Of a stretch of DNA of 64,000 bases, positions 1 to 64,000 are shown piece by piece. Made by a program: the position numbers and the translations under genes. Numbering within the stretch: the first letter of the stretch is position 1; each line of letters starts with the position of its first letter. Source of the DNA: Cryomorphaceae bacterium (lineage in GTDB: Bacteria; Bacteroidota; Bacteroidia; Flavobacteriales_D; SKUL01). The DNA is taken from NCBI GenBank assembly GCA_007695365.1, contig REDV01000092.1, positions 114,708 through 178,707 of the forward strand. The letters are read 5' to 3'. The notes beneath the pieces were generated by a model, which was not told where the DNA came from, did no database searches, and saw only the letters and a list, made by a program, of their open reading frames with translations.

Positions 1-558
1 AAAAATTACCGCCTTCACCTGCTGTCCGGTGATGGCGACAGAGAGCGATTTAAACTCTCTGCGTGGTTTGATGAAGAGCAACTGCATTTTTCGCAAACCC
101 CTTTCGATAAACTGGCTTATGTAGAAAAGCTGCAGCGCGATGGACGGGTGGTCATGATGTTGGGCGATGGACTGAATGATAGCGGCGCATTGCAAGCCGC
201 CAACGTGGGTATTTCCATTGCTGACAACGTATATGACTTTACGCCGGCATGCGATGCCATTTTCGACGGAAGGGAGTTTGGTAAACTACCCGGCTTGCTG
301 TTTTTGGCGCGGGGCGGAATGAAAACCGTACGCGCCTCCATGGTGCTGTCGTTTTTCTACAATGTGATTGGTTTGAGTTTCGCATTAAGCGGAATGTTGT
401 CACCTTTGGTAGCAGCCATTCTTATGCCCGTGAGCTCAATTTCAGTGGTGGTATTGGCCACATTGTCTGTGAACAACAGAGCGTCGAAGGCCTTGGGCGA
501 GCCGGGAATGTTTAAGGCGATCATCTCAAAACCTGACCAAAATCAGCAAATTCTGTGA
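1..558 (+). CDS. ccoI: Copper/heavy-metal translocating P-type ATPase, C-terminal part (CcoI/FixI-like); 5' end lies outside the window
   Basis: Frame 1 is open from base 1. The translation contains the P-type ATPase hinge motif MLGDGLNDSGAL followed by two C-terminal TM helices. It sits directly upstream of ccoS/ccoNO. Confidence 0.85.
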   Translation, partial: KNYRLHLLSGDGDRERFKLSAWFDEEQLHFSQTPFDKLAYVEKLQRDGRVVMMLGDGLNDSGALQAANVGISIADNVYDFTPACDAIFDGREFGKLPGLLFLARGGMKTVRASMVLSFFYNVIGLSFALSGMLSPLVAAILMPVSSISVVVLATLSVNNRASKALGEPGMFKAIISKPDQNQQIL

Positions 559-616
559 GTTCGGTCATGTTTTTTCATCGAAAGCTGCTGCTTTTTTGTA
601 CCGTGATTAAAAGTAT

Positions 617-808
617 ATGAGCGCCATTTTTCTCCTTATCGCAGCAAGTCTTCTCGTAGCAGTATTATTTCTGGGAGCCTTCCTGTGGGCTACCTCCACC
701 GGGCAGTACGACGACGACTACGCAAACAGCGTTCGAATCCTTTTCGACGACGAGAAAAAAGTAGCGCCAAAAGACAAGCAAAAATCTACAGATTCAAAAT
801 CGCAATAA
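617..808 (+). CDS. ccoS: cbb3-type cytochrome oxidase assembly protein CcoS/FixS
   Basis: 63-aa protein with a single TM helix followed by GQYDDD, the typical CcoS signature. Its TAA stop overlaps the ccoNO ATG by 1 nt (TAATG). Confidence 0.85.
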   Translation: MSAIFLLIAASLLVAVLFLGAFLWATSTGQYDDDYANSVRILFDDEKKVAPKDKQKSTDSKSQ

Positions 809-2958
809 TGGAACTACAGAAGTTTTCTTACGACAATGAGATTGTCAGGAAGTTTAGCATCGCAACCATGATTTGGGGAATTGCCGGTATGACCGTGGGC
901 CTCATTGTGGCGCTGCAGTTTGTTTTCCCCCAGATTACGGCAAACCTCAGTTTCCTGTCGTTTGGTAGGATTCGCCCCTTGCACACCAATGCGGTGATCT
1001 TTGCCTTTGTGGGTAACGGTATTTATGCCGGGGTGTACTACTCATTGCAGCGCCTGTGCAAAGCGCGAATGTTCAGCGATGCGCTCAGTAACATCAACTT
1101 CTGGGGTTGGCAGCTCATCATTGTGAGTGCCCTGATTACCCTTCCCTTAGGTATTACCCAGGGAAAGGAATATGCTGAATTGGAGTGGCCCATTGACATA
1201 GCCATCGCGCTCATCTGGGTGGTGTTTGGTGTGAATATGTTCGGGACCATCCTCAAGCGTAGGGTGCGCCACCTCTACGTGGCTATCTGGTTCTACATTG
1301 CTACATTCATTACGGTAGCCATGCTTCACATTGTGAACAGCTTTGCGCTTCCCGTTGGACTTTTCAAAAGCTACTCCTGGTATGCAGGTGTGCAAGACGC
1401 ACTTGTTCAGTGGTGGTACGGACACAACGCTGTAGCCTTCTTCCTTACCACGCCGTACCTCGGATTGATGTACTACTTCATCCCCAAGGCAGCCAACCGG
1501 CCTGTTTATTCTTACCGACTTTCAATCATTCACTTCTGGGCGCTGATTTTCCTCTACATCTGGGCGGGCCCTCACCACTTGCTCTACACAGCGCTACCCG
1601 ATTGGGCGCAGTCGCTCGGGGTGGTTTTCTCCGTAATGCTCATCGCTCCGTCTTGGGGAGGTATGCTAAACGGTCTGCTAACATTGCGTGGTGCCTGGGA
1701 CAGGGTGCGCGAAGAACCTGTACTCAAGTTCATGGTTGTGGCAGTAACGGCGTATGGTATGAGCACCTTTGAAGGGCCCATGATGTCGCTGAAAACAGTA
1801 AACGCCATTTCGCACTACACCGACTGGACCATAGCACACGTGCATATCGGCGGTCTTGGCTGGAATGGATTCCTCACCTTTGGTATGCTTTACTGGCTCA
1901 TTCCGGTAATGTACCGCACCAAACTACACTCCATCAAACTTGCCAATATTCACTTCTGGATAGGAACACTCGGTATTTTGTTCTACGCTCTTCCGCTATA
2001 CTGGGCCGGATTTACCCAAAGTTTGATGTGGAAAGAGTTTACGAGAGAAGGTATGTTGGCTTACCCCAACTTCCTTGAGACCGTTACCCAAATCATTCCG
2101 ATGTATGCCTTGCGTGCCTTTGGAGGTTTACTTTACCTCACCGGTGCCATCGTTGGGGTTGTTAACCTCGTGAAAACAGCACGCGGAGGGAATTTCCTGA
2201 AGAATGAAGACGCTGAAGCACCTGCTCTTGAGAAAAACGTTGTAATCAAAGGTGAAGGCGTTCACCGATGGATTGAGCGCAAGCCCATTCAACTGCTTGT
2301 GCTGGCTCTGATTGCTGTGGCCATCGGAGGGGTGATTGAAATTGTACCTACATTCCTTGTGAAATCCAATGTGCCCACCATTAGCAGCGTACAGCCCTAT
2401 ACACCGCTCGAGCTTGAAGGACGCGACATATACATCCGCGAAGGTTGCTACAATTGCCATTCGCAGATGATTCGTCCTTTCCGCGATGAGGTGGCACGTT
2501 ACGGCGAGTACTCCAAGGCGGGAGAGTTCGTTTATGACCACCCATTCCAATGGGGGTCCAAGCGCACCGGCCCGGACCTTCACCGAACAGGAACCGGAAA
2601 CATCAATGCCAAACCCAACGCATGGCACTATCACCATATGTGGGATCCGCGATCTATGTCGCCAGGCTCAATCATGCCCCTGTACCCCTGGCTTATAACC
2701 GATGATCTGGACGTGTCGAAAACGCCCAATAAGATCCGGGCTATGCAAACCCTTGGTGTTCCTTATCCCGAAGGCTATGATGAAAAAGCAATGGATGACC
2801 TTTGGGCTCAGGCTCAGGAAATTGTTGACGATCTCGCCCAAAACGATATTGAAGTAGCTCCGAACAAAGAAATCATTGCCCTTATTGCCTATCTGCAACG
2901 ACTGGGGACTGACATCCTTGTGCAAGATGCAGGAGATGAACTTACCGAAAACCGTTAA
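808..2958 (+). CDS. ccoN: cbb3-type cytochrome c oxidase subunit I/II fusion (CcoN-CcoO)
   Basis: Polytopic heme-copper oxidase body (HNAVAFFLTTPYLG, WAGPHHLLYT, HVHIGGLGWNGF) followed by a TM helix and a CcoO-like monoheme domain (CYNCH). I chose the ATG at 808 rather than the track start at 685, which overlaps ccoS. Confidence 0.9.
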   Translation: MELQKFSYDNEIVRKFSIATMIWGIAGMTVGLIVALQFVFPQITANLSFLSFGRIRPLHTNAVIFAFVGNGIYAGVYYSLQRLCKARMFSDALSNINFWGWQLIIVSALITLPLGITQGKEYAELEWPIDIAIALIWVVFGVNMFGTILKRRVRHLYVAIWFYIATFITVAMLHIVNSFALPVGLFKSYSWYAGVQDALVQWWYGHNAVAFFLTTPYLGLMYYFIPKAANRPVYSYRLSIIHFWALIFLYIWAGPHHLLYTALPDWAQSLGVVFSVMLIAPSWGGMLNGLLTLRGAWDRVREEPVLKFMVVAVTAYGMSTFEGPMMSLKTVNAISHYTDWTIAHVHIGGLGWNGFLTFGMLYWLIPVMYRTKLHSIKLANIHFWIGTLGILFYALPLYWAGFTQSLMWKEFTREGMLAYPNFLETVTQIIPMYALRAFGGLLYLTGAIVGVVNLVKTARGGNFLKNEDAEAPALEKNVVIKGEGVHRWIERKPIQLLVLALIAVAIGGVIEIVPTFLVKSNVPTISSVQPYTPLELEGRDIYIREGCYNCHSQMIRPFRDEVARYGEYSKAGEFVYDHPFQWGSKRTGPDLHRTGTGNINAKPNAWHYHHMWDPRSMSPGSIMPLYPWLITDDLDVSKTPNKIRAMQTLGVPYPEGYDEKAMDDLWAQAQEIVDDLAQNDIEVAPNKEIIALIAYLQRLGTDILVQDAGDELTENR

Positions 2959-2961
2959 GCT

Positions 2962-3162
2962 ATGCTCAAGTTTGTAAAAGGCCATATGGAAAGCATTGAC
3001 GGTATCGCGCTATACCCCATCATTGCCTTCGTAATCTTCTTCACGTTTTTCGTGGGCTTGAGCCTCTACGTGATATTTCAGCGCCGCGAGCGCATGGATC
3101 AACTCAGTCAGATTCCTTTTGACGAATCAAATCAGGACGAAAAAAGCATGCATCATGAATAA
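2962..3162 (+). CDS. ccoQ: Small membrane subunit, CcoQ/FixQ-like
   Basis: 66-aa protein with one TM helix, located between ccoNO and ccoP. The call rests on position and size only. Confidence 0.6.
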   Translation: MLKFVKGHMESIDGIALYPIIAFVIFFTFFVGLSLYVIFQRRERMDQLSQIPFDESNQDEKSMHHE

Positions 3163-4348
3163 TTCAGCATTGAACAAAACACTTCTTATTGCGGCCTTGC
3201 TCGCGCTTGGCACACAGCCGGCTTTTGCTCAGGGTGGCGGCGGCATGGATCAGGATTTTCTCTACGGATTGCTTATCGGATTTGGTGTGCTTTTCCTGGT
3301 GATTATTTTGGTTTTAAATGGCGCCATCAGTGGTTTTGCTTCCAACAAAAAACTCTGGAAGCCCCGTAAAAAAGAAAAAGCAGCCGGTGTACTTGCCTTC
3401 ATGCTGCTCGCGTCGTCCAAAACCTATGCGCTCAGCCCTGATGCATCAGTGGTTGGAATTTTCTCGCAGTTTAGTACAACGTTTTGGCTCCTACTGGTTT
3501 TTGACCTGTTCTTGGTGGTGATTATCATTGTTCAGTTGCGTGTTTTTGCCAAAATGGTGGAAACGCTCAAAGAAAAAGACAAACCTGAGGTTGAGGAGGA
3601 AGTTGTGGTTGTAGAACAGGAGTCACTGTGGATGAAGAAAATCATGGGGCTGCTTACCAAGTCAGTACCAGTAGAACGCGAGGCCGAGGTTCTTACTGAC
3701 CATGAGTACGATGGCATCAAAGAACTCGATAACGTGTTGCCGCCCTGGTGGGTAGCGATGATGTATATCACCATCATCTTTGCAGTGGTTTACCTTGTGC
3801 ATTATCACGTATTGGGAACGGGAGATTTGCAGTCTGCCGAATACTATAAATCGGTAGAGCAGGCCGAAGCTGAAATTGCCGCATACATGGCACTGGCCAA
3901 AGCCCAGGTGGATGAATCAAACGTAACGATTGTTGATGATGCCTCGCGTTTGGCGAACGGGCAGAAAATTTACAACGACAACTGTGTAGCCTGCCATGGT
4001 AAATATGGCGAAGGTGGTGTAGGGCCCAACATGGCTGATGAATACTGGATTCACGGAGGTTCCATCAACGACATCTTCGCTGTTATCAAGTACGGAGTCC
4101 CTGCAAAGGGAATGATTGCCTGGAGAACTCAGCTTTCGCCCACACAGATTCAGGACGTGGCTAGTTATCTACTCACTTTCCAGGGAACCAACCCTCCCAA
4201 TGCCAAGGCTCCCGAGGGTGAGCTATATGTGCCTGAGGAAGTTGAGGATGACGCAGAGGGTGAAAACGGTGAGGCTGAAGATGCCATACCGGATGAACCC
4301 GATCAGGAAGAGACCAACGATTTAGCAGAAAGCGAAACTGAAGAATAA
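3155..4348 (+). CDS. ccoP: cbb3-type oxidase subunit III-like c-type cytochrome (CcoP), monoheme, with N-terminal membrane extension and acidic C-terminal tail
   Basis: Contains the FixP N-terminal motif DHEYDGIKELDNVLPPWW and a single CXXCH (CVACH). The ATG at 3155 gives a signal-peptide-like N-terminus (MNNSALNKTLLIAALLALGTQPAFAQ). Confidence 0.8.
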   Translation: MNNSALNKTLLIAALLALGTQPAFAQGGGGMDQDFLYGLLIGFGVLFLVIILVLNGAISGFASNKKLWKPRKKEKAAGVLAFMLLASSKTYALSPDASVVGIFSQFSTTFWLLLVFDLFLVVIIIVQLRVFAKMVETLKEKDKPEVEEEVVVVEQESLWMKKIMGLLTKSVPVEREAEVLTDHEYDGIKELDNVLPPWWVAMMYITIIFAVVYLVHYHVLGTGDLQSAEYYKSVEQAEAEIAAYMALAKAQVDESNVTIVDDASRLANGQKIYNDNCVACHGKYGEGGVGPNMADEYWIHGGSINDIFAVIKYGVPAKGMIAWRTQLSPTQIQDVASYLLTFQGTNPPNAKAPEGELYVPEEVEDDAEGENGEAEDAIPDEPDQEETNDLAESETEE

Positions 4349-4356
4349 AAATAGAG

Positions 4357-4379
4357 CCGGCCCCGTAGGGCCGGTTTTT
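4357..4379 (+). terminator. Intrinsic terminator-like hairpin after ccoP
   Basis: CCGGCCC-cgta-GGGCCGG followed by TTTTT. It ends 5 nt before the ccoG ATG. Confidence 0.5.
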
Positions 4380-4383
4380 GCAT

Positions 4384-5793
4384 ATGGCAGAAGTACAGGA
4401 TTTTTATCGCGATGAATCGTTCAGAGACAGCATCTCAACGGTTGATAAAGACGGAAAGCGGATTTGGATGTTTCCCAAAAAGCCCTTTGGTAAACTCACC
4501 AATTACCGTCAGTATGTGAGTTACCTGCTGCTCGTATTGCTTTTTGCAGGCCCCTGGCTCAGGATTGGAGGCGAGCCACTGCTGCTCATCAATGTGTTGG
4601 AACGCAAGTTTGTGATTTTCGGTCGAATTTTCTGGCCGCAGGATTTTTACCTCTTCGGGCTGGCCATGATTACCGGAGTGGTGTTCATCATTCTGTTTAC
4701 GGTGGTCTATGGCCGGATTTTTTGCGGATGGATTTGTCCACAAACTATTTTCATGGAGCATGTTTTCAGACGTATAGAGTACTGGATTGAGGGAGATTGG
4801 AAACAGCAAAAGAAATTGGCCGATATGCCCTGGAACGGTGAGAAAATCTGGAAACGATTATTGAAGCACACCATCTTCTTCGGCATTTCATTCGCCATTT
4901 CCAATACCTTTTTGGCCTACATCATCGGTTCCGAAGAATTGCTCGCCATACAAATGGGCAATCCAATGAACCACCTTGTTGGCTTAGGCGCTTTGCTCAT
5001 ATTTACCGGTGCGTTTTACATCGTGTTTTCGCGTTTGCGCGAACAGGTTTGCACCAACATTTGTCCTTATGGCCGTTTGCAAGGTGTAATGCTCGACAAG
5101 CAGAGCATTGTGGTGGCCTATGACTACGTGCGCGGCGAACAGCGATCCAAATGGAGAAACAAGGAGGACAGGGGAGCCGTGGGGAAAGGCGATTGCATTG
5201 ATTGCCATCAGTGTGTAGATGTTTGCCCCACAGGTATTGACATTCGTAACGGAACGCAACTCGAGTGCATCAACTGCACGGCCTGTATTGACGCGTGCAA
5301 CCACGTTATGGAAAAAGTTGGGCTTGAACCCGATTTGATTCGATACGCCTCCGAAGCCGGCATTCAAAGTCGCGACATGGGTTTTAAGTGGTCGGTGAGA
5401 GCCATAGCATACACCGGTGTATTGGTTGTACTTATGGGATTTATGTCGTTCCTGCTGATTTCAAGATCTGATGTGTCGGCAACCGTATTGCGCACTCCGG
5501 GAATGCTTTTCCACAAGGAAGGGGATGGTCGCATTAGCAATCTCTACAACTATAAAATCATCAACAAAACCGGTCGCGACATGAACCTTGAGTTTCGCCT
5601 GATGGGCGAATCCGGTGAGGTTCGGATGGTGGGCTCTCGGTTGCAGATTGAGGGTCAGGGTAAGACTGAAGGCTCCATGTTTTTGGTTTTTGCCCGCGAT
5701 GAGATTACCTCGAAAAAAATGAAATTGAAACTCGGTATCTACAGAGATGGTGAGCTGATAGCTACCACTTCCACTAATTTTGTAGGACCATAA
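4384..5793 (+). CDS. ccoG: Cytochrome c oxidase accessory protein CcoG/FixG (4Fe-4S ferredoxin type)
   Basis: Contains CGWICPQT, CPYGRLQG and CIDCHQCVDVCPTGIDIRNG...CINCTACIDACN cluster motifs plus TM helices. I prefer the ATG at 4384 over the TTG at 4378, which lies inside the terminator T-run. Confidence 0.9.
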   Translation: MAEVQDFYRDESFRDSISTVDKDGKRIWMFPKKPFGKLTNYRQYVSYLLLVLLFAGPWLRIGGEPLLLINVLERKFVIFGRIFWPQDFYLFGLAMITGVVFIILFTVVYGRIFCGWICPQTIFMEHVFRRIEYWIEGDWKQQKKLADMPWNGEKIWKRLLKHTIFFGISFAISNTFLAYIIGSEELLAIQMGNPMNHLVGLGALLIFTGAFYIVFSRLREQVCTNICPYGRLQGVMLDKQSIVVAYDYVRGEQRSKWRNKEDRGAVGKGDCIDCHQCVDVCPTGIDIRNGTQLECINCTACIDACNHVMEKVGLEPDLIRYASEAGIQSRDMGFKWSVRAIAYTGVLVVLMGFMSFLLISRSDVSATVLRTPGMLFHKEGDGRISNLYNYKIINKTGRDMNLEFRLMGESGEVRMVGSRLQIEGQGKTEGSMFLVFARDEITSKKMKLKLGIYRDGELIATTSTNFVGP

Positions 5794-5804
5794 AACGAGA
5801 GATC

Positions 5805-6242
5805 ATGAATTGGGGATGGAAAATTGCCATTGGTTACACCGCTTTTGCACTGTTCATTTTGTATTTGGTGTACCGCACCACAGGAGTGGAGTTTGAGCTG
5901 GTTACTCCTGACTATTACGCTCAAGAACTCGCCTATCAGGGTGAAATTGACAAACGCAAAATGGCCCTTTCAAGTGGTTTGGATCTAGAGGTTCTGATTC
6001 AGGACGGGCAAGTTCTTGTGCAGTTCAACCAAACACCTGGCGAGAGCGAAGCAAGGGGTGATTTGATTTTTTTCCGACCTTCAGACTCAAGTCTCGACCG
6101 GAAATTTCAATGGGAAATGGACGAAAGCGGTGCCATGGTAATTGGCCATGATGCCTTTTCACGAGGGCAATACGTTTTCAAGGCAGATTGTGTTTTTGAG
6201 GGCAAATCATTCTTTATAGAGAAGCCAGTTTTTATTCCGTAA
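5805..6242 (+). CDS. fixH: FixH family protein
   Basis: 145-aa protein with one N-terminal TM helix (WKIAIGYTAFALFILYLVY), located directly after ccoG. Its stop overlaps the next ATG (TAATG). Confidence 0.7.
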   Translation: MNWGWKIAIGYTAFALFILYLVYRTTGVEFELVTPDYYAQELAYQGEIDKRKMALSSGLDLEVLIQDGQVLVQFNQTPGESEARGDLIFFRPSDSSLDRKFQWEMDESGAMVIGHDAFSRGQYVFKADCVFEGKSFFIEKPVFIP

Positions 6243-6943
6243 TGGAGCCTGCGGTACTCACCGGGGCTTTTCTGGTCGGACTGGCAGGCAGCCTTCATTG
6301 CGTGGGTATGTGTGGTCCGTTGGCCATGGCTGTTCCCACGCGGGGCAACAGATTTTTCTCTTTGTTGTCTTACAACTCAGGTCGCATTGCTATGTATGCA
6401 TTGCTGGGCGCCTTGTTTGGTGCTTTTGGAGCATCGGTGAATTTTCTTGAAAGCGGTCAGCGCGTATCATTGATGCTTGGTATCGCCATCATTGTATTGT
6501 TAGCTATTCCTTCGCTTATTCCCAACTGGCGCCTCACCAGCAGTTGGAACGCGGGCGCAGTGAAGCTTTACGGGCGTATGGCTCGTCCTGTTTTTGGTTA
6601 TCGCGGACCGGGGTCTTCCTTACTCCTTGGTGCTTTGAATGGTATGCTGCCTTGTGGGTTGATATACATCGCGCTGGCCGGTGCTATAGCGTCGGGCTCG
6701 GCATATATGGGTGCGCTTGTGATGGCTGCGGTCGGACTCGGCACGTGGCCTGCCATGTGGATGATGATGTCGTTGAGAAGTTATGTGGGTCCCTGGTTTC
6801 AAAGGCACAGCAAAAAAGTAGTTCCGCTGGTGGCCATCGCCCTGGGCGCGGTGCTGATTTTACGCGGAATGAACCTTGATATACCCTATCTGAGTCCGCG
6901 AATCGAAAAGGTTGGAACGGCAGGGCAGGAGGTGTGTGACTAA
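6242..6943 (+). CDS. TauE/SafE-like (DsbD_2-type) membrane protein associated with cbb3 assembly clusters
   Basis: Polytopic membrane protein with N-terminal GSLHCVGMCGP and a later NGMLPCG motif. It is translationally coupled to fixH. Confidence 0.65.
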   Translation: MEPAVLTGAFLVGLAGSLHCVGMCGPLAMAVPTRGNRFFSLLSYNSGRIAMYALLGALFGAFGASVNFLESGQRVSLMLGIAIIVLLAIPSLIPNWRLTSSWNAGAVKLYGRMARPVFGYRGPGSSLLLGALNGMLPCGLIYIALAGAIASGSAYMGALVMAAVGLGTWPAMWMMMSLRSYVGPWFQRHSKKVVPLVAIALGAVLILRGMNLDIPYLSPRIEKVGTAGQEVCD

Positions 6944-6956
6944 GGCAAACTTGCTG

Positions 6957-7697
6957 TTATACAAAGAACCCAGGAGATTTCTCACCGTAAATCAGTTGGT
7001 TTGTGAGGGACGGTATGTGGTGCAGCGATTTTCCTAAAATATCCAGTGTTCCGGATACCAGAATCGTGTCTTTCTTGAAGTCAATCAGCTCTAAAATACG
7101 CTCTGGTGATTCTTCACCAACCTTAAAAACGCCTAGGTCTGCACAGTGCCCACGCAAATATTCAATGAGTAACTTTTCCTCTTGAAGATTAAATTGATCA
7201 CTGTTGTGATTAAACTCAACCAGTGTTACCTCTGCTTTTTGGCAAGTGTCACTTAGAATCTGGCAGAATTGTTTGATACGTGGTACGCTCTCGCGACTAC
7301 CATCGTGGGTAATAAGTACCCGTTGCACATTTTCTGTAGGGCCCGGTACCAATACGATGGGCGATGTGATGGCTGCTTCAGCTGAGTTGGGTGTAATGAG
7401 TTTTTCCAGAAGCTCAGGAACGAGAATGACAATATCTGCAAATTGTGCTTCTATCAATGCTTCCTCCATCGACATTCCGAATCCCGGTCTGAACACAAGT
7501 CGAGCAGAGCGGTTTTCGTATCGATTTGCCAGTGTGCTGATCGTTTCTTTTCGATGGTCGGCATCTTCGGTATGTTCTGGGATAAAAGTTGCAACGACCA
7601 GTCCTTCGTTGTCATTGAGTAACCGAAATGCAAAGTCAACACTGCACGCAGAGGAAGCGTCATCACTTAAAAGCGCTAATATTTTTTTGCTGCTCAT
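6957..7697 (-). CDS. Hypothetical protein, degenerate tandem USP-like
   Basis: 246-aa ORF located 14 nt downstream of the USP gene on the same strand. It has a two-halved alpha/beta pattern but no clear ATP-binding glycine motif. Confidence 0.45.
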   Translation of the reverse strand: MSSKKILALLSDDASSACSVDFAFRLLNDNEGLVVATFIPEHTEDADHRKETISTLANRYENRSARLVFRPGFGMSMEEALIEAQFADIVILVPELLEKLITPNSAEAAITSPIVLVPGPTENVQRVLITHDGSRESVPRIKQFCQILSDTCQKAEVTLVEFNHNSDQFNLQEEKLLIEYLRGHCADLGVFKVGEESPERILELIDFKKDTILVSGTLDILGKSLHHIPSLTNQLIYGEKSPGFFV

Positions 7698-7711
7698 TTT
7701 GACTTTCTGAT

Positions 7712-8569
7712 TTAATAGGGGAAAATCACTCCTGTGGGGCTTTCAACTTCTTCCAACCGAATGCTGAGTACGGGTAAATCAAAGTGATTCACCACGCTTT
7801 CGGCAATGCTGCCATTAATCAGGTGCAGCAAGCCTGTACGGCCGTGGGTTGCAATCGCCACCATATCGGGCTCTGCTGAGTTGCAAAAGTTCAGGATTCC
7901 TTTCTCCACATTCTCATCGTTGTATATGTTGGGAACGTAGTTTTTAAAACCTACCCGCTCAGCGAACTCTTTCATGGTGCGCTCGCTGTACCAGGTAGCT
8001 TCAAAATTGCCTGGAGTATTGATTTTAAGGAAGTGTACCTCAGCATTAAACTGATGGGCCAGCTTCTTGATGGTGCCAAATACAGATTCAACTTCACGAT
8101 AAAAATTGGATGCAAATATGATCTTTTTGGGGCTGAAAGTTTTTTCGTGCTTGCTTATCGTCAGCACAGGAATTTTGCTCAACCTCACGGCCTTTTCAGC
8201 ATTGGAGCCGATAAACATTTCTTTGAAACCACTGGCGCCATGGGTTCCCATCACAACCAGATCGTGATCCTTGAATTCTTCATGGGCAATAGCCTCCCAG
8301 GCCGGCTTGTCCCACATCAGGCTTGAATTAACCTCCAAACCTTCCAGGCTTGGGTGCTTCTCTGCTTCGTGAAGTTTCTCCCAAAGGTCGGCTTTGATTT
8401 TTCGGTTCTGTTCATGGTCAACCGACATATCCACGAATCCGTATATAGGTCGCTCGTAAACGTGCAGCAGGCGAATTTCCGCATCTGTGTTACGGGCAAT
8501 ATCGGCTGCCGTGCGAATGGCCGCAGTTGCACAATCAGAGAAATCAGTAGGTACGAGTATGCTTTTCAT
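7712..8569 (-). CDS. Universal stress protein, tandem UspA domains
   Basis: MKSILVPTDFSDCA... N-terminus, plus VMGTHGASGFKEMFIGSNAEKV and AIATHGRTGLLHLINGSIAESVV (two USP ATP-binding type motifs). I chose the ATG at 8569. Confidence 0.8.
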   Translation of the reverse strand: MKSILVPTDFSDCATAAIRTAADIARNTDAEIRLLHVYERPIYGFVDMSVDHEQNRKIKADLWEKLHEAEKHPSLEGLEVNSSLMWDKPAWEAIAHEEFKDHDLVVMGTHGASGFKEMFIGSNAEKAVRLSKIPVLTISKHEKTFSPKKIIFASNFYREVESVFGTIKKLAHQFNAEVHFLKINTPGNFEATWYSERTMKEFAERVGFKNYVPNIYNDENVEKGILNFCNSAEPDMVAIATHGRTGLLHLINGSIAESVVNHFDLPVLSIRLEEVESPTGVIFPY

Positions 8570-8646
8570 TGGAAAAAAAAATCTTGGGACGCTACAAAGT
8601 AGATACAAAAAAAGGAGCCATGTTATGACTCCTGTCAGCTGTTTTG

Positions 8647-8660
8647 CTGATTTAAATCAC
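8647..8660. promoter_or_regulatory. Candidate FNR/CRP-family box
   Basis: CTGATTTAAATCAC has a perfect TGAT-N4-ATCA palindrome (consensus TTGAT-N4-ATCAA). It lies about 80-90 nt upstream of the USP ATG and 47 nt past the fnr stop. Confidence 0.4.
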
Positions 8661-8706
8661 TTTTTGAGCAAATTGCCCAATCAGAATCGCGCACAATTGG
8701 TTTGGG

Positions 8707-9417
8707 CTAAACGATGCCCCCAACCTCTGCAAGTTGTTTGGGCTCAAGAATTTTTATTCTTCGGCCTTCAGTAGCTACCAGCTTTTCTTCTTTAAAGTCA
8801 TGAAGTAAACGAATAAGCGTTTCGGTTGCTGTTCCAACAATGTTTGCGAGATCCTCGCGCGTAAGATTGATAATTACTTTGCCATTGTCCATGGCATCCA
8901 CACCATAGGTGTCGTTCAGCATGACCAGCGTAAGTGCAAGTCGCTCCCGAACAGACTTTTGAGCCAGATTGGTCATGTGTTCGGTCATGACTCCCATTTC
9001 ATGACAAACCTTTTTGAGCAGCCTCTGGTAGAGATCGGGTGAGTCCTCTAATATGGTTAAGAAGTTGGTTTTCGGAATAAAACAGATATTCGAGTCCTCA
9101 AGGGTTTCGGCGCTCACAGGGTACAGTTCATCACTTAGCATTGCTTTGTAACCCAGAATATCACCGCCTTTGAGGATGTTGATAATTTGCTCCTTTCCGT
9201 CTCCGCCCAATCGAAAAACCTTCACTTTACCTTTGTTGATACAAAATATGCCCATGGGGCGTGTACCCTCGTGAAAGAGCATTTGACCTTTTTTATAGGA
9301 GCTCGACGACTTTTTTTCGTCAAGTTGGGAAATTTTCTGGGAGCACATCCCTGCGAAGACAGAGTCTTTATGCGCATCACAAACTTCGCAGTGAAGGTCG
9401 AGCTTACTTCTCTTCAT
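8707..9417 (-). CDS. fnr: Crp/Fnr family transcriptional regulator with N-terminal Cys cluster (FNR-type)
   Basis: N-terminal CEVCDAHKDSVFAGMC, a cNMP-binding-like beta roll (GDILGYKAM) and a C-terminal HTH (TREDLANIVGTATETLIRLL). Confidence 0.85.
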   Translation of the reverse strand: MKRSKLDLHCEVCDAHKDSVFAGMCSQKISQLDEKKSSSSYKKGQMLFHEGTRPMGIFCINKGKVKVFRLGGDGKEQIINILKGGDILGYKAMLSDELYPVSAETLEDSNICFIPKTNFLTILEDSPDLYQRLLKKVCHEMGVMTEHMTNLAQKSVRERLALTLVMLNDTYGVDAMDNGKVIINLTREDLANIVGTATETLIRLLHDFKEEKLVATEGRRIKILEPKQLAEVGGIV

Positions 9418-9440
9418 TTTTTATCTGGCATCGTGGTGTT

Positions 9441-9448
9441 CAAATATA
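9441..9448 (-). promoter_or_regulatory. Bacteroidota -7 promoter box (TAnnTTTG) for fnr
   Basis: The minus strand reads TATATTTG, 24 nt upstream of the fnr ATG. Confidence 0.4.
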
Positions 9449-9508
9449 CGCAGAAACCACCAACTGTTCTCAGGCGAGTACAAAGTTTAATGGTAACAAA
9501 AATGAATT

Positions 9509-9814
9509 TTAGCTTGTGGTAGCGTCTTTTAGGGCCTCCTGCACGGTGTCAGCGAGATGGTCCAACACACCGTTTACCTCAATGACCGGCATGTCAGGCC
9601 GCTGCTCTTTGGAAAACTGTTTAATGATGGCCTTGGTTTCCAGTTTTAACTCACTACCAACAAGTACTGCATCGTAGTGCTGGTCTTTGATTTTTTTCAA
9701 GGCCTCCTCATCAGATGAACAGCCTGTTACCTGGTACTTTTTCAGTTTGAGAGCCCGTTCTATTTGCGTTAACGCGCTGTCCTGACGGCCTATTGCCAAA
9801 ATTTTAATCGCCAT
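9509..9814 (-). CDS. Receiver-like (CheY-fold pattern) small protein lacking the acidic pocket
   Basis: 101-aa protein with an alternating beta/alpha pattern (KILAIG / YDAVLVGSEL / MPVIEV). It has no DD pair, and G-S sits where the phospho-Asp is expected. Confidence 0.4.
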   Translation of the reverse strand: MAIKILAIGRQDSALTQIERALKLKKYQVTGCSSDEEALKKIKDQHYDAVLVGSELKLETKAIIKQFSKEQRPDMPVIEVNGVLDHLADTVQEALKDATTS

Positions 9815-9906
9815 ATTCTCGCAGATTGGTTAGGACTAAGGTAACAATTGGTTAATATGCGCCAACTCCATTTGGTGTTAAATTTTTTCGAACCGGTTGT
9901 AATCCT

Positions 9907-10194
9907 TTAAAGGAGATTGACTTCTAAGATGCTGTCAACCGGTATCGCAACACCGCGCTTGAGTACAACGTGCTCATCGTCCAATTCCCAAATGGTGGTA
10001 TGAACCATCTTTAAACCGCTGTCGGAGTCAAAAACCAACTTGACTTTGTGCTTTTGGGCGTTGCCCAGGATCAGTGCAATGGATAGTTGACGTCGGATTT
10101 CAAGGGGATTTTGAACCTCTGGTTCAGTGTGACGAAACGTGAGCTGAGGGATGGCTTCCTTTTCTATCAGCTCAATGGTGGTAGTCTTTTCCAT
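9907..10194 (-). CDS. Hypothetical protein (95 aa)
   Basis: Clean ATG-initiated ORF that is the only long ORF over this stretch. I recognise no motif. Confidence 0.45.
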   Translation of the reverse strand: MEKTTTIELIEKEAIPQLTFRHTEPEVQNPLEIRRQLSIALILGNAQKHKVKLVFDSDSGLKMVHTTIWELDDEHVVLKRGVAIPVDSILEVNLL

Positions 10195-10250
10195 GTCGCC
10201 TGGTATTTGAGTAAGTTGAAGGTACAGAAATTTCTCTACTTTCGTGCTCC

Positions 10251-10877
10251 ATGAATGAAGAAATGTCGGCAGATCTGTTATTGCTGTTATGCGATGTGAG
10301 TGTTTATGTGTCAGATTTGTTTGAAAATCAAAAATTTGATAATATTCTCTTTCACAATGCAGGGCATGCCCGGTTTGTGGAGGGTGAAGTGATCAAGCTT
10401 GGCCACATCGAAGGAGTGGAGCAAACACAGTTGTTATTAATCAGGTTGGCGGCGTGGTTGCACGATGTTGGCTACTTGAAAAATCCTGCCAATCACGAGG
10501 AGGCTGGGGCAGATATGGCAAGCGAAATACTTAGTGGAAGTCTCGCCGGTGATCAGCTTACTGAAGTTCGGCGCCTCATTCTCTCAACACGTCCACATTT
10601 CAAGCCGGAAGATGTACCAGCCATGATTCTGAGGGACGCCGATTCAGCCTACGCCTCAACATCGCAATTTTTTCAGGAGAGCGAAAACCTGCGGCGCGAA
10701 TGGGAAAGGTTGGATCTTCGCCACTTTTCTGACGAAGAATGGCTTGAGCAAAACCTGCGCTACCTCGAAAACATCCGATGGAATACCCGGGCCGCTGAGC
10801 AATTGTATTCTGGAGGTCTGCGCGAGAATATTGCAAAGCTAAAAAGGCAAATCAACCCGGCTTCAGGTGTTCTTTAG
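10251..10877 (+). CDS. HD domain phosphohydrolase
   Basis: Contains H...HD metal-binding motifs (FHNAGHARFV, AAWLHDVGY, RDADSAY). Confidence 0.75.
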   Translation: MNEEMSADLLLLLCDVSVYVSDLFENQKFDNILFHNAGHARFVEGEVIKLGHIEGVEQTQLLLIRLAAWLHDVGYLKNPANHEEAGADMASEILSGSLAGDQLTEVRRLILSTRPHFKPEDVPAMILRDADSAYASTSQFFQESENLRREWERLDLRHFSDEEWLEQNLRYLENIRWNTRAAEQLYSGGLRENIAKLKRQINPASGVL

Positions 10878-12340
10878 AGAAGTGGTGCGAAAATACGCGC
10901 CAGTGATTCTGAGAACCGTTTCCTCAGCCGACGTTTGTTCCATCTGGTGAGATCGAGTTGCCGGCAGTGAGCAAGATCATTTTCAAAATCCTTGGCAAGG
11001 CGCTCCGAAGTTTCCACATCGTAGATAAATGCGTTGATTTCAAAATTCAAATCAAAGCTGCGGTAATCCATGTTCGCCGTTCCGATGCAGCACATGGCCC
11101 CGTCTATTACCAGGGTTTTGGCGTGTAGCATTCCCAATTGATAGAGAAATACCTCAGCTCCCGCCTCGAGCATGGGTCTGATGTAACTGTAAGTGGCTGC
11201 CTGCGCAATTCTTGAATCTCCTTTCGCGGGTATCATGATTTTTACCTGCACACCGCTCAGCGCAGCGCCCTCAATGGCACGCAATACTTCCTCATTCGGA
11301 ATGAAATACGGTGTTTGAATCAACACATAATGGCGTGCGTTAGAGATGGCCATAAAAATGCCTTTCATGATATTTGACCACGGTGTGTCGGGCCCACTCT
11401 CTACGATTTGAACCAGATGATTCCCTGAGATTTCGCTTTGGGGAAAGTAAACTGCGTCTCCAAGCAATTCCTCACCGCTTACAAATCTCCATGTGAGCAT
11501 AAACTGCAATTGCAACGACCACACGGCCTCACCCTTGATGCGGGCGTGGGTATCCCTCCAAAAGCCTTCTTGCTTGCCTGTATTGGTATAGCGGTCGGCC
11601 AGATTCATGCCGCCCACAAACCCAATGTTGCCGTCCACCACAATGATTTTTCGATGGTTACGATAGTTGATTTTACTTGTGAGCGCAGGAAAACGCACCG
11701 GCATGAATGGGTACACGCGCACGCGGTTTTGTGTCAATTCACGGATGGTTCGCTTCGATAACCGGCTTCCCACGGCGTCGTATGAAAGCCGAACCTCAAC
11801 ACCCTCGCGGGCTTTATTGATAAGAAGTTGAATGATGGTGTGGCCGATGTCGTCTTCCTCAAGGATATACATATCAATATGTATGTGATGCCGGGCGTTT
11901 TTCATGGCTTCGAGAAATGCAGGAAAAGCCTCGTTGCCGTTGGTCAGTACATCCACCTCATTTTGTTTTGTGAGCACAGCACTGCTGGTGTTCATCATCA
12001 TTTTTGATATGCGCAACAGCGGGTGTAAGTCAAAAAGACCTTGTTCACCCAAACGCTTCAATTCTCGCAAATTTTGTTGCTCCCATTGGGTTACGAGCAT
12101 GTTATCACGAACAAGTTTCCTCGAGAAAATGCGCTTTTTTCTGTAGTTCTGGCCAAAAACCAGGTAGATAATCACTCCGATTACCGGAAGAAAAATAAGT
12201 GTGAGCAGATAGGCAATGGTAGAGGAGGGATTGCGGTTTTCCATCAGAATGTAAAGCCCCAAGGCTATCATAACCAGCATATATCCTCCATATGCAAGGC
12301 TTACAAGATCACTCCATGATATGCTCCCGAAATCTGACAC
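10874..12340 (-). CDS. cls: Cardiolipin synthase
   Basis: Two N-terminal TM helices and two HKD motifs (HRKIIVVDGNIGFVGGMNLADRY and LHAKTLVIDGAMCCIGTANMDYRSF). The start is a GTG. Confidence 0.9.
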   Translation of the reverse strand: MSDFGSISWSDLVSLAYGGYMLVMIALGLYILMENRNPSSTIAYLLTLIFLPVIGVIIYLVFGQNYRKKRIFSRKLVRDNMLVTQWEQQNLRELKRLGEQGLFDLHPLLRISKMMMNTSSAVLTKQNEVDVLTNGNEAFPAFLEAMKNARHHIHIDMYILEEDDIGHTIIQLLINKAREGVEVRLSYDAVGSRLSKRTIRELTQNRVRVYPFMPVRFPALTSKINYRNHRKIIVVDGNIGFVGGMNLADRYTNTGKQEGFWRDTHARIKGEAVWSLQLQFMLTWRFVSGEELLGDAVYFPQSEISGNHLVQIVESGPDTPWSNIMKGIFMAISNARHYVLIQTPYFIPNEEVLRAIEGAALSGVQVKIMIPAKGDSRIAQAATYSYIRPMLEAGAEVFLYQLGMLHAKTLVIDGAMCCIGTANMDYRSFDLNFEINAFIYDVETSERLAKDFENDLAHCRQLDLTRWNKRRLRKRFSESLARIFAPLL

Positions 12341-12384
12341 AGTTTGATGCTCAACGCAGCGAATTTACCCAATATTTGAAGTCG

Positions 12385-12392
12385 TAGCTTTG
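12385..12392 (+). promoter_or_regulatory. Candidate -7 box (TAGCTTTG)
   Basis: Matches TAnnTTTG, 62 nt upstream of the ATG at 12454. Confidence 0.3.
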
Positions 12393-12453
12393 AAGAGATG
12401 CCGCTTGATTGCTGATAAAGCTTAACTTCGTGCTGAATCAATCAAACTATCTT

Positions 12454-12825
12454 ATGGCTTTTCTTATCCGTTGGATTGTAAGCAGCGTCATGGTTTTTCT
12501 GCTTGCCTACCTTTTGCCCGGTGTTGAAGTGAAAGACTTTATAGACGCACTGGTTGTGGCACTGGTACTGTCGTTACTCAACGTATTTGTCCGTCCGGTA
12601 TTGATTTTTCTGACCATTCCGGCAACCATTGTCACGCTGGGCTTGTTCCTATTTGTCATCAACGCGGCCATGATCTGGCTTACACATCTCATAGTGGATG
12701 GATTTACCGTGGCCAATTTCTGGTGGGCCTTGCTGTTCAGCGTGCTGCTTTCCATTTTGAATTCACTGGTAATGGGTGACAACCAAAACCCAAATCGCAG
12801 GAGAAACTCCTCATCCAACCAATAA
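12454..12825 (+). CDS. Phage holin family IV / DUF360-type membrane protein
   Basis: MAFLIRWIVSSVMVFLLAYLLPGVEV... with four TM segments typical of this family. I prefer the ATG at 12454 over the TTG at 12409. Confidence 0.7.
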   Translation: MAFLIRWIVSSVMVFLLAYLLPGVEVKDFIDALVVALVLSLLNVFVRPVLIFLTIPATIVTLGLFLFVINAAMIWLTHLIVDGFTVANFWWALLFSVLLSILNSLVMGDNQNPNRRRNSSSNQ

Positions 12826-13071
12826 AAAACCGGGCCGTGAAGAACTCACAGCCCGGTTCCGTCGTTGTTCGCTCAGACCTATGCTTGGGTCGTTTTGCTC
12901 GTTTCATAGCGACGGTTGTGCGGTAAATCACCAACCAAAAACCACACACAGTCATCTAAACGAAATCATCTGGTGAATGTTACATTCTTGTTCAAATTTT
13001 TTGTTCCCCACTTAATATTCGTTGCTAAGCCTGATATTGCAGGTTTTCCTGAACCCCATTGAAATGTACCT

Positions 13072-15153
13072 GTGATTTCTTATCCTGACAATACGCTCAA
13101 CCGACTGGAGTTCGAAGAAGTTCTGCGTCAAATCGCATCCATGTGCGGTGGTGCCGCCTCGCGAGAGGAAGCCCTGGCCATTCGCCCCTCTGCTGATTTT
13201 AACGAGGTGAATACCGCGCTCAAGAGGGCTGATGAGTTTCATGCAATTCGATTCAATGCGCTGGCCTTTCCGGAGTTTCACTACCTGGAAGTACAGAAAG
13301 AACTTGCTACGCTGAAAATAGCCGGAGCAGTGTTGGAAGGTCGTCAGTTTCTTTTGCTGGCAGAGGTGTCATTGATGGTTTCCGGGCTCATCCGTGGGGT
13401 GCGCAAGCTTGAAGATAGCGACGGCCTGAAAGAGATGGTGAACGACATTGAACCCGATGAAACGGTGGTTCACCTGGTGGGGCAAATTCTCAATGAGCAC
13501 GGACGAGTGAAGTCATCGGCATCGCGTGAGTTGGCCAATATTCGGAGGCAAATTGACGAGTTGCGCAAAAAGGCCAATAAGCATTTTGAAACGCTAGTCA
13601 GACGTTACCGTAAACTGGGCTGGCTGCGCGAATACACGGAATCTGTGTACCACGACCGCCGTGTACTTGCTGTGGTAGCCGAGTATAAGCACAAGTTGGA
13701 GGGGATTATTCACGGAAGTTCGGAATCGGGCAATACCGCTTTTGTAGAACCGTCGGAATTGGTGGGGGTAAACAATGAACTGGCAGGCGCCCTGCAGAAA
13801 GAGAAAGAAGAGGAGCGCCGAATTTTAAAACAGCTCACACGCGAAGTCGCGCAGCACCGACCAACTTTGCTTAAGTTTTTCAATCTGCTTACGCACTTTG
13901 ATTTGCTTGAGGCCAAGGCCAGGTGGTTTCGGGCCAATGACTGTGTTCGGCCAAAGTTGAACCGAGATTGCTCACGTCTCAGGCTCATTTCGGCGGTGCA
14001 CCCTGTTCTTCAACAGAAAAACAAATCGCTCAAGCTGCAAACCGTACCGCTCGATTTGGAATTGCTACCCGAACAGACCATGCTGGTTATCAGTGGACCC
14101 AATGCGGGCGGTAAATCGGTGTCGCTCAAAACCACCGGACTTCTTCAATTGATGACCCAAAGTGGTCTGCTTATTCCGGCCGATGAAAACTCCGAATTGC
14201 CGGTGTTTGCTCAGTTGCTGGTGGATATTGGTGATGATCAGTCTATTGAGCAACAGTTGAGCACCTACAGTTCGAGGCTGAAAAAACTCAAACATTTTTT
14301 ACGTGTGGCCGACTCGCGAACCCTTATTCTACTCGATGAATTTGGCACGGGAAGCGACCCGGAACTAGGCGGTGCCATCGCGGAGTCAATCCTTATTCAC
14401 CTCATGGAGTTTAAGCCGTGGGGTATTATCACCACGCACTTTGGTAATATAAAGGTAGCTGCACAGCAAATACCCGGTTTGCGAAACGCTTCCATGTTGT
14501 TTAACGAAGAGACACTTGATCCAACCTACCGCCTTAAGATGGATACGCCTGGTAGCTCTTACACATTTGAAGTGGCTCAGAAAATAGGGCTCGATAAAAA
14601 GGTATTGAACCTTGCTCGCAAGAAGATAGACAAAGGTCGGGTGCGTTTAGACAAGCTTCTGGTGGATATGCAGGAAAATTTCCGGCAACTGGAACACGAG
14701 CGAAGCGCGGTACAGGCTGAGCGAGATATTCTCCGGAAAGAGCTGGAAAGGCTGGACAACGAATGGGAGTCAATCAGAAGCTTCAAGGCATCGAGGCAGA
14801 AAGAGGAATTCGCGCGCTTGTTAGAAGCGGGCCGCAAATATGAAGAACTGCTTGAAAAGTGGAATCGCGGTGCAACCCGAAAGGAATTGCTGGAGCAAAT
14901 TGTTCAGGCCGGTCAAAAACGAAAGCAAAAAGAGGTAAGAGCTGCAGCCAAAAACGATGGGGGCGGGAAAAAACCCCGAAAAAAGAAAGCCACCAAAAAA
15001 CCCATTGAAGTGGGCGATAGGGTAAAACTTCCGGGCGGCAAGTCAACGGGAACCGTTGCCGCTATTGCCGATGGTAAGGCTATGGTAGAGTTCGGAAATA
15101 TGCGTTTACAGGTAAAAACCGACACACTAGTGCTTGCCATGAAAAAAAAGTAG
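13072..15153 (+). CDS. mutS2: MutS2-family ATPase (no Smr domain visible)
   Basis: Walker A ISGPNAGGKSVSLKT, Walker B LLDEFGTGSDP, a long coiled-coil region and a KOW-like end (VGDRVKLPGGKSTGTV). The start is a GTG. Confidence 0.85.
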   Translation: MISYPDNTLNRLEFEEVLRQIASMCGGAASREEALAIRPSADFNEVNTALKRADEFHAIRFNALAFPEFHYLEVQKELATLKIAGAVLEGRQFLLLAEVSLMVSGLIRGVRKLEDSDGLKEMVNDIEPDETVVHLVGQILNEHGRVKSSASRELANIRRQIDELRKKANKHFETLVRRYRKLGWLREYTESVYHDRRVLAVVAEYKHKLEGIIHGSSESGNTAFVEPSELVGVNNELAGALQKEKEEERRILKQLTREVAQHRPTLLKFFNLLTHFDLLEAKARWFRANDCVRPKLNRDCSRLRLISAVHPVLQQKNKSLKLQTVPLDLELLPEQTMLVISGPNAGGKSVSLKTTGLLQLMTQSGLLIPADENSELPVFAQLLVDIGDDQSIEQQLSTYSSRLKKLKHFLRVADSRTLILLDEFGTGSDPELGGAIAESILIHLMEFKPWGIITTHFGNIKVAAQQIPGLRNASMLFNEETLDPTYRLKMDTPGSSYTFEVAQKIGLDKKVLNLARKKIDKGRVRLDKLLVDMQENFRQLEHERSAVQAERDILRKELERLDNEWESIRSFKASRQKEEFARLLEAGRKYEELLEKWNRGATRKELLEQIVQAGQKRKQKEVRAAAKNDGGGKKPRKKKATKKPIEVGDRVKLPGGKSTGTVAAIADGKAMVEFGNMRLQVKTDTLVLAMKKK

Positions 15154-15175
15154 ACGTCAGAAACCCACATCCTCC

Positions 15176-15183
15176 TATATTTG
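15176..15183 (+). promoter_or_regulatory. Candidate -7 box (TATATTTG)
   Basis: Matches TAnnTTTG, 13 nt upstream of the ATG at 15197. Confidence 0.4.
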
Positions 15184-15196
15184 CAAAAAATGCCGA

Positions 15197-15592
15197 ATGA
15201 TGAAGGAATTGAACCCAAAAGCAGGGAAGGTTTACGAAACAATCGTTAAGACAATAGACCAGCAGGGCGCTGGCTCCGAAACTGTGAGCGAGTTGCTGAT
15301 GGAATTGCGTAAATTTTTCATCGAGAGCGAAGACCCTACCGTTACAAAGGTGCTACGGTTGACATCAGAGCACATAGCTGAAAACGGAAGTTTTGAACTC
15401 AACATTCTCTCTGATGTGGAGGTGGTTGAAGAAGAGGAAGAGAAAGAAGAGAATGAAAATACCGGCGCATTGCTCGAAGAGTACAGCCCTGAAGATAATC
15501 TCAAGTACTTGTTGACCCTGTGTATGGACGCCAATAACAAGTACAACCGCGAGGAGCTTTTTGAAATTCGCGACCAGTTGATGGATTGGTAG
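15197..15592 (+). CDS. Hypothetical acidic protein (131 aa)
   Basis: ATG ORF with a promoter box upstream and a terminator downstream. It has a central E-rich stretch. Confidence 0.55.
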   Translation: MMKELNPKAGKVYETIVKTIDQQGAGSETVSELLMELRKFFIESEDPTVTKVLRLTSEHIAENGSFELNILSDVEVVEEEEEKEENENTGALLEEYSPEDNLKYLLTLCMDANNKYNREELFEIRDQLMDW

Positions 15593-15617
15593 TCCGTCGG
15601 ACTAGAAATGATAGTCG

Positions 15618-15649
15618 AGCCGCCCCAAAATAATGGGGCGGTTTTTTTG
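15618..15649 (+). terminator. Intrinsic terminator
   Basis: AGCCGCCCC-aaaataat-GGGGCGGT followed by TTTTTTT. Confidence 0.65.
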
Positions 15650-15681
15650 TGCAGAATGATTGGCGTGCATGATACCCTCAC

Positions 15682-15706
15682 AAAAAAAGCCACCCCGACG
15701 GGTGGC
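15682..15706 (-). terminator. Intrinsic terminator of the adhesin gene
   Basis: The minus strand reads GCCACCC-gtcg-GGGTGGC followed by TTTTTTT. Confidence 0.6.
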
Positions 15707-15732
15707 TCTTCTCTAAGATATGCTCTTTAAGC

Positions 15733-18700
15733 TTAGCGGTTAATCACGATTTTCTGGGTTTTTACCTCGTCGTTAATCGAGACATTCACCAGGTATACTC
15801 CGGCGGTATATTCGCTTGAGCCGACATTGATCATGGTTCGTTCAGCAAAGGACTGGTTGGTGTAGAGCGTTTGGCCAAGGATGTTCATGATGCGAATATC
15901 CATTTGCTGACCATTGAAAGAATGCTCAATCACAACCTCACGTCCGTCGTACCAGATGCTGATGTTGTCGGGTGTTTCAATCACTTCAACATTGGCCGCA
16001 ATGTCGGTAACTTCGATGCTCTTGGTTACTACATCGTAGCAGTCTCCAAAGAAGGCGTACATAATCACCTCATGCGTTCCGGGCAATGTGAAAGTGTGCG
16101 TGATGTTTTCGGTATAGTACTCATCATCACCAATGAACCACTCAAACCATTCGGCATTTAGCGAGGTGTTGGTGAAGTTAACCTCACCACCCATTGTGAG
16201 CGAAATACTCTCGGGGCCTTCAAAGTTTGCAACTGGCGCGCTTTCGTCAAAAAGATGAACAATCTCTTCAATTACTCCGCAAGTGTTTCCTGCCTGAATG
16301 GTGTACCAACCACTTTCCAGGTTTACAAAGCTGTAGGTACCTTCTTCGTTGGTCACTTCATCGAGGAGCTCTTCATTCTGGTAGATGGCCAGCGACCATG
16401 TGCCCTGTCCGCCGCTGGCAAGAACAGCAACCTGTCCATTCGCTCCTGAATTGCAGTTGGCAGCTTCCAATATGGTAGAGGCAGAAAGTGGCATAGGTTC
16501 GTTGATGTAAAACTCTTCAGAGCGCGTACCACATACTTCGTCCGATCCGCTTACCTCCAGGGTGTACAATCCTGCTGCAAGGTTGTTAAGGGTATCAGCC
16601 TCCATCAAATTCTCAGAAACCTTTACCACTTGTCCGGCCTCGTTGAGCCACGTGTAGGTCCAGGGACCCTCGCCGGCTCCAAGTGCGGTAATCATTCCGT
16701 CGTTGGCATCCGCACAAGAGTTATCCGTCTTGTCGGCGCTTACAGGCGCACTTACGTGGATTACAAAACGCGCGTCATGGTAACCGGTATCCAGGGCAAC
16801 GGTCAGGTTGGCGCCTTCCTCAATAAGCATTACATCGCCGGTTTCAAGGTCTTCCACATATAAGCAGGCACTTGATGGCAGGTTTTGAATGTCAGACACA
16901 CTCAACAAGTAATTTCCGTTAACCCCAGCGAGGGCTTTCAACGGAATGCTGATTCCACCGGTTTCAGGCATGGGCAATGCGTTGATGGCCACATCAAAGT
17001 CTTCTTCACCGTTGTTCGCCAGCATGGCCAGGCTGGGGACCTCTTCATTGGGACTGAAAAACTTCATGGCATCGTGGGTGCCTTCGTAGCCAATGGTTGC
17101 ATCGTCATTGAAAACCAGCACCGTTTCGTCCATAAAGCCATTGCCGTCAATTTGAAGACGAACCAGTGATACAGCTTCCACATTTTGCTTAATCCAATCT
17201 GCGTTGTTGTTGCTGCTTTTGGCCGACTCACGGAAGGTGAGCGCGGCGTTGATGTCCAGTGTGTGCACCCAGAATGATTGCGAGTGCGCAATTTCATTGG
17301 TTACACCGTGCGTACTTACACTGCTGATGTATGTACCGTATTGCTGAATGTTGGCATCCCATATCCATATCCCGTTTTCAATGTCCACTTTGGTGAGGTT
17401 GGGGCTGTCCCAATCTACCGTTGAGGCATAGACATTAGAGAGCAGGTTCCAGCCGTCGTGGAAATCACCAAGGCTTTCGGTATAATCAAGATCATAACTG
17501 AAATCACCGGTAATCAATTCTCCGGTGAGGTTCACGGTTTCGGGCAGCTCAGAGCCGCCAATATACATCCAGTATCCGCGGCCATCGGGAATCACATTAC
17601 TTGTATTGGTTGGCGACATCCACCCGATTTCACGATCGCCTGGAAGGGTTTCATCGTAGTACTTCAGGCTGACAAAACGATTGGCAGGTGTCGGCCAATC
17701 CGGGAAGTCAGCCCCGGGAAATCCTGTGGTTGTAAAATGCTCGTTCCATCCCTGGAGGGTTGCTCCGGATACCGAAGACCCCATGTTTCTCCAGCCTGTG
17801 GGGCCGTTTTGAATGTAGCGCTCTACGGTAAAGTCTCCCGTAATGTTAGAACTTGCACCTACAGGCCCAACGGATGCCGTTTGGCTGGCGGTTGATTTCA
17901 AGGTAAATGGATTACCATCGGTATCAAGATTACCTTTGGTTACAGTGAGTGTTCCCAACAAATCAGTGGCGCCGTCCATAGTTACTGTGCCACCCAATTT
18001 ATCAAGCGAAAGATCGTAAAAGGTGTTGTTGCCGGAGGCTGTCACATTGCTCACACCCACCATGCGAACGTTTCCGTCGCCGGCTTCAAAGCTTCCATTG
18101 TTGCTCCAGTCACCAGTCATTTTTAATGTGTATCCATCGGTTCCCATGTCCAGAGAAGCGCCGCTCTCAATGGTAAGCCCTCCGAGGTCTACGTTGGCGG
18201 TAAGATCGAGATCATGACCACTTTGAATCACAAAGTCGTTGTACAGGTTAAAAACGGCAGGTCCGGCTGTACCGCCAGGAACCACATCCCATATATCATC
18301 GCCGAAATCACCGCTTTGTTGCGAGTAAAACGTGTTTTGACAGGTAGTCTGGGTTACGCTGAAATCATCCATCCACAACTCTCCGGCACGGGTTGATGTA
18401 AACTGAAAAGCAAGCCCCATATAGTTTGCCGAAGTGTAGGTGTCGTCGAAAGCGCTACCTGCAGTAACGAGGTCATCAAAACCTCCGTCCTCATCGTAGC
18501 GCAATACCCAATTACCCGCTTCGTCGCGCACCACTTCAACACCTACGGTTTTACCTTCATTCCAATTCAGTGTTGAAACAACCAAAGGCACCTCTCCGGT
18601 GGGTGGAATTCTGTAAAGCGCAAGAAAACGACTGAATGGTGCCGGCCCAATATTTTCGATTCCGACAGCATAGCCTGTGGTTTGGTTGGTCGGAAAAATC

Positions 18701-19914
18701 GTTTCTTCCGATGACACGAGGTAAACCCAGGGGCGGTTGTTTCCTGAAAATTCCCAATCGCCGTTTTGCAATTGGAAACGCCACGTGGTGACCATTCCAG
18801 ACAATTCAAGATCATTGGTAGGGAGGCTGATATAGCTAGTGCTTTGAACATCTGAAAGGTTATGCTTGAGTGAGTAGGTTCCGGAGATGGCATTTACCGT
18901 GCTGGTTGCCCAGTGGCCATCTGTGCCCTGTGTCCAGTTGTTGAGGTTATTGGATTCGAAATCGTCCTCGTAGAAGAGATTCGCGATTTTGTCGTTGTCG
19001 ATGATTTGTAGCGAAAAATTGGAGGGTGAACTAATTATGGTGCTGTTCCCACCAGTGGGGTTCATCAATTGAAAGGCAATGAACTCATCGTCCTTGCACA
19101 GGGCATCATCTACAATGGTAAGTGTTACCGTTTGATCTGCTGAGCTACCTGCAGGGAATACCACGGTCTGGCTGTTAAAGCCGTTTACCGCACTGTCGTC
19201 ACCGGTCATTAGCACTACATCAACCTCGGTATCAACCGTGGCAGAGGGATTTTCAATGCTTACCACAATATCGTAGGTGCCATCACCTTCGCTGGTAACT
19301 CCGGAGGGTGAGGCAAAAGAAACAGCTGTGCTAAGGGTAGTAAGTGTTCCGTCGATTTCCAGACCTACACCGTTAAAACGGCTCATCCAGTAGGTTCCAC
19401 TTCCAGCGCTGGCCTCCCAGGCATACCAACGTATATAAATTTGTTCGCCCTCAGGTACATCAATATCCAGGCCTGTAATGGATTGAGGTATTCCACTGCT
19501 GCCAGATGCAATTGTGCCGCTTTGAATCATTGTGCTGTTGGCAAAAACTCCATCCAGGCTCCAATACACCGCAAAGTTCGGTGGGCCAGTAGCAGACCTT
19601 CTGTTATTGTATCGTATTTCGGTGATGTTCATCTCAAAACCTGGGTCGGGGGTAAGAACCACTTCAAAGTAGGCGGTAGAATCAAGATTTGCGCCTACGG
19701 GCCATTGATCAGCTCGAAAACCATTGGAGCCAGGGTTCGTCCCGGGAGTCGGAATGTTGACTCCTACTGCAGTAATATTCCCTGCAGTTAGGTTGGGGTC
19801 AACGGAAGTAGCCGCCACGGTCGCATCCAGGCTGTATTCAGCTATGGTCTGCGCTTTACCGTTGCTAGCCATCAGTAGGGTAGAAGCTACAAGAAGGGTA
19901 AAAATTTTATTCAT
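15733..19914 (-). CDS. Large T9SS-secreted cell-surface protein (Calx-beta-like, SprB-type repeats, PKD, type A C-terminal sorting domain)
   Basis: Signal peptide MNKIFTLLVASTLLMASNGKAQT (ATG at 19914). Contains a Calx-beta-like segment (VVFPAGSSADQTVTLTIVDDALCKDDEF), two Cys-bounded SprB-like repeats and a PKD-like unit. The C-terminus (MNILGQTLY...GVYLVNVSINDEVKTQKIVINR) is typical of T9SS type A CTDs. Confidence 0.85.
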   Translation of the reverse strand: MNKIFTLLVASTLLMASNGKAQTIAEYSLDATVAATSVDPNLTAGNITAVGVNIPTPGTNPGSNGFRADQWPVGANLDSTAYFEVVLTPDPGFEMNITEIRYNNRRSATGPPNFAVYWSLDGVFANSTMIQSGTIASGSSGIPQSITGLDIDVPEGEQIYIRWYAWEASAGSGTYWMSRFNGVGLEIDGTLTTLSTAVSFASPSGVTSEGDGTYDIVVSIENPSATVDTEVDVVLMTGDDSAVNGFNSQTVVFPAGSSADQTVTLTIVDDALCKDDEFIAFQLMNPTGGNSTIISSPSNFSLQIIDNDKIANLFYEDDFESNNLNNWTQGTDGHWATSTVNAISGTYSLKHNLSDVQSTSYISLPTNDLELSGMVTTWRFQLQNGDWEFSGNNRPWVYLVSSEETIFPTNQTTGYAVGIENIGPAPFSRFLALYRIPPTGEVPLVVSTLNWNEGKTVGVEVVRDEAGNWVLRYDEDGGFDDLVTAGSAFDDTYTSANYMGLAFQFTSTRAGELWMDDFSVTQTTCQNTFYSQQSGDFGDDIWDVVPGGTAGPAVFNLYNDFVIQSGHDLDLTANVDLGGLTIESGASLDMGTDGYTLKMTGDWSNNGSFEAGDGNVRMVGVSNVTASGNNTFYDLSLDKLGGTVTMDGATDLLGTLTVTKGNLDTDGNPFTLKSTASQTASVGPVGASSNITGDFTVERYIQNGPTGWRNMGSSVSGATLQGWNEHFTTTGFPGADFPDWPTPANRFVSLKYYDETLPGDREIGWMSPTNTSNVIPDGRGYWMYIGGSELPETVNLTGELITGDFSYDLDYTESLGDFHDGWNLLSNVYASTVDWDSPNLTKVDIENGIWIWDANIQQYGTYISSVSTHGVTNEIAHSQSFWVHTLDINAALTFRESAKSSNNNADWIKQNVEAVSLVRLQIDGNGFMDETVLVFNDDATIGYEGTHDAMKFFSPNEEVPSLAMLANNGEEDFDVAINALPMPETGGISIPLKALAGVNGNYLLSVSDIQNLPSSACLYVEDLETGDVMLIEEGANLTVALDTGYHDARFVIHVSAPVSADKTDNSCADANDGMITALGAGEGPWTYTWLNEAGQVVKVSENLMEADTLNNLAAGLYTLEVSGSDEVCGTRSEEFYINEPMPLSASTILEAANCNSGANGQVAVLASGGQGTWSLAIYQNEELLDEVTNEEGTYSFVNLESGWYTIQAGNTCGVIEEIVHLFDESAPVANFEGPESISLTMGGEVNFTNTSLNAEWFEWFIGDDEYYTENITHTFTLPGTHEVIMYAFFGDCYDVVTKSIEVTDIAANVEVIETPDNISIWYDGREVVIEHSFNGQQMDIRIMNILGQTLYTNQSFAERTMINVGSSEYTAGVYLVNVSINDEVKTQKIVINR

Positions 19915-19971
19915 GATGAAAGATGTTTCAGGTTGGTATGGCGGCGATTTGGATATTAGACAATTTGCCCT

Positions 19972-19979
19972 CAAATATA
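19972..19979 (-). promoter_or_regulatory. Candidate -7 box (TATATTTG) for adhesin gene
   Basis: The minus strand matches TAnnTTTG, 58 nt upstream of the ATG at 19914. Confidence 0.35.
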
Positions 19980-20121
19980 AGGGTATTGGTACAAAATACA
20001 GTACAGCTTTCTTGGAGATTATAAACAAGACTTGTTTGCTCCTCAACAATCGTTTATACGGAGTTATTGCAGAAGTGTTGCACATTTCATGGATATGATG
20101 TGCCAATAACGGATGAAGGGT

Positions 20122-20655
20122 TTATTTCCTCTTGGGGACAGTGATTTGTTGCGTGTGCGTGGCAGTGTTGCCGCAAACATCAGAGGCTGTCCAGGTACGA
20201 GTGATGATTACATTATCCGGATCAGAGAAATTGTACTGTTCGTCAAAGCTGATATCTGCACCCTGGCCACCATCGTCAAAGGCTCCAACAAACAGTGCCC
20301 GCGGAATTTCTTCTCTGCTGGCAACAAGCGTATCAACGGGGGCATTTTGGAAAACAGGAGGGGTGTCGTCAACCAAAGTGATGTACTGGCTTTCGGTAAG
20401 TTTGTTACCACAGGCATCGCTGAATTCATATGTGCGCTCAATAGCACCAGCACATCCTCCGGAAAAGTGTTTGTCGGTGAAATCGACCTGCAACTTGCCG
20501 GGGCAATTGCTGTGTGCTTCATATAGCACAGCGTCTTCCAAATCGGCTACGTTTACACGAACCTGTTTTTCAAAATGAGAGAGGGTGATGCCATTGGTCT
20601 GAGCCTGAGCATAGAAGGTAAAAAGCGAACAAAAAGACAGAATAACGAACTTCAT
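20122..20655 (-). CDS. Secreted protein with two adhesin-type modules ending in xRTaxFSDACGN / RTWTASDVCGN
   Basis: Signal peptide MKFVILSFCSLFTFYAQAQT (ATG at 20655) and two repeats ending in ...CGN-x7-Q-x-IT. No T9SS CTD is visible. Confidence 0.6.
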   Translation of the reverse strand: MKFVILSFCSLFTFYAQAQTNGITLSHFEKQVRVNVADLEDAVLYEAHSNCPGKLQVDFTDKHFSGGCAGAIERTYEFSDACGNKLTESQYITLVDDTPPVFQNAPVDTLVASREEIPRALFVGAFDDGGQGADISFDEQYNFSDPDNVIITRTWTASDVCGNTATHTQQITVPKRK

Positions 20656-20751
20656 AGGACACATGAATTGGATATCTAAAGGTAACACTTTTCTGACCAA
20701 TACAAGATGACCTATGCGCAAGCTTTTTCCACAGCGAGGTGCAACAATTGT

Positions 20752-21801
20752 TTATAGCACCATAATACGTTGAGAAAGGGTTTCTTTGTTGGTCTGAAAA
20801 TGAATGAGGTACAAACCTGCTCTCAGATTGCCCAGGTCCAGTTGCGTGGAGAAGTTAGAGTGAATGCTAAGGTTTTCCGGAAGCGCATAAATATGTTGAC
20901 CCAACATATCACTGATCCAAAGCTTGCCATTTGTTACTTCAGAGCTGCGGATATTGACAGAGACCAACTGCCTTGCCGGGTTGGGAAACACGCCAAGCGA
21001 GATGTTGCCGGTTTGTGTTTCTACATGCGTTACCTGCTGCGGAATGGTGTAGAACATCTCTGCGCCTTCGTTGCTTCCGGGGCATGCATCACTGCTCCAG
21101 GAGCGTTGGTAGAGGAGGGGGCCGCGCTGTTCGGGACTCATCCAGATGTGCTCCAATACGGTGTAGTGGCGCTCCATGTCCAGATTGGCGTTGTAGCGGG
21201 TAGTAAGCGTGGTTCTTCGAATTTTGAGAACGTTTTCATAGGTTCCATTAGGCAAAATCAGCGTGCCATAGCCTACGCCCTCGCATTCTACCAATTGGTC
21301 AAGAGCCCAGTCTCTACACATGCTGAAGAGTGTGCCTGAAGATTCGTCAGAAGAAATGCTTCCGAATTCAAAAGGGTACTCAAACCAGGTAGCACCGTTG
21401 TGCATTTGAATCACTTCATTGTCCCCTCCCTGACCGAGGGAAACTAAACCGGCCTCCTGATTGCTCCAGTAACGAACCGAGCCGTTTGGAAGCGCCATGG
21501 CTACATTGGCCATTCCGAAGAAGGGAAAATCACTGATGTCGCCTGGGTGAATGATGCTGCCGCCCCAAATTTCGGAGTTGCCCAGCGTATGCAGATCTGT
21601 AAAATCCCAGATTTGGTTGGCGCCATCCGGGCCGTCGTGCATATTTTCGGTAGCGACGTCGTATGCCAGAACCCAATCGCCTGGCTCGTAAAAGCAGTTG
21701 TGTTGAAGAATAGGTTGTGCGTTGACCGTCAGTGAGATGAATAGCACTTGTGATAGAAAGTAAAGTTGTTTCACGGGGTTGCGCTTAGAGTTGCAGCGCA
21801 A
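20752..21801 (-). CDS. T9SS type A sorting domain-containing secreted protein
   Basis: N-terminal signal (…FLSQVLFISLTVNAQP). The C-terminus (GVFPNPARQLVSVNI...AGLYLIHFQTNKETLSQRIMVL) is a typical Por/T9SS CTD. The start is uncertain: TTG at 21801 or GTG at 21771. Confidence 0.75.
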   Translation of the reverse strand: MRCNSKRNPVKQLYFLSQVLFISLTVNAQPILQHNCFYEPGDWVLAYDVATENMHDGPDGANQIWDFTDLHTLGNSEIWGGSIIHPGDISDFPFFGMANVAMALPNGSVRYWSNQEAGLVSLGQGGDNEVIQMHNGATWFEYPFEFGSISSDESSGTLFSMCRDWALDQLVECEGVGYGTLILPNGTYENVLKIRRTTLTTRYNANLDMERHYTVLEHIWMSPEQRGPLLYQRSWSSDACPGSNEGAEMFYTIPQQVTHVETQTGNISLGVFPNPARQLVSVNIRSSEVTNGKLWISDMLGQHIYALPENLSIHSNFSTQLDLGNLRAGLYLIHFQTNKETLSQRIMVL

Positions 21802-21851
21802 AGGTAAGCCCGATTGAGTGCAATGTCAAGATTGTCGGTGTGAAATAGTTG

Positions 21852-22127
21852 TTAGTCGCTGTTTATTTCTGTTTCGTCGGGTTTCTCGTTAAAGTCCTTA
21901 AAGTTGCCGAGAAAGTGAGCGATCTGCGCTTTGTAATTCTCGAACTTGATCAGGTAGGAGCTTTCGGCTGTTTCATGGCGTAGCACGTGAATGGTGTTGT
22001 TGCGATGATCGGTCATACAAACCAAATGTTCCTGAAAACCATCAGGATACTTTTTCTTAAGTTCGTTGCGCACTGTTTCAGGCAAGCGTTCGAAGCTCAC
22101 CATAACTCTTCGTTTTCCCGTTTTCAT
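21852..22127 (-). CDS. Hypothetical protein (91 aa)
   Basis: I chose the ATG at 22127 (MKTGKRRVMVSFERLPETV...). I recognise no motif. Confidence 0.4.
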   Translation of the reverse strand: MKTGKRRVMVSFERLPETVRNELKKKYPDGFQEHLVCMTDHRNNTIHVLRHETAESSYLIKFENYKAQIAHFLGNFKDFNEKPDETEINSD

Positions 22128-22495
22128 AGCTTTCCATTGCTTTGGTTGTGCAAAAGGCTTAAATACGTTTTTGAGATGCGATGGGTTGCAATTACACCAG
22201 CACAACTCGCTGCGTTTTGGATGGTCGCGGGATGGGTTGAGTGTTGAATAGGTCAGGTAGGCAGTATGTTGCGCTAATTTTCGTAGTGCTTGCGCTGCAT
22301 ACAGCAAAGAGCTTAAATTTGCCGTGAGAGTGGTTGTTCACGAATAGCCTATGAACCAAACATTAAAGTGAATTCACTGCACAAAAATTTTAGCGGTATC
22401 TCCGAATTCCGTAAATTGGCCACTTTGAAAATTGTTGAAAAAACGTTAATAAACCTTCTACTGCCTGAATGGCAGTGTTTTGTAAGCCTGCAATA

Positions 22496-25400
22496 ATGTT
22501 GAGAACTTCGGTATTTCTGATGTGTGTGTTTTGTGCTTTGAGCTCGAATGCCCAGGTGTTTTGGTCGGAAGATTTTGGCAATATACCCGGGTGTAACAGC
22601 CAAACAGCAGACGGTTTTAATTCTGGCCTTGGACAATGGACAGTTGTTCAGGTGGACCCCGGTGCAAACTCTGTTCAACCAAACGTATGGTATGTGAGTG
22701 CGACAGAGGCTGGGATGGGGGAAGGGAATTGTGGCGAGGGCTGTCTTGACACGCCGGGCCTGAGCAATGCATCATTGCATGTAAGCACCGACCTGCTCGG
22801 AGATTTAGGGGCAGCCTATTTCGAGACGGGGTTTGGCTTTACGGATACTGACATCCGGGCTCAATCACCCATTATTGACTGCTCCGGTCAGGCAGAGATT
22901 ACCATGAGTTTTTTGTACATGGCAGGTGGTAACAATGATGACTTTTGTTCGATTCAATATTTCGATGGTATGACATGGAGCGATTTGGGGACATTGCCTC
23001 AAACTGCTCTTACTTGTGCTCCTCAGGGAATCTGGACTGCTTTTTCTGTGGCTTTACCGGCCAGTGCCGATAACAACCCCAATGTGCGCATCGGTTTCAG
23101 GTGGATTAACGTGGACGACGGCATTGCCACAGACCCAAGTGTAGCCATAGACGACATTGAACTCTTTACCGGTGCGCCTCCACCACCGCCTGACATTTTC
23201 GCTGATTTCACGTCAAGTGAAACTATTGTATGTGCCGGTGATTGTGTTGAGTTCACCGATTTGAGCGATGGGCCCGTAACAGGTTGGACATGGACCTTTG
23301 AAGGAGGAACGCCGGGGTCATCAAATCAGCAGAGTCCAGCCGATGTTTGCTACGATAACCCCGGAACCTATGCCGTTACGCTCGAAGTGACCGGACCTGG
23401 TGGTGCTAACGATGTTCTTACCATACCGGGTTTTATAGAGGTAGAGGCATGCGGTTTGCCTCCACAGGCATCATTTACAGCTAGCTCTACCGATATTTGT
23501 GCCGGAGAATGTGTTGATTTTACTGACACCAGTCTTGGCGATGATATAACATCTTGGACGTGGGGGTTTACCGGAGCCAATCCGAATAACTCCAATCAAC
23601 AAAACCCCACTAACGTATGTTACGACACGCCAGGAACCTACGCGGTAAGCTTGAGCGTTTCAAGTGCTTTTGGAGATGATTCAACCACTGAGAACGCCTT
23701 TATTACGGTAAGCGATTGCTCAGATCCACCGGAAGCTGCCTTTTCCTCCAATGTCCAGAATATTTGTGCAGGAGATTGTGTGAACTTCACAGATCAGAGT
23801 ACGGGTAACATTACGGATTGGCAGTGGACTTTTACCGGCGCGGAAACCGCAAATTCCACCAACCAGAACCCCAACAACATCTGCTACAATACCCCCGGCT
23901 CATACAGCGTGACTCTGGTGGTAACCGGCCCTGATGGAAATGATCAGACAACGGTGAACAATTTTATAGTGGTTGATGACTGCTCAGCCCCCCCTACAGC
24001 TGCTTTTTCCTCCAATGTGCAGAATATCTGCATTGGTGATTGCGTAAACTTCAATGACCAAAGCACCGGATCGGTGAACACATGGCAGTGGACATTCGAC
24101 GGTGCTGATACCCAAAACTCAAACAATCAAAATCCCGGAAATATCTGCTACAGCAATGAGGGTACATTTGCGGTAACCCTGCTGGTTACTGGTGATGATG
24201 GCGACGATGAAGTGACGGTGAACGGATACATCACCGTAGCAGACTGCGCTGGTCCGCAAGCTGGTTTTACTGCATCTGAGCTGGTGATCTGTGAAGGCGA
24301 CTGTATTGATTTCATCAACCAAAGTATTGGTGGTGCCACAGATTTTGAGTGGTCTTTTCCGGGGGCTGATACGCCTTCGTCAACCGATGCCAATCCAACG
24401 GAAATATGCTACCAAAGTGCAGGTCAGTATGAGGTTACCCTCGAAGCCTCTGACGGAGTTGAAACAGACATTTTGACCCAACCTGCGTTCATTACTGTAG
24501 AAGAATGCCTTCCTGAACCTGCACCTCCAGTGCAGATTGGCTCGTCAACTACGCTTATTTGTTTGGGTGACTGTGTTTCTTTTACCGACCTGACAGAAGG
24601 AAACACCAGCAATTGGTCGTGGAGTTTTCCGGGTGCAGTTCCCTCTTTCTCAACGGTACAAAATCCACCACAGGTATGCTATCTGAACGAAGGCAGTTTT
24701 GATGTAACCCTTGAACTCACCGTTGACGGAGAGATCACGGATTCAACCTTCAGCAATTTTATCACGGTGGTTGATACCTGCGGCCCTATTGCCAATTTCA
24801 ACTACACGCCTATTGTGTGTTTGGGGCAGTGTTATGATTTTGAAAACACCAGTACAGGTGGTACGAGCTATTTCTGGACCTTCGAGGGAGCAGCAACTCC
24901 CACATCGGAGATGGAAAACCCCACTGATATCTGTTACCTCGACCAAACAGGAATTTACAATGTAACCCTTACCGTAACCAATCAATTTGGGTCTTCTACA
25001 TCTATTACCCAGCAAATCACAGTGGTGAATCCGCCAAACGTGAATGCCGGACCCGATCAAACCATTGTTCAGGGCACCAGCACCACACTCACGGCCGTAG
25101 CCGGAAACGGAACCGGAAACTTTGTTTGGCAACCCTTTGAAGACGTGCTTTGCTTCTCTTGTCCAAGTACGGTTACCTATCCTTTAAATGAAACCACGAC
25201 ATTTATCGTGTTTTACGAGCAGTCTGGTGGGTGTCAAAGCTCCGATACCGTTACCGTGTTTGTAGAAGAGTCCTACGTAGTTGGCGTACCGAACTCTTTT
25301 TCGCCGAATGGCGATGGAGTGAACGACGTACTCTTCGTGAGAGGCAACAACATTACCCGTATGCGATTTGTGGTTTACAATCGCTATGGTCAAAAAGTAT

Positions 25401-25546
25401 TTGAAACCAACGACCAAAGTGTGGGTTGGGATGGTACCATGGGAGGCCGGGAATTGAATGCAGGTGTTTTTGGTTACTATTTAGAAGTGTTTCAGTTAGA
25501 TGGAAATCAACAAATCATAAAGGGAGATATTACCCTGGTAAGATAA
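22496..25546 (+). CDS. Multi-PKD cell-surface protein with T9SS type B (gliding-motility CHU_C-type) C-terminal domain
   Basis: Signal peptide MLRTSVFLMCVFCALSSNAQ, an N-terminal MAM/jelly-roll-like domain, a PPPPP linker and seven PKD units. The C-terminus is VPNSFSPNGDGVNDVLFVRG...GVFGYYLEV...KGDITLVR. Confidence 0.9.
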   Translation: MLRTSVFLMCVFCALSSNAQVFWSEDFGNIPGCNSQTADGFNSGLGQWTVVQVDPGANSVQPNVWYVSATEAGMGEGNCGEGCLDTPGLSNASLHVSTDLLGDLGAAYFETGFGFTDTDIRAQSPIIDCSGQAEITMSFLYMAGGNNDDFCSIQYFDGMTWSDLGTLPQTALTCAPQGIWTAFSVALPASADNNPNVRIGFRWINVDDGIATDPSVAIDDIELFTGAPPPPPDIFADFTSSETIVCAGDCVEFTDLSDGPVTGWTWTFEGGTPGSSNQQSPADVCYDNPGTYAVTLEVTGPGGANDVLTIPGFIEVEACGLPPQASFTASSTDICAGECVDFTDTSLGDDITSWTWGFTGANPNNSNQQNPTNVCYDTPGTYAVSLSVSSAFGDDSTTENAFITVSDCSDPPEAAFSSNVQNICAGDCVNFTDQSTGNITDWQWTFTGAETANSTNQNPNNICYNTPGSYSVTLVVTGPDGNDQTTVNNFIVVDDCSAPPTAAFSSNVQNICIGDCVNFNDQSTGSVNTWQWTFDGADTQNSNNQNPGNICYSNEGTFAVTLLVTGDDGDDEVTVNGYITVADCAGPQAGFTASELVICEGDCIDFINQSIGGATDFEWSFPGADTPSSTDANPTEICYQSAGQYEVTLEASDGVETDILTQPAFITVEECLPEPAPPVQIGSSTTLICLGDCVSFTDLTEGNTSNWSWSFPGAVPSFSTVQNPPQVCYLNEGSFDVTLELTVDGEITDSTFSNFITVVDTCGPIANFNYTPIVCLGQCYDFENTSTGGTSYFWTFEGAATPTSEMENPTDICYLDQTGIYNVTLTVTNQFGSSTSITQQITVVNPPNVNAGPDQTIVQGTSTTLTAVAGNGTGNFVWQPFEDVLCFSCPSTVTYPLNETTTFIVFYEQSGGCQSSDTVTVFVEESYVVGVPNSFSPNGDGVNDVLFVRGNNITRMRFVVYNRYGQKVFETNDQSVGWDGTMGGRELNAGVFGYYLEVFQLDGNQQIIKGDITLVR
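23198..25030 (+). repeat. Seven tandem in-frame PKD-coding repeats (about 250-260 bp each)
   Basis: Recurrent F-x-x-x-x-x-x-C-x-G-x-C-V-x-F-T-D-x-S...W-x-W-x-F-x-G...Q-N-P-x-x-x-C-Y...G-x-Y-x-V-x-L units. Units 3 and 4 share the identical peptide AAFSSNVQNIC and closely similar DNA. Confidence 0.85.
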
Positions 25547-25552
25547 CCGCGT

Positions 25553-26611
25553 ATGAAGAAAAAACTACTCTTCGCATGTACAGTAGCAGGAATGATGGGG
25601 TGGGCGGATGTAACTGCGCAGCAGGATGTCCATTTCTCTCAGTTCTATTATTCGCCTGTGCATTGGAATCCAGCTGCGGCCGGAGCAACCCGTGGCGACA
25701 TGCGCGCGGTGGCAACCTACCGTAATCAGTGGGCTTCGGTGTCCACCCCTTTTGTAACGTCGGCAGCTTCATTTGATGCCCCGATACAAACCCGTAACAT
25801 GGGAGACAATTTCCTGGGAATTGGTTTGAATTTTAATCATGATCAGGCCGGTACACAAGGAATGAGCAACCTAAACATCAATGGGGCTCTGAGCTACAGT
25901 CTCGATTTGGGTAGTCGTTACAAGAAGCCCCACTACATCTCTTTCGGATTGAATTTCGGATTTCTGCAGCGAAGCTTCAACACACCTGAGTCAACATGGG
26001 ATCGTCAGTGGGCAGGAAACGGTTTTGACCCCACCATTAACAATGGTGAGGGTATGCGGGGCGGAAAACTCGCTCGAGGTAATGTGACCGTAGGGGCAGG
26101 CGCACTGTGGAACTACACGTTTGATGATGACAAGCGGTTTTACCTGGGAGCAGCCATGTTTCATGTTAACCGACCCAACATGAGTTTGATTGAGGACTTT
26201 GACAACCTCTATCATAAGTTTACATACATGGCTGGTTTTGAGCTTGGGCACCCTGACAGGATGACCACCTTTCGCCCCAATATTATGGCGATGATGATGG
26301 GCCCTAACTTCTTTATGAACTTTGGGGGAGATGTGACCTTCGATTTGACAGATCGTACTGCCTACACGAACTACAAGAATCATCTTGCTGCGGGCTTTGG
26401 TATATACCACCGCCTTATGGACGCCATGATTTTTGCGATAAACATTGAGTACTCAAATTTTCGCATTGGCTTTGCATACGACCTGAACATATCGGGCTTT
26501 GATGTTGCAACCGGTGGAAACGGTGCTTTTGAAATTCTCCTTATGTACGAACCCCGATTTGGAGGCCCTGACACACAACGTCAGAAACTGCGCCGCAACA
26601 AGGGACTTTAA
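25553..26611 (+). CDS. PorP/SprF family type IX secretion system membrane protein
   Basis: QQDVHFSQFYYSPVHWNPAAAG...YRNQWASV is the family signature. It starts 6 nt downstream of the type B CTD cargo gene. Confidence 0.9.
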   Translation: MKKKLLFACTVAGMMGWADVTAQQDVHFSQFYYSPVHWNPAAAGATRGDMRAVATYRNQWASVSTPFVTSAASFDAPIQTRNMGDNFLGIGLNFNHDQAGTQGMSNLNINGALSYSLDLGSRYKKPHYISFGLNFGFLQRSFNTPESTWDRQWAGNGFDPTINNGEGMRGGKLARGNVTVGAGALWNYTFDDDKRFYLGAAMFHVNRPNMSLIEDFDNLYHKFTYMAGFELGHPDRMTTFRPNIMAMMMGPNFFMNFGGDVTFDLTDRTAYTNYKNHLAAGFGIYHRLMDAMIFAINIEYSNFRIGFAYDLNISGFDVATGGNGAFEILLMYEPRFGGPDTQRQKLRRNKGL

Positions 26612-26629
26612 TCCTAATCCTCAGCGAAA

Positions 26630-27145
26630 TCAGATTCGCTTCAATTGCTGTTGGAGCATTTTGATCTGATCAGCCAGAATTTTGTGCTTGTCGAGCTTTT
26701 TAGCTTCGGCTAAAAGCGTCGTAGCCTCTCGCTTCTTGCGTTTTGCCATACAAATACCGGCAAGGTTGAGTTTGGCCATTGCCTGATCGTGTTTCATGCG
26801 TAGCCCAAGATTGAGCGCCTTGCGGAAGTATTTCTCGGCCTGTGTTAAACTTTTCAACTGAGACTCTACCATGCCGAGCAGGTAGTAATAGTAGGCTTCC
26901 TGTGAGCGTACCAACAAATCAGGTCGTTTTATCCTCAAAAGAGCCGCATGCGCTTTATCGGGCTTTTGGCGACGCAACTGGAAAAATGCCCAGAGAATGC
27001 GCTCGTCCTTGAAAATACTCAAGACTATAAGCGCCAACACGAAAATAAGTGAGATGCCGTTTCCTATGTGTCCTGAACTGAATTGCCAGATTATCAATCC
27101 GAGAAGCGCTGCGATGAGCGTAAACTTCACTACGCGGTTTACCAT
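26630..27145 (-). CDS. Membrane-anchored TPR-like protein (hypothetical)
   Basis: Two N-terminal TM helices followed by TPR-like helices (AYYYYLLGMVESQLKSLTQAEKYFRKALNL). Confidence 0.5.
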   Translation of the reverse strand: MVNRVVKFTLIAALLGLIIWQFSSGHIGNGISLIFVLALIVLSIFKDERILWAFFQLRRQKPDKAHAALLRIKRPDLLVRSQEAYYYYLLGMVESQLKSLTQAEKYFRKALNLGLRMKHDQAMAKLNLAGICMAKRKKREATTLLAEAKKLDKHKILADQIKMLQQQLKRI

Positions 27146-27164
27146 GGTTTTCGGGAAATTTCGG

Positions 27165-27172
27165 CAAAGTTA
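27165..27172 (-). promoter_or_regulatory. Candidate -7 box (TAACTTTG)
   Basis: The minus strand matches TAnnTTTG, 20 nt upstream of the ATG at 27145. Confidence 0.35.
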
Positions 27173-27204
27173 AAAAAGCCGGCGGGATGGATGACCTGAC
27201 TGTT

Positions 27205-27438
27205 CTATGGAGTTCCTCCTCGTGCTTTTAAGGCTTGCACATTGAGCAAAAAAGCCCAGGTGATATCACCCACAGCACCGTCAACCGGAATACTTGTTAC
27301 TCGCTGAAAATCCAGAACTGCCTCTGTAGTGCGGGCACAATAACAACCACTGGGCTCAATGTTGTAGCCAATTTCCTTCAGGATTTCCTGAAGGGCGAGC
27401 ACTTCGTCCCCTTGCGATCCCTGAATAAGCAATTCCAT
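27205..27438 (-). CDS. Stand-alone peptidoglycan-binding (PG_binding_1-like) domain protein, no signal peptide
   Basis: GSQGDEVLALQEILKEIGYNI...TTEAVLDFQRVTSIPVDGAVGDITWAFL matches the PG_binding_1 pattern. The whole protein is 77 aa. Confidence 0.6.
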   Translation of the reverse strand: MELLIQGSQGDEVLALQEILKEIGYNIEPSGCYCARTTEAVLDFQRVTSIPVDGAVGDITWAFLLNVQALKARGGTP

Positions 27439-27482
27439 CGGAAAGGTTATTGGTTGGTACGCGTGAAGTTAATCAATTTTTG

Positions 27483-28241
27483 CTACGCTGCCTTCCCGAG
27501 GATGAATTGTTTGCTTTGAAGGCTTTTCAGGAAGTTCAGAACCTTCTGCTCATCAAACGAATCAGGCGATAGGCTTCCTGACTCGATGAGGGCATTCATC
27601 GCACCTAGTGCGTGGAGCCCTTCTGACTCTAAAAGGGTTTCGAGCAGCGCTGCGTATTGGAGACTAAGCGAAACAAATTGCACTTTACCAGACTCCTTCT
27701 CACGAAAAACGAGCAGAAAAAAGTTTCCGGGTTTGGATATAAAATCAGCACGATGAATACGGTGAACAGGGTAGGTGAGGTGCAAAAGTCTGTAGTGCGG
27801 GTTAAAAACCAGTGGAAGGCTCAATAACTGGTTATCGGCACAAAGAACGTGAGCGGGAACTTCCAGGTCGGGCGTGCTGTGTACCTCTATTTCTGTCCAT
27901 TCCATCATAAGCAGGTCGGGCAAAAAAGGCAGGTTGTTGGATTTGTGATATCCGGTCTCCTCGACAAATTCCAGTAATTCTCGGGCCATCCGCCAAACCC
28001 GGGGGTTGTGACATTTGTGTTCAGCGAAAAATCTTTCAACCAGTTCATTCCAATTGTCAGTTCCGAGGAACCTCACCGCAATAGGATAAGCCTCAGTCAA
28101 GATACTATGAACAACATTGAGCACCAACTTTCGATACTGTTTAAGTCTTTCAGGTGAAGTGCCCGGTATGCTGATGTCTATGCCGTCACGGCAATATTGT
28201 GCAAGCGCGCCCTGAATTGATGATGTATCCTTCTTCAACAT
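27483..28241 (-). CDS. DUF2063-type partner protein of the MNIO enzyme (HvfC/BufC-like)
   Basis: 252-aa protein whose N-terminal region (YRKLVLNVVHSILTEAYPIAVRFLG...FFAEH) resembles DUF2063. It overlaps the DUF692 gene by 7 nt. Confidence 0.7.
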   Translation of the reverse strand: MLKKDTSSIQGALAQYCRDGIDISIPGTSPERLKQYRKLVLNVVHSILTEAYPIAVRFLGTDNWNELVERFFAEHKCHNPRVWRMARELLEFVEETGYHKSNNLPFLPDLLMMEWTEIEVHSTPDLEVPAHVLCADNQLLSLPLVFNPHYRLLHLTYPVHRIHRADFISKPGNFFLLVFREKESGKVQFVSLSLQYAALLETLLESEGLHALGAMNALIESGSLSPDSFDEQKVLNFLKSLQSKQFILGKAA

Positions 28242-29077
28242 GTTTGTCGGCTCCAGGCTTGATGCGCCAAACCGCGCAGATTGTTCATTTCACCAACCAA
28301 AACCGATAAGTCCGGTATGTTGAAGTCGCGCTCAAGCAGCACGGGCACCGGGTTTAGTTTAGGGAGTGTCCAGGAAAACAGGTCATACACCGGTTCTATC
28401 ACATTTTGACCGTGTGTATCAATAATGAGGTCAGGCGCCACTTGTTCGTGCCCGGCCATATGGATATATGCCACAGACTCGAGCGGAAGCGATGACAGGA
28501 AAGTTTTCGGGTCGTATTGATGGTTGAAGGCATTTACGTACACATTGTTCACGTCGAGCAGAAGCTTACAACCAGATTCATTGACAATGCCGGAAATAAA
28601 AGTTGCCTCATCCATTTCAGCAGCCACAGGCGTGTAGTACGAAACATTCTCGAGTGCGAGCGGGCGTTCCAATACATCCTGCACCACCCTAATGCGCGCT
28701 GCGATGTGCCTGATGGCGTCTTCCCTGAAAGGAATAGGCAACAAATCGTACAAGTGGGCATTGTTGCACTTGCTGTAACTTAGGTGCTCACTGTATAACT
28801 GAACATTGTGTTCGTCCAGAAATCCCTTCAAGTCGCGGAGAAACTGCAAGTCCAGGGGGTCAGGGCTTCCTACAGACAATGAAAGGCCATGACATACCAC
28901 CGGGTAGGCTTCGGTAGCTCGTCGTAAAACTTTGCCCCAGTAGCCGCCCATGCCCATCCAATTTTCGGGGGCAAGCTCGATAAAGTCCGGTCGGTCGGAA
29001 ATGAGGGCAATCATGTCCTCAGCCATTTCCCGCCGGAAACCAAGACCAACACCCGGTATGTTAACTTCCTTATTCAT
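28235..29077 (-). CDS. DUF692 / multinuclear non-heme iron oxidase (MNIO; MbnB/HvfB/BufB-like)
   Basis: VGLGFRREM...FIELAPENWMG...CHGLSLSVGS...YSEHLSY...ALENVSYY...LLDVNNVYVNAFNH...HMAGH is the TIM-barrel DUF692 motif series. Confidence 0.85.
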   Translation of the reverse strand: MNKEVNIPGVGLGFRREMAEDMIALISDRPDFIELAPENWMGMGGYWGKVLRRATEAYPVVCHGLSLSVGSPDPLDLQFLRDLKGFLDEHNVQLYSEHLSYSKCNNAHLYDLLPIPFREDAIRHIAARIRVVQDVLERPLALENVSYYTPVAAEMDEATFISGIVNESGCKLLLDVNNVYVNAFNHQYDPKTFLSSLPLESVAYIHMAGHEQVAPDLIIDTHGQNVIEPVYDLFSWTLPKLNPVPVLLERDFNIPDLSVLVGEMNNLRGLAHQAWSRQTC

Positions 29078-29112
29078 CCCATCTTACGCCGTACTCAATT
29101 TCTGCCCAACAT

Positions 29113-29139
29113 AAAAAAAGGGAGCTCATGAAAGCTCCC
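29113..29139 (-). terminator. Intrinsic terminator/attenuator between precursor and MNIO genes
   Basis: The minus strand reads GGGAGCT-ttcatg-AGCTCCC followed by TTTTTTT. It lies between the precursor stop (29161) and the MNIO ATG (29077). Confidence 0.7.
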
Positions 29140-29160
29140 CCTTCAAGATTTAAGAGCATG

Positions 29161-29580
29161 CTAGTTTCCGCATTTGCCTTCTCCACATTTGTGTTCACCG
29201 GCTTTAGACTCCTTTTCTTTTTTTTCCTGTGCTTTTTTCTCTTCTCGCTCCAAAGCCTCTTTACGCGCGGCATCACGATCGGCCTGGCTGGCTTTTTTGC
29301 CACACATTTGCTCGCCGGCTTTGCTCTCATCGGCTTTGCTTTGGCCTTTTTCTTCAGCTTTGGATTTCTCTCCACACTTGCCCTCCCCGCATTTAAGCTC
29401 CATATTGCGGTTATCAACAAATGCGATGGGGTTTATGCTGCTGAGAATTTCGCTGCGCAATTCACCTCCTGAGCCAAGCATTTCAAAGCTCTCAGTTGCA
29501 TTTGCATTACTGCCCATTGCGCTTGCAAGTATAGCACCAGTAGCCAAAGCAGATATCCGAATGTTTTTTTTCTTTTCCAT
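29161..29580 (-). CDS. Secreted Cys-Gly repeat precursor, HvfA-like RiPP substrate candidate
   Basis: The ATG at 29580 gives MEKKKNIRISALATGAILASAMGSNANA (a Sec signal) followed by a K/E/A-rich body. The body carries ELKCGEGKCGEK, EQMCGKK and a C-terminal HKCGEGKCGN. Confidence 0.7.
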   Translation of the reverse strand: MEKKKNIRISALATGAILASAMGSNANATESFEMLGSGGELRSEILSSINPIAFVDNRNMELKCGEGKCGEKSKAEEKGQSKADESKAGEQMCGKKASQADRDAARKEALEREEKKAQEKKEKESKAGEHKCGEGKCGN

Positions 29581-29781
29581 GAGTGAAATGTTGAGGTTGA
29601 TGTTTAAGAAAGCCGAAGCTTTTCTTCGACCATATTGACGCAAGTTACAAAACATGAGTCAGTCCGCAGAGTTTTTTGGCATTTTTATCGGGAACTAAGC
29701 ACGGTGAATTTGTAAGGAATTCATTGTTTACAAGCTGTGAGCTCCCTTCAGGTATTTAACATTCAGGGTGCTACAGTTTGC

Positions 29782-29789
29782 TAACTTTG
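29782..29789 (+). promoter_or_regulatory. Candidate -7 box (TAACTTTG)
   Basis: Matches TAnnTTTG, 5 nt upstream of the GTG at 29794. Confidence 0.35.
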
Positions 29790-29793
29790 CGCT

Positions 29794-30342
29794 GTGCTGC
29801 ATTATCCCGGAATCATTTCTTTCCTCGTGTTTGTGGGCCTCCATTTTACGGCCCACAGCCAAAATTTGCGCATGCAGCATGAAATGCAAATGCGCGAAAA
29901 AGATATCGCACGCACTTCGGTTCACTTCGAAATTGGCGGCAATGCCCTGGGTTGGTCTATAAACGGTGATCGCATCCTCTTTCAGTCTGATTATTACAAG
30001 GGGTCGCTCAGGCTCGGGATTGGAATATTGCCCTACCCTTCATCTTTAAAAGACAATCGCACATTCCTTTTCTTTCCTGTAGAGTACAACAACCTCTTTG
30101 GGCCGAAGCAAAACTTTCTGGAAATTGGTTTGGGAACCACTTTTACGAACTCATTACAGGGCAGTGATATCTGGATTACCGGAAGGGTGGGGTATCGTTT
30201 GCAACCCATCGGCGGCGGTTTTTTTATGCGGGCAGGATTGGTATTGCTTTACATACCCTATACCAACCCGATTCTTTACGGCAACGAAACAATGGATATA
30301 GTTCTTCCACTTCCCAGCGTTTCCTGGGGTTTTAGCTTTTAG
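29794..30342 (+). CDS. Hypothetical small outer-membrane-like protein
   Basis: GTG start, signal-like N-terminus (…FLVFVGLHFTAHSQ), alternating hydrophobic beta-strand pattern and a C-terminal ...SWGFSF. Confidence 0.45.
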   Translation: MLHYPGIISFLVFVGLHFTAHSQNLRMQHEMQMREKDIARTSVHFEIGGNALGWSINGDRILFQSDYYKGSLRLGIGILPYPSSLKDNRTFLFFPVEYNNLFGPKQNFLEIGLGTTFTNSLQGSDIWITGRVGYRLQPIGGGFFMRAGLVLLYIPYTNPILYGNETMDIVLPLPSVSWGFSF

Positions 30343-30372
30343 AGCCGGTACCCCGCGGTTTTTGTGAAATGT

Positions 30373-30380
30373 TAATTTTG
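30373..30380 (+). promoter_or_regulatory. Candidate -7 box (TAATTTTG)
   Basis: Matches TAnnTTTG, 26 nt upstream of the ATG at 30406. The TAATTTTGCAG context is identical to the one upstream of dapF. Confidence 0.4.
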
Positions 30381-30405
30381 CAGGGCGACACAAAAACCAA
30401 CCCAT

Positions 30406-32487
30406 ATGTTTCAAAACACATTTTGGGCTGCCATATTGGTGGCTTTTCTTTTTACCTCGTGCGATTCGGAAGATACGCGCATTACCTCGGCCGCGCTGCC
30501 CGAAGACTGGCAACCCGACGATGCGGAGGTTTATATTCCACAACCAGATGAAGACGGGTTTGCATGGCAAACAGAACAGTTTGCGGATCTTAAAATCCTG
30601 CGATACCGAATTCCCGATTGGGAGAATCTAACGCTTCAGCAAAAAAAGTTGGTGTACTATCTTGTAGAGGCAGGATTGACTGGAAGAGAGATTATTCAGG
30701 ATCAGAATTACCGGCACAACCTCACTATTCGCAGGGCGCTTGAAAATATCTACGAGAATTATTCTGGCAACAGAAATACCAAGGGCTGGAAACGCTTTGA
30801 GACATACCTGAAGCGGGTTTGGTTCTCTAACGGTATTCATCACCATTACAGCAATGCCAAGTTTCTACCAACATTTAGCAGAGATTATTTTGATGAGTTG
30901 TGTGTTGACACAGGTATTGAGTTGAGCGATGAGGTTCTCGCAGCTATCTTCGACCCGGCTATTGATGCCAAAAAAGTAGAGCAAGACCCGGATAAAGGAC
31001 TCGTTGAAGGTTCGGCTGTTAATTTCTACGATCCGGATATAACCACCCGGGAAGCTGAGGAATACCTCGCTTCCATTGCACCGAAAAATAAGCGAACCCC
31101 CGTTTCAACAAGTTTGAATTCCAAACTGGTGAGAGGTGATGACGGGAAGGTTGGAGAGCGCAGATATCGCGTGGGAGAGATGTACTCTGATGCCCTTAAA
31201 GAGGTAGTGCGCTGGCTGAAACTGGCTGAAAGCGTAGCGGAGAATGATAAACAGGCTTCTGCATTGCGCAAGCTTATTGATTATTACCAAACCGGAGACC
31301 TTGAGATATGGGACTTGTATAACATTGCCTGGGTGAGAGCTATTGAAGGCGACATTGATTACATCCAGGGCTTTGTTGAAGTGTACAATGACCCTCTGGG
31401 TTATACTGGCTCTTTTGAGAATATTGTGCAGATCAAGGATTTTGACGCATCTGAACGCATGCAGGTGATGATGGAGAATGCGCAGTGGTTTGAAGACCAC
31501 ATGCCATTTATGGATCAGCACAAAAAAGAGAATGTAGTTGGTATTACGTACAATGTGGTCAATGTTGCGGGAGAGGCCGGAGATGCTTCGCCGTCAACTC
31601 CAATCGGAGTGAACCTCCCCAACGCCAACTGGATCCGCAGTATGTATGGCTCCAAATCTGTGAGTTTGGGAAATATTCTGGAAGCTTATGATAAAGCCTC
31701 CGGACCAGGCATGATCGATGAGTTTGCGTATAATGAAGAGGAGGCCGAGCGGGCAAAAATGTATGGAAGCCTGGCAGGTAAGCTACACACGGCTCTTCAT
31801 GAAGTCATTGGTCATGCATCAGGAGCACTCGAGGAAGGAGTGGGCACCCCAAAGGAAACCATCAAGAGCTATGCTTCAACCATCGAGGAGGGCAGGGCCG
31901 ATCTGATTGCACTGTATTTCATTATGGATTCGATGATGGTGAAATTAGGACTGGTGGAAAGCATGGATGTTGGAAAAGCAGAGTACGATAGCTACATACG
32001 AAACGGATTGCTCACACAATTGCGCAGACTTGAACTGGGCGATGATATCGAGGAAGCTCATATGAGAAACCGTGCATGGGTATCCCGTTGGGTATTGGAG
32101 GCCGGAGCCGCGGATACTGTTATTGCCGAAGTGAAGCGCGAAGGAAAAACGTTCTACCACATTCGCGACTATGATCGGTTGCGCGAACTGTTTGGAGAAC
32201 TTCTTCGCGAAGTTCAACGCATTAAGTCGCAAGGCGATTACAACGCTGCCCGCAACCTTGTAGAAAATTACGGTGTGAAGGTAGATCAGGACCTTCACAA
32301 AGAGGTGCTCGAGAGAACTGCTAAACTCGGTATAGCACCTTATGGCGGGTTTATCAACCCGAGATTGGTAGCGGAGATGGGAGAAGACGGTGAAATTACC
32401 GATGTGCGGGTAGAGTATCCGGATGATTTTGCCCGCCAGATGATGGAATACAGGGAGAAGTATTCTTTTCTGCCTGATTACAACTGA
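30406..32487 (+). CDS. Dipeptidyl-peptidase III-like zinc metallopeptidase (M49 family)
   Basis: HEVIGH plus EEGRAD (the HExxGH / EExRAE(D) M49 signature). The N-terminus (FLFTSCDS) resembles a lipoprotein signal. Confidence 0.85.
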   Translation: MFQNTFWAAILVAFLFTSCDSEDTRITSAALPEDWQPDDAEVYIPQPDEDGFAWQTEQFADLKILRYRIPDWENLTLQQKKLVYYLVEAGLTGREIIQDQNYRHNLTIRRALENIYENYSGNRNTKGWKRFETYLKRVWFSNGIHHHYSNAKFLPTFSRDYFDELCVDTGIELSDEVLAAIFDPAIDAKKVEQDPDKGLVEGSAVNFYDPDITTREAEEYLASIAPKNKRTPVSTSLNSKLVRGDDGKVGERRYRVGEMYSDALKEVVRWLKLAESVAENDKQASALRKLIDYYQTGDLEIWDLYNIAWVRAIEGDIDYIQGFVEVYNDPLGYTGSFENIVQIKDFDASERMQVMMENAQWFEDHMPFMDQHKKENVVGITYNVVNVAGEAGDASPSTPIGVNLPNANWIRSMYGSKSVSLGNILEAYDKASGPGMIDEFAYNEEEAERAKMYGSLAGKLHTALHEVIGHASGALEEGVGTPKETIKSYASTIEEGRADLIALYFIMDSMMVKLGLVESMDVGKAEYDSYIRNGLLTQLRRLELGDDIEEAHMRNRAWVSRWVLEAGAADTVIAEVKREGKTFYHIRDYDRLRELFGELLREVQRIKSQGDYNAARNLVENYGVKVDQDLHKEVLERTAKLGIAPYGGFINPRLVAEMGEDGEITDVRVEYPDDFARQMMEYREKYSFLPDYN

Positions 32488-32516
32488 TGGGATGACAGCA
32501 GAGTTGTTAAAAAAAA

Positions 32517-32540
32517 GGGAGCCAACGGCTCCCTTTTTTT
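32517..32540. terminator. Bidirectional intrinsic terminator
   Basis: AAAAAA-GGGAGCC-aac-GGCTCCC-TTTTTTT between convergent genes. Confidence 0.7.
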
Positions 32541-32558
32541 AACAGGTGAAACGAAACA

Positions 32559-33008
32559 TTACACTGCTTTGTAATGATAACCAAAACCTCTCTGAATGAG
32601 TTGTTGCCAACGGTCGGAGAGTATCTTTACAGCCCTGCTCAGCTGAATTTTTTCGGTGGGTTTCAAAAAGTAGCCGTTCGCACCCCTGACATAACACGCA
32701 GCAATCACATCCTTGTCGCTGTTGTCGCTTAAAACAAAAACCGGTATTTGCTTCAGTTTGTCGCTTCGTTGAATTTGTTCAAGAATTTTCAGTCCTTCCT
32801 TCGCATCCGGTAAGTTGATATCCAGTAAAATGAGGGAGGGCAGGTCAAGATGTCTTACCCTTGTGCTCAGGCACTGCGAAATGAAGTCATGCACGGCACT
32901 CATGGTTGAGAGGTGTTGAATTTCTACTGTATCGTTGTTTTCAGCAAACATTCGTTCAATCAATGCACAATCGGCTTCGGTTCGGTCAATCAGTAAAATC
33001 CTTTTCAT
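32559..33008 (-). CDS. Stand-alone response regulator receiver protein
   Basis: KRILLIDRTEAD, LILLDINLP (phospho-acceptor Asp), VFVLSDNS and YFLKP. No output domain is present. Confidence 0.85.
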   Translation of the reverse strand: MKRILLIDRTEADCALIERMFAENNDTVEIQHLSTMSAVHDFISQCLSTRVRHLDLPSLILLDINLPDAKEGLKILEQIQRSDKLKQIPVFVLSDNSDKDVIAACYVRGANGYFLKPTEKIQLSRAVKILSDRWQQLIQRGFGYHYKAV

Positions 33009-34570
33009 AGCTCGTGCTTTTCATTAATTTGAACAGGTTCGGGTTGGGTGTATTGTGGCAGTTTAAATTGGTAAGGCAGTTTCGCGATTTTATCGAGAAA
33101 CCAGTGGTGAAAAACCACGTACTCATGACTTCTGATTTTCCATGCGTAGTCAGAGTGATCGCTTTCCAGTTCGTAGAACAGATCTTGATTGTTGAAGTAG
33201 GTTTTGGCAAAGTCGAAGCTGGTGCGCTCCAGGTTCCTGAGAATTTTGAGAATAGCCTTGTCGCGAGAGGCAAATTCGAGTTCTTCGGGATTTTTAGACA
33301 GGTGTTTGCGCAAGGAGTCAATTGAAAGGTCTGCGAGATCCAAAAGTTGCATCTCCATCAAACACATGATGCTTAAAATGCGAACCCCCACATTCCAGCC
33401 TTCAGGGTCAGTATCCATGAGGGCATATTCACTGTTGCACCGCTCGTAAGCTTTAGAAAACTGACCTCTGTTAAACAGAATACAGGCCTGCAGGTAAACC
33501 ATTTTACTGCGTTCAAAGGGGGCAACGCGTATTAAATCACTTTGCAACAATGTGTCAGCTACTTCCCACGCCATATTCAGGTTACCCTGAAAATAGTAGG
33601 TCTGGGCCTGCAGCGATTTAATTGCAACAAAATTGTAGCTACCCACCCCTGCTCCCCGCAAACTGAGTTCGATATTTTTCTGACAGTGGTCAAACTCATG
33701 CATCAGCATGTGGTTGTAGGCCAGGTTGACGTATGCACTACTTAATTTAATATCAGACCGTAGAGCAGGACTAGCGTTGATCACATGAACCATTTTCTCC
33801 GCCGATTTACCCGCTGAATTATAATCCCCGAGTGCCTGGAAGTATTCCATTTCAAAGAGATAAACGTATTGTCCAACGGTTGCAGATTTCGTGGAGTTGT
33901 AAAGACGCTGGAGTTCTGATAAGGCCTCGGTCAATAGACCTACTTGCTCGTTTTGGCTGGCCTTTCGATCAGCAGCCATATAAAAACGGGTATTCCATTC
34001 CAAGGCGAGATATACAGCGTCTCTCTTTTTTTCTGCCTCTGTAATTTTACTCCGTAAAATCGAAAAAGCCTTTTCTCCTTGTGAAAGCCCATCCCATTCA
34101 AGTTTAATTCGTAGAATGCTCACGAGGAGATCGTAGAGTTCGTAGGTTTCACAGGTTTGAATTTCGTTACTCATTAATAAATTCGCAGACCGTTGGTTTC
34201 CTCGGCCTAAAAGATTGGTAATGAGAATCCAATTCTTGGTGACAAGTTGGCGCGCCTTGTACCACTCACTGTAGTTGCCTCTGCGAAGAATGTTTTGCCG
34301 AAGGGTAAGAGAATCGAATATTTTATCGCGTAGCCGGGTCAGAAATTTATTGAAGTCGTATTTGTCCATGCCCGGGCTGATGGCGTTTAGCAATTCGTCG
34401 TAATCAGCGTTTGGATGATCGAGCATGTATTGCAGGGCTTCGTGCGATTTAAGGTGCTGGGCGCCTTTTCTGCTGAATGACACAAGGTATTGCAGGGCTA
34501 ATTCGCCCTCAAAGGGCTTGAGCCTCTGCGTAATCTCGCGCAACTCGTCAAATATGTTCAGCCTTTTCAT
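33005..34570 (-). CDS. All-helical TPR-like protein (hypothetical, 521 aa)
   Basis: Repeated helix-pair patterns with Y/F/A/L periodicity (EMEYFQALGDYNSAGKSAEK, AQTYYFQGNLNMAWEVAD, QACILFNRGQFSKAYERC). Its stop overlaps the receiver ATG (ATGA). Confidence 0.6.
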   Translation of the reverse strand: MKRLNIFDELREITQRLKPFEGELALQYLVSFSRKGAQHLKSHEALQYMLDHPNADYDELLNAISPGMDKYDFNKFLTRLRDKIFDSLTLRQNILRRGNYSEWYKARQLVTKNWILITNLLGRGNQRSANLLMSNEIQTCETYELYDLLVSILRIKLEWDGLSQGEKAFSILRSKITEAEKKRDAVYLALEWNTRFYMAADRKASQNEQVGLLTEALSELQRLYNSTKSATVGQYVYLFEMEYFQALGDYNSAGKSAEKMVHVINASPALRSDIKLSSAYVNLAYNHMLMHEFDHCQKNIELSLRGAGVGSYNFVAIKSLQAQTYYFQGNLNMAWEVADTLLQSDLIRVAPFERSKMVYLQACILFNRGQFSKAYERCNSEYALMDTDPEGWNVGVRILSIMCLMEMQLLDLADLSIDSLRKHLSKNPEELEFASRDKAILKILRNLERTSFDFAKTYFNNQDLFYELESDHSDYAWKIRSHEYVVFHHWFLDKIAKLPYQFKLPQYTQPEPVQINEKHEL

Positions 34571-34746
34571 GAGATAATGTCTGATAAAAGTAGTCTAAAA
34601 TAGAATACAAGTCAAGTAATAAGGGAAAAAATAAATAAAAAGCACAATTAACAATGTCTGAAAATAGCAACTATTTCCAATTATTTATTACTTGGATGCA
34701 GCACCTTTGCTCCGAACATTCATTGTAACCTTCTAAAAACAGCGAT

Positions 34747-34923
34747 ATGACTTCTTTCTTTGCTCTCCTCTTTGCACTGATTTTCGGTTCGGCCACTTTC
34801 CAGAGTGCCCAGGTAACTACCGACAGAACCCAGACTCCGGATGTGGAAACCACCTACTCCAAAAGCGACGGTATTGGTATGGGCGGTACCGGTGGTGGAA
34901 TGACCGACCCCACAAGACCCTGA
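34747..34923 (+). CDS. Unannotated small secreted peptide (58 aa)
   Basis: The ATG at 34747 gives MTSFFALLFALIFGSATFQSAQ|VTTDRTQTPDVETTYSKSDGIGMGGTGGGMTDPTRP, ending at a TGA at 34921-34923. The AQ cleavage context matches other signal peptides in this window, and a terminator follows. It falls below the 60-aa cut-off of the ORF track. Confidence 0.5.
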   Translation: MTSFFALLFALIFGSATFQSAQVTTDRTQTPDVETTYSKSDGIGMGGTGGGMTDPTRP

Positions 34924-35008
34924 TAGATTCAAGCCATTTCGCAATGGCTACAAGAAATGTAATTGCTGACGTACTATTCGAGAGGCCATCAGGCAATTAC
35001 ATAATAAA

Positions 35009-35034
35009 AGACGGCAGTAGCCGTCTTTTTTTTT
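35009..35034 (+). terminator. Intrinsic terminator downstream of the small ORF
   Basis: AGACGGC-agta-GCCGTCT followed by TTTTTTTT. Confidence 0.65.
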
Positions 35035-35393
35035 GAGGACACCATACTTTTCTTGTAGGTTCAATGTAAGCACCGGGCTTGCGGCAATGGCTATATTTAG
35101 AGGGTGATACGGCCCAGTCTCCCCTGATAAGCTGTCAGGTCTTCGCGCAGATCAAATTGCGCCCTGTGTATCTATTGGAATGCCCGATGAAACAACTTTT
35201 CTTTCAAAACGCTTGAAGGAACCTCAAAAGACCTTAATATTGTGGTGTATTGTGGTACGGCTGAACCGGATGAATACCTTACCCTGTGTTCACGGATGAA
35301 TTTTGATTTCCGAAATTACCTTGAGTCGGTCTGCAGTAGGGGTTTTACGCGAGTACGACCTGCAATTGAGATGTTCAAACGCAATATCGAGCC

Positions 35394-35999
35394 ATGATTG
35401 ACGAAGAAGACCTTCTGATCATCTTTGCCCGGAACCCTGTTCCCGGAAAGGTTAAGACGAGATTGGCCCAAGCCATTGGAGATGATCTAGCCTTAAAAGT
35501 TTACCTGCGATTGTTGGAGCATAGTCACAAAGTTGCAGATGAGCTGGACTGCACCACACGCGTGTGCTATACCGATAGCATCGATGATTTTGGTTTGCTG
35601 GACTATTTTAAGTTCGAAAAGCAATTACAGGAGGGCGCAGACCTTGGCGACAGAATGCTCAACGCTTTCAACACGGCCTTTGAGGATGGTTTTCGAAGGG
35701 TGGTGCTGATTGGGTCGGACTGTATCGAGCTAACATCGGGTATTCTGCGCGATGCTTTTGAAAGCCTTATTGAACACGATTGTGTGTTGGGTCCTGCAAC
35801 CGACGGCGGCTACTACCTGATTGGCCTCAATACCACACTTACTGCCTTGTTTGAAAACAAAAAATGGAGTACCCCCGACGTGCTGCTCGATACCTTGCTT
35901 GATCTTCAAAAGGCCGACAAGAGCTACTTTATGCTGCCAACTCTCAGTGATATAGACACCCCTGAGGATTTCGAAAAGGTACAGCGGCTTTTTGCTTAA
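35394..35999 (+). CDS. DUF2064 / TIGR04282-type nucleotidyl- or glycosyltransferase-like protein
   Basis: LIIFARNPVPGKVKTRLA...VLIGSDCIEL...LGPATDGGYYLIGL is the family pattern. Confidence 0.7.
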   Translation: MIDEEDLLIIFARNPVPGKVKTRLAQAIGDDLALKVYLRLLEHSHKVADELDCTTRVCYTDSIDDFGLLDYFKFEKQLQEGADLGDRMLNAFNTAFEDGFRRVVLIGSDCIELTSGILRDAFESLIEHDCVLGPATDGGYYLIGLNTTLTALFENKKWSTPDVLLDTLLDLQKADKSYFMLPTLSDIDTPEDFEKVQRLFA

Positions 36000-36838
36000 T
36001 TGCCGCCAAGGATAATGGGGAGGCCGTCCTTTCCGCTGCCGATTACCACCACTTTGGCGTTGTTAGACTGAGACAAGGCTTCGGTTGCTTCAATACCCTT
36101 CCAGCGCAACAAGTCCTGCGTTATACTTTGGGCCACGATCTTCTGGAAATCCTGGATTCCTTCTGCCTCAATCTTTTTACGCGCGGCCTCTTTTTGTGCC
36201 TTTTCGATACGGAATTCGTACTCAAGCGATTCTTGCTCCTGTTGAAGCTTGCGCTCTATGGAAGCGCGCAGCTTCTCCGGAAGTTCTATGTTTCGAATCA
36301 GCACGTCATTCAACTGAAGGAAGTTGCGGTTGAGTCGTTTTCGCATTTCTTCTTCAACCTGCAGCTGAATTTCCTCCCTGCGCGTGGTGTTAATCTCTTC
36401 CGGAAGGTATTGTGCAATGGTCTCGCGGGTTACTGCACGCATGGCCGGGATCACAACACGGTCTACATATTTACTTCCCCGTCGCACCTCTAAACTTCCT
36501 AGCTGTTCTACAATCGGCTCGTGAAAGATTGTAACGTCAAGTTTAATGTCCAGCAGATTGGAAGATAATGCGGTCATCGACACCGTTGTTTCTTGCTGGC
36601 GTATTTCGTAATCCACTACGCTGTTCCATGGAGCTATCAGATGGAAACCCTGCCCCAAAGGAGCATCCTCCTCCGAAATACCACCTCCAAAAGTTTTATA
36701 AATCAATCCTGCATGACCTGCGGGAATAGTTACAGTGATGCGAGACCATGATATGATCAACAAAACCAAAACGACACCGAATATAATAAACGGACGAACT
36801 TTGCTGATATCTACGGGTTGAGGGTTGTAATTAGACAT
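35996..36838 (-). CDS. SPFH/band 7 (prohibitin/HflC-like) membrane protein
   Basis: N-terminal TM helix followed by an SPFH core (VTIPAGHAGLIYKTFGGG...FHLIAPWNSV...) and a coiled-coil tail. Confidence 0.85.
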   Translation of the reverse strand: MSNYNPQPVDISKVRPFIIFGVVLVLLIISWSRITVTIPAGHAGLIYKTFGGGISEEDAPLGQGFHLIAPWNSVVDYEIRQQETTVSMTALSSNLLDIKLDVTIFHEPIVEQLGSLEVRRGSKYVDRVVIPAMRAVTRETIAQYLPEEINTTRREEIQLQVEEEMRKRLNRNFLQLNDVLIRNIELPEKLRASIERKLQQEQESLEYEFRIEKAQKEAARKKIEAEGIQDFQKIVAQSITQDLLRWKGIEATEALSQSNNAKVVVIGSGKDGLPIILGGN

Positions 36839-36864
36839 ACGAATATGATTTAAGACGTTGCAGA

Positions 36865-36872
36865 CAAAGGTA
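36865..36872 (-). promoter_or_regulatory. Candidate -7 box (TACCTTTG)
   Basis: The minus strand matches TAnnTTTG, 27 nt upstream of the ATG at 36838. Confidence 0.4.
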
Positions 36873-36908
36873 ACATTTTAGAGTGGGCTTGGTTTTTGGG
36901 CTGGACCA

Positions 36909-38993
36909 CTAATAGGCCCCACCTCGCTTGCGAATAAACCATTCAATCGCCAGTAACGCGAGCAAGCAAAAGAAAATCCATCGCAGGTTGATCAAATCGG
37001 CCAGCTCCTTTCTGTCGTAGATGACCGAAGCAATTTCACCGCTTTCGGCAAGCATTTCCGGTAGTTGTTGCAGATTATCAGGGTAGAGCATTGCGCCGGA
37101 GGTGGTCTGCGACAACTGGTACAACAACTGGTGGTTGGCCCGGGTTTGCATGGCTTCTACGTTCACCGGAACCACGCTAAACGCACCTTCAGCGGTGTGT
37201 CTTTCGGCTGTAGTAATAGAAGTTGCTATGTAGCGATAATTACCTGCCGGCAGCAAACCCGCTTGAAGCCTGTATGCGTTTCCGGCTCTCGAAAAGCTGA
37301 ATTCATAGGTACGGCCTTCTTCATCGGTTATCTCCATGATCACTTCCGGATCAGTCACCAGTTCATAACTCTTGTTGTAGCTCTCAGCGCGAAAAACAAC
37401 GGGTTCATTCTCGCGAAACGTTCTTGCCCCCGAAATGCGTAAAAAAGCTTTACTTTCTCTTGCCGAGAGGTACTGTGCCGTTTTTTGCACCAAACTGTTG
37501 AATACGTCATGACTGCGAAAGTCAGCGTAACTCATAGTCCGCCAGCGCCAAAGCCCTTCGCCTACCAGCACTGCGGCTTTTTGATCATTTACTTCAGTGA
37601 AAGCGAACAGCGGATACTCGGTTTTTACAGCTCCTACGCGCTGGTACATTAACACCTGTGCCTGCGTAGTAAGCTGGTAATCGCCAAATGGAGCGCTGAG
37701 TGGGGGCAATTTACCAAAGTGGTGGCCTGTTTCCGCTTCGATGCTGAAAAGAGAAAAGGTACTGTTAAAAGCACTCCCAACGGCATTACTTGTAGCCCGC
37801 GGATTGCTGATTCTCACTCCCGCATTGAAATTGTTGAATGCCTGGAGGTCGCTTTGACCGGTAAGGATAAACCATGTCGGGATATTTTTATCGCGTATCG
37901 CGTTCAGGTAAGTGCCAATTGGGAACTGTCGTGAAGGAAGCCCATGAAGAACAACCAGATTGTATTCTTCCAGAACGGGCATCACCTCACCGGCCAGAAT
38001 CACCTCTACTTCGTAGTTTTCGTGTGTCTCAAGGGCCAGTCTTATAGCGCGGATATCAGGGTGGGGTGCATTGGCAACCACCAGGATTTTTTGCTTGCTG
38101 TCAAGAATTTCGAGATAAAACTCACGGGTGTTGTTCAGGGTGGTGAATTCACCGCTTAAGGGTTTTACACTTGCGGTAAAGCGCTGAATGCCTACCGGCT
38201 CGGCGGGAAGCAAAAACTTCACGGCCTGTTGGCTCACCTCGCCCTGAAAGCGCACCTGTTGGCGAGCCAATTCTTGTCCGTTTTTAAGGATGCTCACCTC
38301 AGTGGCTTCGCCATCGTATCCACGTGCCTCCACAATCATTTCAACCGGAAAATCGTTTCCAAGGTATGCGAGTTGGTTGTGCGAGAGGTCGCGAATCAAA
38401 ACGTCTTTTCTCGCTGTGGTATCACCTAAAGCAATGGTATAGATAGGCGCGCCAAGCAGGTGACTCCGGTGAATGGGATTCATTCCCCTGTTGTACAATC
38501 CGTCGGAAGCAAGAATGACTGCTCCGAGATTTCGGTTGCTATATCGCTGGTAGATTTCATTCAGAAAACCCGCAATATCGGTCTCGCGGTCTTTAAAATC
38601 AAAGGTGGGATTTTCCTGAATTTTATCTCCGAAACCATAGGTCCTCACCTCGAATTTTTGCCCAAGTCTGCTCGCAAGCTCAGGTAACCCCTCAGCAGCC
38701 AACATCCTTACATTGGATGAGTCGGCCGAGAGAACCATCGATGCGCTGTTGTCCAATGCAACCACCACTACAGGTGCTTCCACATCCTGCGACATCATTT
38801 TGAGCATGGGCTCCAGGAGAAAAAAAGCCAGAATGGTCACTACAACAAAGCGAAGACCGGCCAGTATTTTGATGATGGCTGGATGAAAATCCTTCAGGTT
38901 GCGATCGCGAAAATACAAAAGCGCAGCAGCGCCTATGCCCGCTAACACACAGAGCAGAAGGTACCATAAGGGGTATGTGGTGATGATTTCCAA
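36909..38993 (-). CDS. Large membrane protein with BatA-type N-terminal double-TM anchor and C-terminal TM (hypothetical)
   Basis: 694-aa ORF with a TTG start. Has N-terminal PLWYLLLCVLAGIGAAALLYFRDR and a second TM helix, a vWA-like VVVALDNSASM segment and a C-terminal TM helix. Confidence 0.55.
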   Translation of the reverse strand: MEIITTYPLWYLLLCVLAGIGAAALLYFRDRNLKDFHPAIIKILAGLRFVVVTILAFFLLEPMLKMMSQDVEAPVVVVALDNSASMVLSADSSNVRMLAAEGLPELASRLGQKFEVRTYGFGDKIQENPTFDFKDRETDIAGFLNEIYQRYSNRNLGAVILASDGLYNRGMNPIHRSHLLGAPIYTIALGDTTARKDVLIRDLSHNQLAYLGNDFPVEMIVEARGYDGEATEVSILKNGQELARQQVRFQGEVSQQAVKFLLPAEPVGIQRFTASVKPLSGEFTTLNNTREFYLEILDSKQKILVVANAPHPDIRAIRLALETHENYEVEVILAGEVMPVLEEYNLVVLHGLPSRQFPIGTYLNAIRDKNIPTWFILTGQSDLQAFNNFNAGVRISNPRATSNAVGSAFNSTFSLFSIEAETGHHFGKLPPLSAPFGDYQLTTQAQVLMYQRVGAVKTEYPLFAFTEVNDQKAAVLVGEGLWRWRTMSYADFRSHDVFNSLVQKTAQYLSARESKAFLRISGARTFRENEPVVFRAESYNKSYELVTDPEVIMEITDEEGRTYEFSFSRAGNAYRLQAGLLPAGNYRYIATSITTAERHTAEGAFSVVPVNVEAMQTRANHQLLYQLSQTTSGAMLYPDNLQQLPEMLAESGEIASVIYDRKELADLINLRWIFFCLLALLAIEWFIRKRGGAY

Positions 38994-39010
38994 GGTGGGC
39001 GTGATGCTCC

Positions 39011-39757
39011 TTAGGTAAGCATGCCTCCGTCAACATTGATTGTTTGCCCCGTGATGTATGCACTCCAGTCGGATGCCAGAAAAACGCACAAGTTGGCCAC
39101 ATCTTCGGGGGTTCCTCCGCGTTTTAATGGAATAGCCTCACGCCATTGTGCCACCACGTCAGCGTCGAGGGCGTCAGTCATCTCGGTTTCAATAAAACCG
39201 GGTGCAATAGCGTTACAGCGCACGTTTCGCGAACCAACCTCAAGTGCTACCGACTTGGTAAAGCCCAGAATACCTGCTTTGGAAGCGGCGTAATTTGCCT
39301 GCCCGGCATTTCCTTTTACACCTACTACTGAACTCATGTTGATGATGGAGCCGCTTCTGGCTTTCAACATGGTTCGCATCACAGCTTTGGTGAGGTTGAA
39401 CACTGACTTCAGGTTGGTTTGGATTACTTCATCCCATTGTTCCTCCGTCATTCGCATCAACAAACCATCTCTTGTTATGCCGGCGTTGTTGATGAGTACG
39501 TCAACGGTACCAAATTCTTTGACAACTTCTGAAATCAGAGCGTCGGAAGCGGCATAATCTGCTGCGTCGGATTGATAGGCCACGGCTTTAACACCATTTT
39601 TCTGAAGTGATTCGGCAAGCTCATTGGCTTTTGTAGCGGACGATGCATAGGTAAAGGCAATATGTGCTCCCTGAGCGGCGCATTGTTCAGCTATGGATCT
39701 TCCGATTCCGCGACTGGCACCGGTAATCAGCACCACTTTTCCATCGAGTAATTTCAT
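39011..39757 (-). CDS. fabG: 3-oxoacyl-[ACP] reductase
   Basis: TGASRGIGRSIA, NNAG and YAASKAG (SDR catalytic Y-x3-K). The 248-aa length and overall sequence are typical of FabG. Confidence 0.9.
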   Translation of the reverse strand: MKLLDGKVVLITGASRGIGRSIAEQCAAQGAHIAFTYASSATKANELAESLQKNGVKAVAYQSDAADYAASDALISEVVKEFGTVDVLINNAGITRDGLLMRMTEEQWDEVIQTNLKSVFNLTKAVMRTMLKARSGSIINMSSVVGVKGNAGQANYAASKAGILGFTKSVALEVGSRNVRCNAIAPGFIETEMTDALDADVVAQWREAIPLKRGGTPEDVANLCVFLASDWSAYITGQTINVDGGMLT

Positions 39758-39786
39758 GTGTTATTGGACTTGTTTGATGTAAGGCT

Positions 39787-39794
39787 CAAAGATA
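39787..39794 (-). promoter_or_regulatory. Candidate -7 box (TATCTTTG) for fabG
   Basis: The minus strand matches TAnnTTTG, 30 nt upstream of the ATG at 39757. Confidence 0.4.
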
Positions 39795-39820
39795 AGAGAA
39801 GCCCCGGTTTTATCCGGGGC
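39795..39820 (-). terminator. Intrinsic terminator after the ytxH-type operon
   Basis: The minus strand reads GCCCCGG-ataaaa-CCGGGGC followed by a T-rich tract. Confidence 0.5.
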
Positions 39821-39890
39821 TAAGTTTGTACTTCTGAAAAATGAATCTTGCCGAAAAAGCGACTTGTCACAGCTTTCCGAAACCGACTTG

Positions 39891-40238
39891 TTACAGCCAG
39901 CGTTTGATGAGGCGCTCAGTAAATCGCGTTACGGGCGCTGAGGCTAGTCTGAGAATCATCCGCAGCACGGGATTTTCTACTTTACCAATCAACCAATCGT
40001 TCATGATTGAGCCTACGGCAGAGGTTGCCGACATTCGGATTTTCTCTCCGAGTTCACGGTCTTCAAGCACATCGCCAATGATTTGCTTGATGAGGTTTGC
40101 CGGGCGCAAGCTGGCCACAATGTCATCTGAGGATTGCTTGAGTGAAATCAACTGCATTTCTTGCCGCTGTTCAAGCAGGGCAATGCTCTGGTTGAGTTCC
40201 TCCATCGTTCGTGGTTTTGTTTCCATGCCGGGGTTCAT
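39891..40238 (-). CDS. Hypothetical protein (115 aa)
   Basis: Its ATG overlaps the upstream stop by 1 nt (TGATG). It is the third gene of the YtxH operon. Confidence 0.5.
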   Translation of the reverse strand: MNPGMETKPRTMEELNQSIALLEQRQEMQLISLKQSSDDIVASLRPANLIKQIIGDVLEDRELGEKIRMSATSAVGSIMNDWLIGKVENPVLRMILRLASAPVTRFTERLIKRWL

Positions 40239-40579
40239 CAGTCAAGCAGGTTTTTGATTACAGTGTTCGCAATGGGGAGCTCCAGTAATTGAACCCTGAA
40301 TATGCGCAAGATGATCACAACTAGCAGATAGATGCCGGCCACAACAAGGAAACCCAGATAGGCTGCTCCAAGAAGATGCCCCAACCACAGCGCCAAAGCA
40401 ATGCTCAGGTTGGTAAGAAACAATGTTATTGCCACACCGATAATTAAGTGCGATACGGCCTTACCTGATGTTTTGGCAGTAGCGCGTACCGATTTTAGCC
40501 GCGCAATCTCTACCGTCGTTTTCACATACGCCTCGGTATGCGAAACGAGTTCTTCAAAATGCTGCTGGGTGTCCTTCAT
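40238..40579 (-). CDS. Small two-TM membrane protein (holin-X/DUF1469-like)
   Basis: 113-aa protein with two long TM helices after a charged N-terminal helix. It is tightly coupled to the YtxH gene. Confidence 0.5.
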   Translation of the reverse strand: MKDTQQHFEELVSHTEAYVKTTVEIARLKSVRATAKTSGKAVSHLIIGVAITLFLTNLSIALALWLGHLLGAAYLGFLVVAGIYLLVVIILRIFRVQLLELPIANTVIKNLLD

Positions 40580-40580
40580 T

Positions 40581-40859
40581 TTAGTTGGCCGCGGCCTTTG
40601 CGTTCTTCTTCAGATTTTCAACCGTCTCCTTCGCTTCCTGCGCAACACCAGAGGCTTCTTCTTTTACCTCTTCGAATTTTTCCTTTACGTCATCCATGAA
40701 CTCGTTCATGCTGTCTTTCAGGTCTTCGGCGTAGCGCTTTCCTTCCTTTCGAAGCTTTTTTCTTGTTTTCTCGCCCTTTTCGGGCGCGTACAAAATACCC
40801 ACAAGTGTACCCACGGCTGCACCTGCGAGAAATCCTACCAAAATCTTTCCACTACTCAT
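40581..40859 (-). CDS. YtxH domain-containing protein
   Basis: GFLAGAAVGTLVGILYAPEKGEKTRKKLRK is the YtxH signature. Confidence 0.75.
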   Translation of the reverse strand: MSSGKILVGFLAGAAVGTLVGILYAPEKGEKTRKKLRKEGKRYAEDLKDSMNEFMDDVKEKFEEVKEEASGVAQEAKETVENLKKNAKAAAN

Positions 40860-41102
40860 GATTAAAGGTTTTTAAGGGTTAAACTTATTTGAACTTATCA
40901 TTCCGACACACATTCGGTACGTATTTCTATTGAATCGGTCGGAACGAGTAAAATATACAGTTTTTTCCCTGAACTACAAAATTACTCATAGTGCATTGAA
41001 CTCGCGTTTTTTGTGCTAAAACATGAGCAAACGCGCAGAAATCAAGTCTTGAAGCCGCTAGGTTTGTTGTAACTTTAGGGCTGATTTTTAACATTATTTG
41101 TT

Positions 41103-41405
41103 GTGGATTCATCACTTTTTCAACCCAATGCGCGCGACAGATTTCGGCTTGTTGGTATCCTTGAGGGCATCAGTTTTCTCTTGCTTTTGCTCATAGCGAT
41201 GCCGCTAAAATACTTCATGAGCATGCCTCTGGCAGTTACCTATGTGGGGTGGGCACACGGCGTGTTGTTTGTAGCCTACATGTTGTTTTTAGCGAAGGCG
41301 TGGTGGATGTACAAATGGTCATTTACTAAGATTTTTTTAGCGGTGGGTGCGGCATTCTTTCCGGGAGGTCCTTTTATGTTGGACTCAAAAATTAAGCAAT
41401 GGTAG
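41103..41405 (+). CDS. DUF3817-type integral membrane protein
   Basis: FRLVGILEGISFLLLLLIAMPLKY...GWAHGVLFVAYM pattern. The start is a GTG. Confidence 0.65.
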   Translation: MDSSLFQPNARDRFRLVGILEGISFLLLLLIAMPLKYFMSMPLAVTYVGWAHGVLFVAYMLFLAKAWWMYKWSFTKIFLAVGAAFFPGGPFMLDSKIKQW

Positions 41406-41441
41406 CGGTGGTGGAGTGCAATCCAAATCAATCAAACTGGT

Positions 41442-42572
41442 ATGAAGATAAAATGGTTTAACTGGGCGTGGATAGTGGCAATGCTTTGCTCCTCGCATTT
41501 GCTTGTTGCACAATTGGAAGTAGAGTCATTTCGAAAAGCGGGGATGGCAGATCATGAAGTGATTCAGGCGGCATTGGATGCATTGGAAGCGCAGGGCAGG
41601 GGTAAGTTATCTTTTGACGGCAGTCGCACCTACAGGATTGCAAAATCACTGGAGTTACCGAGAAAGAGTCGGGCCGGGCATTTTGTGCTGGAAGGTAACG
41701 GGACTTTGTTGCGGGCTGATTTGGATACCATAAACATCTTTAATCGAATACCACGAAATCAAAGAGAGGCGCTCAACGAGATGATGAGCACGCGTTTCGT
41801 TATACAGGATTTCGTTTTTCAGGATGGCGCCAAGGCCATCAATCTTGGAGCAACTTTCGGAAGCGCCATTTTGCGCTGCCATTTCCGCAATCATCGCGAA
41901 GCCGCTGTGGATATTCAGTTTGGGCTTCAAACACGTATTGAGCACTGTTTGTCAACCAATTGCTCCAAAGATAATTTTGTGCTGCGCCACGGTGAAGATT
42001 GGGGTGGTAACCAGAACAATTCGCAGAGCAACCACAGCGTGATAGAAAGCTGCAGAGTGTTTGCCCGAAAAGATGGCGAAACCTCTTTCAAGGTATTGGC
42101 TTCAGGCGGAATAGTATTGAGCAATATTATCAGTGAAGGCCACGGTCAGGTTCAGTATGCGGTGTATGCAGACCGGCTAAACAGCACAACAGTTCGGTAT
42201 TTCAAGATTAACAATTTTCACCTGGAACACGCCCCGCTTAAAGCTGGGATCTACGTGCGCATGAGTGGAAATTCTGAAATCAATGGCATCTATTATCAAA
42301 TTGCCCGCGATGAGGTGCCGCTTATCTTGGCCGGACGACAGAGCGGACTCATGCACGTTTCCAACATTCCGCATTTTGTGAGAGGCTCTGTAATGCAGCA
42401 AGAACAGTCTGGCGGCGGTGCTGTGTGGGTGCTGACCCATTGTCATCGTGCTTTTTATCAAGCCTCTAATTGGAGGGTAAGAAATTTGGAAGGCGAGCTG
42501 GTGAAGGAGTTGCCCTATTATTTTTCCGGACAGGAAGGTGGTCACGGTATTCGACGTTGGCACGGCAGATAG
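41442..42572 (+). CDS. Secreted hypothetical protein, possibly parallel beta-helix fold
   Basis: Signal peptide MKIKWFNWAWIVAMLCSSHLLVAQ. The fold assignment is only a guess from the repetitive short-strand pattern. Confidence 0.5.
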   Translation: MKIKWFNWAWIVAMLCSSHLLVAQLEVESFRKAGMADHEVIQAALDALEAQGRGKLSFDGSRTYRIAKSLELPRKSRAGHFVLEGNGTLLRADLDTINIFNRIPRNQREALNEMMSTRFVIQDFVFQDGAKAINLGATFGSAILRCHFRNHREAAVDIQFGLQTRIEHCLSTNCSKDNFVLRHGEDWGGNQNNSQSNHSVIESCRVFARKDGETSFKVLASGGIVLSNIISEGHGQVQYAVYADRLNSTTVRYFKINNFHLEHAPLKAGIYVRMSGNSEINGIYYQIARDEVPLILAGRQSGLMHVSNIPHFVRGSVMQQEQSGGGAVWVLTHCHRAFYQASNWRVRNLEGELVKELPYYFSGQEGGHGIRRWHGR

Positions 42573-42604
42573 ACTGAAGGCTTTAGAACTGGGCTCAAAA
42601 AAAG

Positions 42605-42632
42605 GAGGGCTGCTCTCGCTTGAGCAGCCCTC
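42605..42632. terminator. Stem-loop between convergent genes
   Basis: An 11-bp stem, GAGGGCTGCTC-tcgctt-GAGCAGCCCTC, preceded by an A-run. A second small hairpin plus TTTTT follows at about 42638-42656. Confidence 0.55.
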
Positions 42633-42730
42633 ACTCCAAGGTTCAACCTTTTTTAACCAATCTATTAACCAAACAGATGGGCTTGTTTACGGCCAAAGGG
42701 ATGATTGGGTTACATCGCAGATGAAAAAAA

Positions 42731-44188
42731 TCAGACTTTTGTAACTGATTTTTCTTCAATCATCTTAGCTTCAGTTAGATAATTCCTGAAAAACCTGTCA
42801 ATATCCGATTTCTCCAGGTCGGGATTGAGCAAAATCAGGCGAATAGACAGCCCATTTGGTAAGTGGCAGTAGTTTACCATACTCTTACCGCTTTCAACCA
42901 GACTTTGGCGAATTTTGTGGTTAAACTTGTCTGCTTCATCTCCGGATGCAGGCACATACCTAAAGTTCACATTCAAGGTTTGCGTAGGGCACATAAGTTC
43001 CAATCGTGGGTGCTGCTCAATAACGGATGTGGCGTACTGTGCCAGTGCAAAAAGGTGGTTGATGCGGGCCACATAACCTTCGTCGCCAAAGTATTTCCAT
43101 GCCAGCCATAGTTTAAGTGAGTCAACACGTTTTCCACATTGAAGTGATTTGGGGCCGAGGTCGTATTGGCTGCTGTCGTCGTTGTGATAAATGTAAGAGG
43201 TATCGTCGGAGCTGAGGGCTTCTCGCAGTACGCTTGCATCTTTCACCAACAACACCGAACAAATCAATGGTATATTCATCAATTTGTGGGGGTTCCAGGA
43301 GAATGAGTCGCATTGCTCGATGCCGTTAAAGAGGTGCCGCCAATTGGGACTCATGATGGCCGAACCACCCCATGACCCATCGGCGTGCAGCCACATATTG
43401 TAGCGGCGTGCAACGGGAACCAATTCTGCCAGATTATCAAAAGCACCCATTTCCGTGGTTCCACAGGTAGCTCCAATAAAAAAGGGCACTTCACCGCGAT
43501 TCAAGCTTGCTTCAATGGCTTCGGTAAGGGCGCGCGAACATATTTTTCCGTGGTTATCTACGGCCACCTTTTTCAGGTTCTGCGTACCCAGCCCAATGGC
43601 ATTGGCTGCTTTGGTAAACGAAAAGTGCGATCGCTCTGAAACAAAGGCGGTAAGTGTAGGCAAATGGGCCATTCCTTTTTCTTTGCCCTCTGGAAAGAGA
43701 TGATTTCGGGCGGTAATCATAGCCACCAGATTGGTGTTGCTTCCGCCGGTGAGGAAAGTTCCATCTCCGTGGGTGAACCTTGTAAAAGAGTTCATCTTTC
43801 GAACAATCTCCATTTCCATAAGTGTCGCCACAGGTGCTACTTCGTAGGTGTACATGGAGGTGTTGGAGAGCGATGTGATAAACTCACCCAGTAAAGCCGG
43901 CAGGTTCAATCCGCCAAACAACTGGTTGAGATATTGCTTACTGCCGGTTTTTACGCTGAGATGCAAGTACTGGCGGATAAAATCCAGCAGCGCATTGTAA
44001 GGTGTGCCGTTTGCCCGTAACTCAAAGTCGAAGCGGCTTTTCAGAGCTTCAGGCAGCATAAACTCATTGACCTTTTGCGCCGGATTATTCAGCGAATCAA
44101 TATACTCCTGTATGATGTCGAATGTTTCGGCAAGTACCTTTCGGTGGTCTTCCATATCTTCCGCTAAAAAGGTGTCCAAAGGTAGCAA
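42731..44188 (-). CDS. Pyridoxal phosphate-dependent group II amino-acid decarboxylase
   Basis: SWNPHKLMNIPL (PLP-lysine motif N-P-H-K) and HADGSWGG. At 485 aa it is typical of the GAD/PanP/DABA decarboxylase group. The substrate cannot be assigned. Confidence 0.85.
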   Translation of the reverse strand: MLPLDTFLAEDMEDHRKVLAETFDIIQEYIDSLNNPAQKVNEFMLPEALKSRFDFELRANGTPYNALLDFIRQYLHLSVKTGSKQYLNQLFGGLNLPALLGEFITSLSNTSMYTYEVAPVATLMEMEIVRKMNSFTRFTHGDGTFLTGGSNTNLVAMITARNHLFPEGKEKGMAHLPTLTAFVSERSHFSFTKAANAIGLGTQNLKKVAVDNHGKICSRALTEAIEASLNRGEVPFFIGATCGTTEMGAFDNLAELVPVARRYNMWLHADGSWGGSAIMSPNWRHLFNGIEQCDSFSWNPHKLMNIPLICSVLLVKDASVLREALSSDDTSYIYHNDDSSQYDLGPKSLQCGKRVDSLKLWLAWKYFGDEGYVARINHLFALAQYATSVIEQHPRLELMCPTQTLNVNFRYVPASGDEADKFNHKIRQSLVESGKSMVNYCHLPNGLSIRLILLNPDLEKSDIDRFFRNYLTEAKMIEEKSVTKV

Positions 44189-44277
44189 ATATGCATGTGA
44201 ACAACTGTTTTGTTGTTTTGTGCGAATGACCTGTATTTTTTTGGTTTGTCACTCGCAACAATGTGAGCCTTGCACAC

Positions 44278-44306
44278 AGAAAAGCCCGGAACTTTCGTTA
44301 CCGGGC
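44278..44306 (-). terminator. Intrinsic terminator after gap
   Basis: The minus strand reads GCCCGG-taacgaaagtt-CCGGGC followed by TTTTC. Confidence 0.45.
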
Positions 44307-44337
44307 CCTTCGTTTACACGAACTTTAACTTCAAGGA

Positions 44338-45810
44338 CTAATAGTACACGAGTCGCTGAACTTTGGCGATGTGTTTCGCTAGTCGCAGCACTTGTTTGGT
44401 GTAACCAAATTCATTGTCGTACCAAACGTACAACACGATGTTCTTTTTGTCGGGGCTCACGATGGTGGCCGGTGAATCGTACACCGAGCAACATGTGTTT
44501 CCGATAATGTCGCTCGAAACGAGCTCCTCGTCAATGGAGTAGTTGATTTGATTTACCAAATCTCCACGCAACGCTGCATCGCGCAGGTAACCGTTTACTT
44601 CTTCAAGAGAGGTCTCGCGGTTCACTGAGAGGTGCATAATGGCCAGTGATCCGTTCGGGGTAGGCACGCGAACAGCGTTGGCCGTAAGTTTGTCCTTCAA
44701 TTGAGGGATTACCTTCGTAACCGCACGCCCGGCTCCGGTTTCAGTGATTACCATGTTGATGGCAGCAGAGCGACCACGACGGGTTTTTTTGTGCATGTTG
44801 TCCAACAAATTCTGGTCGTTGGTGTATGCGTGCACTGTTTCGATGTGACCTTTTTCGATGCCTATTTTTTCTTCAATCACATTGAGCACAGGGCAAATAG
44901 CATTTGTTGTGCACGAAGCGGCAGAGAACAACTGCGTGTTGTCAATGTCTAATTCCTTGTGATTGATACCGTAAACGATGTTAGGCATTTCTTTCCCCGG
45001 AGCGGTAAGAAGAACTTTGCTTACACCTTTTGCTTTCAGGTGGCGTCCGAGTGATTCAGCATCAGCAAATTTTCCGGTGTTGTCAATCACAAGCGCTTTG
45101 TCAATGCCATAAGCGGTGTAATCCACATCCTCAGGTTGGTCAGCACAAATCATTTGTACTATCTGGCCGTTGATGATGAGTTGCTCGTTGTTGAGGTCTT
45201 CAACCACAGTGCCGTGAAATTCTCCATGCACAGAATCGTTTCGCAGGAGGGCGGCGCGTTTAGAAATCATGCTCTTGTCACGATCGCGGGTAACGATAGC
45301 CCGTAAACGCAGTTGTTGTCCTTTACCTGCTTGTTTAATCAATTCGCGCGCAGCCAAGCGACCAATACGACCAAATCCGTAAAGCACAACGTCTTTAGGT
45401 TCAATATCGCTGCTGGTTTGGTGACCAATAAAGTTGGCCAATTTGCTGCGAAGAAATTCCTCTTTTGAGGCGAACTGAGCTTTTTCGGTAAGCCACTCGT
45501 TGGCAAGGCGGCCGATGTCAATCTTGGCGGGTGCCAGGTCAAAAGTGAGCAGAAGTTCGGCCAGCTCGGCTGAATCATACACCTCAATCGGCCGGTTTAC
45601 TACCTCGCGGGCGTACACGTGCAGGTTGAGGATTTCAGAGATGTTGGTATCGAGCAGAGGATTTCTGAACAATACCAATTCGACAGACTTTTCATACATC
45701 AGTTTGCCGATTGCGTGCATAAGACTAATGGCTGCCCGTTTGCGGTCAACCCAGTCTTTCAACTCGTTATCGTAGGTAGATTTACCTGCGTCCAACGTTT
45801 CAGTTGCCAT
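44338..45810 (-). CDS. gap: Glyceraldehyde-3-phosphate dehydrogenase, long form with N-terminal extension
   Basis: GFGRIGR Rossmann motif and the active site SCTTNAICP. About 130 extra N-terminal residues are present. Confidence 0.9.
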   Translation of the reverse strand: MATETLDAGKSTYDNELKDWVDRKRAAISLMHAIGKLMYEKSVELVLFRNPLLDTNISEILNLHVYAREVVNRPIEVYDSAELAELLLTFDLAPAKIDIGRLANEWLTEKAQFASKEEFLRSKLANFIGHQTSSDIEPKDVVLYGFGRIGRLAARELIKQAGKGQQLRLRAIVTRDRDKSMISKRAALLRNDSVHGEFHGTVVEDLNNEQLIINGQIVQMICADQPEDVDYTAYGIDKALVIDNTGKFADAESLGRHLKAKGVSKVLLTAPGKEMPNIVYGINHKELDIDNTQLFSAASCTTNAICPVLNVIEEKIGIEKGHIETVHAYTNDQNLLDNMHKKTRRGRSAAINMVITETGAGRAVTKVIPQLKDKLTANAVRVPTPNGSLAIMHLSVNRETSLEEVNGYLRDAALRGDLVNQINYSIDEELVSSDIIGNTCCSVYDSPATIVSPDKKNIVLYVWYDNEFGYTKQVLRLAKHIAKVQRLVYY

Positions 45811-45832
45811 GAAAGATTATTTAGGGGGTTTA

Positions 45833-46696
45833 TTATCCCAGGTAAGACTTCAGCAGTTTGCTGCGTGAAGTGTGTCGGAGACGCTTTATTGCTTTCTCCT
45901 TAATTTGCCGAACGCGCTCACGGGTGAGGTTGAACTTGGCACCGATTTCCTCCAGTGTCATGCCGTGCGTTTTACCAATTCCGTAGAAGAGTCGAATTAC
46001 TTCGGCCTCTTTGTCGCTTAAGGTTGATAACGAACGCTCAATTTCCTTTACCAATGATTCACTCAACAAATCGCGGTCTGCTTTTGGAGAGTCTTCATTG
46101 ATCATTACATCGAGCAAGGAGTTTGATTCACCTTCCTGAAAAGGAGCATCCACAGACACGTGACGGCCCGAAACCTTCAGTGACTCGGCAACCTTTTCGA
46201 TGGGCATGTCAAGTGCTACCGCCAATTCATCCACAGTAGGAGGGCGGTCGTATTCCTGCTCGAGCTTGGCGAACATTTTGTTGATTTTGTTCAACGAGCC
46301 TACCTGATTCAGAGGCAAACGAACAATTCGCGATTGCTCGGCCAAAGCCTGAAGGATAGACTGGCGAATCCACCATACGGCGTACGAGATGAATTTAAAT
46401 CCGCGTGTTTCGTCGAAACGTTGGGCCGCTTTAATCAATCCGAGGTTACCTTCATTAATAAGATCCGGAAGAGAGAGACCTTGATTTTGGTATTGTTTTG
46501 AAACAGAAACCACAAAACGAAGGTTGGCGCGGGTCAGTTTTTCGAGGGCTGCTTGATCGCCTTTTTTGATGCGGCGGGCCAATTCTACTTCTTCTTCTGC
46601 GGTGATGAGGTCTTCTTTACCAATTTCGTGGAGGTATTTGTCGAGCGACTGGCTCTCACGATTGGTAATGCTTTTGGTGATTTTTAGTTGTCTCAT
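45833..46696 (-). CDS. rpoD: Primary RNA polymerase sigma factor (Bacteroidota sigma A type)
   Basis: [40 protein letters not shown] and [20 protein letters not shown] (regions 2 to 4). At 287 aa it lacks region 1.1. Confidence 0.95.
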
Positions 46697-46750
46697 GTGG
46701 TTTTTTTATCCGTGTGAGTGATGGTGTAGCCCCCCAATCATATATCCCGG

Positions 46751-46758
46751 CAAAGGTA
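46751..46758 (-). promoter_or_regulatory. Candidate -7 box (TACCTTTG) for rpoD
   Basis: The minus strand matches TAnnTTTG, 55 nt upstream of the ATG at 46696. Confidence 0.4.
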
Positions 46759-46811
46759 CGCTTTTATTCTCTTGCAATCAAGAGCAGGCTCTGCCGAAAT
46801 GATGGCAATGT

Positions 46812-46847
46812 AAAGGCGACAGGAGGGGAGCCCATCGCCTTTTTTTC
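46812..46847 (-). terminator. Hairpin downstream of htrA (probable terminator)
   Basis: AGGCGA-15 nt-TCGCCT. The T-run is strong on the plus strand (7 T) and weaker on the minus strand (TTTAC). Confidence 0.4.
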
Positions 46848-46943
46848 AATCAGTCTGTCTTAACTGAGGAGACTTTAGGTAATTAGAGTTTACGGTTTCC
46901 GTTTTTGTGTCTCGCAGGCCAGCCGATTGATGATTTTATTTTT

Positions 46944-48410
46944 TTAGAGTCCGAATCCATAGTAGGCCAAAGAGCCGTTGGGATACATTCCCTCAATGAG
47001 CACGCCGCCCCGGCTTTCTTTCAGGATATTACCAACATCCTCGGCAGTCTTTACTGGTTTTTTGTCAATTCGCGTGATAATAAAGCCGTTTTTAATTCCG
47101 GCCTTTTGAATGGACCCGTCCGTGATATTATCAACCACAACACCTTGCTTTATGTTTAAGCGGCGCAGTGTGTTGCCATCTGCCTCTTCGAAAGTAGCCC
47201 CAAAGGCTGCAGTGACCACATCATCTTCACGACTCCTCATTTCAGTGCTACCGTATTGGTTTCTGAGGGTGAGGTTAAAATACTTTTGCTCTTTACCGCG
47301 CATTACTCCCACTACCACGCTATCGCCGGGTCGGAACCTCGCAATTTGCTCCTGAAGCTCCGTAACGTTGCGAATATTGGCGTCGTTTACCTTGGTTATC
47401 ACGTCGCCCACTTTGATGCCGGCTTCGGCGGCTGCACCACCGTCGGTGAGTCCACGAACGTATGCACCGCTGCGACTTTCGAGTTTTTCTGCACGCGCCA
47501 GATCTTCAGAGATGTTGGCAATAGATACTCCCACAAAGGCGCGCTGTACCCTTCCGAACTCAAACAAGTCGTTGGTCACTTTTTGAACGATACTGGCAGG
47601 GATGGCAAATGCGTAACCGCTGTATGAACCGGTTCGTGATGCGATGGCCGTGTTGATTCCAATTAAATCTCCGTTAATGGTTACCAGCGCACCTCCCGAG
47701 TTACCCGGATTTACGGCGGCGTCTGTTTGAATAAACGATTCAATGGGAAACTGATCATTGCCCGGATCGTAGCGCAGCAAATTGAGATTTCGGGCTTTGG
47801 CACTAACAATACCGGCCGTCACGGTAGATGTGAGATTAAACGGATTACCAACGGCCAACACCCATTCGCCAACCCTAATATCATCGGAGTTTCCAAAGGT
47901 GAGGTAGGGGAGTTCGCTATCGTTAATTTTCAGCAGGGCTAGATCGGTTGATGGGTCCGTTCCAACCACCATCGCCTCATAGGTGCGCATATCGTTCATA
48001 GTAACCTCAATTCTGTGTGCTTCGGCAATCACGTGGTTATTGGTTACGATGTATCCATCGGGGGATATAATGACCCCCGAACCTGCTGATCGCGCCGGCT
48101 CACCCTGATAGTAGCGGCGGCCTCCAAAGAAGTCGCTCCAGGGATTGTAGTATGTTGGTGGCACAGATTCGGTAGTAACGTGCACCACGGCGTGAACCGA
48201 TTTTTCAGCGGCATGCGTAAAATCCATGGAGCCGGGAGGAATGGAAGCGTTCGAAACCGGAATGGTTTGAAACGGATGGTACTCCACCAACTGCGATTTT
48301 GGATTGTCATTTTTGTTAACGACCAGGTCCCCGCCTAGCCAAACAAAGCTACCTGCGGCTACAAGCCCACCCACGGTGGCAATCAAAAGGGTTGACCAAA
48401 TTTTCTTCAT
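46944..48410 (-). CDS. htrA: HtrA/DegP-family periplasmic serine protease with two PDZ domains
   Basis: TNNHV, DLALLK and GNSGGAL form the catalytic triad contexts. Two PDZ-like segments follow, and an N-terminal anchor is present. Confidence 0.9.
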   Translation of the reverse strand: MKKIWSTLLIATVGGLVAAGSFVWLGGDLVVNKNDNPKSQLVEYHPFQTIPVSNASIPPGSMDFTHAAEKSVHAVVHVTTESVPPTYYNPWSDFFGGRRYYQGEPARSAGSGVIISPDGYIVTNNHVIAEAHRIEVTMNDMRTYEAMVVGTDPSTDLALLKINDSELPYLTFGNSDDIRVGEWVLAVGNPFNLTSTVTAGIVSAKARNLNLLRYDPGNDQFPIESFIQTDAAVNPGNSGGALVTINGDLIGINTAIASRTGSYSGYAFAIPASIVQKVTNDLFEFGRVQRAFVGVSIANISEDLARAEKLESRSGAYVRGLTDGGAAAEAGIKVGDVITKVNDANIRNVTELQEQIARFRPGDSVVVGVMRGKEQKYFNLTLRNQYGSTEMRSREDDVVTAAFGATFEEADGNTLRRLNIKQGVVVDNITDGSIQKAGIKNGFIITRIDKKPVKTAEDVGNILKESRGGVLIEGMYPNGSLAYYGFGL

Positions 48411-48648
48411 AGCTTTTCCTATTTAATACCGAGATTTTTTTGAAATGCTTTTCCGTCCTTACTAACGCATTCAGGACGATTGTATGACATCAAAATGCAT
48501 ACAACTTGCATGATGAGTTGTGTTAATTCGTGTTAAGTGTTACATAAAGAGAGGTGTAGCGCCTTTTTTTAGATGTCGGCTTCCCTCACATTTTGGAGCA
48601 AAAATCATACCTGCTACTTTACATGAGCAACCTTGTAAGCTGAATACC

Positions 48649-48656
48649 TAATTTTG
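48649..48656 (+). promoter_or_regulatory. Candidate -7 box (TAATTTTG) for dapF
   Basis: Matches TAnnTTTG, 10 nt upstream of the ATG at 48667. Confidence 0.4.
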
Positions 48657-48666
48657 CAGAAGCTGT

Positions 48667-49467
48667 ATGGAACTTGCATTCGAAAAATACCAGGGTACGG
48701 GCAACGACTTTATTATCATTGAAAACCGGTCTAAATCATTTCCTGTTCACGATGTAAATGTCATTCAATGGTTGTGTCACCGACGTTTCGGAATTGGCTC
48801 AGATGGGTTGATTCTAATAGAGCCTGACGAAGTGGCAGACTTCTACATGAATTTTTTCAATCCCGATGGTTCACAGAGTTACTGTGGAAACGGAAGCCGC
48901 TGCGCAGTTCTTTTCGCACATTCGCACGGTTGGGTTGGAAATCGTTGTTCATTCAGGGCTATTGACGGCATGCACCAGGGGTTTGTAGATGATAACGGAT
49001 GGATTCGTATTTCTATGAATCCGGTTGCTTCATGTGTGGAGAACAACTCAGATTTTCAACTCAACACGGGCTCACCACACTATATTCGATTTACGGGTGA
49101 TGTTGAGCACGCAGATTTGATTGATGTGGGACGAAGCATTCGATACAACGATACCTTTCGCGAAAAAGGAATCAATGTAAATCTGGTGCAAGAGCTCGCA
49201 GAAGGCATACTTCGAATGCGCACGTATGAGCGCGGGGTTGAGGATGAAACCCTGTCGTGCGGCACGGGTGTTACCGCGGCTGCACTTGCTTACAGATTGA
49301 AAAGTAATTTTCAGGATGAGGTAATCGTTCAGACCAAAGGAGGTGAGTTGAAGGTGCAGGCTGATGCGGATGACAATCGGGGATTTCATAACATTTGGTT
49401 GTCCGGACCTGCGCGAAAAGTATTCTCGGGATTTGTTGAAACGAAACACTATCATGATTCAAACTGA
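48667..49467 (+). CDS. dapF: Diaminopimelate epimerase
   Basis: GTGNDFIIIEN, both catalytic Cys contexts (YCGNGSRC and LSCGTG). Confidence 0.9.
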   Translation: MELAFEKYQGTGNDFIIIENRSKSFPVHDVNVIQWLCHRRFGIGSDGLILIEPDEVADFYMNFFNPDGSQSYCGNGSRCAVLFAHSHGWVGNRCSFRAIDGMHQGFVDDNGWIRISMNPVASCVENNSDFQLNTGSPHYIRFTGDVEHADLIDVGRSIRYNDTFREKGINVNLVQELAEGILRMRTYERGVEDETLSCGTGVTAAALAYRLKSNFQDEVIVQTKGGELKVQADADDNRGFHNIWLSGPARKVFSGFVETKHYHDSN

Positions 49468-49984
49468 GCGACTTATCCTAAGGGCATTGGAGCCGGCGGA
49501 TGTTCACGCATTGTATCGTTGGGAAAACGATGTCGAGAACTGGTTGGTGAGTCATACCACCAAGCCTTTTTCACAAGCAAGCCTTGAACAGTTCATTCTG
49601 AACATTACGGATATCTATTCCGACAAGCAGTTGAGGCTTATGATATCACTCAATGACGACGACTCAACCATTGGCGCCATTGATTTGTTTGAGTGCGATT
49701 TTACACACCTGCGCGCCGGAGTGGGTATTTTAATTGGAGAAAAAGAAAGCAGAGGTATGGGTTACGGCAAGGAAGCACTGGACGGACTGGCTACCTATGC
49801 GCGCGAAGTTTTGTTTCTTCAACAGCTATATGCAGATGTGCTGGCCAATAATGTGGCTGCCCAACGACTTTTCGATGCTGCGGGATATGAACAAACCGGC
49901 ATTCGAAAAAACTGGATTCGCACATCTGGTGGCTGGCAGGATTTAATTTTGATGACCAAGAAACTGCATGGCGAAAAAGAATAG
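49454..49984 (+). CDS. GNAT family N-acetyltransferase (RimJ/RimL-like)
   Basis: MIQTERLILRALEPADV... and RGMGYGKEAL (acetyl-CoA binding). The ATG at 49454 overlaps the dapF end. Confidence 0.8.
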   Translation: MIQTERLILRALEPADVHALYRWENDVENWLVSHTTKPFSQASLEQFILNITDIYSDKQLRLMISLNDDDSTIGAIDLFECDFTHLRAGVGILIGEKESRGMGYGKEALDGLATYAREVLFLQQLYADVLANNVAAQRLFDAAGYEQTGIRKNWIRTSGGWQDLILMTKKLHGEKE

Positions 49985-51038
49985 CTCCTCCAGACCCCTA
50001 ATGAGACTCGCCGTTGCCCTTGTGCTCCTGTTGCTGGTGGTGGGGGGCGTCAAGCTCTTCTCACTTTACAAACGTGTTTACTGGCCCAATGTGGCCATTG
50101 CGCAACAGAGCAGCGGATACCTTTATATACCCACAGGAGCTAGTCTCGAAACAGTTGCCGGACTGCTGGAGCAGAAGGGATACATACTAAACCGACACAC
50201 TTTTGAGTGGGTGGCCGAACGAAAAAACTATCGGGGCAACCTCATTGTTCCGGGGAAATATAAGCTGCAGGATGGTATGAGCAACCAGCAGCTCGTTGAC
50301 CATCTGAGAGCCGGAAATGGCCGACTGGAGGTAAAGCTCACATTCAACAACCTGCGAACACTCGAAGAATTGGCCGGTAGAATGGGCAGCCAGCTTGAAC
50401 CCGATTCGGCCGATTTTCACTCTGTGCTGTTGAGCCCTGATGTGATGGCCCACTACGGCTTTAACCGCTCTACCTTTGCTGCCATGTTTATTCCCAATAC
50501 ATATCATCTTGATTGGGCAAGCAGTACAGAGTCGGTGATGACCCGAATGGCCGAAGAGTTCAAAAAATTCTGGACTCCTGAACGATTGCAGAAAGCGCGG
50601 GCTCTAGGCTTGAGCCAGTCTGAAGTGGTAACCCTTGCGTCCATTGTGCAGGCCGAGCAGCGCCTGAGACCCGACGAGCACAAGCGAATTGCAGGTCTCT
50701 ATATCAATAGGCTGAGAAAGGGCATGAAATTGCAGAGTGACCCAACGGTTATTTTTGCTGTGGGCGATTTCAGTATCAATCGCGTTCTGTACAAGCATCT
50801 TGAATACGACCACCCTTACAATACCTATAGAAACGTAGGATTGCCCCCAGGCCCCATCCTTTTCCCCGACGTTGGAGCTGTTGATGCTGTGTTAAATGCA
50901 GAAGAACATAACTTCATCTTTATGTGTGCCCGGGAGGATTTCTCAGGATATCACTATTTTTCAACCAACTTAAGAGAGCACAACCGGTATGCAGAGAAGT
51001 ACCGAAGGGCTTTAAACGAACGAAAAATCTACAAGTAA
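49968..51038 (+). CDS. mltG: Endolytic murein transglycosylase MltG (YceG family)
   Basis: N-terminal TM helix, ASIVQAE and YNTYRNVGLPPGPI signature motifs. Confidence 0.9.
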   Translation: MAKKNSSSRPLMRLAVALVLLLLVVGGVKLFSLYKRVYWPNVAIAQQSSGYLYIPTGASLETVAGLLEQKGYILNRHTFEWVAERKNYRGNLIVPGKYKLQDGMSNQQLVDHLRAGNGRLEVKLTFNNLRTLEELAGRMGSQLEPDSADFHSVLLSPDVMAHYGFNRSTFAAMFIPNTYHLDWASSTESVMTRMAEEFKKFWTPERLQKARALGLSQSEVVTLASIVQAEQRLRPDEHKRIAGLYINRLRKGMKLQSDPTVIFAVGDFSINRVLYKHLEYDHPYNTYRNVGLPPGPILFPDVGAVDAVLNAEEHNFIFMCAREDFSGYHYFSTNLREHNRYAEKYRRALNERKIYK

Positions 51039-51039
51039 G

Positions 51040-52434
51040 ATGAAAATCAAGTTCGGAACGGATGGTTGGCGGGCTGTCATTGGCAAGGAATATACCTTTT
51101 ACAATGTGGCGCGTGTTTCGGAGGGCGTAGCGCGTTGGCTCGATAAGACTCCCGGAGGTGGTGAAATCATCATCGGTTATGACTGTCGCTTTAACGGGAA
51201 GCTTTTTGCGATGGAAGCGGCCAAGGTGTTGGCGCATAGAGGATACCACGTTCGCTTGTCCGGTGATTTTGTTTCTACACCTATGGTGTCTCTGGCCGTT
51301 TTGCAGCGCGAAGCACGATTGGGAATCGTAATAACGGCCAGCCATAACCCTCCCGAGTACAATGGATACAAGCTAAAGGGTAGTTTTGGAGGCCCCTTAC
51401 CCCGCACAGAAGTAGATGAAGTGGAAGCCTTGATTCCCGATCGACTTGACTTTGATCCGCAGGAGCTCAGTTTTGAAGATCTGCTTCAAGCGGGCTGGAT
51501 CAAGGAAAGCAATCTCGAAAAGAAATATCTGCAGCACGTTCGCGAACACTTTGACCTGGATGCCATTGCACATTCAGGGTTCAGGTTTGCTTTTGACGCC
51601 ATGTATGGCTCCGGTCAGCGGGTGTTAAGTCAGTTATTGCCCGATACCGAATGCCTGCACTGCGAATACAACCCCTCTTTTAAAGGTGTTCCTCCCGAGC
51701 CTTTGGCCCGCAATCTTCAGGAATTTCAGCAGTTTGTTTCAGAGAGACCTATAGATTGCGGCCTGGCAACCGATGGAGACGCAGACAGGATTGCGCTGGT
51801 GGATGCGGACGGGCGGTTTATTGATGCTCACCACATTATCCTTATCCTGATTCATTACCTGAAAGGGTACCGAAAGTTAGATGGAGGGGTGGTAACCGCT
51901 GTCAGCTCCAGCAACAAAATTGCGCAGCTGTGCGAACACTACGGGCTCCACCTCGATGTGGTAAAAATTGGGTTCAAGTACACAAGCGAACTCATGCGTA
52001 CCAAAGATGTTCTTGTGGGTGGCGAAGAATCGGGAGGCATAGCCGTTAAAGGCCACATACCGGAGCGTGATGGAATATGGATGGGCTTGATTATTTGGGA
52101 ATTCATGTCCCGTACCGGAAAAACCCTCCGTCAAATCATTGACGAAATATATGCACTGGTAGGCTCTTTTGCCTTTGAGCGAAGGGATCTCAGGTTGTCG
52201 GAAGAAGCCAAGCAACGAATTGTAAACAACTGTGAAAATGGAAAGTACTCTGCTTTTGGCGAGCACAAGGTTCAGCGGGTTGATACACTTGATGGCTTTA
52301 AGTACATTTTGAATAGCGATACCTGGGTGATGATTCGGCCTTCGGGTACAGAGCCTGTATTGCGGATGTACGCCGAGGCACCCACCCGTGAGGAAGTAAC
52401 CGCATTGCTCGATACGGTTATTGAAAGTGTGTAG
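51040..52434 (+). CDS. Phosphoglucomutase/phosphomannomutase family protein
   Basis: TASHNPPEYNGYK (phosphoserine loop), ATDGDADR (Mg site) and GGEESGG. Confidence 0.9.
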   Translation: MKIKFGTDGWRAVIGKEYTFYNVARVSEGVARWLDKTPGGGEIIIGYDCRFNGKLFAMEAAKVLAHRGYHVRLSGDFVSTPMVSLAVLQREARLGIVITASHNPPEYNGYKLKGSFGGPLPRTEVDEVEALIPDRLDFDPQELSFEDLLQAGWIKESNLEKKYLQHVREHFDLDAIAHSGFRFAFDAMYGSGQRVLSQLLPDTECLHCEYNPSFKGVPPEPLARNLQEFQQFVSERPIDCGLATDGDADRIALVDADGRFIDAHHIILILIHYLKGYRKLDGGVVTAVSSSNKIAQLCEHYGLHLDVVKIGFKYTSELMRTKDVLVGGEESGGIAVKGHIPERDGIWMGLIIWEFMSRTGKTLRQIIDEIYALVGSFAFERRDLRLSEEAKQRIVNNCENGKYSAFGEHKVQRVDTLDGFKYILNSDTWVMIRPSGTEPVLRMYAEAPTREEVTALLDTVIESV

Positions 52435-52436
52435 TA

Positions 52437-53180
52437 TCAACTTTTCAGCAGCCCAACTGAGCGCAGAAGTTTTTTCCCAATCCACCTGAAGTATTCCGTA
52501 AAAGAAGCTTTCCCGCTGAGAATTTTTTCCAATCGAGCGGCCTTGTAACTGTACATGTCCGGGTGGATAGCCTCGAAGTTGGGAGAAAAGTTGCCTGATT
52601 TATCAGTGGCAAAGGCTTGCCCATTTCTCGTGTAAACAAACACATTTTGGCGATACCAAACCTGAATCCGTTTGTCTCCCCATATGGCGGGCCGGATAAG
52701 GTCGTGTTGTTGGTATCCGTGTTTGGCAAAAAGCTCAGCCCAGTATGATGGCCACTGCTCATTCAAATGATTTTGCCCTCCCTGAAATGGAATTGCCGCA
52801 CCAAAAACCACAGTGTCGCTACTTTGTACAATGTTGTTCACGAAGGTTTCAGCGCAGTCGGGGTGAATGTGTTCTCCTACTTCGAAGCTAATAGCCAAAT
52901 CGTACTTTTTATTCAGATTCACCGGCGCTCCTAAATCACATTCCCGAAACGAGGATTCAGAAATGTTTTTTCTCAATTTCTCCCTGTTCACCCAGGAGCC
53001 GTCCAGCCCGAGCACATCTTCTATCCCTTGCTCGTTGAAGACCCGAAGAAAAGTCCCGATTCCGCAGCCAAAGTCCACCACGCTGTTCGGTTTAAAAAGC
53101 TCCATAAGCACAGGAACCATTGCACCGGGCGACTCCATGTGATGGAGCTTTTCATCATGATGGTATGTTACTTTAGCCAT
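52437..53180 (-). CDS. Class I SAM-dependent methyltransferase
   Basis: VVDFGCGIGTF (motif I) and DLAISFEVGEHI. Confidence 0.8.
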   Translation of the reverse strand: MAKVTYHHDEKLHHMESPGAMVPVLMELFKPNSVVDFGCGIGTFLRVFNEQGIEDVLGLDGSWVNREKLRKNISESSFRECDLGAPVNLNKKYDLAISFEVGEHIHPDCAETFVNNIVQSSDTVVFGAAIPFQGGQNHLNEQWPSYWAELFAKHGYQQHDLIRPAIWGDKRIQVWYRQNVFVYTRNGQAFATDKSGNFSPNFEAIHPDMYSYKAARLEKILSGKASFTEYFRWIGKKLLRSVGLLKS

Positions 53181-53881
53181 TTCGGACGTTCTTCAGAATG
53201 AATGACTTGTTGCCTTTTTCTTAGGTTTTTCTCCCGACGCGAACGCAACATTTGGTAAACCCCAGGCAGTTTAACGGAGTCTATCCATCTGGACAGAATG
53301 CGTTTCCAGGGTGAATGAAAGTAGTCAATGCTGCTTTTAAAAGGCTCAGCATCTATTAGACGAGGAAAAACGCAGCGCATGCTATTGAGCAGACCATGCT
53401 CGTAAAAATAACCCCAGCTGTCTGCGCTCACGCGAATTGGGAGAATTCCATTCACCAGGCGCTTTGCAGCCGCAAGGGTAATCATGTATGCGCCGGTAGT
53501 AATGGGTTGATGAATGTTAACCGGATAACACAAGTGGTGCTCGCCTTTGTAGTTGACAGATTCATGTGTGCTGATATTTAGTGTTTTGTGTGATTGGTAG
53601 TACAGCATCACTACTTCGTCCGTTTGAAGAATTGGAGCCAATGCTTCCAGGTGTTCATTGAGATTCTCAGGCAATACCATGTCATCCTCAAGAATAAGGG
53701 CAACGGGCGTTTCTTTCATCACCATTTCCTTGTAGATATTCAGGTGCGACAAGGCACAGCCGATTGCCCCCTTCGTTAGCCATGTCGGATGTTTCGCCAG
53801 AGCCTCAGCATCGCAAAGCTCTTTTATATCCCCTTCAGTCAAGTGATTGCCAACAACCGCATCACACATGGTGTACTGCAT
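53168..53881 (-). CDS. Glycosyltransferase family 25-like protein; the conserved N-terminus appears to lie upstream of the first ATG
   Basis: LTKGAIGCALSHLNIYKEM and ALILEDDMVL motifs. The in-frame upstream sequence encodes NIPTYVVSLASATRRREHIELQL with no ATG, GTG or TTG. See the finding at 53882..54040. Confidence 0.65.
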   Translation of the reverse strand: MQYTMCDAVVGNHLTEGDIKELCDAEALAKHPTWLTKGAIGCALSHLNIYKEMVMKETPVALILEDDMVLPENLNEHLEALAPILQTDEVVMLYYQSHKTLNISTHESVNYKGEHHLCYPVNIHQPITTGAYMITLAAAKRLVNGILPIRVSADSWGYFYEHGLLNSMRCVFPRLIDAEPFKSSIDYFHSPWKRILSRWIDSVKLPGVYQMLRSRREKNLRKRQQVIHSEERPKWLK

Positions 53882-54054
53882 ATTTGCTTTGCGTAACTGC
53901 AGTTCAATATGTTCTCTTCTACGTGTAGCACTTGCGAGACTTACTACGTATGTCGGAATGTTATGTGTTGCTTTTGAAGTGATGGAGAAATGAGTTTTAA
54001 ACTTGGCGGCTATGCTGCTTTGGGAGCGAAAGGTACAGAATCAGAAAAAAACGC

Positions 54055-55800
54055 TCAGAAGTTTAGGCTCGCTTTATAGGTAGCTACATTGTTGCGCTCA
54101 TCGGTTACTTTCACCACCAATTCACGGGTGCCTTTGAATCGGCCTTTCTCAAGGTGGTGTGTAATCCGAGAGGCTTTGGGCTCGTATTCCATCAAGATCC
54201 ATTCGCCATCAATGCGTGCTTCAAAATGTTTGATGCCGCTGAGGTCATCCGTAATAGATAGGTCAATGCGCGGAACTCCCGCCATATTCTTCCCATTGAA
54301 GATGTTCATAGGCTTGATACGAGGCGGCACCGTATCTATGCGAGCCGTGAATGAGCCGAACTCGCGCAGTCTTGTGGTAACCCATCCATCTTTGTAACGT
54401 CCACCTTTGGCCTTGTGGTATTGCCCCCCGGTTACTGCGGTTACCAATACCTTTTCCTCCAATTCTTCGGGAATATCGTCAATTTTCATTCTTAAAGTGA
54501 ACCACTTATCCACAGGCACCATTCCATCGTGAATGTGGTGAACAGGGCCAAGTGAGTTCCACAATTTGGCACCCTCGGCATAGGTGAAATCGGTGTCTTC
54601 ATACAGCCGTTGTGGAGGTATGGTTAGTGCCAGGTTATCCGTTTCAAAAACATTTTCGCGGTCGTGATGAAAAACATCCTTCACCTTTTTTCCGACAGTA
54701 GGAACAGTTGCAGGAGCTTGTGTTAACCACTCAACCTGAAACTGCAGAGTGGACTCATTGCCGTATGAATCGTTGACGACGTATTGGAAGCTATGCCGTC
54801 CGTGCGGAAGATGTACAACACCATTGTTCACAGCAGTTTTGTATACGGTGAGGTCGTTGTATGGGCTTACATAACTTCGGTGGTAATGCCATTTTTTGAG
54901 ATGAAAAAGCCTGAAGTCTTTATAGGTGTTTATTTGCCTGAAAGTGTTAAAATTGATACTGTCTAACTGACTTTCAAAGATCAGTTCATCCTCTTGATAC
55001 AGTCTGATTCGGTGAATGCCGCATTTGTTGGGAAACTCATTGAGCAGGTCGTAGGTGTGAACGGCAAAAGACGCAGGTCCAAAAACGCGAACAACTTGTT
55101 GATTTTTGAGTGTATACTTTCCGTTCGATCCCGCTACCACGTAACTCATGTCGTCACGTCTTCCTTCCACAGTGCTGGAGTCGCTCATCGGGTAAACGCG
55201 CAGCCCTCGGACAATAGGAGGAATATCGTCTTTAATTGCGAAGTTAAATAGCAAGGGGTTCAAAGAGAGTTGGCTGGTTGTTTCTCGAATCTCAAAATGC
55301 AGGTGTGGTCCGCCCGATCCGCCCGTATTGCCCGATTTGGCGATAACTTCGCCCCGCTCTACGGGTGCCTGATGGGGTTCGAGTTTGAGGTCCAATTCAA
55401 AAGATTCCAGGGAGTATTGCTCTACACGTGCCAAAAGCGCCAGTTTGGGACTGAGTGTTTTGAGGTGAGCATACACAGTGGTGTAGCCGTTTGGGTGGTC
55501 GATGTACAAAGCATTTCCATAGCCATAGGGAGATATGCGAATACGAGATACGTAACCTTCTGCCGCTGCGACAACATTCATTCCTTCTACCCCCTGGGTT
55601 TTGATGTCTATGCCTGAGTGGAAGTGATTGCTTCTCAATTCTGCAAAATTCCCTGAGAGGAAAAGCGGAATATCCAGTGGAGCTGAAAAATAATCAACCG
55701 GCCAATGAGCGGGCTGTGCACTGGCGGGCACCGACCAAAAAAAAGCCCCGAACAACAGGGCTGTCATAACTGCCAAATGACTGAAAGGTATCTTAAACAT
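54055..55800 (-). CDS. M23 family metallopeptidase (581 aa)
   Basis: Signal peptide, HFHSGIDI and GNTGGSGGPHLHFEIR (HxxxD / HxH zinc motifs), plus a long C-terminal extension. Confidence 0.85.
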   Translation of the reverse strand: MFKIPFSHLAVMTALLFGAFFWSVPASAQPAHWPVDYFSAPLDIPLFLSGNFAELRSNHFHSGIDIKTQGVEGMNVVAAAEGYVSRIRISPYGYGNALYIDHPNGYTTVYAHLKTLSPKLALLARVEQYSLESFELDLKLEPHQAPVERGEVIAKSGNTGGSGGPHLHFEIRETTSQLSLNPLLFNFAIKDDIPPIVRGLRVYPMSDSSTVEGRRDDMSYVVAGSNGKYTLKNQQVVRVFGPASFAVHTYDLLNEFPNKCGIHRIRLYQEDELIFESQLDSINFNTFRQINTYKDFRLFHLKKWHYHRSYVSPYNDLTVYKTAVNNGVVHLPHGRHSFQYVVNDSYGNESTLQFQVEWLTQAPATVPTVGKKVKDVFHHDRENVFETDNLALTIPPQRLYEDTDFTYAEGAKLWNSLGPVHHIHDGMVPVDKWFTLRMKIDDIPEELEEKVLVTAVTGGQYHKAKGGRYKDGWVTTRLREFGSFTARIDTVPPRIKPMNIFNGKNMAGVPRIDLSITDDLSGIKHFEARIDGEWILMEYEPKASRITHHLEKGRFKGTRELVVKVTDERNNVATYKASLNF

Positions 55801-55807
55801 GTGTTAG

Positions 55808-55815
55808 CAAAAATA
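55808..55815 (-). promoter_or_regulatory. Candidate -7 box (TATTTTTG)
   Basis: The minus strand matches TAnnTTTG, 8 nt upstream of the ATG at 55800. Confidence 0.35.
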
Positions 55816-55926
55816 AGTGTTGCTGCGGGTCGCCATCATTGGTGCTCACACAGATTTCAACAAATGCGGGTGCAAATGTTGTGCCTGATGATAAATTCTG
55901 AAGTTGGTCAAGTGGCTTCACTGTGC

Positions 55927-55934
55927 TACCTTTG
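55927..55934 (+). promoter_or_regulatory. Candidate -7 box (TACCTTTG)
   Basis: Matches TAnnTTTG, 30 nt upstream of the ATG at 55964. Confidence 0.4.
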
Positions 55935-55963
55935 TGCACGAAATGATCAGGTAAAAAACTACC

Positions 55964-56251
55964 ATGTCACAATTGCTCGATAAACTTTCTGATTTAAACC
56001 ATCTTGTAGATAAAATCGGAAAGCGTTTGGCTGATTTGGAAGCTGAGAATGATGCCCTCAGGGCAGAGTTGAGAACCAAAGAGATGGCTGTTCAGAGCAT
56101 GCAGGCAGAAGTTGAAAACCTGAAAGAACAACACAAGTTAATGACGCTGACCTCGTCGTTGCCCAAAGGTGAACATCGCAAAGATGTAAAGCTCAAAATC
56201 AACGATATGGTAAGAGAGATTGACAAGTGCATTGCTTTGTTGAATACGTAG
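55964..56251 (+). CDS. Coiled-coil protein (95 aa), possibly division-associated
   Basis: Heptad-rich sequence (LADLEAENDALRAELRTKEMAVQSMQAEVENLKEQ) located immediately upstream of zapA. Confidence 0.5.
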   Translation: MSQLLDKLSDLNHLVDKIGKRLADLEAENDALRAELRTKEMAVQSMQAEVENLKEQHKLMTLTSSLPKGEHRKDVKLKINDMVREIDKCIALLNT

Positions 56252-56261
56252 GAACATCCAG

Positions 56262-56540
56262 ATGAGCGAGTTATCTATACGGGTTAGTATTGCCGGCAGG
56301 GTTTATCCTCTTACTGTGGAACAGCAGGAGGAGGAAATAGTGCGCAAAGCGGCTAAGTACATCGACCAGAAAATTAACGAGCTCAAGAACCAATACGCTG
56401 TGAATGACATTCAGGACTACCTCGCCATGGTAGCTTTGGAGATGTCTGCTAAACTACAGGAACCACCGCCAACAACCGATGTGGAGATGGATGAACAGGT
56501 TGAAGTATTGCGTAAAAAGCTGGAATCCTGCATGAAATAA
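56262..56540 (+). CDS. zapA: Cell division protein ZapA
   Basis: [36 protein letters not shown] is a typical ZapA N-terminal pattern. Confidence 0.8.
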
Positions 56541-56592
56541 GCGATGCGTTTGCCCTTCTCCTTTCAGGGGTTTTAAACTAAAGAAGGAAAAA

Positions 56593-58137
56593 ATGGGAGA
56601 AATGACTTATGCCGTAATTGGCCTGTTTGCCGGAGTTTTAGCCGGTGGATTGGTCGTTTACCTCGTGCTGAACGGTTTGCTGAAACGGCGCAATGAGGCG
56701 GTTATCAAGGAGGCAGAGAAAGAAGCCGAGCAAATCAAGAAAGACCGCATTTTGCAGGCCAAGGAAAAGTTCCTGCAGTTAAAGGCTGAGCACGAGAAAA
56801 TGATCAATGAACGCAACCAAAAGTTGCAGCAGTCTGAAAACAAGTTCAAGCAGCGTGAATCGCAGCTCAACAAAAAGACTGAAGAGGTGAACCGGCTCAA
56901 CAAAGATTTGGAGCGAAAGCGCGGCAACCTCGACCAGCAGCTCGAGATTGTGAACAAAAAGCAGGAAGAGCTGCGTAAAGAGCATCAACGCCAGGTTGAG
57001 GCCCTTGAAAAGCTATCGGGCTACTCCGCCGAAGAAGCGAAAAATCAATTGGTGGAAGCTCTGCGGGATGAAGCAAAGACCGCGGCCATGGCCATGATTA
57101 AGGAGATTTCGGATGAAGCAAAACTCACAGCCAACCAGGAAGCTAAGAAGATTGTAATCCAGTCTATTCAGCGCGTGGCAACGGAGCATGCCATTGAGAA
57201 TTCAGTGTCGGTTTTCAACATCGAAAACGACGATATCAAAGGTCGAATCATTGGACGTGAAGGCCGAAACATCCGTGCGATAGAAGCTGCAACCGGCGTT
57301 GAGGTTATTGTAGATGACACGCCGGAGGCCATTATCCTGAGTTGCTTTGACCCTGTTCGTCGCGAAATTGCGCGACTCTCATTGCACCAGCTTGTAACAG
57401 ACGGTCGTATCCACCCGGCAAGGATTGAAGAGGTGGTGAAGAAAGTTACCCGCCAGATTGAAGACGAAATCGTAGAAACCGGTAAGCGCACATGTATTGA
57501 CCTTGGAATCCATGGTCTTCATGCGGAGCTGGTTCGCATGGTAGGCCGCATGAAATATCGCTCGTCGTACGGCCAGAACCTGCTGCAGCACAGCCGTGAG
57601 GTTGCCAATCTTTGCGCAACCATGGCTGCAGAACTTGGTCTGAGCACCAAAGCCGCCAAACGGGCAGGTCTATTGCACGATATTGGAAAAGTACCTGACG
57701 ATGAGCCCGAATTGCCGCACGCCATTTTGGGTATGCGTCTCGCTGAGAAGTACGGAGAGAAACCCGACGTGTGCAACGCCATCGGTGCGCACCACGACGA
57801 AGTGGAGATGACCAGCCTTATTTCGCCCATCGTTCAGGTGTGTGATGCCATTTCAGGAGCCCGCCCCGGTGCACGTCGCGAAGTGGTTGAGGCCTACATT
57901 CAGCGTCTGAAAAATCTGGAAGACCTTGCGCTCAGCTACCCCGGTGTAACCAAGTCTTTTGCCATTCAGGCCGGCCGTGAACTGCGTGTGATGGTGGAGT
58001 CTGAAAAAGTGACTGATCAGCAGGCAGAACAGCTCTCGTTTGATATTTCGCAGCGCATCATGAATGAGATGACCTATCCTGGTCAAATCAAAGTAACTGT
58101 GATTCGCGAAATGCGCTCAGTGAACTACGCCAAGTAA
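56593..58137 (+). CDS. rny: Ribonuclease Y
   Basis: N-terminal TM helix, long coiled coil, KH domain ([15 protein letters not shown]) and HD domain (LLHDIGK, GAHH). Confidence 0.95.
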
Positions 58138-58144
58138 CAACCGG

Positions 58145-59125
58145 ATGGACTTTGCCGGAACACGCATTTTGGTAACGGGTGGGGCCGGGTTTATCGGTTC
58201 CAATCTTTGTGAGGCCCTCCTTGAGCTGGGGGCCGGGGTGCGGTGTTTCGATAATTTCCTCACCGGAAAGCGATCCAATATTGAACAGCTTTTGGCGCAC
58301 CCCAACTTCGAGCTGATGGAAGGTGACATTCGCATTCAGCAAGATTGTGAAAACGCTGTTGCAGGTTGCCGCTGGGTGCTTCATCAGGCGGCATTGGGTT
58401 CTGTGCCTCGTTCGGTTGCCGACCCCATTACAACCAACGAAATCAATATCAACGGTTTTCTGAACATCATTGAGGCAAGCCGAAAAGCCGGAGTAGAGCG
58501 CTTCGTATATGCTGCGAGCTCTTCAACCTATGGCGATCACCCTGGACTGCCCAAAGTAGAAGATAAAATCGGGAAGCCGTTATCTCCTTATGCGGTAACT
58601 AAATACGTAAACGAGCTCTATGCGGATGTGTATGGCAAGCTGCATGGTTTGCCAAACATAGGGTTGCGCTATTTCAACGTGTTTGGGAGGCGTCAAGATC
58701 CGGACGGAGCATACGCAGCAGCCATTCCGAAATTTATCCGGGCGTTCATGCGATACGAGTCCCCGGTGGTTCACGGCGATGGTTCACAAACCCGTGATTT
58801 CACCTACATTGATAACGTGATTCACGCCAACCTTTGCGCCCTTACCACCAAGAACCCCGAAGCCCTAAACAAAGTGTACAACGTGGCGTTTGGCGAAAGC
58901 ACTGACTTGAATTCTCTTGTGAAAATTCTGAAAGCAGAGCTCGCGAAATTCGATGAGAAAATTGCGGGGGTTGATATCTCCCATGGCGCCCAGCGTGTGG
59001 GTGATGTGAAACACTCACTGGCGGATATTTCTCGAGCCAGAAACCTGCTGGGTTACAATCCCCAATTTAATTTTCGCGAGGGTATAGAAAAAGCCATTGA
59101 GTGGTATTGGCAACATTACCGATAG
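58145..59125 (+). CDS. NAD-dependent nucleotide-sugar epimerase/dehydratase (SDR, WbpP/TviC-like)
   Basis: TGGAGFIGSNL, SSSTYG and YAVTKYVNE (Y-x3-K). Confidence 0.9.
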   Translation: MDFAGTRILVTGGAGFIGSNLCEALLELGAGVRCFDNFLTGKRSNIEQLLAHPNFELMEGDIRIQQDCENAVAGCRWVLHQAALGSVPRSVADPITTNEININGFLNIIEASRKAGVERFVYAASSSTYGDHPGLPKVEDKIGKPLSPYAVTKYVNELYADVYGKLHGLPNIGLRYFNVFGRRQDPDGAYAAAIPKFIRAFMRYESPVVHGDGSQTRDFTYIDNVIHANLCALTTKNPEALNKVYNVAFGESTDLNSLVKILKAELAKFDEKIAGVDISHGAQRVGDVKHSLADISRARNLLGYNPQFNFREGIEKAIEWYWQHYR

Positions 59126-59138
59126 TACTTACAGATAG

Positions 59139-59170
59139 TTTCAGGATAGTGCTAACCCTGAAATTTGTTC
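59139..59170 (+). terminator. Weak AU-rich hairpin after the epimerase gene
   Basis: TTTCAGG-11 nt-CCTGAAA followed by TTTGTTCCTTT. Confidence 0.35.
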
Positions 59171-59183
59171 CTTTATCCTGATT

Positions 59184-60248
59184 ATGTCACGCACCATCCT
59201 TCAGATTATCGGAGCTCGTCCTCAGTTTGTGAAGCTCGCTGTGGTAAGCAGAGCTTTGGCGGCACATTCCGGAGTGCGCGAAATCATCGTTCACACCGGT
59301 CAGCATTTTGATGCCAATATGTCGGCTGTCTTTTTTGAGGAGTTGGAAATTCCACAACCCGACTTCAATCTCGGGATTCATGGAACCGGCAATGAAGGCA
59401 CGATCCAAACCATGCGCGAGGCGTTGGTTGCTTTGATGCAATCTGTTTCCTCAGATGTGGTGGTGGTTTACGGCGATACATACAGCACACTTGCGGGTGC
59501 TTTGGCAGCCGAGGAATTGCAAATTCCACTTGCTCATGTAGAAGCGGGTTTGCGGAGTTTCAATGCCTCTATGCCCGAGGAACACAACCGTATAGAAACG
59601 GATAAGAGGGCTCATTGGTTGTTTGCACCTACTGATGTGGCTATGATGAACCTGGCGAATGAAGGGTTGGATAAAGCTCCGAGAATCGTGGCGAATACAG
59701 GTGACGTGATGTACGACGCGGTTCGCTATTACGCTCAGCGTGCTAAAAATGAAAGCATCGAACCAGTACCTGGGCATTTTGTGCTTTGTACCCTTCATCG
59801 CGCCGAAAACACTGATGATCCCGAAAGGCTAAAAGAACTTGTTGATGCCCTCAATGAAATCTCTCGCCGCTTTGAGATTGTACTGCCATTGCACCCACGG
59901 ACAAGGCAGCGGTTGCAGTCCTTCGGACTGCGCTTTGTTTTCCCCACCCACCCGCCCTTGTCCTACCTCCGCATCCTGCAACTCCTTCGTCATTGCCAAT
60001 TTGTTCTCACCGATAGTGGTGGATTGCAAAAAGAAGCTTACTTCCTCGGTAAGTATTGCATCACCTTACGCGATGAAACAGAGTGGACCGAACTTGTAAA
60101 AGGTGGGTACAACCAACTCGCAGGTGCCGATAAGCAGCGAATTCTGGCTGCGGTGCAGAATATTCCTTCCGAAAAGGGGGTTTTTAGCGAAGGATGGTAC
60201 GGGCAGGGAAATGCCGGAGAAAAGATTGTAAGTGCGCTCCTGGGCTAA
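59184..60248 (+). CDS. wecB: UDP-N-acetylglucosamine 2-epimerase (non-hydrolysing)
   Basis: IIGARPQFVKLA, VHTGQHFD, HVEAGLRSFN, HRAEN and TDSGGLQKEAY. Confidence 0.9.
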   Translation: MSRTILQIIGARPQFVKLAVVSRALAAHSGVREIIVHTGQHFDANMSAVFFEELEIPQPDFNLGIHGTGNEGTIQTMREALVALMQSVSSDVVVVYGDTYSTLAGALAAEELQIPLAHVEAGLRSFNASMPEEHNRIETDKRAHWLFAPTDVAMMNLANEGLDKAPRIVANTGDVMYDAVRYYAQRAKNESIEPVPGHFVLCTLHRAENTDDPERLKELVDALNEISRRFEIVLPLHPRTRQRLQSFGLRFVFPTHPPLSYLRILQLLRHCQFVLTDSGGLQKEAYFLGKYCITLRDETEWTELVKGGYNQLAGADKQRILAAVQNIPSEKGVFSEGWYGQGNAGEKIVSALLG

Positions 60249-60254
60249 ACATCC

Positions 60255-61154
60255 TCAAGTGGACGAAAAGATTGCCAACAGCTTTTTGAGTTCTTCAATT
60301 TTGGCCTCCTCGCCACTGTGCTGATAGGCAAAAATCAGGTTGTGAATACACCGAACCATCATCACACTGTTGTCGCACGGCATGAAGTATTCGGGTTTAG
60401 GTTCCAGCTTTTGCCGCTTGAGGAATCGCACAATTTCGGCCCTGTTCAGTAAAATGCCTTTGCTGAATGCATCCAGGTAGAAAAGCACTTTGCGCTCTTT
60501 GTTGGCAGTGTCGGTTTCGCGGTATATGTTAAATCGGTCTTCGTAGGCAAGCACAAAATGGTGTGGTAGGTTTACACCAAAAATCGGTACATCAAGACTT
60601 TCTGCCAAAATGATGTACAGCATGCTCAATGACAAAGGGTTGCCTCTTTTCGATTCCAGAACGTGGCTCAGATAGGAATTGTGCGGTGCGTGGTAGTTTT
60701 TCTTGTTTCCTTTAAAGCCGTGCACGTTAAAGATGATTTCGTTCATCACGCGAACCTGTTCAAACGCTGTGAGGTTATCGTTCAGTTCCAGCCAGATATC
60801 CTGACGAACACGCGCAATGGTTTCGCGGATTTCTGATTCGTCCAACTCGGGGTATTGGTAGCGGTTAATGATTAAAGCACCTTCAAGCAGACTTTCGGCA
60901 CCGCTTTGGTACCACTCCTTCAAGCTCAGCTCAACCGACGTGAACTGAATTTCGTGGATGATGTCTTCAATGCGCTGCTGAAACACATCGCCCGGTTCCT
61001 GGTCTTCCCAGAAAAGCTCAAGTTTGGGTATTACCGAAATTCCCAGTGATACTATCTGATCGCGAACCTGGGTGTAAATTTGATCGTCGGGGTCGTCAAT
61101 CAGGTTGAGCAGGGCATCAATCTCTTCGGGCTTGAGCGGCGAACCATCATTCAT
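60255..61154 (-). CDS. Transglutaminase-like / SirB1-type family protein
   Basis: RGNPLSLSMLYIILAESLDVPIFGVNLPHHFVLAY pattern. I prefer the ATG at 61154 over the GTG at 61184. Confidence 0.65.
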   Translation of the reverse strand: MNDGSPLKPEEIDALLNLIDDPDDQIYTQVRDQIVSLGISVIPKLELFWEDQEPGDVFQQRIEDIIHEIQFTSVELSLKEWYQSGAESLLEGALIINRYQYPELDESEIRETIARVRQDIWLELNDNLTAFEQVRVMNEIIFNVHGFKGNKKNYHAPHNSYLSHVLESKRGNPLSLSMLYIILAESLDVPIFGVNLPHHFVLAYEDRFNIYRETDTANKERKVLFYLDAFSKGILLNRAEIVRFLKRQKLEPKPEYFMPCDNSVMMVRCIHNLIFAYQHSGEEAKIEELKKLLAIFSST

Positions 61155-61209
61155 AGTACGAATGTACAACGCGGCAGAGCACACCCTGTTCGCCCATAGA
61201 GCTCCTTTT

Positions 61210-62115
61210 TCAATAGCCTGATGTTAATCGCTCCAATACCACGCGTATCATTCTGTCTACGGCAGCGTGGTAATCACGGCTGAATTCCATGCGCATACGA
61301 TTGGCGATGATGGTGCAAACCGTTGCAGTTTGATGGCCCAGCATTCCGCCCAGTCCATACAAGGCTGAGGTCTCCATTTCGAAGTTGGTAATGCGGTAAC
61401 CGCGGTGCGCAAAGCTGCTCAGTTGTTCGTTGAGCCGGGGCAGTCGCGTGGGTATACGGAGCATTCGCCCTTGCGGACCATAAAACCCGCATGCCGTGGC
61501 GGTAATGCCGTGGTTCATTTCGGGGCCGTCAATGCGCTCAAAGAGGTTTTTGCCCGCTGCCGCCACGTAGGGAGATCCCATGTCCTGCGGCCAGTTTGCG
61601 TGCCCGAGAAAAGCGTTTCGTAACTCCATTTCTTCTTCTTCAAACTCACACTGGTAGTAATTCAGCACCTGATCCAAGCCCAGGCCATGGGTAGAAAGCA
61701 GAAACTGATCTACTCCAAGATCCGGTTGGAGTGCGCCGGAGGTTCCGAGGCGAACAATATTCAAGGAGGTGTGCTCCGGAAGGATAGTGCGGTTTTGAAG
61801 GTCGATGTTTAGGAGTGCGTCCAGTTCATTCAGCACGATGTCAATATTGTCGGTGCCAATACCGGTTGACATGGCCGAAACGGGCATTGTGCCAATCCTG
61901 CCTGTGTGGGTAACAAACTCTCTGTTGGTAACCCGGTGATCTACGTGGTCGAAGTATTTCGAAACTTTTTCAACCCTGCCTTGATCGCCAACTACAATGA
62001 TGTTGGATGCAATTTGATCAGGATGAAGATTGAGGTGATACACGGCACCATTTTCGGTGAGCACCAACTCTGAGGCGGCGAGTTGCCCATCAGTAACTTG
62101 TCGAGATACTTTCAT
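61210..62115 (-). CDS. Nucleoside phosphorylase (PNP/UDP family)
   Basis: VVGDQGRV, RLGTSGAL and FEMETSALY motifs of phosphorylase family 1. Confidence 0.8.
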   Translation of the reverse strand: MKVSRQVTDGQLAASELVLTENGAVYHLNLHPDQIASNIIVVGDQGRVEKVSKYFDHVDHRVTNREFVTHTGRIGTMPVSAMSTGIGTDNIDIVLNELDALLNIDLQNRTILPEHTSLNIVRLGTSGALQPDLGVDQFLLSTHGLGLDQVLNYYQCEFEEEEMELRNAFLGHANWPQDMGSPYVAAAGKNLFERIDGPEMNHGITATACGFYGPQGRMLRIPTRLPRLNEQLSSFAHRGYRITNFEMETSALYGLGGMLGHQTATVCTIIANRMRMEFSRDYHAAVDRMIRVVLERLTSGY

Positions 62116-62119
62116 TTTC

Positions 62120-62127
62120 CAAAAGTA
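62120..62127 (-). promoter_or_regulatory. Candidate -7 box (TACTTTTG)
   Basis: The minus strand matches TAnnTTTG, 5 nt upstream of the ATG at 62115. This implies a leaderless or very short leader. Confidence 0.35.
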
Positions 62128-62180
62128 GTAATTGCATCAACGCAGTATTGAGTACATCCATTGGCCGCATCAATATTGCT

Positions 62181-62188
62181 TACCTTTG
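62181..62188 (+). promoter_or_regulatory. Candidate -7 box (TACCTTTG) for cinA
   Basis: Matches TAnnTTTG, 5 nt upstream of the ATG at 62193. Confidence 0.35.
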
Positions 62189-62192
62189 ACAC

Positions 62193-63428
62193 ATGCGAGC
62201 CGAGATAATTTCCATAGGTGATGAACTGTTGTTGGGTCAAACTATCAATACCAACGCAGCATGGATGGGCAGGGAGTTGCATGAGGCCGGCATCAGCCTG
62301 CAGCAGGTAGTAACCATCACTGATAGCAGGGATCATATTCTTTCGGCGCTGAAGGAGTGTACAGAACGCGCAGATGTGGTTCTGGTAACCGGAGGTTTGG
62401 GGCCCACCCGCGACGACATTACCAAAGAGACATTGTGCTCCTTTTTCAATACCAAACTCGTTCGAAACGAAGAGGTTTTGGCTGCCATCCGACGGTATTT
62501 TGGTGAAAAAGGCATTCCGGTGTTGCCCGCCAACGAAGCACAGGCTGATTTGCCGGAGAAAGCGGATATTTTACCCAATCCCAGGGGTACAGCAATGGGA
62601 ATGTGGTTTGAGGAAAACAACAAAGTGGTGGTTTCTATGCCCGGGGTTCCGCACGAAATGGAAGGCATGATGCGTGAACAGGTGTTACCGAGGCTTCGCA
62701 GGCTATACGGAAACGGCGGTTTTTACTACGAAGTGGTGCAAACCATTGGTGTAGGCGAGTCGCGCATTGCACATACCATTAAGGACTGGGAAGATCGTAT
62801 TCGATCAGAGGGTCTTTCGCTGGCTTACCTGCCCTCATCGGGCATGGTGCGCCTGCGTGTGAGTGGGCCTGTTGAGATGAAGGAACGTGTTACACTTGAG
62901 GCCTCCAGACTGGAAGAACTCTTGGGTGATATTGTCTTTGCACGAGGTGATTACGGAATTGCTGAAGTATTGGGTGCCATGCTCAGGGAGCGGAAAATGA
63001 CCCTTGCGGTTGCGGAGAGTTGTACGGGGGGGTATCTTTCCGAAATGATTACTTCTGTTTCAGGAAGTTCTGATTACTACCTGGGAGGGGTAATCTCCTA
63101 TCATCGCATGTTGAAATCGGGTGTATTGGGAGTGGATGAGGCGGTGATAGATGCAGAAACCGCCGTATGCGAAAAAGTAGCAGTACAGATGGCAGACGGT
63201 GTTCGAAAACTTACCGGTGCAGATGTTGCTCTGGCCACTACAGGCATTGCCGGGCCCGATGGGGGCACGCCAGAGAACCCGGTTGGCACGGTTTGGATTG
63301 GAATCAGCTCAGCAGCCGGAAGTCGGGCAGAGCGATTTACTTTCGGACGAAACCGGTCGCGCAATATTAGGGTGGCCTCCTTGTTTGCCTTAAATATGCT
63401 TCGGAAGCACCTCATAGCCGGATTATGA
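62193..63428 (+). CDS. cinA: CinA family protein (MoCF-binding N-domain plus nicotinamide-nucleotide amidohydrolase PncC domain)
   Basis: MRAEIISIGDELLLGQTINTNAAWM, VTGGLGPTRDDITKE and a C-terminal AESCTGG...TGIAGPDGG. Confidence 0.9.
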   Translation: MRAEIISIGDELLLGQTINTNAAWMGRELHEAGISLQQVVTITDSRDHILSALKECTERADVVLVTGGLGPTRDDITKETLCSFFNTKLVRNEEVLAAIRRYFGEKGIPVLPANEAQADLPEKADILPNPRGTAMGMWFEENNKVVVSMPGVPHEMEGMMREQVLPRLRRLYGNGGFYYEVVQTIGVGESRIAHTIKDWEDRIRSEGLSLAYLPSSGMVRLRVSGPVEMKERVTLEASRLEELLGDIVFARGDYGIAEVLGAMLRERKMTLAVAESCTGGYLSEMITSVSGSSDYYLGGVISYHRMLKSGVLGVDEAVIDAETAVCEKVAVQMADGVRKLTGADVALATTGIAGPDGGTPENPVGTVWIGISSAAGSRAERFTFGRNRSRNIRVASLFALNMLRKHLIAGL

Positions 63429-63562
63429 GCCGATCCGTTTCAGGAGAAAACGGCGTAAAAAAAATCAAAAGAGTGATGGCAGCATATTTTTTCGCTTTTG
63501 GGGTTGCTCAACTCGAATAAAAACCCGAAGTTTGCACGCCCATTTTGAAAAATCAGAATACG

Positions 63563-63805
63563 ATGTCTCGAATTTGTCAAATCACAGGAAAAAAGCGGCA
63601 GGTAGGCCACAAGGTTTCACACTCAAATGTGAAGACCAAGCGTACCTTTGAGCCCAACCTGTTCACAAAAACGTACCAATTGCCGGAGAGCAACAAGCAA
63701 GTTACGCTGAAGGTTTCGGCCGCTGGTATGCGCACCATCAATAAATTGGGTATCCAGGAGGCACTCAAGCGCGCCAAAGAAAAAGGCTACTACACCGAAA
63801 AATAA
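63563..63805 (+). CDS. rpmB: 50S ribosomal protein L28
   Basis: MSRICQITGKKRQVGHKVSHSNVKTKRTFEPNL. I prefer the ATG at 63563 over the TTG at 63545. Confidence 0.95.
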   Translation: MSRICQITGKKRQVGHKVSHSNVKTKRTFEPNLFTKTYQLPESNKQVTLKVSAAGMRTINKLGIQEALKRAKEKGYYTEK

Positions 63806-63811
63806 GACGTC

Positions 63812-64000
63812 ATGGCCAAGAAAGGAAAAGGAAACAGAATTCAGGTTATTCTCGAGTGTACCGAGCACAAGGAAAGTGGCATGCCCGGAATTTCCCGATA
63901 TATTACCACCAAAAATCGTAAGAACACTCCCGATCGCATGGAGATTAAGAAATACAATCCCATTCTTAAGCGCATGACGGTTCACAAGGAGATTAAATAA
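63812..64000 (+). CDS. rpmG: 50S ribosomal protein L33
   Basis: [20 protein letters not shown]...[34 protein letters not shown]. The TAA stop is the last codon of the window. Confidence 0.95.

Follow-up and report, generated by a model that had tools for sequence, protein, structure and literature searches.

Thiooxazole copper-binding peptides belong to the class now named captophorins (PMC13097082; bioRxiv 10.64898/2026.07.17.739211). HvfBC, FonBC and NgoBC install 5-thiooxazoles on EGKCG repeats, yielding copper-binding products (PMC13097082; bioRxiv 10.64898/2026.07.17.739211), and for oxazolin, fontiphorin and gonophorin the S-alkylated product gave HMBC correlations to two distinct ring carbons. 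The minimal substrate of FonBC is a double EGKCG-type repeat, a single repeat being left unmodified (PMC13097082). Bufferins are exported by Sec and provide copper protection (PMC11626156). All thiooxazole copper-binding peptides characterised so far are from Pseudomonadota (PMC13097082), in agreement with the preliminary description of the locus reported here, which had called the characterised examples proteobacterial.

The locus was analysed within a stretch of 64,000 nucleotides of a Cryomorphaceae bacterium contig (REDV01000092.1), referred to as the window. ORFs and their translations gave three co-directional genes, all on the minus strand, in the order precursor, MNIO (multinuclear non-haem iron oxidase) and DUF2063/NGO1945_C partner, with coordinates and features as first described. 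The three genes were interpreted as a Flavobacteriales captophorin cluster of HvfABC (oxazolin) type; this reading, including the whole proposed pathway to a Cu(I)-binding product, was given a probability of roughly 0.8. The product is probably a secreted Cys-rich peptide that is converted to a copper binder by an iron enzyme. The genes, the hairpin between them and a fourth gene are as follows:

29161..29580, minus strand: precursor gene, HvfA-like, Lys-Cys captophorin type, 139 aa (ORF and translation)
29115..29144, minus strand: terminator-like hairpin, 13-bp stem and T run, in the 83-nt precursor-MNIO gap
28235..29077, minus strand: HvfB-family MNIO, 280 aa (PF05114, NCBIfam HvfB)
27483..28241, minus strand: HvfC-like partner with DUF2063/HvfC_N and NGO1945_C/HvfC_C domains, 252 aa (Pfam)
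27205..27438, minus strand: small PG_binding_1 protein, 77 aa, no evident signal peptide (PF01471, E = 5e-13)

The precursor and MNIO genes are separated by 83 nt. The MNIO and partner genes overlap by exactly 7 nt (ATGTTGA), the length claimed originally, and are translationally coupled.

The MNIO was matched to PF05114 with E = 2e-100 over profile positions 1-261 of 263 and passed the NCBIfam HvfB equivalog cutoff (NF003818, 384.6 bits vs 360), which bears out its initial assignment as a DUF692/MNIO enzyme. Scores were below cutoff for BufB (276.2 bits vs 310) and far below for MbnB (42.4 bits vs 325), ChrH (54.6 bits vs 600) and ApyH. PDB entry 3BWW was matched with E = 2e-70. All nine iron-ligand positions of sites 1-3, whose presence had been proposed as a check on the assignment, were kept (H63, H98, E143, D175, N178, H206, D220, H222 and E250). 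These were located by alignment with 3BWW and with positions 54, 90, 133, 163, 166, 192, 208, 210 and 239 of MbnB (7TCR), which we take to be its ligands; H63 was aligned with 3BWW only, lying outside the MbnB local alignment. N178, D220 and H222 are the counterparts of the mutated HvfB site-3 ligands N175, D242 and H244. The residues that mark the Lys-Cys group are present as R15 R16 (GFRR) and D252 F253 (ERDF), recurring in 116 and 117 of 120 homologues, respectively. In FonB, Arg15/Arg16 and Phe250 are associated with Lys-Cys-Gly selectivity and Asp249 is the catalytic base (PMC13097082); these residues were mapped onto the MNIO by motif position from the published description. The dN/dS of the MNIO gene against the closest relative was 0.060.

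Both HvfC Pfam domains were matched in the partner, PF09836 at 64.7 bits (cutoff 27.2, E = 9e-18) and PF22106 at 35.3 bits (cutoff 27, E = 1.5e-8), in line with its earlier designation as DUF2063-like. Against the NCBIfam HvfC equivalog it fell short of the cutoff (130.4 bits vs 142), with an alignment over its full length (residues 9-249 to profile positions 1-236 of 237). The match to PDB entry 3DEE was weak (E = 2.5e-4). Almost all of the 80 loci compared have the partner gene immediately 3' of the MNIO gene. The HvfABC-type MNIO RiPP assignment was retained by every test run (HvfB cutoff, iron ligands, partner domains and synteny).

Within the precursor gene the following elements were distinguished:

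29497..29580, minus strand: predicted Sec signal peptide MEKKKNIRISALATGAILASAMGSNANA, aa 1-28, cleavage after ANA (read by rule from the sequence)
29455..29478, minus strand: conserved box LGSGGELR, aa 35-42 (precursor alignment)
29371..29394, minus strand: first KCGEGKCG, aa 63-70, with C64/C69 as a predicted modification site
29302..29304, minus strand: solitary Cys93 in EQMCG, modification uncertain (translation)
29167..29190, minus strand: second KCGEGKCG, aa 131-138, with C132/C137, followed by Asn139 and the stop codon

The translation contains five Cys (C64, C69, C93, C132 and C137), each followed by Gly, and four of them fall within the two KCGEGKCG copies at aa 63-70 and 131-138, exactly as had been noted. 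The second copy had been placed at the extreme C-terminus; it is present near that end but stops one residue short of it, at Asn139. EGKCG-type repeats with Lys-Cys-Gly occur as ELKCGEGKCG and EHKCGEGKCG, which hold four Cys, in addition to EQMCG. The predicted mature part of 111 aa is dominated by Glu (20), Lys (18), Gly (13), Ala (11) and Ser (10). In the precursor homologue alignment E61, C64, G65 and E66 were invariant, and K131, C132, G133, E134, C137 and G138 were conserved at ≥90%. The position of Cys93 reads EQKCG in the closest relative and is variable among other relatives. Searches gave 307 precursor homologues at E ≤ 1e-3; in 120 homologues Cys was followed by Gly in 98% of cases and, past residue 30, nearly all Cys were preceded by Lys.

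The two KCGEGKCG copies differ in 5 of 8 codons and every change is synonymous. The dN/dS of the precursor against the closest relative was 0.059 (dS 0.89). Judged from its sequence, the precursor is under purifying selection. The open frame reaches upstream to 29655 and the version of the gene caller is 164 aa; Met1 is nearly invariant, the MEKKK start is common to 27 aligned homologues and the precursor ORF of the closest relative begins at Met1, so the start codon at 29580 is supported. Profile scores fell below cutoff for the NCBIfam HvfA equivalog (NF050188, 26.1 bits vs 95) and for KCGExKCG_twice (NF050137, 18.6 bits vs 19.5), and a Pfam search of the precursor, DUF2282 included, gave no match. 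A Salibacter relative carries the UniRef name HvfA family. An AF2 model of the precursor (mean pLDDT 55.7) was disordered around the Cys motifs, with helices at aa 4-24 and 99-127. Tandem 17-residue repeats like those for which a beta-helix was modelled (type 1 of PMC12452194) were absent from the precursor, the motif pairs being 60 aa apart.

The predicted signal peptide has a basic n-region, a 15-residue hydrophobic core and Ala at -3 and -1, contains no lipobox Cys, and shares its n-/h-/c-region layout with the aligned homologues. Beyond it, L35, G36, E40 and R42 of the box were invariant in 28 aligned precursor homologues. Among loci fetched by MNIO similarity the box was found in loose form in 75 of 75 precursors and in strict form in 53. 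It is placed 25-33 residues ahead of the first Cys-Gly. It was not found in three Pseudomonadota precursors (Neisseria, Acinetobacter and Pseudomonas), which were the only such comparators and were read from plasmid-collection records. The box may be a docking site for the HvfC partner.

The hairpin in the precursor-MNIO gap was the best terminator-like site of the region (-18.2 kcal/mol). Of 65 related loci, 53 had a hairpin with T tail at this place, compared with 1.2 expected from shuffles, with a sequence that differs from lineage to lineage; a terminator-like hairpin also follows the precursor gene in Neisseria gonorrhoeae. The hairpin of the window is probably a leaky terminator. A sigma-70 scan upstream of the precursor yielded no useful promoter. 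No TAnnTTTG box was found upstream of the precursor on the minus strand, and the window as a whole was not enriched (44 vs 42 expected). An Rfam search of 26000-31000 returned no RNA family match.

The order precursor, MNIO, partner was recovered in ∼75 of 80 related loci, which come from Bacteroidota, Ignavibacteriota/Chlorobiota and Calditrichaceae. Clusters of this kind occur widely across Bacteroidota and the phyla next to them, and relatives are already named "HvfB family" and "HvfA family" by NCBI and UniRef; the rarity in Bacteroidota implied at the outset was not upheld. Conservation of the Cys-Gly ORF, proposed as a further check, was found: 75 related loci have the precursor gene immediately 5' of the MNIO gene. 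In the published landscape survey, the rows for Cytophaga hutchinsonii and Chitinophaga pinensis give an MNIO but zero Buf_EGKCG precursors, and judged by these two rows the signature used there for precursors seems to overlook the precursor type of Bacteroidota, Ignavibacteriota and Calditrichaceae.

No DoxX-like or ECF-sigma-like ORF was found across the 64 kb window (utilizing a custom HMM for DoxX), which agrees with the preliminary description in its statement that DoxX and sigma/anti-sigma neighbours are missing. With both absent from the window, there is no regulatory link to copper. The same HMM detected DoxX in 45 of 81 loci, leaving ∼36 of 81 without a nearby copy, and about half of the relatives carry DoxX together with genes for an ECF sigma and a small putative anti-sigma. 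In the clade of the window a PG_binding_1 gene is found instead; the absence of DoxX and sigma/anti-sigma genes is a trait of this clade and not of Bacteroidota versions generally. The PG_binding_1 gene lies 44 nt after hvfC, has a dN/dS of 0.24, comes fourth in all close relatives whose flank is long enough (loci L004, L082, L083, L084 and L086) and stays beside hvfC even where another gene is inserted behind. We tentatively regard it as a fourth cluster gene of this clade only. A divergent 182-aa ORF was also considered as the outer-membrane beta-barrel gene that follows hvfC in Salibacteraceae and was rejected, as it showed no similarity.

T9SS components and cargo were located near the cluster, in agreement with the T9SS-bearing genome first described. 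A cbb3 oxidase island at 1-6943 comprises a truncated P-type ATPase (CcoI-like), CcoNO, CcoP, CcoG and FixH, at a measured distance of ∼20.5 kb, close to the 20 kb first estimated. A functional link to this island was rejected, its sole support being the shared 64 kb window.

The proposed pathway would begin with translation of the 139-aa precursor, a step supported by the sequence, while the leaky terminator would probably hold precursor transcripts in excess over enzyme transcripts. In the cytoplasm the MNIO would pair with the DUF2063-type partner, which may dock on LGSGGELR past the signal peptide. Utilizing a mixed-valent di-iron centre and O2, the MNIO would then convert the KCGEGKCG Cys residues, and possibly Cys93, to 5-thiooxazoles, with an expected mass change of -4 Da per Cys. 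The modified peptide would be exported by Sec and cut after Ala28 by signal peptidase I, giving a 111-aa periplasmic product that is predicted to carry a K/E-rich helical spacer between its modified motifs and to be disordered near the motifs themselves. Cu(I) would be bound by thiooxazole pairs, most likely at two sites, and excess copper would most likely be sequestered.

Several other readings concern what is made. The preliminary description had the Cys residues converted to oxazolone/thioamide pairs as in methanobactin, which was the original 2024 assignment for HvfA (PMC11252979). This part did not stand: the HvfBC modification was reassigned to 5-thiooxazole by two groups, the original authors among them (PMC13097082; bioRxiv 10.64898/2026.07.17.739211), the MNIO scored far from MbnB (42.4 bits vs 325) and the partner is of PME-type 1 rather than MbnC, and we consider such a product very improbable here. 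The chance that the locus is instead a bufferin (BufABC) cluster is slight; BufB was the second-best NCBIfam match at 276.2 bits, and a single similarity-network cluster holds both HvfB- and BufB-type enzymes (PMC12452194), but the BufB score lies below its own cutoff of 310 while the HvfB score exceeds its own, the precursor has Lys-Cys-Gly motifs and no DUF2282 match, and a Phe follows the catalytic Asp in the MNIO as in the Lys-Cys group. It is hardly credible that the precursor is a spurious low-complexity ORF or the cluster a decaying remnant that has lost DoxX and its regulators. A K/E/A-rich composition, the missing Pfam match and the missing accessory genes would fit that account; the precursor dN/dS of 0.059 at dS 0.89, repeats that differ only synonymously, three intact and syntenic ORFs in several genomes of the clade, the ∼36 of 81 loci that also have no nearby DoxX, and published clusters with core genes in 'various combinations' all argue against it.

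Other readings keep the biosynthesis and change the role of the peptide. Supply or chaperoning of copper for periplasmic or membrane cuproenzymes, for example the cbb3 oxidase, was judged unlikely: the 20.5 kb separation from the cbb3 island gives no sign of co-regulation, the characterised thiooxazole pathways, in contrast to methanobactin, are switched on by copper excess, gold or oxidative stress (PMC13097082), and bufferins are protective against copper (PMC11626156). In favour of supply are the presence of that island, with its CcoI-like copper ATPase, in the same window, the absence from the cluster of the stress-type ECF sigma/anti-sigma genes of relatives, and the naming of copper acquisition as one possibility in the oxazolin paper (PMC11252979); supply and sequestration are not settled even among characterised members (PMC13097082). 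A peptide that serves another metal or redox protection appears quite improbable, as copper is bound by every characterised member (PMC11252979; PMC11626156; PMC13097082), even with no copper gene adjacent to the cluster, mercury or gold links for some related clusters (PMC11626156) and the unsettled metal specificity of thiooxazole peptides (PMC13097082).

As an HvfABC-type captophorin cluster the locus leaves the understanding of the class unchanged. Together with its many relatives it shows that Bacteroidota and adjacent phyla, marine and sediment Flavobacteriales included, commonly carry a system of this kind. The precursor falls just below present annotation thresholds, and many such genes are therefore labelled hypothetical. 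The LGSGxE[LV]R box, the inter-gene hairpin and the DoxX-less layout seem to be three features undescribed so far; the box is a candidate partner-recognition sequence, recognition being hard to locate in proteobacterial systems, and the DoxX-less layout could show whether DoxX is required. It is possible, at rather less than even odds, that the Bacteroidota, Ignavibacteriota and Calditrichaceae clusters form a distinct captophorin subfamily with a box read by a diverged HvfC, a leaky terminator that sets the ratio of precursor to enzyme and, in this Flavobacteriales clade, PG_binding_1 as fourth component of a system that does without DoxX and ECF sigma.

Among characterised systems, oxazolin (hvfABC(X), nontypeable Haemophilus influenzae) resembles the window in its order of precursor, MNIO and DUF2063-type partner, and in a precursor with a Sec signal peptide (predicted here) and paired (A)EGKCGEGKCG-type motifs; the predicted product of the window would likewise be a Cu(I)-binding peptide with 5-thiooxazoles. 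The window precursor differs in having two motif pairs 60 aa apart and a lone Cys rather than three AEGKCGEGKCG repeats, and an LGSGxE[LV]R box in place of the N-terminal disulfide Cys pair, and the cluster lacks DoxX (HvfX). Among Pseudomonadota MNIOs found in the plasmid collection, the best reach ≤48% identity to that of the window. Fontiphorin (fonABC, Fontimonas thermophila) and gonophorin (ngoABC, Neisseria gonorrhoeae) also convert EGKCG to 5-thiooxazole with an MNIO and a PME-type 1 partner, and their MNIOs share the Arg-Arg and Asp-Phe positions. Unlike the window, both belong to Pseudomonadota and lie beside DoxX genes; seven sites are modified in fontiphorin, and the gonophorin precursor NgoA is without the conserved box.

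Bufferins (BufABC, Caulobacter vibrioides; Buf1/DUF2282 and Buf2) would correspond to the window product as Sec-exported, MNIO-modified periplasmic copper binders, and share with the proposed reading the 5-thiooxazole chemistry and the partner family (PMC12452194; PMC11626156). Their precursors are of DUF2282 or Cys-Lys type, folded and with a disulfide, and their clusters usually include DoxX and sigma/anti-sigma genes, in contrast to the window. The Chryseobasin cluster (ChrH, Chryseobacterium) is a characterised Bacteroidota MNIO system of the same superfamily with a signal peptide on its precursor, but it belongs to another MNIO subfamily, with macrocycle and hydantoin chemistry on a CPACGMG-type motif. 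Chitinophaga, Salibacter, Bacteroidales, Ignavibacteriota and Calditrichaceae have uncharacterised hvf-like clusters in public genomes that share with the window the box-bearing precursor subfamily, the gene order and the hairpin, and whose MNIOs are 63-88% identical to that of the window.

Three minus-strand open reading frames, making up a precursor–MNIO–partner cluster, were found where the preliminary description had placed them:

29161..29580, minus strand: precursor (HvfA-like), 139 aa, five Cys, each preceding Gly
28235..29077, minus strand: MNIO gene (HvfB family), 7-nt overlap with the partner gene
27483..28241, minus strand: partner gene (HvfC-like), 7-nt overlap with the MNIO gene

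The MNIO was a full-length match to Pfam PF05114 (E = 2e-100) and passed the NCBIfam HvfB equivalog cutoff (384.6 bits, cutoff 360). It scored 276.2 bits on the BufB model, under the cutoff of 310, and fell far under the ApyH, ChrH and MbnB cutoffs. The nearest solved structure was 3BWW from Histophilus somni (E = 2e-70), a protein 72% identical to HvfB. Alignment with 3BWW and MbnB (7TCR) gave the ligand positions as H63 (aligned with 3BWW only), H98, E143, D175, N178, H206, D220, H222 and E250, so that both the model match and the iron ligands, put forward earlier as checks, held. N178, D220 and H222 correspond to residues of site 3 in HvfB, where mutation abolishes activity. In FonB, selection of Glu-x-Lys-Cys-Gly substrates and the role of catalytic base have been assigned to specific residues (PMC13097082). 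By motif position these are matched by R15 R16 and D252 F253, and motifs of the two types were present in 116/120 and 117/120 close homologues, respectively.

The partner carried DUF2063/HvfC_N and NGO1945_C/HvfC_C domains and scored 130.4 on the HvfC equivalog, not reaching the cutoff of 142. With the HvfB cutoff passed, both HvfC domains in the partner and Lys-Cys-Gly motifs in the precursor, the earlier assignment to the HvfABC type was borne out. Sequence and homology show an MNIO of the HvfB type that retains its ligands, together with a coupled partner and a conserved substrate gene of the Lys-Cys-Gly kind.

KCGEGKCG was located at precursor residues 63-70 and 131-138; the second copy had been placed at the extreme C-terminus, and one Asn in fact separates it from the stop. 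The frame is open upstream to 29655, which one gene caller took as the start. Met1 is near-invariant, an MEKKK start is common to 27 aligned homologues, and the closest relative's ORF starts at the same Met as the 29580 start. Because the two KCGEGKCG copies differ at 5/8 codons, all synonymously, and comparison with the closest relative gives a dN/dS of 0.059 (dS 0.89; MNIO gene, 0.060), the low-complexity ORF is, on its substitution pattern, a real gene. The AF2 model was weak (mean pLDDT 55.7), with disordered Cys motifs and a confident K/E-rich helix at residues 99-127; it lacked the beta-helix that published models give tandem 17-residue repeats. The precursor scored below cutoff on both the NCBIfam HvfA equivalog (26.1 bits, cutoff 95) and the KCGExKCG_twice domain (18.6 bits, cutoff 19.5), so that an automated pipeline would probably label it hypothetical.

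An LGSGxE[LV]R box follows the predicted signal peptide, 25-33 residues ahead of the first Cys-Gly, with L35, G36, E40 and R42 invariant in 28 aligned sequences. Among upstream Cys-rich ORFs of loci fetched by MNIO similarity alone, the loose form was present in 75/75 and the strict form in 53/75. It was absent from a three-sequence outgroup of Neisseria gonorrhoeae, Acinetobacter ursingii and Pseudomonas aeruginosa precursors. From its conservation we infer a candidate docking site for the partner protein.

A terminator-like, T-tailed hairpin with a 13-bp stem was located at window 29115-29144 (minus strand), between the precursor and MNIO genes. The same gap held such a hairpin in 53 of 65 related loci (intergenic regions of L002-L081) against 1.2 expected from shuffles; its position is conserved and stem sequences vary among lineages. 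N. gonorrhoeae also has a terminator-like hairpin; such a feature goes unmentioned in the two principal bioinformatic studies of these clusters. Placed behind the structural gene, a leaky terminator would shift the ratio of precursor to enzyme upwards.

The oxazolone/thioamide pairs assigned to HvfA in 2024 (PMC11252979), on which the preliminary description relied, are outdated, having been revised to 5-thiooxazoles by Gadgil et al. (PMC13097082) and likewise by the original group (bioRxiv 10.64898/2026.07.17.739211). By analogy with characterised relatives, a mixed-valent di-iron centre would oxidise four, possibly five, Cys in the cytoplasm, yielding 5-thiooxazoles. Sec would then export the modified peptide, with cleavage following Ala28, as for bufferins, and the product would bind Cu(I) via thiooxazole pairs. 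Cys93 lies in a lone EQMCG motif; FonBC left a single repeat unmodified (PMC13097082). The peptide may sequester or supply copper, as may the studied members (PMC13097082).

Many relatives carry DoxX, its identity confirmed by Pfam, directly 3' of the partner gene. DoxX was present in 45/81 loci, an ECF sigma gene in 42 and a 91-aa putative anti-sigma protein in 40. None of the three occurs anywhere in the 64-kb window; the preliminary description had noted their absence among the neighbours. Directly upstream of the precursor in L022, L046 and 38 other loci is a 91-105 aa protein with an HxxxCxxC-like motif and no Pfam match; it is usually near an ECF sigma gene and is therefore probably an undescribed small anti-sigma factor. 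In a Chitinophaga MAG (L034), a divergent precursor (3537-3929) has KCS, KCT and KCA replacing KCG and the adjoining MNIO (3998-4834) has ERDL, not ERDF, which may be natural co-variation at the site reported to determine which residue can follow Cys.

The surroundings of the cluster were as follows:

1-6943, plus strand: cbb3 oxidase island, comprising the 3' end of a CcoI-like P-type ATPase running off the window start and the six entries that follow
near 620, plus strand: short CcoS-like ORF
685-2958, plus strand: fused CcoNO
3119-4348, plus strand: CcoP
4378-5793, plus strand: CcoG
5805-6242, plus strand: FixH
6242-6943, plus strand: DsbD_2 protein
15733-26611: T9SS-related group, with a SprB/Calx-beta protein (1457 aa, Por_Secre_tail), a 349-aa protein (Por_Secre_tail) and a PKD/CHU_C protein (1025 aa) followed by PorP/SprF
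27205-27438, minus strand: PG_binding_1 gene, 77 aa, stand-alone, no evident signal peptide
29794-30342, plus strand: 182-aa ORF, divergent from the precursor gene, conserved in L002-L004 and L082-L086
33005-34570, minus strand: 521-aa ORF, no Pfam match at E <= 1e-4
36909-38993, minus strand: 694-aa ORF, no Pfam match at E <= 1e-4

The cbb3 island noted previously is real and lies 20.5 kb away; nothing ties it to the cluster. In the window's clade (L004, L082, L083, L084, L086) a PG_binding_1 gene of 77-81 aa lies 40-odd nt after the partner gene. Every close relative whose flank is long enough has it as the fourth gene, behind hvfC, in the slot held elsewhere by DoxX. Two relatives (L084 7190-9061; L086 7075-8997) carry, between the PG_binding_1 and TPR genes, a gene of 623-640 aa that faintly matches multihaem cytochromes; the window lacks this insertion, and PG_binding_1 still adjoins hvfC where it occurs. 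Synteny in the clade extends to the wider neighbourhood, so linkage alone is not proof of shared function.

Neither Pfam nor NCBIfam gave a match for the 182-aa ORF. A small outer-membrane protein is suggested by its N-terminus, which is hydrophobic, and by a Phe at the C-terminus. Window 29782-29789, just upstream, holds a TAACTTTG box. The 521-aa ORF, syntenic in the clade, immediately precedes a response-regulator gene (32559-33008) and may therefore be an atypical sensor kinase.

Precursor homologues numbered 307 at E <= 1e-3, the named ones coming from Salibacteraceae, Flavobacteriales, Bacteroidales and Bacteroidetes MAGs; one from Salibacter is already labelled HvfA family in UniRef. 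Among the 8,000 scored MNIO candidates listed, the best were 64-76% identical and included proteins of Chitinophaga and Flavobacteriales that bear the name HvfB family; the best Pseudomonadota MNIOs in the plasmid collection were <= 48% identical. A one-genome-per-species scan gave 488 related stretches, of which the best 80 were kept. These best 80 of 488 span Flavobacteriales, Cryomorphaceae, Vicingaceae, Salibacter, Chitinophaga, Bacteroidales, Prolixibacter, Sphingobacteriaceae, Ignavibacteriota/Chlorobiota and Calditrichaceae, the nearest being a Flavobacteriales MAG (88% identity). Nearly all of them kept the precursor–MNIO–partner order, confirming that the Cys-Gly ORF is conserved beside the MNIO in relatives.

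The captophorins of Gadgil et al. comprise oxazolin, fontiphorin, gonophorin, bufferins and bulbicupramide, and all characterised members are from Pseudomonadota (PMC13097082), in agreement with the preliminary description. The landscape paper gives ~2,000 Buf_EGKCG/oxazolin precursors, 'mostly' from Pseudomonadota, with core genes in various combinations (PMC12452194). Its Table S2 lists Cytophaga hutchinsonii with MNIO, DUF2063, DoxX and zero Buf_EGKCG precursors, and Chitinophaga pinensis with MNIO only; judging by these rows, the Bacteroidota subfamily seems to escape the precursor signature as published. The phylum-level novelty implied earlier was overstated, this kind being already widespread in Bacteroidota and neighbours, with some proteins named HvfB or HvfA family. 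The cluster adds a new, uncharacterised member to a kind that is already known and widespread, and shows a few features of its subfamily.
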